Assembly (NCBI GenBank): GCA_001872545.1
Contig: MNWN01000018.1
Coordinates: forward strand, 1-51,617
DNA: 51,617 bases
Direction: 5' to 3'
Origin: Parcubacteria group bacterium CG1_02_58_44
Lineage (GTDB): Bacteria; Patescibacteriota; Patescibacteriia; SG8-24
Shown: piece after piece, positions 1-51,617 of the stretch
How the letters are laid out: each line of letters begins with the position of its first letter
Position numbering within the stretch: position 1 is the stretch's first letter
Notes under the pieces: generated by a model
Databases searched by the model: none
What the model saw: only the letters and a program-made list of their open reading frames with translations
Told to the model about the DNA's origin: nothing
Made by a program: the position numbers and the translations under genes

Positions 1-183
1 ATTGGGGAAATCCTGCGGGAACATCCTCCACTGGCATGCGGTGCGCAGCATGTACAGCACCGCACAAAAGACGTCGTAGAGATCTACGGTGCGAGGTCGC
101 GTTTTCTTTCTCGCAGATTCAAGAAGCGGAAGAATTATTGCAAATTGCTCTCGAGTGATGTCGCTCGGGTAGGGTTTACGCAT
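1..183 (-). CDS. IS5-family transposase N-terminus (DUF4096-like), partial
   Basis: Manual translation (not in ORF track): MRKPYPSDITREQFAIILPLLESARKKTRPRTVDLYDVFCAVLYMLRTACQWRMFPQDFPN; YPSD and CQWRxxPxDFP motifs. Confidence 0.9.
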   Translation of the reverse strand, partial: MRKPYPSDITREQFAIILPLLESARKKTRPRTVDLYDVFCAVLYMLRTACQWRMFPQDFPN

Positions 184-248
184 ATAAAAAGCGGGCTAAC
201 GCCCGCTCATTGTATCTGAAATGGCGAGGAAAGATTATAGACAGGCTC
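1..248 (-). mobile_element. IS5-family insertion sequence (IS1031/IS427-like), left end, truncated by window edge
   Basis: Transposase start at 183 on minus strand; terminal sequence GAGCCTGTCTATAATC begins at 248 (minus) and is flanked by TAA (249-251), fitting TNA-type target duplication. Confidence 0.85.
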
Positions 249-263
249 TAAGCCCCTAGGGGT

Positions 264-1574
264 ATGTACAATTTATTACGCCTGACTTTTCGCCGGGTGA
301 CCAACGTTGCAGCCGTATTGGCTGTTTTTTCGTTGCCTTTCTGTGCGTCGGCCACCACGATCGGCACGAACATATCGACCGACGGGACATTGACCGTCAA
401 CGGCAATACGACAATCGGCAATGCGGCCACCGATACGGTCACTATCACCGCCGTACTGCAGGGCGCCTCGGCCCTGGTGTTCGAGGGTATCGCTATCGAC
501 GACTACGAGACTACGTTCGCCTTCGCGTCTCTGACCGGCGACCGTACGGTTACCTTTCCGGACGCCAGTGGCTACCCACTACTGTCGACGGCCAACATTG
601 GAGCGGCTAATGCCGTTTGGGTCGGCAATAGTTCGTTGATTTTTGAAGGTTCGTCGGTGGATGCGTACGAGACTACGCTACTTATCACCAATCCGACGGC
701 TGTTCAAACGATAACTTTTCCGGATGCCAGCGGTACGGTAGCCCTGACTTCGGATCTTGCCGGATCCGGTGCCACAACCGCCCTCGACAACTTGGCCTCG
801 GTCGACATCAACGCCTCTTTGATCTCCCATACAGCAGCCACTTACGACTTGGGTTCGGAGGATCTCTACTGGAATGACCTCTTCCTCGACAATCAGATCA
901 GCTTCGAGGGGACGTACGACGATTACCAGACGACTCTAATGGCGGCCGATACGACTCTGATAGACAAGACAATTACCCTGCCTGACTCTGACGGAACGGT
1001 CATGCTCAGCACTCTGGCCGGCAACGCTCCCGACGTTAAGAATTCTGTGACTGGAACTAGCAATGGTCTGGTTTTCGAGGGTACAGCTGACGACTACGAG
1101 ACCACTCTGACCGTCTTGGATCCCGCTTGGGGTGACAACTCGTTTATCTTTCCCGACATCGGCGGTGGAGATTTTACCGTTATTACCACCGGCAACGTCG
1201 GAGACATCACCGGAATTCCCTCCGTTACTGCTCTGACCAATGTCACTACCATCTCCGGGCTGACCAGCCTAACGATAGGTGCTGGCGTTAGTTCCGTTCC
1301 GATCACCGCCCACCTCTCCTCTACGATAACCGTCGGAGATGATGGAATATTGGCGGCCGGGGACTGTCATGCGCCGTACGAAAAGACAGTAACCGGGGCC
1401 GAATCTGGCGACACCGTAGTCCTCGGTCCTACGTTTGACTTTGCCATCGGGGGTCTCTTGGCCAAGGGAGTCGTCTCCGCTCCCGATACCGTCTGGGTCA
1501 TCGTCTGTAATTTTTCGGCTATGGCAGTTCCGCATGCTGCCGGCACCTGGAGAGTCGACGTCTGGAAGCATTAG
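264..1574 (+). CDS. Exported Thr/Gly/Asp-rich fibre-like surface protein with four FEGxxxDxYETT repeats
   Basis: Signal peptide ending ASA; four ~40-aa repeats; C-terminus TWRVDVWKH shared with the next gene. Confidence 0.8.
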   Translation: MYNLLRLTFRRVTNVAAVLAVFSLPFCASATTIGTNISTDGTLTVNGNTTIGNAATDTVTITAVLQGASALVFEGIAIDDYETTFAFASLTGDRTVTFPDASGYPLLSTANIGAANAVWVGNSSLIFEGSSVDAYETTLLITNPTAVQTITFPDASGTVALTSDLAGSGATTALDNLASVDINASLISHTAATYDLGSEDLYWNDLFLDNQISFEGTYDDYQTTLMAADTTLIDKTITLPDSDGTVMLSTLAGNAPDVKNSVTGTSNGLVFEGTADDYETTLTVLDPAWGDNSFIFPDIGGGDFTVITTGNVGDITGIPSVTALTNVTTISGLTSLTIGAGVSSVPITAHLSSTITVGDDGILAAGDCHAPYEKTVTGAESGDTVVLGPTFDFAIGGLLAKGVVSAPDTVWVIVCNFSAMAVPHAAGTWRVDVWKH

Positions 1575-1604
1575 GTTTTCTTCAGAAAAATGTTGGATTG
1601 GATT

Positions 1605-1633
1605 CCGCCGGATTGCCCGGCGGTTTCTTTTTT
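1605..1633 (+). terminator. Rho-independent terminator
   Basis: CCGCCGG-ATTGC-CCGGCGG followed by a T-rich tract. Confidence 0.65.
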
Positions 1634-1706
1634 AGAAAATGATGTTCCCTACAGCGTAAATTTTTGTCGCCTTCAATTTCAAAATCGTGTTGACGACAAA
1701 AACTTG

Positions 1707-1715
1707 TGTTATACT
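1707..1715 (+). promoter_or_regulatory. Extended -10 promoter element
   Basis: TG-T-TATACT about 70 bp upstream of ATG 1787; TTGACG at 1690-1695 has an atypically short 14-bp spacer. Confidence 0.5.
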
Positions 1716-1786
1716 ACCGTCGTAATTATCCACAAATAAAATTTCCTCAATTAACTATTTTCGAGGAGATTAGTTTTTTAGGGAGT

Positions 1787-2818
1787 ATGAATAAATCATT
1801 TCGCTCATCCGCCCGCTGGGCGGCCAACGCCTTAGCCGTGCTGGCTGTCGCCTTGGTGCCGTTCGCCTCTTCGGCCACCACCACGATCGGCACGAACATC
1901 TCGACCGGCGGTACGCTGACGGTCAATGGCAACACCACGATCGGCGATGCCCTCACCGATACGCTGACCGTCACGTCTTCGCTGCTTGGCGGTATCTACT
2001 TCGAGGGTCTGACGACTGATGACACCTATCAGACGCTGCTGCAGGTGGCCGATCCTGCCGCCGGCGACATAACGATCACTCTACCTAACGTAACCGGCAC
2101 GGTCGTGACCACAGGCGACACCGCTTCGGTCACCGGCACGATGATCACCGACGACACGGTTGTTTTGACTACCGATACCGCCGGCAACTACGTAGCTTCG
2201 GTGGCCAACGGTTCGGGCATTACGGGCGGCTCAGCCGGCTCCGAGGGTGCGGCCCTGACTCTGGCCCTGGGCGCGCTTACCGCCGACTGGACCGCGACGA
2301 CAGGCATCTTTGACATAATCTTGGCCAACAACGACTCGCAGCTTCAGATCATGGGCGATGACGGTACTTTCTACGGTACTTTCAACGTTGATGTTCTTTC
2401 CTCCGATACCACATATACCTTTCCTGAAGTCGGTGGTACAGGCACCATTATTACGAATGCCAATACCTCTGACATTCTCGATTTGGCGTCAGTTACAGTT
2501 ACAACGGATTTGACTATTGGAGAAAGTGCTGCTGCCGTTGCTATTACCGGTCATCTCAGCGTGACTTCGGTAATCGATGTTGCTGACATTACTAAGGGGA
2601 CCTGTTCTGATCTGACGACGGTCGGGGTCACTGGTGCCGCAGTCGGCGATACGGTTGTCCTTGGTGCTCCGGCCACTCTTGAGGCAGAACTTTTGCCCTT
2701 CGGTTTCGTTTCCGCTGCAGACACAGTCACGATCCGTATTTGTAACACTAACGATGACGCCGGTTTAAACATCGATCCAGGATTGGCTACATGGCGTGTT
2801 GACGTCTGGAAGCACTAA
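1787..2818 (+). CDS. Exported fibre-like surface protein, paralog of 264-1574
   Basis: Start moved to ATG 1787 (MNKSFRSS..., signal peptide); N-terminus TTIGTNISTxGTLTVNGNTTIG and C-terminus TWRVDVWKH match the upstream gene. Confidence 0.8.
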   Translation: MNKSFRSSARWAANALAVLAVALVPFASSATTTIGTNISTGGTLTVNGNTTIGDALTDTLTVTSSLLGGIYFEGLTTDDTYQTLLQVADPAAGDITITLPNVTGTVVTTGDTASVTGTMITDDTVVLTTDTAGNYVASVANGSGITGGSAGSEGAALTLALGALTADWTATTGIFDIILANNDSQLQIMGDDGTFYGTFNVDVLSSDTTYTFPEVGGTGTIITNANTSDILDLASVTVTTDLTIGESAAAVAITGHLSVTSVIDVADITKGTCSDLTTVGVTGAAVGDTVVLGAPATLEAELLPFGFVSAADTVTIRICNTNDDAGLNIDPGLATWRVDVWKH

Positions 2819-2857
2819 AGCATGCTCGCGCTAGTTGAAAACTAATCAGAGCTTGCT

Positions 2858-4189
2858 ATGGCAAACCTATCTAAAGTCAAGATCGGGTTGAGTCGGTTGC
2901 TTGCCGTAGCTGTCGCCGCGGCGACAGTGGTAGGTGGCCTGGGCCTGTCGAGTTCGACGGCCCTGGCCGCCACCACGACGACCTTCTCAGCCGACACCTC
3001 GCTCTACATGAGCGGTCCTCCGGCCATCACCCTGACCATCGATTCCGGCTCCGAAGCCGATTCTCTCGAGGTCACTACGACCACCTTCACGGTGGTGGTC
3101 TCGGCCGGTTCGACCTTCACGGTCAGGTATCCGGGTCCCACTCCGGGCAACCTGGCCAACAACGGCGGACTGGCCTCCTGCAGCTACTCGGCCGGCGACA
3201 ACGTGATTGCAGTTGCCGGACCGGTCACGGCCACCTTCACGCCGGCCGCGGCCCCGGTCTGCAATACAGTTCCGGCCTCCAGCGGCGGCGGGGGCGGAGC
3301 TCCGGCGGCCTATGCCTACCTGCTGAGCGGACCGGTCGACGGCGGCACCTATGACGCCGGCAGCACGGTCAGCCTGTCCTGGAACGCGGGCGGTCTGGGC
3401 GTCTCCTACGCCAAGATCTCGCTCTCGACCAACGGCGGCACTTCCTGGACCACGATCGTCGACCAACAGCCGACCTCGGGCTCCATGTCCTGGGCAGTGC
3501 CCAGCGTCACGACCTCCCAGGCCAAGCTGAAGGTCGAGGGTACCAACGCCAGCGGTTCGACCATGGCCTACACGGTCAGCACCGCGACCTTCTCGATAGT
3601 CGGTTCGGCTCCCGGTGCGGACGATGAAGAAATAGTCGTACCCCCGGTCGAGGAGACTCCGGTCGTCCCGGATCCGGATTCCGACCCGAATATCATCGGC
3701 GGCTTCAGCCCGCAGTCGGCCCTGAACGCCACCCGCTCGATCAACACCGACCTCGACATCACGCCGGCCGCCGAGGAGACCGACGTCTACTGCGTCTCGG
3801 GTTCGCTGATCAAGAGCGCCGACAGCTCCGCGGTCTACTACTGCGGTGCCGACGGGAAGCGCTACACCTTCCCGCACGAGCGGATCTTCTACACCTGGTT
3901 CGAGGACTTCGACGACGTGATCGTCATCGACGCCGAGACCCTGGCCCGGATCCCGCTCGGCGGCAACGTCATGTACCGCCCGGGACGTCGGATGATCAAG
4001 ATTCAGTCCGATCCCAAGGTCTATGCCGTGATCCGCGGCGGAGTTCTCCGCTGGGTTACGACGGAACGGGTCGCCCAGGAGATCTACGGCGACGACTGGA
4101 ACCAGATGATCGACGACGTGAACGTGGCTTTCTTCTTCAGCTATACGATCGGCGAGCCGATCACTGAAGCGGATCTGGGGCTGTTCTAG
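2858..4189 (+). CDS. Exported surface protein: Ser/Thr-rich Ig-like domain plus CPR-type C-terminal domain
   Basis: Signal peptide; GGTY..VSLSW..ISLSTNGGTSWTTI..GSMSWAVP; C-terminal GSLIK..AVYY..DGKRY.FP.E..F.TW..DF..MIKIQSDPKVYAV. Confidence 0.75.
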   Translation: MANLSKVKIGLSRLLAVAVAAATVVGGLGLSSSTALAATTTTFSADTSLYMSGPPAITLTIDSGSEADSLEVTTTTFTVVVSAGSTFTVRYPGPTPGNLANNGGLASCSYSAGDNVIAVAGPVTATFTPAAAPVCNTVPASSGGGGGAPAAYAYLLSGPVDGGTYDAGSTVSLSWNAGGLGVSYAKISLSTNGGTSWTTIVDQQPTSGSMSWAVPSVTTSQAKLKVEGTNASGSTMAYTVSTATFSIVGSAPGADDEEIVVPPVEETPVVPDPDSDPNIIGGFSPQSALNATRSINTDLDITPAAEETDVYCVSGSLIKSADSSAVYYCGADGKRYTFPHERIFYTWFEDFDDVIVIDAETLARIPLGGNVMYRPGRRMIKIQSDPKVYAVIRGGVLRWVTTERVAQEIYGDDWNQMIDDVNVAFFFSYTIGEPITEADLGLF

Positions 4190-4224
4190 TCTCGCGCCGC
4201 TCTCGGTTCGCATCTCGCGGACCA

Positions 4225-4259
4225 ACGAAAAACCGCCGGGCTCTCCGGCGGTTTTTCGT
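4225..4259. terminator. Bidirectional terminator
   Basis: ACGAAAAACCGCCGG-GCTCT-CCGGCGGTTTTTCGT perfect 15-bp stem between convergent genes. Confidence 0.8.
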
Positions 4260-4280
4260 CTGCCTTGTTTTTCTCCGGGC

Positions 4281-4608
4281 TGTCGTCCCGACGGCTATAC
4301 TCTGTCGTCCCGGACCTGATCCGGGACCCAGGAGCAGCCTTGCCGGCACTGGATCCCGGATATCGCTCGCTGCGCTCGCGATTCCGGGATGACAAACTAA
4401 AAAGGAATGCAGTTCCGAGATGACAAAAAAGCAATGTCGTCCCGACGGCTATACTCTGTCGTCCCGGACCTGATCCGGGACCCAGGAGCAGAAAAGATCG
4501 GACTCTGGATCCCGGATAATTGCTGACGCGATTTCCGGGATGACAAATTTAATAAGAGTTGCGATTCCGGGATGACAGATTAAGAAGGAATGAGGTTCCG
4601 GAACGACA
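4281..4608. repeat. Cluster of GTC-tagged REP-like palindromic repeats
   Basis: Identical 57-bp unit at 4281-4337 and 4435-4491; TGTCGTCCCGG...CCGGGATGACA palindromic ends; TTCCGGGATGACA-like motif at 4382, 4413, 4533, 4565 and 4596. Confidence 0.8.
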
Positions 4609-4628
4609 GGTTTTTTCGTGACGGCTGT

Positions 4629-5213
4629 CTAGGCCAGTCTTTCGGCAACCGACTTCCAATTGATGTGCGACCAGAATCCGGCGATGAATTTGGCCCGGTC
4701 GTTGCGGTGGTCGATGTAGTAGGTGTGTTCCCAGACATCGAGCGGCAGCAGCCCTCGGTCGTCAGTTCCGCCCGGAGTCTCGGCATTCTGATACTGCCGG
4801 ACTTCTAGTCGGTCGTCCGTGGTCTGCATCAGCCAGACCCAACCAGATCCGAACAGGCCGCCCGCCAATCCAGAAAATTTCTCTTTTAAGGTCTCAAACG
4901 ATCCGAAGTCACTCTCTATCTTTTCGAGCAGCTGATCTTCCGGCGTCTGTTCCGTCGGGGAAAGCGAGAGCCAGAACCGGTCATGATTGAAGTGCTGGGC
5001 TGCGTTGTTGAAGACAGCCGGATTGACGTCCCCGGAGACTCGGATCAGCTCCTCGAGCGGTCGGCCGTCCAGTTCAGTGCCGGAGACGGCGGCATTGAGC
5101 TTGCTAACGTAGGCGGCATGATGCTTGCCGTGATGATAGGAAAACGATTCGGCCGACAGCCACGGCTCCAGGGATGTCGGTTCGAAGGTTAGGTCGGGCA
5201 GAACGAAAGGCAT
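4629..5213 (-). CDS. sodB: Fe/Mn superoxide dismutase
   Basis: HHGKHH, FNNAAQHFNH, FGSGWVWL and DVWEHTYY motifs. Confidence 0.92.
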   Translation of the reverse strand: MPFVLPDLTFEPTSLEPWLSAESFSYHHGKHHAAYVSKLNAAVSGTELDGRPLEELIRVSGDVNPAVFNNAAQHFNHDRFWLSLSPTEQTPEDQLLEKIESDFGSFETLKEKFSGLAGGLFGSGWVWLMQTTDDRLEVRQYQNAETPGGTDDRGLLPLDVWEHTYYIDHRNDRAKFIAGFWSHINWKSVAERLA

Positions 5214-5386
5214 ATTCTTAGGATGACGATAGCTTAGGAATTCATCTTAGCATTTCGGACCGCAGTAAGTTTCAGTCCAAGTTACGTTTTGTCCGGTTTA
5301 AGCCATTTTTGACCCAAATCCCTGACAGTTCGGTCGTTAGGTAGCTATAATGGTTTCAGTTGGGCTATCTTCTGTGGATATTTCTT

Positions 5387-6613
5387 ATGAACGACAGACG
5401 AAAATTTGGAATGACCGCCTTTCGTATTTTTGGCGTCTTGCTGGTGGTTTCCCTATGGACCGCGGCTTTTGTGGTTCGAGCTCAGGCCGAGGAGATCAAC
5501 ACTAAGGCCCTGTCTCTCGTAGTTGAAAAGTATCCTTACACCAAGAAGGTCGTTGAAGTCGTGGAAGGATCGACCTATGGGGTCCTGATGGAAGAGGCTG
5601 AGATCGGCGGAACCGACGCGGCCGACATTTTTTTAGCCGCGCAGGACGTATACGACCTGTCGAAGGTGAAGGTCGGACACGAGATCGAACTGATCTTTGG
5701 TCGGGACAGCGGTCAGCTGCTGACGTTGGTCTATCAAATCGATACGGAAGAGAAGCTTTACGTGTCCCGCGACGGTGACGGCTGGAGCGCCGAACGCCGC
5801 GAGATAGAATACGACGTCAGGGTCAGGACGGTCGAAGGGCACATCGACACTTCGCTCTACGCCTCGGCCCTGGAGCAGGGGATCGACGAACGGGCCATCA
5901 TCGCCTTGGCCGACACTTTCCAATGGACGGTGGACTTCGCCATGGACGTGCGTCAGGGCGACCTATACCGGTTCCTCTATGAGGAAAGGTATCTGGACGG
6001 CAAGTACGTCATGCCGGGCCGCGTTTTCGCCGCCAAGTTCGAGAATGCTGGCCGTACGTTTTACGCTTTCCGCTATCAGGATCCGGACGGCACGGTCGGC
6101 TACTACAGCGAGACCGGCGAGTCGCTGCAGAAGATGTTCCTGAAGGCACCGGTGGCCTTCCGCTACATTTCCTCCGGCTTCACGACCGGACTGCGCTACG
6201 TTAGCGCCTTCAACGTCTCGACCGGACATCGGGCCATCGACTATGCGGCGCCGGTCGGTACGCCGATTCGGGCCGTGGGAGACGGGGTGGTGACCTGGGC
6301 CAGCTGGAACGGTCCGTACGGAAATTTCGTCAGCCTACGCCACAATTCCACGTACTCGACCAACTACGGACATATGTCGAAGATCGCGGTTCGGGTCGGC
6401 CAACGGGTGGTTCAGGGAGATACCATCGGTTACGTCGGCTCGACCGGCTTCTCGACCGGTCCGCACCTTCATTACGAGATGGTCAAGAACGGCGTCAAGA
6501 TCAACCCTCTCTTGGAAGATTTTCCCGGAACAGATCCGGTGCCGGCCGAGGAACTGGATGCCTTTACGTCTGGGATCGACGACTGGCGGCGTCAGCTCGA
6601 CAGCGACGACTAG
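5387..6613 (+). CDS. M23 family murein DD-endopeptidase (MepM/Csd3-like)
   Basis: N-terminal TM; HRAIDYAAPVGTP, YGHMS and STGPHLHYE motifs; start could be 5360, 5387 or 5411. Confidence 0.9.
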   Translation: MNDRRKFGMTAFRIFGVLLVVSLWTAAFVVRAQAEEINTKALSLVVEKYPYTKKVVEVVEGSTYGVLMEEAEIGGTDAADIFLAAQDVYDLSKVKVGHEIELIFGRDSGQLLTLVYQIDTEEKLYVSRDGDGWSAERREIEYDVRVRTVEGHIDTSLYASALEQGIDERAIIALADTFQWTVDFAMDVRQGDLYRFLYEERYLDGKYVMPGRVFAAKFENAGRTFYAFRYQDPDGTVGYYSETGESLQKMFLKAPVAFRYISSGFTTGLRYVSAFNVSTGHRAIDYAAPVGTPIRAVGDGVVTWASWNGPYGNFVSLRHNSTYSTNYGHMSKIAVRVGQRVVQGDTIGYVGSTGFSTGPHLHYEMVKNGVKINPLLEDFPGTDPVPAEELDAFTSGIDDWRRQLDSDD

Positions 6614-6784
6614 CGGCATTGTCCGACGGCTTGCGGATTGACTTTCGTGGCCGTTTTTTGTTTTCGGCGGACAGGACTGCATCGATGCGGACCGTCAGGT
6701 CCGACTTGCATGTCGGACGATGGACGCGACAGGTCGATTGCCGGTAACATGCCCGTGTAATATCGAACTCGTCACGCAAAAAAT

Positions 6785-8359
6785 ATGGCAGGTCAAAGTG
6801 CAGGGGCGAACATGCCGAAAACGCGCGGTACGGCTGAGGCGCTGCTGTACGTCTTTGCGGCCGGGTTTTGTCTGATGGTCATCGAACTGGTGGCCGGACG
6901 GATAATGGCACCGTATCTCGGCTCGTCGCTCTACACCTGGACCAGCGTGATCGGGGTGGTACTGCTGGGCATGGCAGTCGGCAACTACACTGGCGGAGTG
7001 ATCGCCGAGCGCGGAGCGGCCTGGCGGGCAGTGTCGCTGATCTTCGCCGCCTCTGCCCTGGCCGCCGCCGTCTCCTACTACACCTACGCTCCGGCCTCCA
7101 GACTGATCTACGGTCTCGGTCTGCCCGTCGTGCCGGCGACCTTCATCTTTGCCTTCTTCGGCTTCTTTCCGGTCAGCTTCCTGCTGAGCCTGATTACGCC
7201 GATCGTCATCGCCCTGACTTTGCCGTCGGTCGAGAAGGCCGGCACTACCGTCGGACGCATCTATGCCGTCTCGTCCCTGGCCAGCATTCTTGGCACCTTC
7301 GCCTCCGGTTACGTGCTCATTCCCTTCCTGGGGGTGAAGACCATCGTCCTTTCCGTGGCGGCTGTCCTGCTCCTGACTTCAGTCGTGGCCTCGCGGGGAC
7401 TGACGGCCCGTCGGCTGTCGGTTCAGGCGACAGTGGCGCTGCTGTGGCTGGGGCTCTTCGGGTCCAGTTTCTGCGACGTCGAGTCGGCCTACTACTGCAT
7501 TAACGTTGAGCCGTCGTCGTCGGAGCGGGGGACCGGATACCGCTTGGTGCTCGACCGTCTGACGCACAGTTTCGTCTTTTCCGATCCGACGGTACTCGAA
7601 TACGACTACGAGACGGTCTATGGCGTGGCGGCCGAATACGTTCACGAGCTTCTGGACGGACGGCGTCCGCTTCGGACCTTGAGCGTCGGCGGGGGCGGCT
7701 ACACCATGCCCAAGTTCGTGCTGGAGAACTATCCTGACTCGCTGGTCGACGTGGTGGAGATAGATCCGGAAGTCACGGAAATCAACGAACGCCGCTTGGG
7801 TCTGGAGCCGCATGGCCGGATCAGGACGTTCAACGAGGACGCCCGCGTATTCTTCGCCCGCGGTGCGGAGGGCGAGCGCTACGACATTATCTTCGGTGAT
7901 GCCTTCGACGACTATGCGATTCCGTATCACCTGACCACCCTGGAGTTCGCACAGGCGGTCCGTAGCCGGCTGACGCCGGACGGCGTCTACGCCCTGAACA
8001 TGATCGATGATACGAGTGACGGACGGCTGCTGGCGTCCTTTTTGAGGACCATGTCCGACGTGTTTCCTCACATCGAAGTCTCTTCCGTAGGACGTCCTCT
8101 GACTACGGCCGGCCGCAACACTTTCGTCATATTGGCTTCCGACAGTCCGATCGACACGGCCGACTGGAGGCAGGCCGCGGTCACCGCCTACTCGTCGCGC
8201 ATCGCCATGTCGCAGTCCCTGACCTTGGACCAGGCCAGCGGGCTGTTGAGCCGAAGGCAGATCGACGAACTGGCCGGAAGGAAGGGCAGTGTCCTGTTGA
8301 CCGACAATTACGCACCGGTCGACAGCCTGGTTGCCCCGCTCTTCGGTCGGAAGCGGTGA
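6785..8359 (+). CDS. Fused MFS-like membrane domain / spermidine synthase-like SAM-binding protein
   Basis: ELVAGRIMAPYLGSSLYTWTSVIG membrane N-terminus; VGGGGY, VVEIDPEV, YDIIFGDAF and LTDNYAPVD motifs. Confidence 0.88.
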   Translation: MAGQSAGANMPKTRGTAEALLYVFAAGFCLMVIELVAGRIMAPYLGSSLYTWTSVIGVVLLGMAVGNYTGGVIAERGAAWRAVSLIFAASALAAAVSYYTYAPASRLIYGLGLPVVPATFIFAFFGFFPVSFLLSLITPIVIALTLPSVEKAGTTVGRIYAVSSLASILGTFASGYVLIPFLGVKTIVLSVAAVLLLTSVVASRGLTARRLSVQATVALLWLGLFGSSFCDVESAYYCINVEPSSSERGTGYRLVLDRLTHSFVFSDPTVLEYDYETVYGVAAEYVHELLDGRRPLRTLSVGGGGYTMPKFVLENYPDSLVDVVEIDPEVTEINERRLGLEPHGRIRTFNEDARVFFARGAEGERYDIIFGDAFDDYAIPYHLTTLEFAQAVRSRLTPDGVYALNMIDDTSDGRLLASFLRTMSDVFPHIEVSSVGRPLTTAGRNTFVILASDSPIDTADWRQAAVTAYSSRIAMSQSLTLDQASGLLSRRQIDELAGRKGSVLLTDNYAPVDSLVAPLFGRKR

Positions 8360-8492
8360 CTTTTTTCGGCTTATTCGGCGGTGGGACGGTCTTGGGACCG
8401 TTTTTTCGTCAGTGGACGTTTTGATGCAGGTAAATGTAAAAAAACGGCCAGATTTGCTATAATTGCAGAGATAAATAATCATTCCGCATCCT

Positions 8493-10595
8493 ATGGGCTA
8501 CAACCAGGAAAAACTTAAGGGCCGACGGACGGCGACTTTCGGCGTGCTGCTGACCCTCGTGCTCACCGTCGGGCTGTTCGGTGGAGCACTGTACCTGTGG
8601 TATCTGGGACTGGACGTCGTCGGACCGACTCCCGACATCAACTATCGTCCGCCGTCGACCGGACAGGACAGGGGAGAGGTCGAGACGTTCGATTCCGAGC
8701 AGGACTTTACCGACTGGCTGACCGAGGCCGACAGCCTGGCCGTCTCCAACGGTCTGGGAATGGGAATGAATGCGGGCATAATGCGTACGGCCAGCGGCAT
8801 TCAGGCAGAGGACATGGCGGTGTCCGCTCCGATGGCTGCCGCTGACGAGAAGGTATCGCTCGATATGGGTGGCGGACCGGCACCCGACCGCATTTCCGAG
8901 ACTAACGTCCAGGTCGCTGGTATCGATGAACCAGACATCTTGAAGACCGACGGGAGAGAGATATATTTTTCGCCCGGAGTGATGCCGTATTTCTATCGCG
9001 GAGGGGCTATTCCCATGCCGATGGACGCCATGCCGGAGGTGTTTTCCGTGGAGGAGATGCCTTACGGTCGCGAGCCGGGAATCAGCGTCGTCAATGCCTT
9101 CCCTCCCGAGGACTTGGCGTTGGATTCGAAGATCGCGGGTGACGGCGATCTGCTGCTTAAGGACGGAGTGCTGGCGGTCCTGTCCTATGACGGGATCCGT
9201 GCCAATGACGTCAGCGATCCGAAGGCTTCCAAGGAAGCCTGGCAACTCTCATACGAGAACGGAAGTTGGCTGGTCGATGCACGCCTCAAGGACGACAAGC
9301 TGTTTCTGATCCTTTCCGGCGGCATCAACCGTGCCCGACCCTGTCCGTACGTTCCGCTTGCCGGAACCGAGGGTGAGGTGGAGATCGCCTGTTCCGTCAT
9401 CTGGCATCCGGTCGTGCCGACGCCGACCGACGTGACCTACACCGTGCTGAAAGTCGATATGGCCACCGGTAAGGTCGAGCGGACAGCCTCGTTCGTAGGT
9501 ACGCAGGGCTCGTCTACCGTCTACATGTCCGCGGACAGCATCTATGCGACCTATTCGCTGCCGGTCGACACCTTCACGTTCGTCTACGGGTTCCTGACCG
9601 CGAACTCCGACATCGTTCCGTCGTTCGTCCTGGAGAAGCTCAAGCAGGTCGTCAGCTATGACCTGGCCGAGGAGACGAAGTCGGTCGAGCTTCGGACAGT
9701 GCTGGGACGCTGGTTCCAGACGCTCGACCAGGACGAGGCGCTGGGTCTCATGAACGAGATCGATAACCGTATGGGCGACTACATCAAGGCCCATCGGCGG
9801 GAGCTGCAGCAGACCGGCATCGTCCGGCTCGACACCGACAAGCTGGAGGTCAAGTCGTCCGGATTCGTCCCAGGCACCCTGCTGAACCAGTTCTCGCTCG
9901 ACGAGTATGACGGCTTTCTGCGCGTGGCCACGACCTCGGGCGAGACCGGTGGCATATTTTGGCAATACGGCTTCGGCGGCGGACGCAGCGACAGCGTCAA
10001 CGACCTCTATGTCCTGGACATGAAGCTGAAGGTAGTGGGTGAGGCCCTGGGCATGGGTCCCGACGAGCGCATCTACGCCGTACGTTTCGTGGGCGAGCGG
10101 GGCTACGTCGTGACCTTCCGCCAGACCGACCCGTTCTATGTCCTGGACCTTTCGAATCCGCGTCGGCCGACGGTCGAGGGCGAGCTGAAGATCCCCGGCT
10201 ATTCCTCCTATCTGCATCCGCTCAAGGACGGGCGGATACTGGGCATCGGTCAGGAGGACAACCGAGTCAAGCTGTCGCTCTTCGACGTGACCGATCCGGC
10301 CAATCCGAGCGAACTCGACAAGTACAGCCTCAACGAGTACTGGTCCGACGTGCTCGACACACACCACGCTTTTCTCCTGGACGCCGAGCATGAGATCTTC
10401 TTCCTGCCCGGGTCAGACGGCGGCTACGTGATGTCCTATGCGGACGACAGGCTCAAGCTGTCGAAGGCAGTGAGCGGCATCCGGGCCAGACGGGCACTGT
10501 ACCTGGACAACTATCTCTATGTCGTCGGCGACGACCAGATCGTGGCGCTCGACATGACCGACTGGCAGCGGGTCAACCAGCTGAAGCTCCAGTAG
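8493..10595 (+). CDS. Membrane-anchored beta-propeller domain protein (Beta_propel type)
   Basis: SETNVQVAGIDEPDILKTDG, LNQFSLDEYDGFLRVATT, VVTFRQTDPFYVLDL and GELKIPGYSSYLHP motifs. Confidence 0.88.
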   Translation: MGYNQEKLKGRRTATFGVLLTLVLTVGLFGGALYLWYLGLDVVGPTPDINYRPPSTGQDRGEVETFDSEQDFTDWLTEADSLAVSNGLGMGMNAGIMRTASGIQAEDMAVSAPMAAADEKVSLDMGGGPAPDRISETNVQVAGIDEPDILKTDGREIYFSPGVMPYFYRGGAIPMPMDAMPEVFSVEEMPYGREPGISVVNAFPPEDLALDSKIAGDGDLLLKDGVLAVLSYDGIRANDVSDPKASKEAWQLSYENGSWLVDARLKDDKLFLILSGGINRARPCPYVPLAGTEGEVEIACSVIWHPVVPTPTDVTYTVLKVDMATGKVERTASFVGTQGSSTVYMSADSIYATYSLPVDTFTFVYGFLTANSDIVPSFVLEKLKQVVSYDLAEETKSVELRTVLGRWFQTLDQDEALGLMNEIDNRMGDYIKAHRRELQQTGIVRLDTDKLEVKSSGFVPGTLLNQFSLDEYDGFLRVATTSGETGGIFWQYGFGGGRSDSVNDLYVLDMKLKVVGEALGMGPDERIYAVRFVGERGYVVTFRQTDPFYVLDLSNPRRPTVEGELKIPGYSSYLHPLKDGRILGIGQEDNRVKLSLFDVTDPANPSELDKYSLNEYWSDVLDTHHAFLLDAEHEIFFLPGSDGGYVMSYADDRLKLSKAVSGIRARRALYLDNYLYVVGDDQIVALDMTDWQRVNQLKLQ

Positions 10596-10613
10596 TCGAT
10601 CGGATGGCAAACG

Positions 10614-10642
10614 AAAAAGGGGCGGACTGTCCGCCCCTTTTT
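10614..10642. terminator. Bidirectional terminator
   Basis: AAAAAGGGGCGGAC-T-GTCCGCCCCTTTTT between convergent genes. Confidence 0.8.
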
Positions 10643-10653
10643 GGTCGGTCGGG

Positions 10654-11331
10654 CTAGCTCTCTTTTTCGTGCCGCAGGAACAGTCCGATGGCCAGCGCAT
10701 GGGTGACGTTGAGCGATTCCAGCCGTCCGTCGTGCGGTATCTCGATTCCCTGTCCGGCAAGCGGCAGCCGGATGCCGGAACCCTCCGAGCCGGCGATCAG
10801 GGCGATCCGTCGCGGTCCGACCAGTCCGTCCGGGCCGCTGCAGCCAGGTCGCCTCTCCAGGCGGAACAGCTGACGGTCAGTGCCGGAAAGGTAGGCGATA
10901 GCTTCCTCCGGCGGAAGTCGGAGCCAGGGGACGGAGAACATCGCCCCTGCCGACGACCGGATTACTTTAGGCGACGTGACGTCAGCCGACTCGATGAGCA
11001 GTAGGGACGCACCGAAACCCAGACACAGTCTCAGGACAGCGCCGACGTTGCCGGGATCCTGCACACCGTCGAGCACCACCAGAGTGGAGGAACCGTCCAG
11101 GTCGTCCTCCGACCAGCGCGGCGTGCGGGCCACAGCGGCCATGCCTTGAGGTGTTTCGGTCGAGACCAGGCGGTCAAACTCCGGCGTATCGTCACGGGAA
11201 AAAGTGAACTCGACCGCTGATCCGGCGGTGTCTATGACTTTCGTCCCCTCGACCAGACATCGGCCGGATTCCTCACGACTCTTCCCGCGATGCAGCGAAC
11301 GGATCAGTTTTTCCTGGACTTTGGTCAGCAT
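10654..11331 (-). CDS. TrmH/SpoU family RNA 2'-O-methyltransferase
   Basis: LDGVQDPGNVGAVLR, GSEGSG and IP..GRLESLNV SPOUT motifs. Confidence 0.9.
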   Translation of the reverse strand: MLTKVQEKLIRSLHRGKSREESGRCLVEGTKVIDTAGSAVEFTFSRDDTPEFDRLVSTETPQGMAAVARTPRWSEDDLDGSSTLVVLDGVQDPGNVGAVLRLCLGFGASLLLIESADVTSPKVIRSSAGAMFSVPWLRLPPEEAIAYLSGTDRQLFRLERRPGCSGPDGLVGPRRIALIAGSEGSGIRLPLAGQGIEIPHDGRLESLNVTHALAIGLFLRHEKES

Positions 11332-11391
11332 GGCGTATGTATTTATTTGACGAGTGAAGTGTAGGCTTCGGACGCGCTTCGGGTCAATCGC

Positions 11392-11420
11392 TTGACCTTT
11401 AGACCTGCTCCTGTTATCTT
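11392..11420 (+). promoter_or_regulatory. Sigma70-type promoter
   Basis: TTGACC-N17-TATCTT with TG extension, 21 bp before ATG 11442. Confidence 0.55.
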
Positions 11421-11441
11421 GTTATTTCGTCCGTGTGACGA

Positions 11442-11720
11442 ATGGAGGAACCGTTGAGAAATTCAGTCTGGTCGATGGTCGCTTTTGCCATGTCGTCGTT
11501 GATATTTTCCGGCATGGCTCTCAAGGCTTGTCTGTTGGCGTCTGAAGCCGACAGCATGAATTTCCCTGTTGGTTCAGGGGATACCTTCTTAGGCGCTGCC
11601 GTTTTCTTCTCCTTATCGGCAGCCGTCAGCGGCTGGATGTTCAGGTATTTCTTGGCGCGGTATAGTCAGGAGGTCAGTTCTGACAGACGGTCGGAATTGA
11701 GGAGACAAAGGATTTCGTAG
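11442..11720 (+). CDS. Small hypothetical membrane protein (two TM segments)
   Basis: Two hydrophobic stretches; upstream promoter. Confidence 0.5.
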   Translation: MEEPLRNSVWSMVAFAMSSLIFSGMALKACLLASEADSMNFPVGSGDTFLGAAVFFSLSAAVSGWMFRYFLARYSQEVSSDRRSELRRQRIS

Positions 11721-11776
11721 CTCGCGGCTTCGCGGGCTTCTTTTTTTGGCCAAGATGTCCATTTTTAGGGTCTGTC

Positions 11777-11805
11777 TTGACTTCTCCTCGGAGAAGAAGT
11801 ATCTT
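11777..11805 (+). promoter_or_regulatory. Sigma70-type promoter of the zinc-ribbon gene
   Basis: TTGACT-N17-TATCTT, implying a start site near 11812 and a ~127-nt leader. Confidence 0.65.
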
Positions 11806-11811
11806 ACCTCT

Positions 11812-11899
11812 TGGTAAGACGGCCTTGGGCCAACGAAGACGTCACGTTTCGACGAACGATCTCGAAGGCGAGAAAGGGAAAGTCTACCGAAAGGTCGGT
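11812..11899 (+). promoter_or_regulatory. Candidate structured 5' leader RNA
   Basis: Closing stem 11812-11820/11882-11889 enclosing three hairpins, plus an alternative hairpin at 11886-11899; folded by eye. Confidence 0.4.
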
Positions 11900-11938
11900 T
11901 AATTAAAACGAAACGACAACAAGTCGAAACGTACACAC

Positions 11939-12124
11939 ATGGACGACTTCCAGATGGGTGGAGCCCGCGCTCCTCGTCAGATGTTCGATGTCTCCTCTCT
12001 CGGCCTCAAGTGCGCCGAGTGCGGCAACGACATCAAGGAGCTCCCGTTCGAGCCCAACCAGGATCGCCCGGTCTACTGCCGCGATTGCAACCGCAACCGC
12101 CGGCCAGCTCGACCGCGATTCTAA
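11939..12124 (+). CDS. CxxC-x17-CxxC family small zinc-ribbon protein
   Basis: PRQMF..CAECG..ELPFEP..DRPVYCRDC (18-residue spacer here). Confidence 0.85.
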   Translation: MDDFQMGGARAPRQMFDVSSLGLKCAECGNDIKELPFEPNQDRPVYCRDCNRNRRPARPRF

Positions 12125-12126
12125 GA

Positions 12127-12170
12127 CATAAACCAAAAACCCCACCTTCGGGTGGGGTTTTTGGTTTATG
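12127..12170. terminator. Bidirectional terminator with C(UUCG)G tetraloop
   Basis: Perfect 20-bp stem CATAAACCAAAAACCCCACC-TTCG-GGTGGGGTTTTTGGTTTATG. Confidence 0.9.
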
Positions 12171-12196
12171 CTGTTTACTCTTTCGAATGTGGGCGG

Positions 12197-13057
12197 CTAG
12201 CTGCTGGTGAAGTAGTTGATGACCTCATGAGCGACATTCATACCTGTCGCCGCCTCGAAGCCGGCGAAACCGGGTGTGCGGTTGACCTCCAGAATGACCT
12301 GGCGGCCGTCCTCGGTTTCGGCCAGGTCCACGCCGGCGAATTCATATCGGAGGGTCCCGGCGGCCAGTTCGCACATCTCTGACGTTTCGGTCGACAGGCT
12401 GGCCGGTTCGGCCCGTCCGCCCAAGGATAGGTTGCGGCGGAAGTCACCGGCCGGAGCCTTCTTGCTGATTGCCCCCAGAACGCGGAAGCCGAGCACCAGG
12501 ACACGATATTCCTTCTTGATTTCCAGCTTTTCCTGCAGCAGACAGGGCCATTCGGTCTCGCTCGCCAGCGACGCCTCGGCCTCACTTCGGTTGCGGGCCA
12601 GGTGAACCCGTTCGCCTCTCGAGCCGTGCACGGACTTGACGACGATCGGCCAGCTGGTCCGGTCAAGCCGATTCCGGATTTCCGTCGGCGAGCTGGTCTG
12701 AAGGCCGTACGGCACCGGCAGTCCGGCCAGCAGCAGCTTCCAGGCGGAGTAGGTCTTGCTCTGGATGTAGACGTCCGTGGCGAGCGTCCGGTCCATGACT
12801 CGTCGGCCGGACCGGTGGAACAGCTCGGCCAGGAACAGTGACTCCGAGACATGAGGAAACAGCGAACGGAACAGCAGTCCGTCGAAGGAGTCGAGCAGGT
12901 CACGTCCGGCCAACGTCGCGGCAAAGCCGGACTTCGAGAATTCGAAGGCCATTTGCTCGACCGGTGAGACGGTCGCGGCATGACCGGCCAGCCGTGCCTC
13001 GCTCGCCAGCCGTTTATGCTCGACGAAATCCGGGTGTCCCAGTATCAGCAGTCTCAT
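12197..13057 (-). CDS. RimK family ATP-grasp alpha-L-glutamate ligase
   Basis: Start trimmed to MRLLILG; PIVVKSVHGSRG, LLQE, EYRVLV, FRRNLSLGG, AGVDL and ILEVNRTPGF motifs. Confidence 0.88.
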   Translation of the reverse strand: MRLLILGHPDFVEHKRLASEARLAGHAATVSPVEQMAFEFSKSGFAATLAGRDLLDSFDGLLFRSLFPHVSESLFLAELFHRSGRRVMDRTLATDVYIQSKTYSAWKLLLAGLPVPYGLQTSSPTEIRNRLDRTSWPIVVKSVHGSRGERVHLARNRSEAEASLASETEWPCLLQEKLEIKKEYRVLVLGFRVLGAISKKAPAGDFRRNLSLGGRAEPASLSTETSEMCELAAGTLRYEFAGVDLAETEDGRQVILEVNRTPGFAGFEAATGMNVAHEVINYFTSS

Positions 13058-13179
13058 ATGGGCGCAGTATAGAGATTCATTCTGCGGCCGGCAATATGCT
13101 ACGCAAGATGTGACGGCAGCCAGGCGGCGGAAAAAAAGCGGGCCCGTTCGGGTCCGCTTCCGCGTTTTTGTCTCTAGTC

Positions 13180-14010
13180 TCAGCTTGAGCCGACTACTGC
13201 CCGACACTCCTCCCATATCTGTCTGGTTCGGCTACGCGGCAGCTGCAGCCGTCCGGATAGCCGGTCCGGATCTTCGGTAACCACCTCGCGACAGAGCAGC
13301 AGGTCGTTCTTGGCGAAGCGTTCCAGTTCCCATTGGCGCAGGCTGTCGATGACCGTGATCGGGTAGAGTGCGGTATGGTCGACCATCTCGGCCAGCGACT
13401 GGCCCATCCTCCAGCCGACCATGTTGATGCCGCGGCACTGGCCGAACTGCATGGCTCGGTCGGAGAAGGTGCCGTTGGTAACGATCCAGATTTCGTCGAA
13501 CAGCGGACAGCTGCGGTTGGTCTCGGCGCCGTCGCGCAGGTCGTTGTATCTGGCCCAGGTGGCCAGCGCATCTCGGAGCGTCACCGTATCGGCGAAGCGG
13601 TTGCGGAACTTGGCTTCGATCACCACCGAGCGTCCTCCCTTGGTCGCCACGACATCGACCTCATGTCTGACGCAAAGTCCGACGTAATCTTGTTCGGGAA
13701 CCGAGGCGGCGTATTCGTATGCGTTCAGGATCGAGGCTACGTACTTCTCGAACTTGAAGCCGGCCGGACCCAACCGCAGCAGGGCCGTTCGCAGGTTGTA
13801 GCGCTGGGCCAGATGTTGGCTTTCGCGTCGCAGTTCCTTGTGGACTATGGCGAAAAGCCGTCTGGTGGCCATACCGTCGCGGACTTTGGGTTGGACACGT
13901 CGCAGGACGCGGTCCGCCAGATCATCGCTGGCGCCGGCGCGCATGATCGTCGCGCGTATTTTTTCCGGATTGAACGTTACCCGTTCGCCGTTCGACTTTT
14001 TTATCAGCAT
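13180..14010 (-). CDS. ATP-cone domain fused to Mrr-like PD-(D/E)xK endonuclease
   Basis: N-terminal IKKSNGERVTFNPEKI (ATP cone); LGPAGFKFEKYV, HEVDVVA..IEAK and WIVTNGTFS motifs. Confidence 0.85.
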   Translation of the reverse strand: MLIKKSNGERVTFNPEKIRATIMRAGASDDLADRVLRRVQPKVRDGMATRRLFAIVHKELRRESQHLAQRYNLRTALLRLGPAGFKFEKYVASILNAYEYAASVPEQDYVGLCVRHEVDVVATKGGRSVVIEAKFRNRFADTVTLRDALATWARYNDLRDGAETNRSCPLFDEIWIVTNGTFSDRAMQFGQCRGINMVGWRMGQSLAEMVDHTALYPITVIDSLRQWELERFAKNDLLLCREVVTEDPDRLSGRLQLPRSRTRQIWEECRAVVGSS

Positions 14011-14021
14011 GGTGGTTCGGG

Positions 14022-14834
14022 CTATCTTTTTAGCCTGCCGGCCAGTGCGGTCAGAAGGAAGATGGCCGTACCGGTCAGGATGATCGTAGCTCCGGACGGC
14101 AGGTCATATAGGCAGGAGACCGCCAGTCCCAAGAGGACCATCAGTTCGGACATTACGACCGACATGACGACGTGACCGCGGAAGTTCGACGACAGCAGTC
14201 GGCTGGCGGCCGGCGGCAGGATCAGCAGGGCCGAGACCAGGATGATTCCCAGTATCTTGACCCCCAGCACCGTAGCCAGGGCCAGGGCGACGTACAGGAT
14301 GACCGTCTGCAGGCGTACCGGAATGCCGCTTACGATGGCCTGGTCTTCGGACAGCGACATGTAGGTCAGGTGGCGGAAGGACAGGAGCAGCCAGGTCAGA
14401 ATGACGGCGCCGATCGCCAGGATGTAGGTCAGGTCGATCGAACGGACGGAAAGGATGCTGCCGAACAGGAACGACACCAGCTCCGGCTGGTAGCCGCGGG
14501 TGAAGCTCATCAGCACTACGCCTAGGGCCATGCTGGCGGTGAACAGGATGCCGATCAGGGTGTCTGACGACAGCCGGGTGCTGCGTTCCAGCCACCAGAC
14601 GGCCAGGGCCACGGCCGCGGCCCAAGCCAGCGCCACCGGCAGGGGAGAGACTCCGACCAGGATGGCGATGGCGATGCCGGCCAGCGAGGCGTGGGCGATG
14701 CCGTCGCCGAAAAAGGCCATCCGCCGGACCGTGACGAAGATTCCCAGGATCGACAGCAGCAGCGCCAGCATCGCACCGGCGATCAGGGCCCGCTGCATGA
14801 AGGGAAATTGGAGCATCTCGAGCAGTAGCTGCAT
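14022..14834 (-). CDS. znuB: Zn/Mn ABC transporter permease
   Basis: RRMAFFGDGIAHASLAG, LFGSIL and DLPSGATII motifs. Confidence 0.9.
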   Translation of the reverse strand: MQLLLEMLQFPFMQRALIAGAMLALLLSILGIFVTVRRMAFFGDGIAHASLAGIAIAILVGVSPLPVALAWAAAVALAVWWLERSTRLSSDTLIGILFTASMALGVVLMSFTRGYQPELVSFLFGSILSVRSIDLTYILAIGAVILTWLLLSFRHLTYMSLSEDQAIVSGIPVRLQTVILYVALALATVLGVKILGIILVSALLILPPAASRLLSSNFRGHVVMSVVMSELMVLLGLAVSCLYDLPSGATIILTGTAIFLLTALAGRLKR

Positions 14835-14837
14835 AGT

Positions 14838-15686
14838 TCAGCGTTTCTTTTTCTTGGTGACAGGTCTTTTCTTTACGATGTCGTCGTGGTCAGCGGCGTG
14901 GCTGTGGGCCGAGTCGTGAACGTGGACGTGACCTAACGACTGGATAAGGTCGTGTTCGAAGGTCTGCGTCTGGTCTCCGAAGATACGACCGATGCCCTTG
15001 ACGGTCAGCAGCTTTTTGGGCGGTCCAAAACAGATCATCTTGTGGTTGAGGCAGACGACCGTGTCGACAAGCTTGGAGACTACGGACAGTTCGTGAGAGA
15101 CCATCAGTACGGTCGTGTCGTGTTCGCGGTTGAGGTGGCGGATGATGTCGTAGAATGCCTTCTCGCCGACGATGTCTATGCCGCTCGCCGGCTCGTCCAG
15201 CACCAACAGGTCGGGATTGTTCAATATGGCCTGGGCGATCAGTACGCGCTGCAGCTGTCCGCCGGAAAGCTGTCCGAGCTGCTTCTTCAGGGTACTGTCC
15301 GGCAGTCCGACCTCGTCGATCATCTCGTCGATCTTTTCCCTTTCGAGGTGGCGGTGGCGTGCCAGCTCCATGAACTCGGCGACGGTGATCGGGAAACGGC
15401 GGTCGAAGTCCAGATGCTGCGGCACATAGCCGATCATGGGGTGGGCGTCGGCGATCGGATGGTCGAAGATGCGGACCTGACCGGAATCCATGGGGACCAG
15501 TCCCAGGATGGCCTTGACCAGGGTGGTCTTGCCCGATCCGTTAGGTCCGATTATGGCCGCCACCGAGCCGGACGGAATCGAAAACGACACGTCGCTGACG
15601 ACCCGTTGTCCGCTGAAGGAAACCGTGCATCCGACTACGGAGATGGCTGACGGTCCGCTATTGGTTTTCGGCGATGGTCTCGGCAT
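14838..15686 (-). CDS. znuC: Zn/Mn ABC transporter ATP-binding protein
   Basis: GPNGSGKTT, IGYVPQ, LSGGQLQR and LDEP motifs; His-rich tail. Confidence 0.9.
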   Translation of the reverse strand: MPRPSPKTNSGPSAISVVGCTVSFSGQRVVSDVSFSIPSGSVAAIIGPNGSGKTTLVKAILGLVPMDSGQVRIFDHPIADAHPMIGYVPQHLDFDRRFPITVAEFMELARHRHLEREKIDEMIDEVGLPDSTLKKQLGQLSGGQLQRVLIAQAILNNPDLLVLDEPASGIDIVGEKAFYDIIRHLNREHDTTVLMVSHELSVVSKLVDTVVCLNHKMICFGPPKKLLTVKGIGRIFGDQTQTFEHDLIQSLGHVHVHDSAHSHAADHDDIVKKRPVTKKKKR

Positions 15687-16578
15687 TGGCGAGCATGGTT
15701 TTGATGTAGGAAGTGCGGTCGCCGGTTCCTCCCAGCGGGTCGAGGACGGCGATCTTCAGCTGGTGGTCGTGGATGAACGGCTGCAGCGTGTCGGTCGAGA
15801 TTTGCGGCTCGGAGAACAGCGTCTGTGAGCCGGAGCGGCTGACGGCCTGGCCCAGTGCGGCCAGATATTGCGGCGTCGGCTCCCGTCCGGGCGTCGGCAC
15901 GAACGAGCCGACGATCGTCAATCCGTATTCTTCAGCGAAATAGTACCACGCGTCATGGAGGGTGACTATTTCGCGGCTGCCGGTCAGCGTGAGCGTCTCA
16001 CGCAGCTGTACGTCGGCCCGATCCAACTCCGAACGGTAGCGGTCCAGGTTGGCCGAGAGGTGCGCCGATAGGTCGGGATACCTGGCGGTCAGGTCGGCGG
16101 CGACGTTGGCGGCGATCAGCTTGGCGTTGGGTATGGAGAGCCAGTAGTGCGGATCGACGCCGTCGGAATGCTCGTCGTCGTGACCCTCCTCCTCTTCCTC
16201 CTCGTCGAGCGCGCGGCGGAGCGGTATGTTCGTGTCCACTGTCGTCGTCGGTTTTTCGGCGCCGTCAGCCAATGTCTCGGCCCAGGCGTCGATGCCGTGT
16301 CCCAGGACGAAGACTACCGATGCCGAACTGACCTGGCGTATGACCGATGGGGTCGGCTCGAAGGTGTGCGGACTGGCACCGGGCGGCAGCAGGCAGGCGA
16401 CGGTTAGGTCATCTCCGGCCACGTTGCGGACGATGTCGCAGAGAGGGAAGATGGTGGCGGCCACCGTCCGGTTCGGGATTCCTTCGGTTGTCTTCCGTGA
16501 TGCGAGGGCGATGAGCAGCAGGGCGATCGCGGCCACGGCGACGGCCACGGCGATGATTTTCTTGGTGTTGACGTTCAT
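15658..16578 (-). CDS. znuA: Zn ABC transporter substrate-binding protein
   Basis: PGASPHTFEPTP, acidic/His loop, DPHYWL and HDAWYYF motifs. Confidence 0.9.
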   Translation of the reverse strand: MNVNTKKIIAVAVAVAAIALLLIALASRKTTEGIPNRTVAATIFPLCDIVRNVAGDDLTVACLLPPGASPHTFEPTPSVIRQVSSASVVFVLGHGIDAWAETLADGAEKPTTTVDTNIPLRRALDEEEEEEGHDDEHSDGVDPHYWLSIPNAKLIAANVAADLTARYPDLSAHLSANLDRYRSELDRADVQLRETLTLTGSREIVTLHDAWYYFAEEYGLTIVGSFVPTPGREPTPQYLAALGQAVSRSGSQTLFSEPQISTDTLQPFIHDHQLKIAVLDPLGGTGDRTSYIKTMLANAETIAENQ

Positions 16579-16967
16579 GCTTTTCGGTTTAGTCGGCGAC
16601 GCTTGGCGAGACAGGCTTCGCAGGTTTCGAAGAATTCGAGTAGATGGTCAGAACTGTCTTTCAGCGGGCAGGGGATGCAGCCGACTTGGCCGCAGTCGCG
16701 ACAGACCGTGTGTGCATGGTGGCTCCGTTCGGCCAGCTCGTAGAGCGCCTTGCCGTCGTGGCCGACAGTCGAACATAAGATGTTCCTTTCGGTCAGGGCG
16801 GTCAGGTTGCGGTAGACGGTCGACAGGTTGACGTCTCCGAGTTTGACGAACAGCCGGTCGGCGGTCCAGGCACGGTCCGGATCGAACAGTTCGAGCAGAC
16901 GCAGTCGGTCGGCGGTCTTGCGCAGGCCGGTCTGCTGGAGGGTCTTTTCGGTGGCGTCCTTGGTCAT
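16575..16967 (-). CDS. Fur-family metalloregulator, probably Zur
   Basis: GLRKT..R, NLSTVYRNL, HHAH.VCRDCG and CEAC motifs; first gene of the znu operon. Confidence 0.85.
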   Translation of the reverse strand: MTKDATEKTLQQTGLRKTADRLRLLELFDPDRAWTADRLFVKLGDVNLSTVYRNLTALTERNILCSTVGHDGKALYELAERSHHAHTVCRDCGQVGCIPCPLKDSSDHLLEFFETCEACLAKRRRLNRKA

Positions 16968-16993
16968 GGTTAGCGTTTGGGAGTTACCTTTTC

Positions 16994-17022
16994 ATTTTTG
17001 CAAATCAATTCGCATCTGTCAA
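16994..17022 (-). promoter_or_regulatory. Promoter with candidate Fur/Zur operator
   Basis: Minus-strand TTGACA (17022-17017) with weak -10 AAAAAT; imperfect palindrome TGCAAATCAATTCGCA (16999-17014) in the spacer. Confidence 0.5.
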
Positions 17023-17227
17023 TTGCGAGAACGTCTGTCTGTACTTTTCGAAGAAAAGACAGGTGTTTTGCTCGACCTTCCGGCGCCTCACCCCACAAGA
17101 TGCGGCGCTTTTTTTCTTTCAATGCCTGTATCTCTCACCTCCGAGTACAGACAGGTACTAGTAGCCGGTCGGTTCTGGGGGCTATATACTTTAGATACAT
17201 AAGGTCAAAGCCTAAATAGCCGCTGCA

Positions 17228-18748
17228 ATGATCGAATCGGACCGACAAAAATTGCAAGACCTCTCCCGCCGATCGCAGCTCGGTTTTTTGGCGACGGTGC
17301 GGGAGCGCCTGCCGAGGTCGGAGTGGTTCCTGGTCGGCGGGGCAGTACGTGACGCGCTACTGGGTCGGATCGACGGAGCACAGGACCTGGATTTGGTGGT
17401 TCGGGGCGTGGGACTTGATGAGCTAACGGCGGTACTCGAGGGGATGGGTCAGGTGGATGCGGTCGGCCGCAGTTTTGGCGTGCTGAAGTTCAGATCAGAT
17501 GGATCTGCCTCCGGTCAGCCGGCCATCGACATCGCCTGGCCACGCACCGAACGGGCCGGCGGCAGCGGAGCCTATCGTGACTTCGAGGTCAGTTTCGATC
17601 CTGACCTGCCGATCGAGGATGACCTGTCGCGTCGCGACTTCACTGTGAACGCCATGGCCTGGGATTTCGCGCATGAGGAGCTGATCGATCCGTTCTCCGG
17701 CCGAGACGATTTGGAACGTAAGCTCGTGCGGTCGGTCGAGGATCCGGATGCCCGGCTGTCCGAGGACCTGTCGCGTGTGCTGCGGGCGATCAGGTTTGCC
17801 TGTCAGCTCGGCTTCGACATCGAGGAGCAGACTTGGGCGGCGTGCGTTCGGCTTGCTTCGAAGTTGAATGGTACTCATCAGGCCGACAACGGCGAGAATG
17901 TCCGCGTGGTTCCGTACGAGACCGTGGCCAAGGAACTGGTCATGTCGCTGAAGGCCGACGCATCGCGGGCCATGGGGCTGCTCCTGGACGGAGGTCTGGT
18001 GAAAGCGCTGCTACCCGAGCTCGGTCGGACGGTCGGTACCGAGCAGCCGATCGAGTACCACAGCGAGGGCGACGTCTGGACGCATACGATGCTGGCCCTG
18101 GAGCGGGCGACTTCGCCGGAGTTCGGACGGTTTTTCGACGGCGAGACGCCGACTGTCGAGACGCTTTTGGCCATCGTCCTGCATGACGTCGGCAAGCCCG
18201 GAACCATGAACTTCCACTCTGACGGACATATCAGCTTTCACGGCCATGACCTGATCGGTGCCGACTTGGCGCGCGGGCTCGTGGAGCGGCTGCGGCTGTC
18301 GAGCGCGGCCGGCGAGACGCTGCGGCCGGATCGGATCTGGTGGCTGGTGCGCTGGCACATGTTTCCGCTGCTGGTTGACCTCGATCACGTGCGCAAGACG
18401 CGGCTGGCGGCGCTGTTTCTGGACGACCCGGAAGCCGGCCGTCAGCTGCTGCAGCTTTCGTGCTGCGACCGGCTGGCTTCGATCTCCGAGGGAGGTGAAT
18501 CGAATCTGGACGGACTGATTCATCTGATGGACGAGCTGAAGGAGCTGGCCGGACGGTCGGCGAACCGGACCAGATGGCTGCTGTCGGGCGAAGAGGCCAT
18601 GGAGACGCTGGGGCTGGAGCCCGGGCCCGAGGTCGGCCGTCTGCTCGAGGAACTGCACGAGGCTCAGCTGTCCGGCGAGATCTACGACTCCGACGGGGCC
18701 AAGGACTGGCTGCTGCGGCAGCGGAAGGCGGAAAGGCGGAATGACTAA
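17228..18748 (+). CDS. cca: CCA tRNA nucleotidyltransferase with HD domain
   Basis: LVGGAVRD..DLDL, DLSRRDFTVNAMA, EDLSRVLRAIRF, YHSEGDVWTH and LHDVGK motifs. Confidence 0.88.
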   Translation: MIESDRQKLQDLSRRSQLGFLATVRERLPRSEWFLVGGAVRDALLGRIDGAQDLDLVVRGVGLDELTAVLEGMGQVDAVGRSFGVLKFRSDGSASGQPAIDIAWPRTERAGGSGAYRDFEVSFDPDLPIEDDLSRRDFTVNAMAWDFAHEELIDPFSGRDDLERKLVRSVEDPDARLSEDLSRVLRAIRFACQLGFDIEEQTWAACVRLASKLNGTHQADNGENVRVVPYETVAKELVMSLKADASRAMGLLLDGGLVKALLPELGRTVGTEQPIEYHSEGDVWTHTMLALERATSPEFGRFFDGETPTVETLLAIVLHDVGKPGTMNFHSDGHISFHGHDLIGADLARGLVERLRLSSAAGETLRPDRIWWLVRWHMFPLLVDLDHVRKTRLAALFLDDPEAGRQLLQLSCCDRLASISEGGESNLDGLIHLMDELKELAGRSANRTRWLLSGEEAMETLGLEPGPEVGRLLEELHEAQLSGEIYDSDGAKDWLLRQRKAERRND

Positions 18749-18844
18749 ACGTTGACGGTTGCGCTGACCGCCACCGCAAAAAATTTTCCGCACAAAACAA
18801 AATCGTCAGCGTCCGATTTGGATCGGCTGACGATTTTTCGTTTC

Positions 18845-19180
18845 CTACTTCTTGGCCTTGGGACTGCTCTCGAACATGGCCTTCACTCCGTCCCAGCTGC
18901 CCTTCAGCTCTGACCCCAGTTCGGTCAGCTCCTCCTCGGACAGGTCCTTGACTCCGCGGAATTCGGCGACCGTGGTGTCCACGATCTTGCCGTAGGCCGT
19001 CTTGGTCAGCTTGCCGACGCTCTTGGCGTGGGCCATTACCTTGCGGCGGATGCGGTCGGCCGCCTTGGCGATGGCCGCCTTCTTCTCGTCCTTGTGCTCC
19101 ATGCTCAGGACCAGGTGCGCGACCGCGCCCAGCACCGCTCCGGCGGCCAGTCCCTTGATCAGTCCGACGTGTTTGCTCAT
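18845..19180 (-). CDS. YtxH-like small protein
   Basis: GLAAGAVLGAVA N-terminal helix followed by a charged helical region. Confidence 0.6.
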   Translation of the reverse strand: MSKHVGLIKGLAAGAVLGAVAHLVLSMEHKDEKKAAIAKAADRIRRKVMAHAKSVGKLTKTAYGKIVDTTVAEFRGVKDLSEEELTELGSELKGSWDGVKAMFESSPKAKK

Positions 19181-19296
19181 ATGATTTTCGTTCCCGTGAG
19201 TTAGGTTCCGTCGTCAGTATAGCAGATCGGTCCGGTGTCGGCAGATAAGTCGAGACTGTTCGGACCAAAGAAAAGGACCGTCCGAGTGGGCGGTCT

Positions 19297-19845
19297 CTAG
19301 TTTAGCTGATCATTTCGAACCGTCGGGTTAACGTACGGCATATCCTCGTTCCAGTAGGCGGTCGGGTCGAGATAGTCCGGATATCTCTCCTGTAGCCATT
19401 GGGTCAGGTCGGCACGTGTCTCCTCGCGTTCTTCAGCGCTGATCGCACCTGTTGTCTTTCTCATCAGTAGGACAGGTTGACCCGTGACGCGGTCAAGTAT
19501 CAGGCCCCTCACCTGCGGATCGTCGTTCTCGCTCTCAATCACGAAGCGGCGCAGCAGTTCGAAGCCGATCAGCTTCGGGTATCGCGACTGCCTGATTGCC
19601 GACTTCGCTTCCGTTAGCAGGATGCGCGGTTGTCCTAACTGGTTGAAGCAGTACCGTACGGTCGGCGGTGACGATCCATTGGTGGATATCGTTTCTGACC
19701 GCCATCCTGACGGCAGGGTCAAGGTCGTCATTTCGCCGCTGGCCGACGTGTCTACCCCCAGATCGATGAGCCATTTGAACTCATCCTTGATCAGGGAAAT
19801 CCAAAACTTCCTCTCTTCGTCTTGGTATGTCAGCACTTCTCTCAT
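19297..19845 (-). CDS. Hypothetical protein, possibly phage-like
   Basis: ORF with LTLPSGW and WLQERYPDYLDPTAYW motifs; start set to ATG 19845. Confidence 0.55.
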   Translation of the reverse strand: MREVLTYQDEERKFWISLIKDEFKWLIDLGVDTSASGEMTTLTLPSGWRSETISTNGSSPPTVRYCFNQLGQPRILLTEAKSAIRQSRYPKLIGFELLRRFVIESENDDPQVRGLILDRVTGQPVLLMRKTTGAISAEEREETRADLTQWLQERYPDYLDPTAYWNEDMPYVNPTVRNDQLN

Positions 19846-19963
19846 TTCGCCTCCCACCGTTTAGACTGGCGGCTTTTGTATTTAATGTCAACAGTGGGGT
19901 CGGTGAGTCGGCTGATTCGAGTGGCTTGTTCGACTGCCGGTGCCGTCCTATACTGACCGCACT

Positions 19964-20284
19964 ATGGAATGCACCGAGATCGATCGCGAGACCGCCGAAC
20001 GCTACCTGGCCGACGCCCAACCGGCTTGGCGGTCGTTCTGGTTTCACACCTTTCTGATGGCCAGAAACTTGGAAGAGTTCGCGGCAGGTCTGGCGGAGAT
20101 CGACGACGGCGTATATGACTATCACGTTCAGGGTCACTCGCAAGACTTGTCGCGTTGGGTGCGCGAAGTGGCGGGCGACGGTGCGCTGGCCGACGCCATG
20201 GAGAAGGTGCACACTCGCTCCGAGGCGGCCGAGCTGGTGGCGATGCGGGTCAAGGAATTAAAGAAGGTCATCGGACTGAAGTGA
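19964..20284 (+). CDS. DUF5752-like small protein
   Basis: FWF...ARNLEEF...L..IDD.VY.YHV....DLSRWVREV.GD..LA pattern. Confidence 0.7.
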   Translation: MECTEIDRETAERYLADAQPAWRSFWFHTFLMARNLEEFAAGLAEIDDGVYDYHVQGHSQDLSRWVREVAGDGALADAMEKVHTRSEAAELVAMRVKELKKVIGLK

Positions 20285-20462
20285 TCGGTGACGACACTGC
20301 CGGCTACTTGACCGGAGCGTTGAAACCGTCTTCATGACGTTGTAAATTGTCACTGGCTGCGGAGCGGCGCAAGGTCCATCGGACCATTTTTGTTTAAGGC
20401 CGCTTCGGTCAGCCGTTTGAGAAAGGAACGCCCTCGGGCGGGCCGTAACCTACATTGGTTCT

Positions 20463-21041
20463 ATGGGCAAGGAGGTAGTGCTCGACATCGAAACATCGAA
20501 CAGCTTCGCCGACGTGGGCAAGTATGACCCGTCGCTCCTGAAGATTTCGCTCGTGGGAGTCTACTCCTACGCCACCGACCAGTATCTTTCATTTCTCGAA
20601 CCGGAGCTGTCCAAGCTGTGGCCGCTTCTGGAGTCGGCCGATCGGATCATCGGCTACAACCTGTTCGGTTTCGACTATCAGGTGATGAATACCTATTATC
20701 CCGGTGACTTCGCCGGCTTTCCGACGCTTGATGTCATGAAGGAGATCGAGAAGGCGATCGGTTTTCGGATCAAGCTCGACGATGTGGCCCAGGAGACATT
20801 AGGCGAGGGCAAGTCCGGCAACGGTCTGCAGGCTATCGAGTTCTTCCGGCGGGGCGAGATCGACAAGCTGCGCGACTACTGCCTGCAGGACGTCAAGGTG
20901 ACGAAGGAGGTGTATGAGTACGGTCTGCAGCACGGAAAGGTGAAGTTTCGCGATCGGGCCGGTCAGGTGGTCACTCCGTCGGTAGACTTTGCCCTGAACA
21001 GGGAGCTGTCGCGTCCGGTCAGCATGACCTTGCCGCTTTAG
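20463..21041 (+). CDS. RNase H-like (DEDD) exonuclease domain protein
   Basis: VLDIET, IIGYN..GFD, KLDDVAQETLG.GKSGNG and YCLQDVKVT motifs. Confidence 0.85.
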   Translation: MGKEVVLDIETSNSFADVGKYDPSLLKISLVGVYSYATDQYLSFLEPELSKLWPLLESADRIIGYNLFGFDYQVMNTYYPGDFAGFPTLDVMKEIEKAIGFRIKLDDVAQETLGEGKSGNGLQAIEFFRRGEIDKLRDYCLQDVKVTKEVYEYGLQHGKVKFRDRAGQVVTPSVDFALNRELSRPVSMTLPL

Positions 21042-21224
21042 ATCCTGTCCGAAGTTTTGCCTCTCGAACCGATTCGAGGTTTGTCGGCCCGCGATTAGAA
21101 GAGATGTCTCGGATTGAAGCGGTTAAGTCCTCGCTCCGTCTCGACTTCACATTTTGTCGCCCTTCGGTGTTTTCGTCGGGAACGAGATTCGAGCGTTCTC
21201 GGAAGGCAGACCTCAGACAGGCTC
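21041..21224. mobile_element. 184-bp MITE with IS5-type ends
   Basis: Imperfect TIRs GATCCTGTCCGAAGT.../...ACCTCAGACAGGCTC flanked by TTA on both sides (21038-21040, 21225-21227); right end shares AGACAGGCTC with the IS5 end at 239-248. Confidence 0.7.
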
Positions 21225-21497
21225 TTAGCCGGGCAGTCGGATCCGACGTAGGATCTTTCGTATGAAATCGAGTATAGTGTTGTACGAGTCAGATCGGGCT
21301 GTGGACTAAGTCCACCAGACGATCGAATTCAGACAAGCAAACGTTCTTTTGGTATGTCGTGGAGGGGAGAAAAATCGGACATTGTCCGTTTTTTAGGTGC
21401 CCCCCTCCGTCGGTTTTGTACGGTGGGGTTTTTAGTTAGGCGGACACAGTTCCGTTGAACTTTCGAGGCAAATTGCCGTACCGCTGTCCACACTAGG

Positions 21498-21546
21498 CCA
21501 CAAGATGTTGTGGTATAATCTCTTCGGTCAACACTACATATTGTAA
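21498..21546 (+). promoter_or_regulatory. Tandem NrdR boxes overlapping the nrdJ promoter
   Basis: CCACAAGATGTTGTGG (21498-21513) and ACACTACATATTGTAA (21531-21546), 33 bp apart; extended -10 TGGTATAAT at 21511-21519. Confidence 0.8.
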
Positions 21547-21576
21547 AATGCGCCAAGGCGCTAGTTATCATGCCTT

Positions 21577-24500
21577 ATGATGAATCCAGTTCCGAACGCC
21601 ACCTCTACCGCTGACCGCCGTACGGAGGAGAGTCGGCGCGTGGTCTCCGCTATATTGGAACAGATCCCCGGGCTGCAGAAGGTAAAACAAGTCCGGCAGC
21701 GGGACGGCTCAGCGGTAGACTTTAGGCCGGAACAGGTTGGAATGGCGCTGTCGGCGGCTCTGACTCGGGTCGGCATTGACGACCAGATGGCGCTGGCCAA
21801 ATGCACTCACCAGTCGCTGATGCGGCTGGAGCGGGAGTTCGACGAACGTACCATTCCGACTACCGACGACATTAGTCGGATCGTGGGTACGGTTTTGATA
21901 GACAACAATCTTTCCTTCGCGGCCAAGAAGTACTTCGCGGCCATGCTGCCGGAACGCAGCCGTCAGCCACAGAGGCTGAGCGCCGGGTTGAAGTTCAGTC
22001 GGCTGTTCACCAGGGCAGAGGTCCATCCCTACGATCAGGTCGAATGGGAAAGGAGGGATGCGGTCATCAAGAACGAGAAGGGACAGACGGTTTTCGAACA
22101 GCGTGGAGTCGAGGTCCCCAAATCTTGGAGCCAGTCCGCGACCAATATCGTGACGTCGAAGTATTTCCGCGGCGAGATCGGCAAGCCGGAACGGGAATAT
22201 TCGGTCCGGCAGATGGTCGATCGGGTGGCTCAGACCATCGCCCATTGGGGGCGTCAGGACGGATATTTTGCGTCCGAGGAGGATGCGACCGTTTTCGAGG
22301 CGGAGCTGACGTCCATACTCGTCAACCAGCGAGCGGCCTTCAACAGTCCGGTCTGGTTTAACGTCGGCGTCAGTCCGCGGCCGCAGTGCTCGGCCTGCTT
22401 CATCAACTCGGTACGTGACGACATGCGCTCGATCCTTAACTTGGCCGTGACCGAAGGAATGCTCTTCAAGTACGGCTCCGGCACCGGCACCAACCTGTCG
22501 TCGCTGCGTTCCTCCAAGGAGCTGCTGGCCAACTCGTCCGGCAAGTCGTCCGGTCCGGTCTCGTTCATGAAGGGCTTTGACGCCTTCGCCGGCGTCATCA
22601 AGTCCGGCGGCAAGACCCGGCGGGCGGCCAAGATGGTCATTTTGAACGTCGACCATCCGGACATCGAGGATTTCGTCGAATGCAAGATCAGGGAGGAGCG
22701 CAAGGCCAAGCAGCTGATCAAGGCCGGGTACGACGCCTCGATGGACGGCGACGCCTACAGCTCCGTATTCTTCCAGAACGCCAACAACAGCGTGCGGGTC
22801 ACGGACGACTTCATGGGCGCGGTGGTTGACGGTCACGAGTGGACCACCAGGGCGGTGACTACCGGACAGGTGATGGGCTCCATGCCGGCCAAGTCGTTAT
22901 TTCGCAAGATTTCGCAGGCGGCCTGGGAGTGCGGCGATCCGGGACTGCAGTTCGACTCCATGGCCAACCGCTGGAATCCGGTCCCGAATTCGGGACGAAT
23001 CAACGCTTCTAATCCATGCGTCACCGGCGACACGCTGGTGGCCACGTCTGATGGCTGGCGCCGCATCGACTCGCTGCTCGACGGACCAATGTCGACGATA
23101 GGATCCGATGGTCAGGCACACGGCACCGGACCGGCCTTCTCGACCGGAACCAAGCCGGTCTACCGGCTGACCACCAGGGCTGGCTTCGAACTCAAGCTGA
23201 CCGCCGATCATCGCGTCCTGACTTCGAACCGCGGTGACGTGCCGGCCTGCGAACTGACTAAAGATGACATGGTGCTGTTGGGGCGGCCGGGCTTCGGTTC
23301 GGCTGAACTGGACCAGAGGCTGGGTGAGTTCTTGGGGTTGCTCGTGGGCGATGGCTGCATCAGCGGCGAGCAACGGACGGCCGCATTGACGCTGTCGCCG
23401 GACGAGTCTGCCGTGGCCGAGCGGGTGCATGCCCGACTGACCGAGTATCGGCAGGAGAAGGCTGCCGATGGACGGGCGGCCCGCGAGACGGAGGTCACCA
23501 AACCCCAAGGTACTTTGCGGATCAACACCAGTGCCAAGTGCGTAACGGATGAGCTGGACCGGCTGGCCGTTCTAGACCGCGGCAGCCAAGCCAAGGAATT
23601 TATGCCGGATGTCTTCGATCTAGACGAAGGCTCGTTGGCCGCCGTGCTTCGTGGCCTGTTTACCGCCGATGGTACCGTCGCCAACTACGCAGACAAGTCG
23701 CAGTATGTAGGACTCGACAGCGTTTCGCTCGGTTTGCTGGGGCAGGTTCAGCTGCTGCTGATGGCGTTCGGAATCAAGTCGAATATCTATCGTGACCGGC
23801 GGGTCATCGGCCAGACCACGGCGCTGCTTCCTGACGGTCAGGGTGGCAGCAGGGAATACGAGGTCAGTCAGATTCACAGCCTACGCATCAGCTGCAGTTC
23901 GCGTCTGGCGTTCGAGAAGAGGATCGGTTTCGTTGCTGGGAGCGTCAAGGTCGACCGGCTGTCAGCGATGAACCGGGAGGTCGGAACTCATGAAGACCGG
24001 TTTGAGGACCAGGTCGAGTCTTTCGACTACCTAGGAGAGGAACCGGTCTACGATCTGACCGAACCGGACACTTCGCATTTTGTCGCCTCCGGCTTGGTGG
24101 TCCATAACTGCTCCGAATACATGTTCCTCGACGATTCGGCATGCAACCTGTCGTCCCTGAACCTCCTGAAGTTCGTCCGGTCCGACGGATCGTTCGATAC
24201 CGGGTCCTTCCGGCAGGCGTCCGAGGTGATGATCACGGCCATGGAGATACTGGTCGGCAACTCGTCGTATCCCACGCCGTCTATCGAGGAGAACAGCTAC
24301 GACTTTCGGGCGCTGGGCATCGGCTACGCCAACCTGGGTGCGCTGCTCATGTCGTACGGCTTGGCCTACGATTCCGACGACGGGCGTAACTTCGCCGCGG
24401 CTGTGACCGCGCTGCTGACCGCCTGCAGCTACCGGCAGTCGGCGCGCGTGGCTTCGGTCCTCGGTCCGTTCCGCTACTACCGCATGAACGAGGAGTCCTT

Positions 24501-25983
24501 CCTGCGCATCATCGGCATGCACCGCGACTATGCCCACGCCATCCGGCCGGCCGGCGTGTCCGGCGAGCTGGTCGATGAGGTAAAACGGAGTTGGGACGCC
24601 GCACTCGAGGAGGGGATGACGCACGGATTCAGGAACGCGCAGATATCGCTGCTGGCTCCGACCGGAACGATCGGCTTCCTGATGGACTGCGACACCACCG
24701 GCATCGAGCCGGACATCGCACTCGTCAAGTACAAGTGGCTGGTCGGCGGCGGCCTGATGAAGATCGTCAACGGCACCGTCAGACCGGCGTTGGTTCGGTT
24801 GGGCTACGGCGACGGACAGATCGTCGACATCATGAAGTTCCTGGACGAGAACGACACCATCGAGGGGGCGCCGCATCTCAAGGATGAGCACCTGTCGGTG
24901 TTCGACTGCGCCTTCCGACCGGCCAAGGGCCAGCGCTGCATCAATTACATGGGACACATCAGGATGATGTCCGCGGTCCAGCCGTTTCTGTCCGGCGCCA
25001 TTTCCAAGACGGTCAACCTGCCCAGCGAGGCCACTGTCGAGGACGTCGAGGACGCGTATCTCGAGGCCTGGCGGTTGGGACTCAAGTCCATTGCCGTCTA
25101 CCGCGACGGGTCCAAGGGTCAGCAGGTACTGACCACCTCGGTCGACCAGGACAGGAAAGTAAGCGGCGCCGAGGCGGCGCGCGAGCTGGCGGCGGCCAAC
25201 GAGGAGATCAACGGCCTCAGGAAGGATCTTGAGGCCGCGATGTCTAGGACCAGACTCGACCGTCGGCCCCTGCGTCGTCACTTGCCGGACGAGCGTCGGT
25301 CGGTGACGCATAAGTTCTCGATTGCCGGACATGAGGGCTACATTACGGTCGGACTGTACGACGACGGCACTCCGGGTGAGATGTTCATCCGCATGGCCAA
25401 GGGCGGTTCGGTGATCTCGGGCCTGATCGACGCCTTCGCCACTACGACCTCGATCGCCCTGCAGTACGGCGTACCCCTGAAAGTCCTGGTCAACAAGTTC
25501 GTGCATCTGAGGTTCGAACCGTCTGGCTTCACTTCCAACCCAAATATCCGTATCGCCAAGTCGATTGTCGACTACCTGTTCCGCTGGCTGGCGCTGAAGT
25601 TCCTGCCTCTCGAGGATCAGATGGCGGTTGGGGTGAACATTGACGCGCCGATCTTGGCCGAGGCCGGACGTGAGGATGTCGAGGCTTCACTTGATACGGT
25701 GATGGACGACAGCAGCGTGCTGAACGGCGATCCGGTCGTGCCGTCCGCCAAGCAGATGAACATCGACGAGGGACGGAAGGGGAGCGGGGCTGCAGGGCCG
25801 TCTTCCGACAGTCGGTCTCCGGACGCATTGGCCGACCGGTCCGAGCCGTCGTCCAACTCGCTGACCATGGGCTTCGACATCCAGTCCGACGCCCCGCCCT
25901 GCGATACCTGCGGCGCGATCATGGTCAGGAACGGGGCGTGCTATAAGTGCCTGAACTGCGGGGGAACCAGCGGCTGCAGCTAG
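21577..25983 (+). CDS. nrdJ: Class II (adenosylcobalamin-dependent) ribonucleotide reductase with N-terminal ATP cone, intein and C-terminal TSCPD/zinc-ribbon region
   Basis: FNSPVWFN, QCSACFI, GGKTRRAAKM, NP[intein]CSE, APTGTI, GAISKTVN and CYKCLNCG motifs. Confidence 0.95.
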   Translation: MMNPVPNATSTADRRTEESRRVVSAILEQIPGLQKVKQVRQRDGSAVDFRPEQVGMALSAALTRVGIDDQMALAKCTHQSLMRLEREFDERTIPTTDDISRIVGTVLIDNNLSFAAKKYFAAMLPERSRQPQRLSAGLKFSRLFTRAEVHPYDQVEWERRDAVIKNEKGQTVFEQRGVEVPKSWSQSATNIVTSKYFRGEIGKPEREYSVRQMVDRVAQTIAHWGRQDGYFASEEDATVFEAELTSILVNQRAAFNSPVWFNVGVSPRPQCSACFINSVRDDMRSILNLAVTEGMLFKYGSGTGTNLSSLRSSKELLANSSGKSSGPVSFMKGFDAFAGVIKSGGKTRRAAKMVILNVDHPDIEDFVECKIREERKAKQLIKAGYDASMDGDAYSSVFFQNANNSVRVTDDFMGAVVDGHEWTTRAVTTGQVMGSMPAKSLFRKISQAAWECGDPGLQFDSMANRWNPVPNSGRINASNPCVTGDTLVATSDGWRRIDSLLDGPMSTIGSDGQAHGTGPAFSTGTKPVYRLTTRAGFELKLTADHRVLTSNRGDVPACELTKDDMVLLGRPGFGSAELDQRLGEFLGLLVGDGCISGEQRTAALTLSPDESAVAERVHARLTEYRQEKAADGRAARETEVTKPQGTLRINTSAKCVTDELDRLAVLDRGSQAKEFMPDVFDLDEGSLAAVLRGLFTADGTVANYADKSQYVGLDSVSLGLLGQVQLLLMAFGIKSNIYRDRRVIGQTTALLPDGQGGSREYEVSQIHSLRISCSSRLAFEKRIGFVAGSVKVDRLSAMNREVGTHEDRFEDQVESFDYLGEEPVYDLTEPDTSHFVASGLVVHNCSEYMFLDDSACNLSSLNLLKFVRSDGSFDTGSFRQASEVMITAMEILVGNSSYPTPSIEENSYDFRALGIGYANLGALLMSYGLAYDSDDGRNFAAAVTALLTACSYRQSARVASVLGPFRYYRMNEESFLRIIGMHRDYAHAIRPAGVSGELVDEVKRSWDAALEEGMTHGFRNAQISLLAPTGTIGFLMDCDTTGIEPDIALVKYKWLVGGGLMKIVNGTVRPALVRLGYGDGQIVDIMKFLDENDTIEGAPHLKDEHLSVFDCAFRPAKGQRCINYMGHIRMMSAVQPFLSGAISKTVNLPSEATVEDVEDAYLEAWRLGLKSIAVYRDGSKGQQVLTTSVDQDRKVSGAEAARELAAANEEINGLRKDLEAAMSRTRLDRRPLRRHLPDERRSVTHKFSIAGHEGYITVGLYDDGTPGEMFIRMAKGGSVISGLIDAFATTTSIALQYGVPLKVLVNKFVHLRFEPSGFTSNPNIRIAKSIVDYLFRWLALKFLPLEDQMAVGVNIDAPILAEAGREDVEASLDTVMDDSSVLNGDPVVPSAKQMNIDEGRKGSGAAGPSSDSRSPDALADRSEPSSNSLTMGFDIQSDAPPCDTCGAIMVRNGACYKCLNCGGTSGCS
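23017..24108 (+). mobile_element. Intein (364 aa, residues 481-844) with LAGLIDADG homing endonuclease
   Basis: Begins CVTGDTLV after NASNP and ends VVHN before CSEY; block B LTADHRV; motifs LGLLVGDG and LRGLFTADG. Confidence 0.95.
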
Positions 25984-25986
25984 ATC

Positions 25987-26109
25987 GCAGGCTCTGGACC
26001 GAGCGCACTGCATCCGGCTTCGTGGTCTGCTTGTTCAACGTACTTTTTCAGTACGTCTTACTTCACAAACCACTCCAGCCGGATACGTTGCATCTCGTCC
26101 AGAGCCTGC
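25987..26109. repeat. 123-bp long imperfect palindrome (MITE- or REP-like)
   Basis: Perfect 13-bp terminal IR GCAGGCTCTGGAC/GTCCAGAGCCTGC with nested stems ATCCGGCT/AGCCGGAT and ACGTACT/AGTACGT. Confidence 0.7.
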
Positions 26110-26275
26110 TTTTGGTTGGAAGCACTCCTTCCCATTATTAGAGAGGAGTGCATGTGGGGCGTCATTCCTCGAATGATCGTTTATTTTTAAGTCTCGTCAT
26201 CTGTTTTCCTGTCGTTTCGGCAACTCGACGGGTCCGGTCGGACGACCGGACCATCGTCTGGTCAGTCTCGTCGTG

Positions 26276-26315
26276 TCGGACTGAAGCGGTTCAGTCCTCG
26301 CTCCTCCTCGACTTC
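26276..26315 (+). repeat. 40-bp hairpin repeat shared with the MITE interior (21109-21148)
   Basis: 36/40 identical by manual alignment. Confidence 0.75.
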
Positions 26316-26362
26316 GGCAAGCGGCGGGGATCGATCGGATCAAAAAATGTAAAAAAGAGTAA

Positions 26363-26462
26363 TGTCGCCCCGGCCTCCGAGCCGGGGCCCAGAAGCAGAA
26401 AAGAGTTGAATTGATCCTGGATCCCGGATATTGCTCACCGCATTCGCAATTCCGGGATGACA
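26363..26462. repeat. GTC-tagged REP-like palindrome, same family as 4281-4608
   Basis: TGTCGCCCCGG...CCCAGAAGCAGAAAAGA...CTGGATCCCGGATA...ATTCCGGGATGACA. Confidence 0.75.
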
Positions 26463-26529
26463 AAAATAGTAACGTTCATGGGCTGTTTCTAGAACACACA
26501 AAAGCACAAGGTTTAAAAGTTACAAAATT

Positions 26530-27072
26530 ATGAGTAAGAGTCTGATTCAGATCTACACCGGCGACGGAAAGGGGAAGACGACTGCGGCGTTGGGGTTGGC
26601 CGTGCGGGCGGTCGGTGCCGGAAAGAAGGTCGCCATCGTCTATTTCGATAAGGGCGGCGATCATTACAGCGAGCGGAAGGTGCTCGCGGAGCGGTTTGCG
26701 GGTGAGATCGACTTCTTTGCCACCGGACAGGACCGAATTGCCCCGGACAGCGGACAGTTTCGCTTCGGGGTCGAGCGGCTGGACATCGACGAGGCGGCGC
26801 GCGGATTGGAGCTGGTACGGGAACTGATTCGAGAGGCTCGTTATGACCTGATCGTACTCGATGAGATCAATACCTCGGCTTCGCTCGGTCTGCTCCCGGC
26901 CGAACCGGTCGTCGAGTTGCTTCGTAACAAGCCGGATTCAGTCGAGCTGGTGCTGACCGGTCGCAACGCCCCTCAGTCTTTTTTGGATCAGGCCGATTTG
27001 GTGACTGAAATGGGGCTCGTGGACCACTACTACCGTCGGGGAGTGAAGGCCCGGGAAGGGTTCGATTTTTGA
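26530..27072 (+). CDS. cobO: Cob(I)yrinic acid a,c-diamide adenosyltransferase (CobO/BtuR type)
   Basis: IQIYTGDGKGKTTAALG, YDLIVLDEIN, ELVLTGRNAP and ADLVTEM motifs. Confidence 0.92.
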   Translation: MSKSLIQIYTGDGKGKTTAALGLAVRAVGAGKKVAIVYFDKGGDHYSERKVLAERFAGEIDFFATGQDRIAPDSGQFRFGVERLDIDEAARGLELVRELIREARYDLIVLDEINTSASLGLLPAEPVVELLRNKPDSVELVLTGRNAPQSFLDQADLVTEMGLVDHYYRRGVKAREGFDF

Positions 27073-27329
27073 GGTCGTAATGCCTTAGACTAGATCCTAT
27101 CCGATAGTCGGTCGTCGGCGTTTTCGTCGGGCAAGCTAAGGGAATCGTCAATCAGCTCGCTGTGGTGTTACGACAGAGAAATAACGGATAAAAATGGAGA
27201 CTGTCCGGTGCTGTCGGCTGCGCGGTGTCGGTCAAGTTCCTCCTTCTGCGGACTGAGTACGGATCGGCTCTCTTTTCCGGGCGGTTGTGGTAACATTAAG
27301 TCCGATAAACTGAAACGAACACGATCAGC

Positions 27330-27839
27330 ATGGACGATATCAGCAAAAAGCCAGTCGAGATCAGGCCGACTCTGCGCAGACCGGAAAGCGGCCGACAGCC
27401 TGAGTCCGGCCTTGAGCTTGAGCCGACGGCGGAAGGTGCTGCGGCAGAAAGTGAGCCGGCGGAAGAGTCAGCCGACGAGTCGGTCGGTCAGCTTCCGGCA
27501 GTGCAGACCGTTGCCCCGGCCGTAATTCCGGCGGCGGACCGCAGTCGCGACATGCTGCTGATCGAGGTCGAAGAGAAGCTCGAGGACAATCTGTGGGATG
27601 CCTATCGTGCCATGACGCCAGACCTGCGGCTGAAGTTCAAGATGGAAGGCGAGAGGATCGCCCAGGTAGTCAGGGAAGGCATCGCCACCGGTCGGGTGGT
27701 GGCCCACAACATCCTGACCATGATCGTGGAGTGGCTCGGCATGATCCCCGGAGTGAACCGTTGGTTCCTGATTCAGGAGGCCAAGATCAAGACTGACGCG
27801 CTGATAAAGCTCGGAAGAAACCGTAGCCACCAGGAATGA
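27330..27839 (+). CDS. Conserved hypothetical protein coupled to the downstream ATPase
   Basis: WL.MIPGVNRWFL.QEAKIKTD motif; stop overlaps the next start (ATGA). Confidence 0.75.
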   Translation: MDDISKKPVEIRPTLRRPESGRQPESGLELEPTAEGAAAESEPAEESADESVGQLPAVQTVAPAVIPAADRSRDMLLIEVEEKLEDNLWDAYRAMTPDLRLKFKMEGERIAQVVREGIATGRVVAHNILTMIVEWLGMIPGVNRWFLIQEAKIKTDALIKLGRNRSHQE

Positions 27840-30391
27840 CTATGCTGCCGCTGCTTCAGGTGACAATCATGACCCCCGAACAGGAACTGGCCATGCAGGG
27901 CTTTTTCGGAAGCCCGTCTTTCTATTCCCTGTTGGCTGTCGGCGTGGTTCTGGCCGCCATAGTCGTAGCCCTGCTCATGCTGCGCTTCCGGATCAGGTCC
28001 AGATACCAGAAGGCGGCGGCCTTCAGTCGGACCGTCATGCTGGTCACCGTCCCCAAGGAGTCGGCCGAGAAGGGCGACGCCGGACAGCGCGAGAAGGCCC
28101 TGTCCGAGATTCAGGAGGACATCGCCATCATGACCGGAATCTTCTCCGCGATCGGCGGACTGAAGGCCCAGCGCGGCGGTCGGGCTGCCATCTTCGGCCG
28201 GGACGACACCATCTCCTTCGAGATCGTGGCTCAGGAAAGTGTCATCTCCTTCTACATCGTCGTGCCGGAGAGCCTGCGCGAGTTCATCGAACAGCAGGTT
28301 CAGGCCCAGTACAACCACGCGCATATCGAGATCCTTGACGACTACAACATCTTCAAGTCGCAGGGGTCGATTGCGGCCAACGATTTCTCGTTCCGAAGGC
28401 AGCTGTTCTTTCCGGTCAGGACCTTCGAGAGCATGGAGACCGATCCGCTGAACGCCATCACCAACGCCATGTCCAAGGTGGAGAAGGACGACGGGGTGGC
28501 GCTTCAGATTCTCGTCCGGTCGGCCAAGAAGGGCTGGCGGGACTTGGGACTGAAGGTGGCCAAGGAGATGCATCAGGGCAAGAACTTTAAGGAGGCATTG
28601 CATGGCGAACCGAAGCTCAAGATACTGACCGACGCCCTGAAGTCCAGCAAGTCGGCCGAGTCCGCCGCTCCGAAGAGGGACTATCAGATGTCCGAACGTG
28701 AGAGGGAGATGGTAAAGTCGATCGAAGACAAGGCCGGGCATCTTGGTCTGGACGTGAACGTCAGAGTCATCGCCTCGGCCGGCAATCCCGGCAAGGCCCA
28801 GGCTTACCTCAACAATGTCGTCGCCTCGTTCGCCCAATACAACATTCCCCAGTACGGCAACGAGCTGGTGCCGTCCGGAAAGCGTCAGTCGGCGATACTG
28901 GAGAACTTCATCTACAGGACGTTCGACGAACGGCGTCGCATGGTGATGACCGGCAGCGAGCTGGCCAGCATCTACCACCTGCCGCTGCCGTCGACCGAGA
29001 CACCCAACATCCGGTGGCTCATGGCCAGGAAGGCGCCGCCGCCCGGGAACATCCCCAAGGAGGGCATTTTTCTCGGGACCTCCGAGTACCGCGGCGTCAC
29101 CACCAAGATCTACCAGAAGCACGAGGACCGGTTTCGTCACATGTACGTCATCGGCGGTTCCGGTTCCGGTAAGTCGGAGTTCATCGCCGCCATGGCCGCG
29201 CAGGACATCAAGGCCGGCTTCGGCATAGGCGTCATCGACCCGCACGGCGACCTGGTCGAGACCATCCTGTCGTCCGTGCCCAAGGAGCGGGCCGAGGACG
29301 TGATCATCTTCGATCCGTCCGACTACGACCGTCCGCTCGGCCTGAACATGCTCGAGGCCCCGTCCAAGGAGATGCAGGACTTCGTGGTCGGCGAGATGAT
29401 CGCCATCTTCTACAAGCTGTTCCCGCCGGAGACCATGGGTCCGATGTTCGAGCACACCATGCGCAACATGATGCTGACGCTGATGGCCGAGGTCGACAAT
29501 CCGGGCACTATCGCCGAGATTCCGCGGCTGATCACCGACCCCGAGTACCAGAAGAAGTGGATCGCCAAGGTCACCGATACGGCCGTCCGTTCCTACTGGG
29601 AGAACGAGGTCGCCAAGACGTCGGACTTCCACAAGTCGGAGATGTTCGGTTACTTGACCTCCAAGGTCGGCCGGTTCGTAGAGAACGCCATGATGCGCAA
29701 CATCGTCGGCCAGACCAAGTCGGCCTTCGACTTCCGCGAGGTGATGGACCAGAAGAAGATCCTGCTGGTGAACCTGTCGAAGGGCAAGATCGGCGACATC
29801 AACGCCAACCTGCTCGGACTGATCATGGTCACCAAACTGCAGATGGCGGCCATGGCCCGAGCGGACATACCCAAGGAGGAGCGCAGCGACTTCTTCCTGT
29901 ACATCGACGAGTTCCAGAACTTTATCACCCCGTCGATCGCGACCATCCTGTCCGAGGCGCGCAAGTACCGCCTGTCGCTGACCATCGCCCATCAGTATAT
30001 CGCCCAGCTGGCGCCGAAGGGGGACACCGAGATCCGCGACGCGGTCATGGGCAACGTCGGCACCAAGCTGGTCGGACGCATCGGCATAGACGACGCTGAA
30101 TTCCTCGAGAAGGAGTTCGCACCGGTATTCACCGCCTTCGACCTGATGAACGTGGACAAGATCCACTGGAACGCCAAGATGCTGATCGACAACACCGTCT
30201 CCCGTCCGTTCGTCATGAAGTCGCCGCCGATGGTGGTCGGCAACCGGCGGCTGTCCGATGCCATCAAGCAACTGGCCCGACTGAAGTACGGCCGGGACCG
30301 GGTCATGGTCGAACAGGAGATCCTGGATCGGACGCGGATAGAGAGCATGCCGGCACCGCCGCCGGAGCAGCCCAAGCCCAGGACGGTCTAG
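27836..30391 (+). CDS. VirD4/TrwB/HerA-like P-loop ATPase with N-terminal TM
   Basis: DRFRHMYVIGGSGSGKS (Walker A), VIDPHGDL, FLYIDEFQNF (Walker B) and LSEARKYRLSLTIAHQY motifs. Confidence 0.9.
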   Translation: MTMLPLLQVTIMTPEQELAMQGFFGSPSFYSLLAVGVVLAAIVVALLMLRFRIRSRYQKAAAFSRTVMLVTVPKESAEKGDAGQREKALSEIQEDIAIMTGIFSAIGGLKAQRGGRAAIFGRDDTISFEIVAQESVISFYIVVPESLREFIEQQVQAQYNHAHIEILDDYNIFKSQGSIAANDFSFRRQLFFPVRTFESMETDPLNAITNAMSKVEKDDGVALQILVRSAKKGWRDLGLKVAKEMHQGKNFKEALHGEPKLKILTDALKSSKSAESAAPKRDYQMSEREREMVKSIEDKAGHLGLDVNVRVIASAGNPGKAQAYLNNVVASFAQYNIPQYGNELVPSGKRQSAILENFIYRTFDERRRMVMTGSELASIYHLPLPSTETPNIRWLMARKAPPPGNIPKEGIFLGTSEYRGVTTKIYQKHEDRFRHMYVIGGSGSGKSEFIAAMAAQDIKAGFGIGVIDPHGDLVETILSSVPKERAEDVIIFDPSDYDRPLGLNMLEAPSKEMQDFVVGEMIAIFYKLFPPETMGPMFEHTMRNMMLTLMAEVDNPGTIAEIPRLITDPEYQKKWIAKVTDTAVRSYWENEVAKTSDFHKSEMFGYLTSKVGRFVENAMMRNIVGQTKSAFDFREVMDQKKILLVNLSKGKIGDINANLLGLIMVTKLQMAAMARADIPKEERSDFFLYIDEFQNFITPSIATILSEARKYRLSLTIAHQYIAQLAPKGDTEIRDAVMGNVGTKLVGRIGIDDAEFLEKEFAPVFTAFDLMNVDKIHWNAKMLIDNTVSRPFVMKSPPMVVGNRRLSDAIKQLARLKYGRDRVMVEQEILDRTRIESMPAPPPEQPKPRTV

Positions 30392-30668
30392 TCGCAGAGT
30401 TTCTACCTGTCCCGCACACGCAGGAAGATCGCGTTTCGGCGCGATCTTTGCTCTAGCGCATCGTCGATCTGAGGCCAGTCTCAAGTAGGACGTTTTTCTC
30501 GAGGGGCCAAGAGGGGACTGCCGACTCCCCTGCCAAAAAACGGTTTTTTGGCCCAGACCGAAGGGTTTTCGGGATGGTTTGACCGGGGTCGGCGTTCGTG
30601 ATAATACAAAGGAGTATTAGAGGCTCTTTTCTTCGCAAATATCAAATAAAAAAGTTAGTCATATTCGT

Positions 30669-31502
30669 ATGGACGAACAAACAAAACCGAATTTCAATGC
30701 TAATTTATCCGTCGGACAGGACTTTCCGACGGACCGGCCACTGACCGACTTTCTGCAGGCTAAGGCCCAGGTCAGGCTCGATGAGCCGTCGGAAGCGGCT
30801 GTCGTCGGAACGTCCGCGGTGGAGCCGGAAGACTCGGTTCGGCAATTCGCCTCGCCGATCGACGAGCCGGAAGGGACTCTGGTCGTCATGCCTGCCGTGT
30901 CGGGTCGTCCGGAGGACAATCGGACCGTGGTCGCACTCAGGGCCCTGCGGCAGATGGAGCAGCAGCTCGCCGCCGTGATCCGCCTGCTCGGTGCTGACGG
31001 CCAGACGACGGCGGACGGAATGCCGCCCGAACCTCAGGTGTCGACTAGGCCGTCGTTCGGAAACGGCGACTGGTCTGCGGCCCCCCGTGAGGATCTCTCG
31101 ACGCTCAAGCCGATCGACGGACGGGTGGTCGAGGGCGTGTTCGACGGTCGGGGCATGGTCGGCTCGGACGGCAAGTGCTATCTCGTCCCCCCGAACTACG
31201 CCTCCAAGTCCAAGCTGGTCGAAGGCGACATGCTGAAGCTGATCATCACCCCCAAAGGCTCCTTCATCTACAAGCAGATCGGACCGATCGACCGTTCGCG
31301 ACTCATCGGTTCGCTCGGCTACGACCAGACCACCGGCGAGTACTACGCCACGTCGGACAACCGCCGATGGAACGTCATCAAGGCCAGCGTCACCTACTTC
31401 AAGGGTGAGCCGGGCGATGAGGTCGTCCTGCTGGTGCCGAAAAACGCCCCCTCGAAGTGGGCGGCGGTCGAGAATATCATCAAGCGTAGTTCGCTAGTCT
31501 GA
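30669..31502 (+). CDS. Conserved hypothetical protein
   Basis: C-terminal VEGVFDG..MVGSDGK.Y.VPPNYASKSKLVEGD.LKL.I...GSFIYKQIGP domain. Confidence 0.8.
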   Translation: MDEQTKPNFNANLSVGQDFPTDRPLTDFLQAKAQVRLDEPSEAAVVGTSAVEPEDSVRQFASPIDEPEGTLVVMPAVSGRPEDNRTVVALRALRQMEQQLAAVIRLLGADGQTTADGMPPEPQVSTRPSFGNGDWSAAPREDLSTLKPIDGRVVEGVFDGRGMVGSDGKCYLVPPNYASKSKLVEGDMLKLIITPKGSFIYKQIGPIDRSRLIGSLGYDQTTGEYYATSDNRRWNVIKASVTYFKGEPGDEVVLLVPKNAPSKWAAVENIIKRSSLV

Positions 31503-31596
31503 GAGTATGGGCACGCCGGTCGGGCCATCTTGGTCGGTTCGTTCCGCCTTCCGTTGAGTCATGGTCGAAATTTCTAAAGCCAGACAAGTTTCTCAG

Positions 31597-33429
31597 ATGT
31601 CGTCATCCACTCTTTATCGCAAATACCGTCCTCAGGGCTGGTCAGAAGTCGCCGGACAGGAACACGTCAAGGATACGCTCGCCTTCGAGGTATCCTCCGG
31701 CCGGACGGTTCACGCCTACCTTTTTTCCGGTCCGCGCGGGGTGGGCAAGACCACGACCGCCCGTATCTTCGCCAAGGCGATCAACTGTCTGGAGCGCGAG
31801 GACGGATCCGGCGAGCCTTGCGGCCGGTGCGTGGCCTGCCTGGCGGTGACCGAGGGCGGTTCCATGGACATCATCGAGATCGACGCCGCCTCGAACCGCG
31901 GCATCGACAGCGTGCGCGACAACATCATCGACAACGCGCGCTTTTCCCCTTCGCGACTGAAGAACAAGGTCTTCATCGTGGACGAGGTGCATATGCTGAC
32001 GACCGAGGCCTTCAACGCGCTGCTGAAGACGCTCGAGGAGCCGCCGGCGAACGTCGTCTTTCTGTTGGCCACGACCGAGCTGCATAAGGTGCCGGCGACT
32101 ATCGTCTCGCGCTGTCAGAGGTTCGACTTCCGGAAGATACCGGTCGAATCGGTAGTCGATCGGCTGGTCGGCATCTCGGCGAAGGAGGAGATCGAGGTCG
32201 ATCGTGAGGTGCTGCTCGAGATCGCTCGTCGGTCCGAGGGATGCCTGCGCGATGCCGAGGGACTGCTCGGCAAGGTGCTGGCCGCGGCGGACGGCGAGAG
32301 GGTGACGATCGAGTCGGTGCGGGCGGTTCTGCCGCGTTCGGACTGGGAGACGGCCGCATCCTTCGTCGAGGCCTTGCTGGCAGGGGATACGGCAACGGCG
32401 CTGGCCACGGTCGGCGGGATGCTGGATGCGGGATCCGAGCCAGAGCATCTGGCTAACGAGGCATTGGACATCATCCGCAAGACGCTGATCGCCAAGGTAT
32501 CGGGTGACGTCAATTTTCTGCGGGCGGAACTCGACGAGAGTCGTCTGGCGCGCATTTCGTCCTGGATGGGAACGACCACAGTCGGATCGTTGGTGCGGAC
32601 TCTCGAGGTACTGCTCGAAAAACGGCGGGACATGAAGGGAAGTCCCCTTCCTCAGCTGCCGCTCGAGTTGGCTGCAGTGCTGATCTGTCAGGAGGTGAAC
32701 GGTGGTTCGGCTGCGTCTGCGGTCCTTTCGTCGTCCAATTCGGAGTTAGGTGGAACGAAGACCGACGGACGTACGGTAGCGTTGGATACGGTTGCGGCGA
32801 TGAAGCCGGCAGCGGCGAGCGGTGATGCTGGATCCGGGCCGGACGTCGTTTCACGGACTGAGATAGAGATCAAAAAGACCGAATCGAATGAAGTAGAGGC
32901 GAAGGAGGCGGGGGAATCGGAGGAGTCAGCTCTAGATAAGGAGGTGCAGGTTTCGGCACCGGAGCCTTTAGGAGAGAAGGAAGTAGTTATCGAGGCAACG
33001 GCTGTGACCGTCGAGAATGTTGTCGAGGAATCGGTTGAGGATACGGTCACGGCGATCGAGATCGGGTCGGTCAGCGCCAAGTGGGAGGAGATCGTCAAAC
33101 GGGTGTCCGAGGTCAGCCAGTCGCTGTCGCTCCTTATGGGAGCGGTCAGTCCGGTTCGGATGGATGGCAATACCGTGGAGCTGGGGTCATGCTTTCCCTT
33201 TCACCGTGATCGGCTCAATGAGCACAAGACTAGGGACGTGCTGGAGACGGCTTTTTCCGCCGTTTTGGGGCAGAAGCTGCTGGTCCGGGCCGTGACTATT
33301 GAAAGAAAACCCGAGATCGGGCATGATGATGTCGCCGAAGGGGCGATTAAGGAGCAAGTCAGCCCGGTTGAGGCCGCGCCGGCGGTCCAGAAAATCGCCG
33401 AGGCGTTCGGTGGTCGGGTCATCAGTTGA
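31597..33429 (+). CDS. dnaX: DNA polymerase III subunit gamma/tau
   Basis: LYRKYRP, HAYLFSGPRGVGKTT, EPCGRCVAC, EIDAASNRG, DEVHML and SRCQ motifs; alternative start 31561. Confidence 0.95.
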   Translation: MSSSTLYRKYRPQGWSEVAGQEHVKDTLAFEVSSGRTVHAYLFSGPRGVGKTTTARIFAKAINCLEREDGSGEPCGRCVACLAVTEGGSMDIIEIDAASNRGIDSVRDNIIDNARFSPSRLKNKVFIVDEVHMLTTEAFNALLKTLEEPPANVVFLLATTELHKVPATIVSRCQRFDFRKIPVESVVDRLVGISAKEEIEVDREVLLEIARRSEGCLRDAEGLLGKVLAAADGERVTIESVRAVLPRSDWETAASFVEALLAGDTATALATVGGMLDAGSEPEHLANEALDIIRKTLIAKVSGDVNFLRAELDESRLARISSWMGTTTVGSLVRTLEVLLEKRRDMKGSPLPQLPLELAAVLICQEVNGGSAASAVLSSSNSELGGTKTDGRTVALDTVAAMKPAAASGDAGSGPDVVSRTEIEIKKTESNEVEAKEAGESEESALDKEVQVSAPEPLGEKEVVIEATAVTVENVVEESVEDTVTAIEIGSVSAKWEEIVKRVSEVSQSLSLLMGAVSPVRMDGNTVELGSCFPFHRDRLNEHKTRDVLETAFSAVLGQKLLVRAVTIERKPEIGHDDVAEGAIKEQVSPVEAAPAVQKIAEAFGGRVIS

Positions 33430-33455
33430 GCTTTTGGCTCTGACAAGAAAAACGA

Positions 33456-33529
33456 TGCGGGATCGTCTAATGGTAGGACAACAGACTCTGAATCTGTTTA
33501 TCTAGGTTCGAATCCTAGTCCCGCAGCCA
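33456..33529 (+). tRNA. tRNA-Gln (anticodon CTG) with encoded CCA
   Basis: Acceptor TGCGGGA/TCCCGCA; anticodon arm ACAGA-CTCTGAA-TCTGT; T arm CTAGG-TTCGAAT-CCTAG; G-CCA end. Confidence 0.95.
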
Positions 33530-33531
33530 TG

Positions 33532-33561
33532 CAAAACACGACCGGAAACGGTCGTGTTTTG
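33532..33561 (+). terminator. Terminator after tRNA
   Basis: CAAAACACGACCG-GAAA-CGGTCGTGTTTTG. Confidence 0.85.
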
Positions 33562-33666
33562 GTATGATGAGATAGTAGGTAAAAGGGGTACGATGGTGAA
33601 TAAAATCTATTGCAAGGACAGATTTAACAATTTTCTATTCATGGCCAAGTTTAGCCCCGCGGAATT

Positions 33667-34071
33667 ATGACCGTTAAAAGAAAGCTTCTCATCACATTTG
33701 GAGTGGTTGTAGCCATTATTTTCGTGTTGCCGTACGTCGTGTCGGGGACGAAAAGAAGTTCGCTTGTCTGTAGGATGAGCGGTGGAAAGCCAGTCAGCGG
33801 AGGCGTGAGCTTTTCCGGCGATTCCGTTATCCTTTGTGCCCGGCCGTATGCTGACGGCGGGAATGCCTGCCGGTCATCGGGCGAATGCGATGGGAGGTGT
33901 GTGATTGGAGAGTGGAAAGACCGGCCAATCTTTCATTTCGATCCGAACTACTACCCAAAGAATGCCGTTGGACATTGCGACTACTACGATCAGCAGCCTA
34001 ACTGCCTTTACAACGTTGAGCTGCTGGGTGACGATAGGGTCCTTCAGGTAGGCTGGTGTATAGTAAGTTAA
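33667..34071 (+). CDS. Small Cys-rich membrane-anchored/exported protein
   Basis: N-terminal TM; C...GG, CARPYADGGNACRSSGECDGRC; eight Cys. Confidence 0.7.
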   Translation: MTVKRKLLITFGVVVAIIFVLPYVVSGTKRSSLVCRMSGGKPVSGGVSFSGDSVILCARPYADGGNACRSSGECDGRCVIGEWKDRPIFHFDPNYYPKNAVGHCDYYDQQPNCLYNVELLGDDRVLQVGWCIVS

Positions 34072-34130
34072 TCACTTTTTGCGGGCAAATTGGTGTAGCT
34101 ACTTGAATTGCGTTTCAAGAGTTTCTAGCA

Positions 34131-34182
34131 CGCCCAAGACGGGCAGCTAACAAGAGCAGGTCTCACTGAGGCCTGCTCTTTG
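34131..34182 (+). repeat. Cassette-boundary repeat R1 (tRNA-3'-like + terminator)
   Basis: CGCCCAAGACGGGCAGCTAACAAGAGCAGGTCTCACTGAGGCCTGCTCTTTG; 26 nt identical to R2. Confidence 0.8.
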
Positions 34183-34233
34183 CGAAGACCAAACCCTCGG
34201 CATGAGACCAGGGAGTGTCACTTAGCTCCCTTA

Positions 34234-36132
34234 TTACAACCCAAAGCCGCGGGGAAACAGAGGTGTACTACCATCGGACGTTTGTCCATCAACAGTCATC
34301 GGTAGCTGTTCGATCGTGCGCGGCCACGGCAGCGGTAGCCTGCCGGTGAAGGGGGATGCACCGAAAAGCGCGTCCGCCACGCCCCTTCCTTCGCTTCCGG
34401 GAAGCCACGCTGCGACTGTCGCGTCCCACTTTGAAATTTCGTCCGTCACGATGAGTGGCCTGCCGGAGACGATGATCACGACGACCCTCTTGCTCGTTTT
34501 CTGGAGGCTTGCGATTGCCGCAAGGTCGATATCATCGAGGCGAGGCTGCACATTGTCTCCCCATCCTTCCGCATAAGGCTTTTCGCCGACAATAGCGATT
34601 CCAACATCGGCGAGGTCCTTGTTCGGGAAGTCCCCATTCAGATCGTACTCCACCGTCGTCTGCATGCTGACGGCGGCCCGGATCCCCGCGAGAATGGACG
34701 TCGCTCCAGGTAGCCAGTTCCCGTCGATGCCTTGCCATTCGACTGTCCATCCGCCCGTCTGCCGGCCCACGTTGTCGGCGGCGCTCCCGGCCACTCTTAT
34801 ATGGCGTATATCGGACGACAGGGGCAATGTACGTTTCTGGTTACGGAGCAGGACCAACGAACACGCAACCGTTTCACGGGCCAGTGCGCGATGTTCCGTT
34901 GAACCAACGGTTTCAAGACCAGACCTCGATGCGCCATTGTCGTCGAATAGACCCATCGAGAATTTCGCGCGGAGAATGCGGCGAACGGCGTCATCAACAC
35001 GTGCTTGAGGGATGTCACCGCGAATGACTGCCTTATGCATGTCCGAGACGAAACCCTTGTAATCAAAAGGGAGCATGGCCATATCGATGCCGGCGTTGAT
35101 GGCCGAAACGGTCGAATCATAGCTGTTCCAGGAAATCGCGTACACGCCATACCAGTCGGACACCACGAATCCACGGAAGCCAAGTTCGTCCTTGAGCACG
35201 TCTGTCAGAATATACTCGCTCGCCGAAATGTCGCCTCCTCCCCAGGAGGCTAGTCCGGCCATGACACTCAATATCCCCGCATCGATCGCCGTGCGATACG
35301 GAGGCAGATAGACATCGGTCAGTGTTTCGCTGTCGTCGTTAGATACGACGCCCTGGTCGATACGAAAATCGTCGTTGTCCGATGTTCCCCAGGTCATGCT
35401 TCCCAGTCCGACGTAGTGCTTTGCGGTCGCGAGAACGTCAATCCGTGCGCCTTGTCCGGCGGCCTGCTGTAAGCCCCGTATGTAGGCAGCACCAAGCGTG
35501 CCGGCGCGCATGGGATCGTCTGAAAACGCCTCATAGACCCGTCCCCATCGAATGTCCATCGGAAGATCGAACGTCGGCGAAAAATGCCACCGGATGCCCA
35601 TGGCGGCGGATTCCTCGGCGATCGCGCGCGCGACACGCTCTGTTAGTACGGGATCGTTTGCCGCTCCGAGACCGATGAGATGCGGAAACAGCGTCGCACC
35701 AAGCACGTTCCCATTTCCGTGATTTGCGTCAGTGCCATAGAGTATCGGAATGCCAAGCCGCGTACCGCTGGCCGCGTCGGTGAACTCCGCGACCATATTC
35801 TTCCACCCCTGCGGCGTATTATCGTCCGGTTTTCCACCCGCACCGCTCAGGACTGCGCCGATTCCATAAGCAGCGACGTCTTTTGTGTTCTTAAGACTGT
35901 TCTTTTCCACGAGCGCCATTTGTCCAATCTTCTCCTCGAGTGTCATGTAGCCAAGAAGGTCCTCTACACGCGTTTCGATCGGCAACGACGCATCACGATA
36001 TAGTGCTTCATTTGGTGGGACAGGCGGTGGAGAGGGTGGCGTGAAAAATATCGCCAAAAGCACCGATCCTGTTATCAGGATCATTCCCAACACGGCAAAC
36101 GCAACTCTTTGTCTCCAAGGAGAGGTGAACAT
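34234..36132 (-). CDS. Membrane-anchored GH3 beta-glucosidase
   Basis: MTLEEKIGQM, RLGIPILYGTDANHG, DIRWGRVYE, AKHYVG, GFVVSDW and AWLPGSEG motifs. Confidence 0.93.
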   Translation of the reverse strand: MFTSPWRQRVAFAVLGMILITGSVLLAIFFTPPSPPPVPPNEALYRDASLPIETRVEDLLGYMTLEEKIGQMALVEKNSLKNTKDVAAYGIGAVLSGAGGKPDDNTPQGWKNMVAEFTDAASGTRLGIPILYGTDANHGNGNVLGATLFPHLIGLGAANDPVLTERVARAIAEESAAMGIRWHFSPTFDLPMDIRWGRVYEAFSDDPMRAGTLGAAYIRGLQQAAGQGARIDVLATAKHYVGLGSMTWGTSDNDDFRIDQGVVSNDDSETLTDVYLPPYRTAIDAGILSVMAGLASWGGGDISASEYILTDVLKDELGFRGFVVSDWYGVYAISWNSYDSTVSAINAGIDMAMLPFDYKGFVSDMHKAVIRGDIPQARVDDAVRRILRAKFSMGLFDDNGASRSGLETVGSTEHRALARETVACSLVLLRNQKRTLPLSSDIRHIRVAGSAADNVGRQTGGWTVEWQGIDGNWLPGATSILAGIRAAVSMQTTVEYDLNGDFPNKDLADVGIAIVGEKPYAEGWGDNVQPRLDDIDLAAIASLQKTSKRVVVIIVSGRPLIVTDEISKWDATVAAWLPGSEGRGVADALFGASPFTGRLPLPWPRTIEQLPMTVDGQTSDGSTPLFPRGFGL

Positions 36133-36279
36133 ATAGGGTTACTTTAATAGAAGCGTAGCACGTTTAGTTTATTCTTCGTCTTCGTAACTTTTAAAGCGCT
36201 CAAGGCAAAAAGTTACGAAAATCCGAGCCATCAGGCTCGAATTTTAGGCCATAAAACGGAACCGTTTTTTGTGGGCCGT

Positions 36280-36522
36280 TTATCTCAGAATAATTCGTAC
36301 GATCGCGATCAATATGCAGGAACCCAAGAGTGCCACCAGGAAACTGTATATATTGAAGCCACCAACGCCGCTTTTACCCAGGACACTCATTAGGTATCCG
36401 CCGATAAGTGCGCCGATCATGCCGACGATAACGTCGCGAATCAGTCCGCCTTGTGACCCCATGATCATCGATGCCACCCAGCCGACCAGGCCACCGAAGA
36501 ATATCCAAATGATGATTCCCAT
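36280..36522 (-). CDS. GlsB/YeaQ/YmgE family stress-response membrane protein
   Basis: MGIIIWIFFGGLVGWVASMIM...IVGMIGALIGG...SFLVALLGS. Confidence 0.88.
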   Translation of the reverse strand: MGIIIWIFFGGLVGWVASMIMGSQGGLIRDVIVGMIGALIGGYLMSVLGKSGVGGFNIYSFLVALLGSCILIAIVRIILR

Positions 36523-36526
36523 AGTG

Positions 36527-36886
36527 TCATTTCTTTATCTGCGCGTTTAATTTCGCGGCAGCTTCCGGCGTCGATACTGTCTTTCCGATCAGGATTAGTT
36601 TGATTATTCCTACAGCGACGATCCAATAGACGACCATCGCAAGAAGTGTGGTCCATTCAAAGATGTTGCTAGCAACCGATGAAATACGGAAGACTGCAAG
36701 AAAAGGAGCAGTGAAGATATAGGTGACACCGTAAATAAAAACGCTAAAACCAGCGGATGGATTTGCCCCCATCAATTTTAGTACAAAACGGAAGGCAAGA
36801 AGGACTTCCATTGCGCCGAGTAGGTACCATACGATTTGTGTGCCGCGATACAATGGCTTGGTGCTAGGCGAGTCAGCTGAATTCAT
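36527..36886 (-). CDS. YggT-like membrane protein
   Basis: EVLLAFRFVLKLMGANP..GF..FIY..T..FTAPF..F...EWTTLLAM. Confidence 0.8.
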   Translation of the reverse strand: MNSADSPSTKPLYRGTQIVWYLLGAMEVLLAFRFVLKLMGANPSAGFSVFIYGVTYIFTAPFLAVFRISSVASNIFEWTTLLAMVVYWIVAVGIIKLILIGKTVSTPEAAAKLNAQIKK

Positions 36887-37165
36887 TTGGTGTCTCGGGC
36901 AACTATGCATTATTTGAGAGAATTCCCTAAGTATACACTAAAAAATGGATTTGTCAGTCTTTGTTGGCTGCTAGGCTTAAAATGATTCAAATGGTATACG
37001 TTGGCTACGTTAACTGGTCAGTTGGTGCGTGTTATGGAACTTCGGTTCGACTCTGGAGTCGACGATATCTCAGTGTCTAATTTAGTTTTGTCTAGGCTTA
37101 ACGGTCGGAATGACCGCAGTTTGATAAACCAGCTCAGAAAATAGCGTATTCATTTTAATTGTCCC

Positions 37166-37222
37166 GAACGCATTCAAAACGGGCAGCTAACAAGAGCAGG
37201 TCTCTCCGAGGCCTGTTTCTGC
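37166..37222 (+). repeat. Cassette-boundary repeat R2
   Basis: GAACGCATTCAAAACGGGCAGCTAACAAGAGCAGGTCTCTCCGAGGCCTGTTTCTGC. Confidence 0.8.
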
Positions 37223-37249
37223 AATACTATGATTTTTAGCGTTTTTTTT

Positions 37250-37405
37250 GTCTGCAAAACCTCGGGCCAAGGCCCGGGATTCCTTATGATCCCTTGTCCT
37301 CATGGATTTTTTCGGATGAGACATATTTGGATGCGGACATGAGGACAAGGGACAAATGAAGTATCTCTAGTAAAGATACCCCAGGCCTTGCCCCGGGGAG
37401 TGTTG
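37250..37405. mobile_element. Candidate non-autonomous IS200/IS605-like palindromic element
   Basis: End hairpins CTCGGGCCAAGGCCCGGG and CCCCAGGCCTTGCCCCGGGGAGTGTTG enclose a perfect 15-bp IR (37290-37304/37338-37352). Confidence 0.45.
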
Positions 37406-37536
37406 TTTGGAGGAGTGGTTTGGGGTCATAGGGTGAAGGCTATAGTTTTTTGTCTCCGTAAAGTACGGGCAAACTATGTGATTTTGTGGCACCCTGATAA
37501 CATAGTTTCGTTTAACGGTCTATGCTGTTTGTCACT

Positions 37537-39415
37537 ATGGGCGCCGAACACGGTCTACAACGCGAATCCAAATCGGAGGAGGAGGTCGGAGCGGAGTCCA
37601 TCATGACTCCTGAACAGAGACGAATGTCCGAGGAACGGGCCGAATTTGATGTTCAGGAACAGCCTCCTTGGGAGGATTTTGAGGAGAATTCAGTTGACGA
37701 GAATTACGAACGTCGGAAGCCGACAGTCGAAGAGAAGGAACGGATGGATCGTACCATGGAGGAGCTTGGTCAACTCATGAGTCAGTCCGATGTCCGCTGG
37801 CAGCTCGATGGGGCCATCAACATTCCGCTCTTATGGCGGAGAATACATTGGTATCCACAAGGACGTCGACATCTCAGTCGAGCCGGATGATCTATCAGCT
37901 CTCGAGGCACATTTGGTCGGTCGGGGATACGGTCTGTTCGAGTCGTTGCCTCGCGACGGCGATGATTCGTCTCGTCGCCTGCGGCGTGTCTCTGCTGATC
38001 GAGTATTGGGCAGCGAATTGAGAGAAAAATTGGCAGTCAATAAGATCGACGGACGGGGCAAGATTATCCCCGGAGGTGACCTAAGCTCCATTGATCTTCA
38101 TGTCATCGGGCGCGATTCGGACGGTCGGGCGTTAGGTAAGAAAGGTACTCCGCTGCCCGAACGTTGGATGACCCCCGAGCGGATTACGGTTGTTGGCGGT
38201 AAGGAAGTTAACATTAGTCATCCGGCTCGCACCCTGTACTACAAATTGCACCAGGGACGCAACTACGATTTTACCGATCTTGATCGGTTGGTAGAGACTG
38301 GAGCGTTATCCGAACAGGACCTTTTCGAGGTCAAGCAAGTGTTGGCTGAAGAGCGTCAGGCCGATTATTCCATGATTGATCGTGCCTTGGCACCGATAGC
38401 CGACCGGTTGGCCGAAGCATCTGACGCAGGGGAGGTTTTTGCGGCGTTTGCCAATTCGCCGACATTCATTGAACACATGACGCCGGAAAAGGAAGAAACT
38501 CTTCGTAAGATAGCCGAGCGACTAGCGATGGCTGAGGATCGTACGCCTGCCGGATTGACCAAAGAAATGATTGCGTTCGCCGGATTGGACCGGCAGCATG
38601 ATCAGCGTCAAATGTGTATCGAACGTCTGATCGGGAAACTGAATGAAAATAAAAAAATGGTGCAGGCACGAAAGGAGATCGGTGAGGTCGGAGGTGAGAA
38701 GAAGACTTTAAGGATTGAAGGTTTTACTGCTGGCCTAGAGAATTTGACTGCCAGTGTTTTGAATAGGCTGCAGGATCGGGAGCATGTACTGCTGGCGATC
38801 AGCGGCAAATCCGGTTCTGGTAAGTCAGAACTGGCCCGGCAGCTCCGTGACCAGTTGGGCGAACAGGGTGTGAAAGCGACTGTGGTCAGCAGCGATGACT
38901 TCTACGACAGTGAAGACCCTCGTCGTCCGCAGGACAAGCATCTTGACCACGAGAGATTGCACGGTCTTTTTCGTGACCTTCAGGCGGGTAAGGCTTCGGG
39001 TAAATATGAACCGTCGTCGGTGATTATTATTGAGGGCCTGCAGACTATCGATGACAAGGTGGTCGGTCAGACACCGGATATGCGTGCGCATGTGGAGACC
39101 GACTTTAGTCAGCGCATGGGACGAAGGTTGGTGCGTGACGAACGGATTGGGTATCGTAATGCCGGTGTTTCGCTCGATATGCTCGCCAAAGTGGCGGTCA
39201 GCAATCCCGAGTTGATTCGAAAGTTCGAGACCGATGTTGATACGGACCATTGCGATTTCGTTATAGAAAACGATCACAAAGAGCCTCATGAACCAGAGAT
39301 TTTTATTCAGAACAATGAGCTTGTTTTTGTTATTGATGGTCAGATGAAGGAATCCCGTCGGCTCAGCCAAGACGAAAAGATGGCAATACTGGCGCTGGGT
39401 TTTGATGAAAGATAA
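37537..39415 (+). pseudogene. Frameshifted nucleotidyltransferase + uridine-kinase-like P-loop fusion (~625 aa if repaired)
   Basis: WQLDGAINIPL (frame A) joins YGGEYIGIHKDVDISV (frame B) if one T near 37831 is removed; C-terminal AISGKSGSGKS, VSSDDFY and IIIEGL motifs. Confidence 0.7.
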
Positions 39416-39429
39416 GGTGGCATCGTTCC

Positions 39430-39487
39430 GAACGCGTCCAAGACGGGCAGTCACGACAGAAAATCGCCCACAACAGGCGGTTTTTTG
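39430..39487 (+). repeat. Cassette-boundary repeat R3 (different terminator hairpin)
   Basis: GAACGCGTCCAAGACGGGCAGTCA followed by CAGAAAATCGCC-N7-GGCGGTTTTTTG. Confidence 0.8.
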
Positions 39488-39547
39488 CTTGGTTAGGTTA
39501 GTAGCGTATTATCTAGATAAATAATCTTTGACTCTCTTCCGTTAACT

Positions 39548-41515
39548 ATGGAAAGTCATTTTTCTCCAGAACGTTTCGGTCTTGATTCCGCTGATCCACA
39601 GAAAGAATCAGCGGAACTGCCGAAATTGGATACCAGTCCGGAAGTGTCCGTCGTTCCAGAAACCGGACCAGAGCGAGAGCTGCGGGAGCATTGGGAACTA
39701 ATAGATAGGCAAATTGATTCCGTCATCGGTTACGTTAGCCTAGTCGAGGATATCGAGGGTGCGGAGCTGCACGGCGAATCTGCCGACGAGGCGCTCGAAC
39801 GGGGCTTTGACAAAATAATGAAAGATCAGGGGTGGCAGCGATTACCGGACGAACTTAGCGCTCTTGAAAAGGAAAATGATGAGTTGCTCGAAGAATTTTG
39901 TGAGGCACCGGAGTCCGAGTCCGAACCTGATCGGACAGAAGAGGACAGTCAACGCCTTAAGGAAGATTTGCTCAATAGGGCCAAGAAGAACGGGGACAAA
40001 ATTAGACGACTGAGAAAGGATCCGAACCTGCTGTTCGCGAACGAGATGGCCGGCCTGAAGAATGACCTGCTGAAGAAACGCAAAGAGGTCGACGGTCTGC
40101 GCGAACAGAAAATTAACGATTGGCCGTTCTGGGAGGACAGTCATCCGGAATTTGGTCCGGACGATGCCGATCCAGACTTCGGGACCTTTGCTGTACGCCT
40201 TAATGTGGGTCCGGGTAAGTTGAGAAAAAGCCTCGGTGTCAGCTTCGGAGGAACGCCGATATTCGTGGTAGGTGCGGCCGATAGACATCAGGAAGGCGTT
40301 GCCGTGCATGAGACAATTCATACGATGATGCACGACCATTACAGGAACGTCACCCTGCTACTGTTGCAGAAATTTGACTTGGCGTTGGCCTCTGTTGAGA
40401 AGCTACATATTAGTGATGCTGAGCGGTTTCGGGAGAAAATTGGCACATTGGAGGATGTTTTCGCCGCCAGCAAAGACGAGCTGGTGGCAAACGTGCCCTA
40501 CCTAGAAAAAAAGCTGCTTGACCCGCTGGTCGAACCGAAGTTCAATGGCAACCTCATGGAGTCCGGTAACGTTTACGGCGAGGACTCTTTTTTCGACGAG
40601 AGCTACTCGACTGCCGCTATCGAGCTTAAGGGCTATATCGGCACTCTTAGGCATCATCGAGATAAGATTCTAGAGGACCTAGAAACCGCCGAAGGTGGGG
40701 AGGTTCTCGAGATAGCGCGCTCTCTGCAGGCACTTGTTGGTCACTGCAGCCGTCTGGAGCGGGAGATCGTTAAGATGCAGCGCGGAATGGAGCGCGGTAT
40801 CGTTGCCGCCGAACTGATGGGGTCCGAGATGCAGGGCCGGATGATGGCCTACTTTATGGTCAGCGATCCTGGCCAGTACAAGAATTCGCTGCGTTTTCTG
40901 GAGCGGCAGCCCGGTGGCGAAGGCGTGCGCGAAAAGGGGCCGCAGATAGACGGGATGGTCGCGTTTCAGAAGACCGGTCTCGTCTTGCCGGAACTTCTTG
41001 AGGCGGTATCCTCGTCGGGTGGTGACGATTGGACAGAACGCATGCGGAACAAATATGCGGCATGGACGCCGGAGCAGCTTCTTGGCAGATGCCTGTTTAC
41101 CGGTGTGGCTAGCGAGAAGATGCCGACCGATAAGTTCGGCGAGCAGCTGCGTCGACAGGTCGATTTCCTATGGGCGATGGACATACTGGTACCACCGGAA
41201 AAACTTGCCGAGGTGAAACGGGAATACTGTCGGAATAAGCTAGACCGCGTTTTGGCTAGAGATGAATGGGTGGATTCTTTCCGTGATTTCTTGTCCGGGG
41301 AACACAATCAAGACATGCGAATTGAGGCAGCCGAGCAAATCAGTCAAGGAATCAGAGAATTCTTAAAAACCGGAGAATACATCAGTATTGGTCCTGCGTA
41401 CTGGAGACTGAGGGGAATGGTCAAAAAAGCAGTGATGCTCGGCCTTGTCGAAGAATTGACGCTATCAGAACAGGAAATGGATCGTCTACCTCCGTATTTT
41501 ATTCATATCGACTGA
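39548..41515 (+). CDS. Large acidic hypothetical protein with HExxH motif
   Basis: 655-aa ORF; coiled-coil N-terminus; VAVHETIHTM. Confidence 0.7.
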   Translation: MESHFSPERFGLDSADPQKESAELPKLDTSPEVSVVPETGPERELREHWELIDRQIDSVIGYVSLVEDIEGAELHGESADEALERGFDKIMKDQGWQRLPDELSALEKENDELLEEFCEAPESESEPDRTEEDSQRLKEDLLNRAKKNGDKIRRLRKDPNLLFANEMAGLKNDLLKKRKEVDGLREQKINDWPFWEDSHPEFGPDDADPDFGTFAVRLNVGPGKLRKSLGVSFGGTPIFVVGAADRHQEGVAVHETIHTMMHDHYRNVTLLLLQKFDLALASVEKLHISDAERFREKIGTLEDVFAASKDELVANVPYLEKKLLDPLVEPKFNGNLMESGNVYGEDSFFDESYSTAAIELKGYIGTLRHHRDKILEDLETAEGGEVLEIARSLQALVGHCSRLEREIVKMQRGMERGIVAAELMGSEMQGRMMAYFMVSDPGQYKNSLRFLERQPGGEGVREKGPQIDGMVAFQKTGLVLPELLEAVSSSGGDDWTERMRNKYAAWTPEQLLGRCLFTGVASEKMPTDKFGEQLRRQVDFLWAMDILVPPEKLAEVKREYCRNKLDRVLARDEWVDSFRDFLSGEHNQDMRIEAAEQISQGIREFLKTGEYISIGPAYWRLRGMVKKAVMLGLVEELTLSEQEMDRLPPYFIHID

Positions 41516-41527
41516 ATTGCTGGTTAC

Positions 41528-41584
41528 GAACGCGTCCAAGATGGGCATTCAACAAAAACAGGCCTCTCCGAGGCCTGTTTTTGT
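41528..41584 (+). repeat. Cassette-boundary repeat R4
   Basis: GAACGCGTCCAAGATGGGCATTCAACAAAAACAGGCCTCTCCGAGGCCTGTTTTTGT. Confidence 0.8.
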
Positions 41585-41775
41585 CGACAGCCTAGATAAG
41601 CATGGGACTTTTGGGCGGGTAGCATAGTTGGTCAGCGACATGATCGACAGCTATACTAATAAATAGCCAGCTCGCCTTCGTGACTCCTTGGAAAGGAGGG
41701 ATTTTAGAACCAAGTAAACCCACCGTTCATCGTGTTATTTTTATCATGCGGTCCGCTGTCCATAATCCTACATCC

Positions 41776-43443
41776 ATGAAAAAAACTGTAATCTTACTAT
41801 CCTTGCTTTTAATGGTTTTGGCCGTTACTCCCAGTTTGGCGGCGACATCGATCGCCGAAAGGGTCAGGGGAAAGATCGTCTTGCAGGTTGAAAGCCATGG
41901 GGAGGCTCATTATGTCTCTCCGGACAATCTTCGGAGATACTATTTGGGCCGACCTCAGGATGCTTTTGACATAATGCGGACCATGGGATTGGGAATAACC
42001 GACGCCAATCTGGCCAGAATTCCCAAGGACACCGACAGCTGGACCGGAGAAACCCCTTTCATAAATCTCATAAGGGGCAAGATTTTGCTTCAGGTCGAGC
42101 AGCATGGCGAGGCTTGGTACGTCTATCCGGACAACGGCAAGAGATACTTTTTGGGACGTCCCAGCGACGCCTTTAACATCATGAGCAGTTTGGGGCTCGG
42201 TATCTCGACCAGAGATCTTTCGACTATTGCCGTGGGGACGATGGCTGCAAGTGAGACAGAAGAGACAAATGGGAACGGTCAACCGGTACCAGCTGACGAA
42301 GAAGATGCGTCGGGTGACGTCGGCAGCGGCGATACAATTGTCAACACAAACACTGAAGATCCAAATTCTGTTGTCGTAAGCAGCGTTTCCGCCCTGATGA
42401 CTGCCATCGAAAACGCCAACAACGGCAGCAAGAAGACGATTCTGATTGAAGACGGAACCTACACGCTAGGCAATATGCTCTGGGTTTCGGCGGACGGGGT
42501 TACGGTGAGAGGCCGTTCGGGAAACCGCGAGGCGGTTATCCTGCAGGGCGACGGGATGACCGGCAGCGTTTCGCACATCTTTAATGTCGCCGGAGACGAT
42601 TTTACCGTCCGTGATCTGACCCTAAGGAGGGTTGCCAATCATGCAATCCAACTGCAGGTAAACGTCGACGGTTTTACCGTCGATAATGCCCACTTCTTGG
42701 ACACGGGCGAGCAGATGCTGAAGGTCGCCTATGATGCAGGGAACATGTCGGCAAGTTCCGATGGCGGCTTGGTCGAGAACAGTCTGTTCGAATATAGCGC
42801 CGGGCGCGGGCCGCAGTACTATATCGGTGGGGTCGACGCGCACAACGCCAAGAATTGGATTGTCCGTGACAACGTCTTCAAGAACATCAAGAGTCCTAGC
42901 GACGACATCGCCGAGTTTGCCATCCATTTTTGGTCTGAGTCGGCGAATACCCTAGTCGAAAGAAACACGATCGTGAACTGCGACCGGGGAATCGGCTTTG
43001 GTCTCGGCGATCGCGGTCATGTCGGCGGGACCATCCGCAACAACATGATCTACCATGACGGCTCGGAGGGATTCGCCGACGTTCAGATCGGACTTGAGGA
43101 CGCCAGAAATTCGCAGGTCTACAACAATACTATTTTCATGGCCAACAGCTATCAGAATGCCATCGAGTATCGCTTCGAAAGCACGACGGGGGTGCAGATC
43201 TACAACAACTTGACCAACCGGGCCATCACTGCCCGTGACGGAGCCTCAGGAACAGTCGCGAGCAACATCACCAATGCCCAGGCCGGTTGGTTCGTCTCCC
43301 CGTCGTCGGGAAATCTCCACTTGAGCAGCTCCGTCTCTTCGGTCGTAGATCAGGGGCGAAACATCTCCGGATTAACCAACGATTTCGACGGTGAGTTACG
43401 GCCGAGGGGGAGTGGAATAGATGTCGGTGCAGACGAGCTTTAG
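41776..43443 (+). CDS. Exported protein: duplicated CPR-type N-terminal domain + right-handed parallel beta-helix (pectin-lyase-like)
   Basis: Signal peptide MKKTVILL..SLA; two copies of RGKI.LQVE.HGEA.YV.PD...RY.LGRP.DAF.IM..GLGI; IRNNMI/VYNNTI beta-helix repeats; DFDG..RP....DVGADE tail. Confidence 0.85.
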   Translation: MKKTVILLSLLLMVLAVTPSLAATSIAERVRGKIVLQVESHGEAHYVSPDNLRRYYLGRPQDAFDIMRTMGLGITDANLARIPKDTDSWTGETPFINLIRGKILLQVEQHGEAWYVYPDNGKRYFLGRPSDAFNIMSSLGLGISTRDLSTIAVGTMAASETEETNGNGQPVPADEEDASGDVGSGDTIVNTNTEDPNSVVVSSVSALMTAIENANNGSKKTILIEDGTYTLGNMLWVSADGVTVRGRSGNREAVILQGDGMTGSVSHIFNVAGDDFTVRDLTLRRVANHAIQLQVNVDGFTVDNAHFLDTGEQMLKVAYDAGNMSASSDGGLVENSLFEYSAGRGPQYYIGGVDAHNAKNWIVRDNVFKNIKSPSDDIAEFAIHFWSESANTLVERNTIVNCDRGIGFGLGDRGHVGGTIRNNMIYHDGSEGFADVQIGLEDARNSQVYNNTIFMANSYQNAIEYRFESTTGVQIYNNLTNRAITARDGASGTVASNITNAQAGWFVSPSSGNLHLSSSVSSVVDQGRNISGLTNDFDGELRPRGSGIDVGADEL

Positions 43444-43487
43444 GATAAGCTATTACCTAGTCCGTTATTTACTAATCAGTTCGGTCC

Positions 43488-43919
43488 ATGGAATCAAGAA
43501 AATCGGAGTCACATCAAGAAACAGGTCTGGAAGCAGGTAAGGCGGCAGGACCCGTAGTCGCACATGAACAGCTGACTCCCGAACAGGAGGAACAGGCTAG
43601 GTTTTGGTTGGAAAAGATCAGAGAAGGTCAGCTCGTGGAAAAAAGTCTTGAACCAGCGGAGAAAGAAAAGATTGCTTCGGAAATCGAAGTGTTTTTTGAG
43701 ACATGGTTGGTGCCGGAGAAGCTCGGGCCGCTTCTTGCTTTAGAGACACAAGCAGAAGCGTTGGCGAGTCCTCTTAGGGCGGAAGCAAAAGAGGATTTAG
43801 CGGGTATTTTGAGAAGAATTATTCTTTTGGGTAAACTAAAAGAATTTATGGAAAATTACATGACCCTATCAAAGGCTGTAGGCATCATCAACGGCGGTGT
43901 GGTCGATCATGTCAGATGA
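43488..43919 (+). CDS. Hypothetical protein
   Basis: 143-aa acidic ORF ending LSKAVGIINGGVVDHVR. Confidence 0.65.
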   Translation: MESRKSESHQETGLEAGKAAGPVVAHEQLTPEQEEQARFWLEKIREGQLVEKSLEPAEKEKIASEIEVFFETWLVPEKLGPLLALETQAEALASPLRAEAKEDLAGILRRIILLGKLKEFMENYMTLSKAVGIINGGVVDHVR

Positions 43920-43991
43920 CTTAATAAGTCATCTGACCCTTTTAGAATTTCTGAACGCCCCCCCTCAATTGTTCACGCAGGTCTGGTGTCA

Positions 43992-44432
43992 ATGTCTATG
44001 CTGATCGTCAGGAAAGCCGGTGCCGTGGTGCTGTCCAAGAGTGATCCGTCATTGGTCGCGCTGATTTTTCGTGCGGGACACGGCGATTGGTCGTTTCCCA
44101 AGGGGCACGTCGAAGAGGGCGAGACTTCCGTCCGGGCTATGGCCAGGGAGGTCGCCGAGGAGACCGGGCTGTCTGTCCATTCGGTCGGTGTTCCGCTTCC
44201 GGCCATGGAATACGATCATCCGAGCGGCAGTCACGTGATCCTCGACATGTTTCTTGCGCAGTCCGAGGACGATACGGCACTCAGAACCGAGTTCAATGGC
44301 GATCGAGTCGTCTGGGTCGATTATGCAGAGGTCGCGGACAGACTCAGCCATGAGAATGTCAGACAATACTACTCAGGTGTCCAAGCGAGGATCAAGACGA
44401 CCATCGACGGTCTTCGAGTCGTGGAGCCGTAG
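43992..44432 (+). CDS. NUDIX hydrolase
   Basis: WSFPKGHVEEGETSVRAMAREVAEETGL Nudix box. Confidence 0.92.
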   Translation: MSMLIVRKAGAVVLSKSDPSLVALIFRAGHGDWSFPKGHVEEGETSVRAMAREVAEETGLSVHSVGVPLPAMEYDHPSGSHVILDMFLAQSEDDTALRTEFNGDRVVWVDYAEVADRLSHENVRQYYSGVQARIKTTIDGLRVVEP

Positions 44433-44488
44433 GTAAGATATTGCTGTCGTTCACCGCTGTTTATTTTTTGTCGTCTCCTTCGTCAAAT

Positions 44489-44520
44489 AAAAACGCGGGA
44501 CCACCAAGGGGTGATCCCGC
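44489..44520 (-). terminator. Minus-strand terminator
   Basis: GCGGGATCACC-CCTT-GGTGGTCCCGC-GTTTTT on the minus strand. Confidence 0.65.
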
Positions 44521-44851
44521 TGAGTTCTGCTTGAGTGCGGCCGGACTGGCGGTCAGATGGTGCTATCGACCGTAGTTCGGCGCACACTCAGGTCCGCGGC
44601 GTTCGCACTGTCGTTGCGCTCCGTGCATTGACAGCTACGAAAAAAGAACCAAAAGTTTCCTGACTTCCATGGAGTTTTCTCCTTTCCTGGAAGGTCTTCA
44701 CGATGATAACAACTGAGGTTAGAGCTGACAAGTCAACAGTATCCACTAATTGTGGATATTCTGAAATCACTTTCGAAGCATCTCATCATGAGGTTGTCCG
44801 CAGTCATGACTAGGCATGGCTTGTGGGAACTGAGCTTGTCATAATCCAGGT

Positions 44852-45537
44852 ATGTGTTTTTCCGCGACAGCCAGCTTCGTCGCCGCCGCCGGCTTGAGTG
44901 CCATGGGCGTGGTGACCCTGCGCGAGGCCAAATCGATAGACCGGATTCCGCTCGCGGCCATGCCGCTGCTTTTCGGCGCCCAGCAGGCCGTGGAGGGAAT
45001 CGTCTGGGTTTCGTCCGGCGTCCCTTGGCTGCACTCGTCGGCCGCCTTCGTCTACGTGATGTTCTCGCACGTGCTGTGGCCGTTCTACGTTCCGTTGGCG
45101 GTCGGTGCGCTCGAGCCGCCCGGCCGCAGGAGGACAGCCCTCAGGATATTCCTGCTGATCGGGTCGCTCTCAGTCTCTGGCTCCTGACCTACGTTTTGCG
45201 CGGACCTGTTACAGCGTCCTGCGCGACAGGCAGCATCATTTACCGTATGGTTCTGCCGCCCATTCCGTACGGTCTGGCCGTCTACGTGCTCGTGACCTGC
45301 TGTTTCTGCCTGATTTCCAGTCATAAGTTCATCCGCGTCCTCGGTCTGGCGCTCGTTGGTGCGCTGGCGATCTCGCTTTGGTCCTACCTGACGGCGTTCT
45401 ATTCGGTCTGGTGTTTCTTCTCGGCTCTCTTGAGCGCCGTCATCTACGTGCATTTGAGGCACGGGAAAGAGCTGTCTCGACTGGTCAGGAAGTACGAGAA
45501 TACGGCCCGCAGACGTTTTCGCAGCGGCGGACGGTGA
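44852..45537 (+). pseudogene. DUF6629-like membrane protein split by a frameshift near 45165
   Basis: MCFSATASF..PLLFGAQQAVEG.VW in frame A continues as LSLWLL...FYSVWCFFSALLS in frame B. Confidence 0.75.
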
Positions 45538-45556
45538 CTGATCGAGAGGATCCAAT

Positions 45557-45754
45557 ATGAAAGACGGAACAAGGCGAGCGGACATTTTTCCGGGACAGGC
45601 GGTGGCGATCACCCTAAAGAAGGATCAGGGCACGAGCGTCCTGACGCAGGGGTTCGTTCGGGACATCCTGACCGGTTCGGCTGTCCATCCGCGCGGCATC
45701 AAGGTCAGGCTGACCACCGGCGAGGTCGGACGGGTGCAGGTGATCGTCGAGTAG
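45557..45754 (+). CDS. YwbE (DUF2196) family protein
   Basis: DG..RADI.PG..V.I.LKKDQ....LT.G.VRDILT.S..HPRGIKVRL..GEVGRV. Confidence 0.9.
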   Translation: MKDGTRRADIFPGQAVAITLKKDQGTSVLTQGFVRDILTGSAVHPRGIKVRLTTGEVGRVQVIVE

Positions 45755-45871
45755 GCTTTCTTTTGGGTTAAGGTTCCTGATTGAGAAAAGCCGATCCAAG
45801 GTGCAGTGAGGTCGATTTTGATATACTTCTTTTCGACAATTAAGAATTAGCTTTCGTCCTAGCCGATTATT

Positions 45872-47077
45872 ATGAACCTATTTCTGTTCGTCGCCGGTAC
45901 CCTTCTGCTGACGTTGCTTTTCGGGAAGGCACTGGAGAGGTTTCGCGTGCCGTGGATATTTGCTGCGCTGCTGATCGGCGCGGGCATCGCCGTTTTCGGA
46001 CATCCGTTCGACGGCATCATCTCGTCCGAAACCTTCCGGTCGTTCGCGGAGATAGGCATGTACCTGCTGCTGTTTCTGGTCGGTCTTGAGCTCGACCTGG
46101 ACAAGTTGCGTCAGCGCGGGAAGTTCATAGTCACGTCGGCCCTGATAATAATTCCGGCGGAGGCGGTCTTCGGTACGCTGCTGATCCATTTCATTTTCGG
46201 TACGTCCTGGCTGATCGCCGCGGTCGTCGCCCTGTCGTTCGCGACCGTCGGCGAGGCGATTCTCATCCCCATTCTCCAGGAGTTCGGCATCGTCAACACC
46301 ACTTTAGGACAGTCGATTCTCGGCATCGGTACGGTCGATGACGTCATCGAGCTGCTGATGCTGCTGGCCGTGATCTTTCTCATCGGCCGGCACGATCCGT
46401 GGGCGTTCGGGACGGTCTTTGTCTTTTTGGCCTTTCTGGTCGTCCTGACCGCCGGCCTGCGCTGGCTGAAGTCGACCGTAAAGAAGTTCAGGTTCGGCGG
46501 CACCGAGACGCTGCTTGTCTTCGTCCTGGCCATCTTCTTCCTCTTCGTCGGCATTGGGTCGTATGCGAGCGCCGGTCCGATCGCGGCGATATTGGCTGGC
46601 ATCATCCTGCGGCTGTTCGTGCCAGCCGAACGGATGGCACTGCTCGAATCCGAGATCAAGGGGCTGACCTACGGACTGTTCGTGCCGATCTTTTTCCTCT
46701 CCGTTGGGGCCGAACTTGATTTCGGATATCTGATCGTCCATCCGTTCGTCGTGCTGCTGATCGTGGCCGTCTCCAACTGCGTCAAGATTCTTGCGAGTTA
46801 TGCAGTCGGTCGTAAGCAGCTCGGAACCAAAGGCTCCATCCTGCTCGGTATCGGCCTTTCCGTGCGGTTCAGCACCAGCATCGTGATCATGACTCTCTTG
46901 TTTAGTAATGGACTGATCGGCCCCGAGCTGTTTTCGGCCGTCATCGCCTCCAGCATCGTCTTCAAGTTCGTGATACCGGTTTTGTTTTCGCGGCTGCTGG
47001 TCCGGTGGGGGTTCGCGCAGGCCAAGCCGGGTGTTGGGTCCAAGGCTTCGGGCATCAGCTCAGAGCTAGCCGGATAA
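45872..47077 (+). CDS. Cation:proton antiporter (CPA2-like)
   Basis: About 12 TM segments; IG..LLLFLVGLELD, IGTVDDV and FVPIFFLSVG motifs. Confidence 0.88.
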   Translation: MNLFLFVAGTLLLTLLFGKALERFRVPWIFAALLIGAGIAVFGHPFDGIISSETFRSFAEIGMYLLLFLVGLELDLDKLRQRGKFIVTSALIIIPAEAVFGTLLIHFIFGTSWLIAAVVALSFATVGEAILIPILQEFGIVNTTLGQSILGIGTVDDVIELLMLLAVIFLIGRHDPWAFGTVFVFLAFLVVLTAGLRWLKSTVKKFRFGGTETLLVFVLAIFFLFVGIGSYASAGPIAAILAGIILRLFVPAERMALLESEIKGLTYGLFVPIFFLSVGAELDFGYLIVHPFVVLLIVAVSNCVKILASYAVGRKQLGTKGSILLGIGLSVRFSTSIVIMTLLFSNGLIGPELFSAVIASSIVFKFVIPVLFSRLLVRWGFAQAKPGVGSKASGISSELAG

Positions 47078-47182
47078 GGACTAAATTGGCCGTCGTGACA
47101 GGACAGCCATTTTTTACTCCAGATCTACCTTGAGGGGCTGCCCATTGCCAGAACGCCCCGAATCTGGTACCTTCTTCGCCAT

Positions 47183-48658
47183 ATGCCGAACGACAACGTG
47201 GTCCTTCGCTTCGACGGCGTGACCTATAAGTATGGAGAGAGCAAGACGATCCTCGATGAGGTCGACCTTTCGGTACGCAACGGCTCGAAGTTTGCGCTCA
47301 TGGGACAGAACGGCGCCGGCAAAACTACACTCTTCAGCCTGATTCTCGGCGAGCTCAAGCCTAAAGAAGGGAAGATTTTCCTGACGCCCGAGGATGCGAC
47401 TGTCGGCATCGCCAAGCAGGTGATACCGCAGGAGTGCATGGACCTTAGCGTCCGCGAATGGTTCGCCGGGACGTTCGCCGAAGTGCCTTACAACCTGGAC
47501 AAACAGATCGCCGACGTTCTTGAGGCGGTGAATTTCAGGACCGATCTCGACAAGAAACTGAGTGAGCATTCCGGCGGACAGCAGGCGCGTCTGCTGCTCT
47601 CATACGCTCTCATACAGAGTCCTGACATCCTGCTTCTCGACGAGCCGACCAATAACCTGGATCAGGAGGGCATCGAACATCTGACAGGTTTCCTGATGAT
47701 GTACGAGAAGACGGCTATCGTGATTTCGCATGACGCCGAGTTCCTGAATGCTTTCACTGACGGCGTGCTCTATCTTGATGTGTTCAATCATAAGATCGAA
47801 CAGTATCGCGGCAACTACCTGAACGTGGTCGAAGAGATCGAGGGGCGTATCGAGCGCGAACGCATGCTTAACGCGCGCGCCGAGGCCGAGATCAAGCGCA
47901 AGATGGCACAATCCGGCAAGTTCGCGCATAAGGGCGGCAAGCTGCGCAGCGTGGCCAAGACCATGCGGGAGCGCGCGGACGAGATGCGCGAGTCTATGGT
48001 CGAGGTTCGGCGCGAGGACAAGACCATCCGCGAGTTCGAGATACCGTCACAGGAGTTTGATTTCGAGTTTAACGGGAAGATCTTGGAGTTGAGCAGGATT
48101 GGCGCGATCAGGGATGGTCAGTATGTGACCAAAGAAGTCGACGTAGTGCTGCGTCGCGGCTCGCATGTCCTTTTGGCTGGACCGAACGGCATCGGCAAGA
48201 GCACACTGCTCCGGCGGATTTTCAACCGGACGGCGGAGGGCGCGGTTCTCGGCCGCGACGTACGTATGGGCTACTACTCTCAGGATTTTTCGACACTCAA
48301 CTTCGGCCGCACGGCCTATGACACGCTGCTCGAAGTCATGAGGGAGCAGGACGAGCAGGTGCTGCGTTCGACTGCTGCGGGATTCCTGCTGGACGGCAAG
48401 GCGCTGGCGAGCGAGGTTGGTGGGCTGTCCGAGGGACAGAAGGGACTGCTGTCGATCGCCCGTCTGGTGCTGATGGAGCCGGGTCTGCTGATACTCGACG
48501 AGCCGACCAATCACATCAACTTCCGCCACCTTCCCGTTTTGGCTCAGGCGTTCAACTCCTTTAAGGGGGCGATGATCATGGTCAGCCATATTCCTGATTT
48601 CGTAAGCCAGATTCGTATCGACGAGATTGTCGATCTAGGCAAGGGGTCTTCAAACTGA
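47183..48658 (+). CDS. ABC-F family ATPase
   Basis: Two ABC cassettes (GQNGAGKTT..SGGQ..LDEPTNNLD; GPNGIGKST..LSEGQ..LDEPTNH) and no TM segments. Confidence 0.9.
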   Translation: MPNDNVVLRFDGVTYKYGESKTILDEVDLSVRNGSKFALMGQNGAGKTTLFSLILGELKPKEGKIFLTPEDATVGIAKQVIPQECMDLSVREWFAGTFAEVPYNLDKQIADVLEAVNFRTDLDKKLSEHSGGQQARLLLSYALIQSPDILLLDEPTNNLDQEGIEHLTGFLMMYEKTAIVISHDAEFLNAFTDGVLYLDVFNHKIEQYRGNYLNVVEEIEGRIERERMLNARAEAEIKRKMAQSGKFAHKGGKLRSVAKTMRERADEMRESMVEVRREDKTIREFEIPSQEFDFEFNGKILELSRIGAIRDGQYVTKEVDVVLRRGSHVLLAGPNGIGKSTLLRRIFNRTAEGAVLGRDVRMGYYSQDFSTLNFGRTAYDTLLEVMREQDEQVLRSTAAGFLLDGKALASEVGGLSEGQKGLLSIARLVLMEPGLLILDEPTNHINFRHLPVLAQAFNSFKGAMIMVSHIPDFVSQIRIDEIVDLGKGSSN

Positions 48659-48804
48659 CGTGACGTAAGGATCAGAAGGCCGTGTCCCACGCGGCCTTTT
48701 TTATGTTGATGATGTCTTTGGATTTCTCAAAATCCGCCGCATTTGCTAGTATCGTATTAGTAATGTCGGGCCAAGTATCGTTTGATCGTAACCACAGAAG
48801 GAGT

Positions 48805-49488
48805 ATGGAAGGAAATCGGTTCGGAGGGGAGGGGTCTTTTTCACCTGAAAGCAGAGAAAGCGAAGCTACCGTTTTTCTTACACCTGAACAGATCCAGTAT
48901 TTCAAACATCTCTCGGATGAGGTCTACGTCCAGCCGTCGGAGAAACTCATCGATGCCGATTTTAATAAACTGAATCCGGAACAGCAGAAGGGGATTGAGG
49001 GTCTTGAAGAGGAGTGTAGAAATGCGCAGTTGGTGGTGCGTGGTAGCGCAGCCAAGAGTCGGCTGCAACTTTTGGGACAGGCAGTGCAACGAGCGGCGGA
49101 GTTTCTTGATTTGGATACCAAAGAAAAGATTATGTCCGCGGCGCTCGAGGTTATTCCTTACGTCGGTTTGGCTTACGCCTTTTTTGGCAAGCGGGTCGTA
49201 ATCGAGAAGGATTCGGAGACTGGACGACATGGAGTTAGCTTTGAGGATCTGTCTATGTTGGACCGGGTGATCTACCTGGCCGGAGAGGTGGTGGTCAGCG
49301 GGCATGCGTTGAGAGGCTTAATCAACTCCATCAAACGTGAAGGCTGGAGGAAGGTCGCGGTTCCGTTCGCCAAGAAGGTCGCGCAGGACGGCGGTCAGTT
49401 GCTAGTCAGGCGGGTCAAGCAGGGTGTGGAGCGTGAGTTAGGGGCTCTTCCTGGCAAGGGGGAGACTAGCGGACAAGATGAAGAATAA
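48805..49488 (+). CDS. Hypothetical protein
   Basis: AGAAGGAG ribosome-binding site before ATG 48805. Confidence 0.65.
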   Translation: MEGNRFGGEGSFSPESRESEATVFLTPEQIQYFKHLSDEVYVQPSEKLIDADFNKLNPEQQKGIEGLEEECRNAQLVVRGSAAKSRLQLLGQAVQRAAEFLDLDTKEKIMSAALEVIPYVGLAYAFFGKRVVIEKDSETGRHGVSFEDLSMLDRVIYLAGEVVVSGHALRGLINSIKREGWRKVAVPFAKKVAQDGGQLLVRRVKQGVERELGALPGKGETSGQDEE

Positions 49489-49499
49489 TCTTTGGACCT

Positions 49500-49742
49500 A
49501 TGGTAGATATTGAAAAATTGGTAGCGCTTCTCAACAGCGCTGACCTACCAGAAGGCGAACGTGAAGCCTGGATCAAGTTAGTTCCACTTCTTCCGGTTGA
49601 TCAGATCGAGGAATTAATGAAGACGCTAGAGACCGAGCAGTCCCAGCTGACTGCCCTACGGCAGGACTATCTGGCCAGAGCCCAGGCCGTCATCGACGAC
49701 ATTCCTGATGGAATAACGAATCATCTGACGAACACACCATGA
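49500..49742 (+). CDS. Small helical hypothetical protein
   Basis: 80-aa ORF; stop overlaps the next start (ATGA). Confidence 0.6.
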   Translation: MVDIEKLVALLNSADLPEGEREAWIKLVPLLPVDQIEELMKTLETEQSQLTALRQDYLARAQAVIDDIPDGITNHLTNTP

Positions 49743-50452
49743 CTACCCTATTCACTAGTCTGACCGAGGCCGACAAGAGGGGAGCGGTCGAGCGTCTGAT
49801 CGCCGATAGTACTCCACGCGACGATTTTTTCCTGATGATCACCCTGTCCGTGATTATGGCGACCTTCGGGCTGTTGGTCGGTAGCGCCAGCATCATCATC
49901 GGCAGCATGCTGATCGCGCCGCTGCTGTCGCCCATACTCGGCTTTTCCATGGGCATCGTCATGGCCGACCGTCCGCTTATTTCGCGTTCCTTCTTCACTG
50001 TTTTGAAGTCGATGGCCTTCGCCCTGCCGTGCTCGGTCGTGGTGACCCTGTTTTTTTCGCGCATCGCCGGACTGGATTCCGGTCTCAATCCGGAAATCAT
50101 CTCTAGATTGAGTCCTGACGTGATCTCCGCCTTCGTTGCCTTGGTGGCCGGTCTGGCCGCATCCTATGCGCTCATCAGGCCGCAGTTGAGCGCCAGTCTG
50201 CCGGGTGTCGTCGTTTCGGTGGCGCTAATCCCGCCGCTCGCGGTCACCGGGATCGGTATCGCGCGACTTGAGTGGGCTATTATCGCCGACTCGTTCGTGT
50301 TGTTTCTGCTGAACGTCGGCCTGATCGTGTTCGCCAGTTCGGTCGTTTTTTCCTTGACTCACCTCTATACCAAGCAGTCGATCGCCGAAATGGCCATCAA
50401 GAAGGAAAATGAGCAGCTCCGGAAGGAAGTCGAGAAGGCAAAGAGGAGATAA
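49739..50452 (+). CDS. TIGR00341/DUF389 family membrane protein
   Basis: ATFGLL..S..IIIGSMLIAPLLSPI, EI.SR..P and LPGVVVSVALIPPL motifs. Confidence 0.9.
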   Translation: MTTLFTSLTEADKRGAVERLIADSTPRDDFFLMITLSVIMATFGLLVGSASIIIGSMLIAPLLSPILGFSMGIVMADRPLISRSFFTVLKSMAFALPCSVVVTLFFSRIAGLDSGLNPEIISRLSPDVISAFVALVAGLAASYALIRPQLSASLPGVVVSVALIPPLAVTGIGIARLEWAIIADSFVLFLLNVGLIVFASSVVFSLTHLYTKQSIAEMAIKKENEQLRKEVEKAKRR

Positions 50453-50460
50453 TGCCGTGT

Positions 50461-50533
50461 CCCCGACGTGCGGATAGCGGTGGGTTGAATGAGTAAAGTC
50501 GGGAACCCCGAACTCTAGTCCGGGGAGGATGTC
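50461..50533 (+). mobile_element. Orphan IS605/IS1341-like right-end (omegaRNA-like) remnant
   Basis: GGGAACCCCGAACTCTAGTCCGGGGAGGATGTC preceded by a CCCGAC...GTCGGG stem; no tnpB nearby. Confidence 0.5.
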
Positions 50534-50656
50534 TTTTTTTTGTCGATAGACCACGAAATTGTCTTTGATGCGGGTGGTCATTTGAGGTAAGCTGATCTCG
50601 TCAGACGGCCGTTCGGCCGTTCCCATATCGAGGAATTATTTCTTAATCATCAGAAT

Positions 50657-51373
50657 ATGAATGAAGGCGGAAAGACAGCTCGTTTGGTTATTGAACTGGC
50701 CGTCGCAGTGGCCATCACCGTTGGAATGGCGGTACTGATCGGCCTGTCGGTCAGGCAGTATCAGAAATTGGCGCAGGTAGCGGTGACGGTTGACGGTCTG
50801 AATCTGGACGACGTCAAGGTCATGGATTCAGAAATCTCTGACGTTCAAACTAGTGGCGAAACTGCGACTGAGTTTATGGTCCACTGTTTTTCTGGCAGTG
50901 ACCTGCCGACTAGGTTTGCTGAGGTAGAGAGGCTGATTGTTGCGGAAGGATGGGCGCCGTTGACGGGGGAAAATTCCGAGGTCTGTACAAGATTTCGAGA
51001 CGACAAAAATTTTATCGTTAAAACCAATAATTTTCCGTCACCCTTGTCCGACCAGAGGTTTAGCGGTCAGTTTGAGTCGATATTGCTGGTCGATATTTCG
51101 AAGGGTGATGTGCGGGAAGTGGTACGTGAAGAATGGAACGAGCTATACGGAAGGTCCGCCTTGGGCAACATCGTAGGTTGGTCACCCCTGTCGGTCTCCT
51201 ATGAAAAATGGGAATTCACCGGGGAGGGGATTGATTTGTGCTCCGACAGCATGGCTGGAGCTCCGGTCTATTCGGTTGAATCAACTGATTTGGTCGGTGG
51301 CTTTATCGAAACAGAAAAAACATGTCGGCAGGTCGATTGCGATTCTGATGTCTTTAGCTGTTCGAGGGAATAG
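50657..51373 (+). CDS. Membrane-anchored hypothetical protein
   Basis: N-terminal TM; six Cys. Confidence 0.65.
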   Translation: MNEGGKTARLVIELAVAVAITVGMAVLIGLSVRQYQKLAQVAVTVDGLNLDDVKVMDSEISDVQTSGETATEFMVHCFSGSDLPTRFAEVERLIVAEGWAPLTGENSEVCTRFRDDKNFIVKTNNFPSPLSDQRFSGQFESILLVDISKGDVREVVREEWNELYGRSALGNIVGWSPLSVSYEKWEFTGEGIDLCSDSMAGAPVYSVESTDLVGGFIETEKTCRQVDCDSDVFSCSRE

Positions 51374-51460
51374 TCATTCTTGTCACGACAGATTACAAGG
51401 GTAATTGTTGAGTTAGCCACCTGCGCGGTGGCTTTTTTTGTTTTCGTGCAGCGATAAAAC

Positions 51461-51617
51461 GGGCATGCTGTCGGTACAATTTTCTCTCCGGAAAAAAGTA
51501 TGCCCAAGCCAGCATGCCCGTCTTGTTCATATACCCGATTTTGGAACGTTCGTCGAGGCCGAAGAAAGTGTGCGCGATGTCGTCGAGAATGGACGCCGGG
51601 GGTTCATGTTGCCGCAG
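51461..51617 (+). mobile_element. IS1595-like element, left end, truncated by window edge
   Basis: Putative terminal GGGCATGCTGTCGG 39 bp before a zinc-ribbon ORF; end position uncertain. Confidence 0.55.
51500..51617 (+). CDS. IS1595-family transposase N-terminal zinc ribbon, partial
   Basis: Manual translation: MPKPACPSCSYTRFWNVRRGRRKCARCRREWTPGVHVAA (CxxC...RRxRRKCxxC). Confidence 0.65.
   Translation, partial: MPKPACPSCSYTRFWNVRRGRRKCARCRREWTPGVHVAA

Follow-up and report, generated by a model that had tools for sequence, protein, structure and literature searches.

Gene cassettes stacked behind tRNA-Gln in a Parcubacteria genome and their probable origin at large serine recombinase attachment sites

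The tRNA-Gln locus

The window analysed here is a 51,617-nucleotide stretch of contig MNWN01000018.1 from Parcubacteria group bacterium CG1_02_58_44 (G000), an ultra-small groundwater bacterium whose genome assembly comprises 1,061,238 bp and is 95.4% complete. Downstream of its tRNA-Gln(CTG) gene, four gene blocks lie in a row, each closed by a copy of a 29-nt motif (R1 to R4) that is followed by a strong hairpin. The features are arranged as follows, with P denoting the putative left half-site discussed below:

33456..33529, + strand: tRNA-Gln(CTG), the landing site (ARAGORN; Rfam tRNA, 66.9 bits)
33532..33561, + strand: terminator-like hairpin directly 3' of the tRNA, right half of the tRNA junction (-22.3 kcal/mol, z -6.6)
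33667..34071, + strand: cassette 1, a 134-aa Cys-rich protein with a hydrophobic N-terminus (ORF list)
34121..34180, + strand: R1, decayed putative P half-site at 34121-34149 ending in GCTA, and hairpin at 34152-34180 (-21.6 kcal/mol)
34234..36910, - strand: cassette 2 (inverted), GH3 glycosidase (34234-36132), Transgly_assoc/GlsB protein (36280-36522) and YGGT-like protein (36527-36910) (Pfam)
37161..37221, + strand: R2, the most decayed putative P half-site, 37161-37189, ending in GCTA, and hairpin (-16.3 kcal/mol)
37522..39415, + strand: cassette 3, a kinase-containing gene split by a frameshift into ORFs 37522-37890 and 37790-39415 (ORFs, Pfam)
39425..39491, + strand: R3, the best-kept putative P half-site, 39425-39453, ending in GTCA, and hairpin (-16.1 kcal/mol)
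39548..41515, + strand: cassette 4, a 655-aa HExxH protein (match to G002)
41523..41584, + strand: R4, putative P half-site at 41523-41551 ending in TTCA, and hairpin (-23.0 kcal/mol, z -7.0)

All four motif copies (consensus GTTCYGAAYRCGTCCAAGACGGGCAGCCA) lie 3' of tRNA-Gln(CTG) on the plus strand, where an earlier sequence-only reading had placed four same-orientation repeats with coordinates that mark the core 5-10 nt further in. A weight matrix derived from 21 copies of the motif in the family scores R1 at 32.0, R2 at 25.7, R3 at 47.5, and R4 at 34.4. Across the entire 1,061,238-bp genome, the best site beyond these four scores 14.0, which falls within the maxima of five shuffled genomes used as the null (9.9-16.5); thus there are exactly four copies, every one on the contig of the window, and the claim that the repeat occurs nowhere else holds genome-wide. 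The 24-mer proposed in that reading, when up to three mismatches are allowed, recovers R2 and R3 (0.00 expected), R1 and R4 being more diverged. An Rfam search returned no family for the motif, the tRNA being the sole match, and a genome-wide REP or terminator repeat was rejected, since the four copies share a single locus, relatives have 1-4 copies in clusters, and no Rfam family matches.

The right part of R2 is identical to that of R1 across 26 nt, as had been noted before and as sequence comparison confirms. Hairpins follow every one of the four repeats, again as described earlier, and also the tRNA, with folding energies of -16 to -23 kcal/mol and z-scores of -3.3 to -7.0. Those to the right of R1, R2, and R4, three of the four in G000, belong to one type. 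R4 is 83.6% identical to L010 13146-13206, and its hairpin shares its type with the one following the last motif of the congener G002, likely the ancestral post-tRNA hairpin. The portion of R3 from GTCA rightwards goes with cassette 4 and is shared with L010 8317 ff. Over 46 nt, the present post-tRNA hairpin has 89% identity to the one that follows a motif copy in metagenome locus L067.

Cassette content in G000

The gene blocks had been read as a Cys-rich protein, an inverted GH3-GlsB-YggT group, a nucleotidyltransferase (NTase)-kinase fusion, and an HExxH protein. The GH3, GlsB, and kinase assignments stand, the last through a PRK/uridine-kinase domain (E 4.3e-10) in cassette 3; the NTase half of that gene has no Pfam match and the gene is split by the frameshift. 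The YGGT match is weak (Pfam E 0.0027, below the cut-off), and neither the Cys-rich nor the HExxH protein falls into a Pfam family, the latter having no match above the cut-off. The Cys-rich protein also has no relative among the loci compared. A GH3 homologue was found in one of five relatives searched (G007, 70% amino acid identity, likewise behind its array) and is absent from both congeners in that search, while a 74%-identical 3' remnant of cassette 3 is located before the last motif of G002. Besides the HExxH unit, no cassette is common to the arrays compared at an identity of at least 78%. R3 and R4 start 9 and 7 nt after the preceding stop codon, within the 15 bp previously reported.

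A serine recombinase gene that reads through the motif

On a metagenome contig of 15,740 bp (L051+L043), the motif lies within the gene of a 541-aa large serine recombinase (LSR) with Resolvase (2.9e-19), Recombinase (1.2e-14), and Zn_ribbon_recom (2.4e-13) domains. Read on the opposite strand, the motif supplies codons 507-516 (WLPVLDALRT), and the intact protein reads …RPM|WLPVLDALRT… across it. The earlier suspicion that the antisense frame of the repeats (LPVLDAFGT) is the C-terminus of a recombinase overlapping its own attachment site is thereby borne out. The LSR tail with the motif (126 nt) is present at both ends of the contig, and the two copies part exactly after GCAGCCA. This P|P' plus P|B' arrangement was seen in a single assembled metagenome contig, and a tandem copy or an assembly path could account for it instead of a circle.

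A second LSR, in G016, has the same three domains and 60.7% identity to the L043 enzyme over residues 1-508. It ends …PIWLRD* within tRNA-Gln(CTG), being read backwards off the tRNA end with a 15-nt overlap. In the congener G001, a 114-aa C-terminal LSR remnant (61% identical) abuts tRNA-Gln, with the motif 1.25 kb beyond. Convergent tRNA genes (Gln, Trp, Arg, and Ser) are overlapped by four LSR genes of relatives, and among the 120 closest LSR homologues, regex heuristics assign C-termini resembling antisense tRNA ends to 91 and the free-form tail to 13. This Patescibacteria family is very large, as 2,928 of 8,000 candidates scored are LSR homologues at E <= 1e-30.

G000 itself contains no LSR gene or remnant (no matches to PF00239; nothing relevant by tblastn at E up to 10), and the enzyme is therefore tied to R1-R4 solely through relatives. 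A cognate enzyme with Resolvase, Recombinase, and zinc-ribbon domains, the mark of an LSR attachment site, is linked to the site in L043 and G016 and not in G000. In G000, the only match to tyrosine recombinases (PF00589) is a 77-aa fragment outside the array contig; the matches in 21 of 24 family genomes are on contigs other than those of the arrays, and none adjoins any array.

Half-site geometry

Over 32 copies of the motif, conservation rises at position 1 and drops right after position 29. If the centre is placed at CA (positions 24-25), the conserved block extends 24 nt to its left, and a T-loop-like box, GTTCYGAAY, falls 16-24 bp from the centre, as compared with 12-19 bp for GTTCGAAT of the tRNA. 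The box is 5 bp further out in the motif than in the tRNA, while the inner positions are unshifted and 7 of 11 are identical. P' contains GGACG, the mirror of CGTCC. LSR attachment sites have half-sites of ~25 bp, and the distance from the centre to the zinc-ribbon motif is 5 bp greater in attP than in attB (PMC3783163). Given the assumed centre, both the half-site length and the 5-bp shift of the motif appear to match this attP/attB rule. The B half-site would then be the last ~24 nt of tRNA-Gln (33501-33524), and the crossover region would be GCAG at 33523-33526.

The conserved 29 nt would consist of a 24-nt left (P) half-site of an LSR-family attP plus the AGCCA common to the tRNA end, the motif being the element's own attP arm and a shifted mimic of the tRNA end. 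Only these last ~5 nt and the hairpin behind them would derive from the target, and the hairpin would be whatever stood behind the tRNA, or behind a prior site, at the time of insertion.

Empty sites, breakpoints, and distribution

The ~90 nt behind the tRNA in G006 are the sequence behind the motif in G010, which identifies an empty and an occupied state of the same site. The G010 insert is a 577-bp unit (hairpin, 133-aa ORF, and motif) between two CCA ends, and the junction is exact to the shared GC(A/G)GCCA. Between G000 and G002, window positions 39418-41547 are 95.35% identical to L010 8310-10431 over 2130 nt, as compared with 75.98% for the flanking core, and this HExxH unit differs in array position and neighbours, with breakpoints that fall inside the motif. 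Both pairs agree with the forecast that cassette content would vary between relatives at the repeat. The motif variant GTTA (positions 1-4) accompanies the upstream gene and GTCA (positions 26-29) the downstream gene, indicating exchange between motif positions 4 and 26, to which the crossover can presumably be bracketed.

After removal of two chance hits, the motif is present in 12 of 24 family genomes. In six of these 12, it lies 0.55-1.6 kb 3' of tRNA-Gln(CTG) on the same strand, and in a seventh it lies 25 kb behind. A same-strand stop codon precedes the motif by -1 to 85 nt in 19 of the 25 copies listed. Arrays of 0.5-1 kb units recur in L009, L013, and L035 (three sites each) and in L067 (four sites), and L012 has two sites 44 nt apart without cargo. 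The cargo, of a kind also carried by integrons, comprises HepT, ParE, AbiEii, Fic, Imm5-like, and HTH proteins. The P arm is near-invariant across genera; the flanks are unrelated.

Proposed origin of the array and alternatives

There is a good probability that site-specific integration of an LSR element at the 3' end of tRNA-Gln(CTG) produced each repeat as an attR-type junction, and that the stacked cargo arose through repeated insertion and integrase loss. The earlier interpretation is supported in that the repeats are att-type junctions of integrations at tRNA-Gln, and partly supported overall. In complete elements, attP would lie inside the last codons of the LSR gene on the opposite strand; the free element would therefore encode …WLPVLDAFRT…, and the integrated form would end …WLRD* off the tRNA. 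Serial insertion at one tRNA followed by loss of the integrase modules would have stacked the four cargo blocks of G000, and integrase-less units may also have been captured in trans. As G000 has no LSR and its four sites, with mutated CCA ends and decayed arms, are the most decayed of all seen, they are probably inactive relics. Canonical LSRs recombine attP with attB, and to our knowledge they neither integrate into attL nor recombine attR with attR. Against serial insertion, the attB-like tRNA junction would need to be regenerated before every next insertion, and the single hairpin type of R1, R2, and R4 is not what a simple insertion series at the tRNA predicts.

Integron-like capture in trans is a possible though less probable account. 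Here, units of hairpin, ORF, and 24-nt P arm would themselves be mobile. An LSR encoded by another element, or by another cell line of the population, would cut them out as small circles and place them at the tRNA or in sites already present, making the array an active gene-capture platform and no graveyard. The precise placement of the 577-bp single-ORF unit between two CCA ends, the recurrent arrays of 0.5-1 kb units, the HExxH unit with the same two boundaries and different neighbours in two species, the nearly constant P arm among unrelated flanks, the cargo-free pair of sites in L012, and the integron-type cargo all suit such capture. However, neither a circular junction nor an alternative joint was seen, known LSRs require an attP complete in both arms and the right arms of the cassettes show no site-like conservation, the sites of G000 are decaying, and G001 displays the other route directly, with an LSR gene decaying in place. 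In its furthest form, which is put forward tentatively, the array would be the product of a serine-recombinase counterpart of the integron, in which minimal circles in CPR bacteria, each with one gene, a hairpin, and a 24-nt attP arm, are captured and shuffled at tRNA-Gln by an LSR in trans and the C-terminal tail (35 aa free, 4 aa integrated) acts as an insertion/excision switch.

If DNA taken up by the cell recombined homologously at the conserved 29-mers and the recombinase-less units were not substrates of any site-specific enzyme, breakpoints would also fall in a conserved stretch, as with any homology-driven exchange, and the missing LSR of G000 would fit. This account is improbable, since a stretch of 29 nt offers very little homology for RecA-type exchange, tRNA and motif have just 7 identical nt at the first junction and yet the G010 insert is precise, and in both length and internal layout the conserved block corresponds to an LSR half-site.

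That the motif acts at the RNA level in a small regulon, whether as a terminator or 3'-UTR module or in tRNA-like processing, is very unlikely. Its place just past stop codons and just before a strong hairpin, its GCCA ending, as in tRNA, and its small palindrome CGTC-CAA-GACG would suit such a role; but no Rfam family matches, the copies cluster at a single locus with no regulon spread, the palindrome varies without covariation (by eye), the same sequence codes antisense in the LSR gene, and the empty and occupied sites and breakpoints are DNA-level events.

Least likely of all is the origin first proposed, in which tyrosine-integrase-type islands left displaced 3' ends of a different tRNA-Gln allele: although 12 of 17 positions agree between R3 and the 3' end of the resident tRNA (by eye, as initially counted), the U1-A72/G73 logic suits Gln, and real displaced tRNA-Gln fragments occur in relatives, the resident 5' end offers no pairing partner for the acceptor strand ACGGGCA, which none of the 41 tRNAs of G000 has, no tRNA with the motif end was found in 400 other Patescibacteria genomes, no tyrosine recombinase adjoins any array, and the 5-bp displacement of the T-loop box is incompatible with the motif being a tRNA 3' half. 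In the window, the genuine 17-nt end of the tRNA is present a single time, and true displaced fragments form a repeat class distinct from the motif in relatives, G002 included. A classical displaced 3' fragment (at least ~15 nt equal to the target) was rejected, as only the last 7 nt are identical.

Comparison with known systems

The closest precedent is the ssrA-specific genomic islands of Dehalococcoides, which stack in tandem 3' of one small-RNA gene (McMurdie et al., 2011; PMC3146451). Their bounding repeat has an extra conserved upstream motif that does not align with the target, the 3' end of the gene for the CcrB-like serine recombinase DsiB invariably runs into attL, with its stop codon only in the target, and some islands without an integration module are regarded as cis-mobilizable and attributed to accretion (PMC3146451). 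The tRNA-Gln arrays are likewise tandem and bounded by a repeat with a non-target motif, with a serine recombinase overlapping the attachment site and recombinase-less members. They differ in their target (tRNA-Gln instead of tmRNA), in their CPR host, in their units, which are mostly single genes of 0.5-3 kb instead of several kb, in that no DsiA-like second recombinase or integration module was seen here, and in repeat/target identity, which is 5-7 nt as opposed to a 20-bp direct repeat (PMC3146451). A crossover near the acceptor end, rather than in the T-loop, would account for this short identity. With tandem elements at the 3' end of one gene, a recombinase overlapping attL, and recombinase-less members, the arrays appear to work like ssrA islands and SCC-type arrays, a likeness of organization rather than of family membership.

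Staphylococcal SCC and pseudo-SCC elements (CcrAB/CcrC) are inserted by a serine recombinase into the 3' end of a single conserved gene, rlmH, where composite islands accumulate in tandem, each element closed by a short repeat and recombinase-less members being common. The present arrays share serine-recombinase insertion at one gene's 3' end, tandem repeat-closed elements, and recombinase-less members, but the target is a tRNA gene instead of the protein gene rlmH, and attP lies within the recombinase ORF.

Integrons and CALINs (IntI, attI, attC) consist mostly of one-gene cassettes in the same orientation, each closed by a recombination site, with arrays that lack a recombinase and cargo rich in toxin-antitoxin genes. 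A row of cassettes with closing sites, recombinase-less arrays, and toxin-antitoxin-type cargo are found here as well. In contrast to integrons, no IntI-type tyrosine recombinase is present, the site is a non-palindromic 29-mer instead of a folded attC of 57-141 nt, and the anchor is a tRNA gene rather than an attI with a promoter. The imperfect palindrome of attC with its R''/L''-L'/R' boxes was not recognized when the boxes were compared by eye, and the hairpin behind the motif varies in sequence. IntP of myxophage Mx8, on which Tojo and colleagues are said to have published in 1996, is reportedly a phage tyrosine integrase, and no cassette array is involved there.

Tyrosine-integrase islands in tRNA and tmRNA genes use the tRNA 3' end as landing site, have the gene restored by element sequence, and occur in tandem arrays (Islander; PMC4383910). 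These three features recur here, whereas the enzyme is a serine recombinase and the repeat is no copy of a tRNA fragment. Phage-type LSRs (Listeria A118/LI; Rutherford et al., 2013; PMC3783163) share the Resolvase, Recombinase, and zinc-ribbon domains, the ~25-bp half-site, and the 5-bp shift of the box. They differ in targeting protein genes or intergenic sites, and neither an attP within the int ORF nor cassette arrays are reported for them.

Implications

A hot spot of gene gain would be explained at the base-pair level in hosts with ~1-Mb genomes and few other visible routes of exchange, in which tiny genomes would collect spare genes cassette by cassette. As the sites of the window itself are probably relics, the local biology is ordinary, and the value lies in the family-wide pattern, including an attP within the integrase's own last codons as a feature of the Patescibacteria LSR family. 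The predicted attP/attB pairs are short and well defined, making them candidates for orthogonal integration tools, and the tail swap between the free and integrated LSR C-termini offers an idea for direction control.

Repeat Array Behind tRNA-Gln

The window is contig C29 of the G000 assembly (1.06 Mb, 51 contigs, 58% G+C). In it, four copies of a 29-nt motif, R1 to R4, follow tRNA-Gln(CTG) on the same strand.

Features of the array in the window
33456-33529, plus strand: tRNA-Gln(CTG)
34121, same strand as tRNA-Gln, downstream: motif copy R1
37161, same strand, downstream: motif copy R2
39425, same strand, downstream: motif copy R3
41523, same strand, downstream: motif copy R4

Folding gives each copy a hairpin 0-6 nt behind it (-16 to -23 kcal/mol), and the tRNA itself is trailed by a comparable one. 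Folding replaced a consensus terminator scan because the scan flagged only the hairpin of R3, and that on the minus strand; the others are probably missed as their A/T-extended stems consume the T-run. With Rfam, the tRNA is the sole match on this region and on the array of the congener G002. A weight matrix of 21 motif copies from the family, with shuffled genomes as background, scores R1 to R4 at 32.0, 25.7, 47.5, and 34.4; no further site in the whole of G000 exceeds 14.0, and shuffled genomes reach 9.9-16.5. No additional decayed copies rise above this level near the GH3 glycosidase gene in G007 or elsewhere in G000. The profile scan therefore agrees with the sequence-only reading in placing four clustered copies behind tRNA-Gln, with the rest of G000 at shuffle level. 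The details reported there also hold: R1 and R2 share 26 identical nt, R3 and R4 lie close to the preceding stop codons, and R3 matches the tRNA end at 12 of 17 positions. The observation of R1-R4 is thus real.

G+C content is 46-57% across 33-44 kb of the window versus ~60% upstream. All four copies lack CCA (GCTA, GCTA, GTCA, and TTCA in R1-R4), three of them are the lowest-scoring among loci of the window's family, and a genome-wide search found no trace of a large serine recombinase (LSR) in G000. With no LSR, CCA lost, and low scores, we read R1-R4 in G000 as relics. The stretch is present in 24 groundwater or aquifer sequencing runs, three of which may be its source, and contigs from four of the 24 (depth 2-7) span R1-R4 exactly as in the window, without any alternative joint; such contigs cannot reveal rare circles or empty sites. 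In cassette 3, the kinase gene consists of two overlapping frames (37522-37890 and 37790-39415) with a single frameshift near 37840, crossed by a contig of one run that is identical to the window; its N-terminal "NTase" half has no match in Pfam.

Motif in Relatives and Metagenomes

The consensus among relatives is GTTCYGAAYRCGTCCAAGACGGGCAGCCA, with a terminal GCCA as in the tRNA. Its 18-nt core (at most two mismatches) was found in 13 of 24 family genomes, and 12 motif-bearing genomes remain since two core matches (G011:C56 and G001:C70), inside coding sequence, are due to chance. Six of the 12 (G000, G001, G002, G007, G010, and G021) have their first copy 0.55-1.6 kb beyond tRNA-Gln(CTG) on the same strand. 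The motif of G006 lies 25 kb behind tRNA-Gln(CTG) with a prophage-like stretch between, and in G016 the two are at different contig ends. For G003, G008, G012, and G022, the stretch fetched around the motif contained no whole tRNA-Gln; the contig starts less than 1.5 kb from the motif in G003, G012:C43, and G022. In 19 of the 25 copies listed, the motif is preceded at -1 to 85 nt by the end of a same-strand ORF of at least 80 aa; thus the motif closes genes, as the sequence-only reading saw. At one locus (L012, G012:C11), two copies at 8047 and 8091 are 44 nt apart and gene-free between, the second being decayed (score 23.6); the pair looks like an emptied cassette position.

An exact 18-mer search of metagenome contigs returned 46 loci, comprising nine full motifs with hairpin, seven variants with the first 11 nt different, two loci (L052 and L072) linked to a distant LSR, and 28 that look like coding or chance matches. 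In L044, L045, L046, L054, and L056, small genes, among them those for HepT and an HTH protein, end at the variant motif (GTTTGAAAAGTGTCCAAGACGGGCAGCCA and relatives). Two or three copies of it are arrayed in each of L044, L046, and L056, apparently in organisms other than that of the window. Among viral contigs, the 18-mer has one exact match, on a 38,080-bp contig that also holds a non-motif metagenome match, and an LSR profile retrieved two sequences, a fragment of 57 aa and a relative with 24% identity, neither near a tRNA or the motif.

Link to a Large Serine Recombinase

It had been guessed that the antisense frame of the repeat is the C-terminus of a recombinase lying over its own att site. 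This guess is correct because LSR C-termini overlap the motif in one case and the tRNA end in another. In the first, a metagenome contig of 15,740 bp (L051+L043) encodes a 541-aa enzyme with Resolvase, Recombinase, and zinc-ribbon domains, the L043 LSR; read on the opposite strand, the motif supplies its codons 507-516 (WLPVLDALRT), and 25 further residues come after. A 126-nt segment of tail plus motif stands at both ends of this contig; the copies part exactly after GCAGCCA, one running into the LSR gene (a junction of the element arms P and P′) and the other into unrelated sequence (a junction of P with the target arm B′). In the second, the LSR of G016 is 60.7% identical to the L043 LSR over residues 1-508 and has the same domains. 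It is convergent with tRNA-Gln(CTG) and ends in …PIWLRD (stop), where WLRD and the stop codon are encoded antisense to CCTAGTCCCGCAGCCA of the tRNA. The G016 junction is thereby predicted to be attL; the motif copy of this genome is on another contig end with a plain hairpin behind it. In G001, a congener of G000, only the last 114 residues of an LSR (61% identical) are left against tRNA-Gln, with the motif 1.25 kb beyond. On these sequence matches, the core of the repeat is identified as a putative attP arm.

The distant LSR gene of L052 likewise holds the exact 18-mer within its 3′ region (3644-3672), read there as WLPVLDAS in an enzyme 24% identical to that of L043. The 25 nt preceding it recur in L072, and the sequence behind differs. 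A site/tail module may be common to deep LSR lineages.

Site Geometry

Across 32 copies, conservation jumps at motif position 1 and collapses beyond position 29, and a weaker trace coding for "FEW" stands immediately upstream in many copies. We infer the centre to be CA, at positions 24-25 in GGGCAGCCA, which would make the P arm 24 nt long. The inner P arm aligns with the tRNA end unshifted (T.CC.AG.C..G, 7/11). Counted from the presumed centre, the outer T-loop-like box GTTCYGAAY occupies 16-24 and the tRNA GTTCGAAT occupies 12-19. On the opposite side, the LSR-proximal arm carries GGACG, a mirror of CGTCC in the P arm. In described attP sites, the half-site spans 25 bp with the zinc-ribbon motif at 16-24, and in attB this motif is 5 bp nearer the centre (Rutherford et al., 2013; PMC3783163). 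By analogy, and given the presumed centre, what had been called a constant arm replacing the T-loop side would be a shifted zinc-ribbon box.

Insertion and Exchange Events

Cassette content differs among relatives with breakpoints at the repeat, as had been proposed. A stretch of ~90 nt common to G006 and G010 lies behind the tRNA in G006 and behind the motif in G010, where 577 bp without a recombinase separate the tRNA CCA from the motif CCA and comprise a hairpin, then a 133-aa ORF, then the motif. Relatives of this ORF occur in L029/L068 and L035 (tblastn, protein level); the name TspO for the unit was given from sequence by eye.

The second case is the HExxH unit (cassette 4). Positions 39418-41547 of the window, covering R3, the HExxH gene, and part of R4, are 95.35% identical to 8310-10431 of L010 in G002, versus 75.98% between window and G002 for the syntenic core upstream. 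The unit is fourth in the window array and second among the motif-closed units of G002, has different neighbours, and, when 23 array loci were compared all against all by blastn, is the only cassette common to arrays. An unusual GTCA at motif positions 26-29 goes with the downstream HExxH unit in both genomes, and an unusual GTTA at positions 1-4 goes with the upstream HExxH unit. Since these variants travel with opposite neighbours, exchange took place within the motif, somewhere from position 4 to position 26; by the same partition, the hairpin behind the motif belongs to the next unit.

Origin of the Array

Serial insertion with loss of the integrase is the most likely origin of the array. 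An LSR element would integrate at the tRNA-Gln end, the tRNA would retain the hairpin brought by the element, and the P arm and old hairpin would be displaced rightwards. The integrase module would subsequently be lost, as in the stage seen in G001, and then the next element would come. This model accounts for the direction, order, and inheritance of the hairpins, but leaves unaccounted for the restoration of an attB-like junction and the like right-hand hairpin type of R1, R2, and R4. It is also possible that recombinase-less units move in trans, by the integron-like capture that had been suggested, in keeping with the many one-gene units of 0.5-1 kb in arrays L009, L013, L035, and L067, the precise 577-bp insert of G010, and the cargo-free site pair in L012. 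Serial insertion, the preferred model, retains the integration scars, the stacked cargo, and the recombinase C-terminus over its own att site from the earlier interpretation; the derivation of the core from a displaced tRNA allele is given up.

The arrays carry cargo of the ordinary accessory kind: CHASE histidine kinase, RNase T-like exonuclease, methyltransferase, Fic/RhuM, AbiEii, Imm5-like, HepT, ParE, HTH, SDR, and M16 peptidase. Right-hand hairpins fall into a few recurring types (…AAAACCCGAGC…, …ACAGGCCTC…). The hairpin behind the window tRNA-Gln (33523-33568) and the one at L067 806-850, which follows a motif copy of an unrelated metagenome array, are 89% identical over 46 nt; the genes downstream of the two differ.

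Displaced tRNA Ends and Other Readings

The core had been taken for the displaced 3′ end of another tRNA-Gln allele. Its acceptor strand ACGGGCA occurs in 0 of 41 tRNAs of G000 and is unable to pair with the resident 5′ end, and the exact 17-nt tRNA end has a single occurrence in the window. Among 400 sampled Patescibacteria genomes outside the family, two one-mismatch motif matches (L024 and L025) were found and no tRNA with the motif as its 3′ end, the L025 match coinciding with none of the three tRNA genes there and L024 being tRNA-less. The sought tRNA-Gln is thus missing from G000 and from this sample, and the attP arm replaces the displaced allele as the reading of the core.

True displaced tRNA-Gln ends do exist in relatives, with three in G002 and others in G003, G008, and G012. 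They are a repeat class apart from the motif; those of G002 each have their own conserved GC-rich arm.

Stretches of L010 (G002:C20) that hold the displaced tRNA-Gln ends; the 17 nt are exact twice, with 1 mismatch once
7425-7615: displaced tRNA-Gln end
10990-11073: displaced tRNA-Gln end
12700-12865: displaced tRNA-Gln end

Each of these ends has its GC-rich arm of 75-170 nt in front, probably the P arm of a further element lineage, and an individual hairpin behind. By eye, a small ORF at L010 10720-10990 appears GIY-YIG-like.

A small RNA hairpin within the motif (CGTC-CAA-GACG) was rejected, as changes among the 32 copies, compared by eye, are without covariation. An integron or Xer/dif system was likewise rejected: no tyrosine recombinase is close to any array, and dif-like paired arms are absent by eye. 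The G000 assembly yielded no copy of the Xer-like recombinase that 20 of the 23 other family genomes have. The sole tyrosine-recombinase trace in G000 is an open fragment of 77 aa (C23:54132-54227) beside tRNA-Glu(CTC) (C23:53836-53913), probably a remnant of another integrated element. On G000:C33, tRNA-Gly(CCC) is called at 12374-12447 and, adjacent to it, at 12611-12685; the second call, with deviant T-arm and acceptor end, is possibly a pseudo-tRNA or an att-related copy.

Comparison With Known Systems

The closest precedent for the tRNA-Gln array is found in the ssrA islands of Dehalococcoides, which are described as tandem islands behind ssrA, with a CcrB-like serine recombinase gene always over attL, an additional conserved motif next to the repeat, and the integrase missing in some members (PMC3146451). 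SCC composite islands are built on the same principle. The window array is different in that its target is a tRNA and its crossover, as inferred, is near-terminal, so that the repeat would be the element's arm, with no copy of the target; units of window-type arrays are also single-gene in size. A literature search yielded no account of tRNA-Gln arrays of LSR cassettes, nor of an L043-type LSR family in CPR bacteria, and in Durrant et al. (2022; PMC10083194) the word "tRNA" occurs nowhere in the main text.

LSR Family at tRNA Genes

Relatives have three more LSR genes that extend into convergent tRNA genes, with C-termini that read as antisense T-loops.

LSR genes overlapping convergent tRNA genes
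L076 (G001:C57): tRNA-Trp, overlap 36 nt, C-terminus …ESNPQF
L077 (G002:C13): tRNA-Arg(TCG), overlap 64 nt, C-terminus …GGNRTP…
L079 (G002:C12): tRNA-Ser(GGA), overlap 88 nt, C-terminus …GDSNSRG…

With the L043 LSR as query, the 8,000 candidates that were scored included 2,928 proteins at E <= 1e-30; those with a name are called recombinase family protein of Patescibacteria. Regex heuristics on the best 120 of the 2,928 sequences assign an antisense-T-loop peptide (DSNxxP) to 39, a stop 2-4 residues beyond xL(R/P) to 52, and the free-form tail xL(P/R)xLDxFRT to 13, with 16 fitting no clear class; two of the 120 have a WLRD C-terminus. The phage-like stretch that separates the G006 motif array from tRNA-Gln (L075, G006:C9, ~3700-10300) encodes a different serine recombinase of 433 aa (Pfam) and terminase-like and DNA-methylase-like ORFs (by eye), and a set akin to these genes occurs in G018 (L078).
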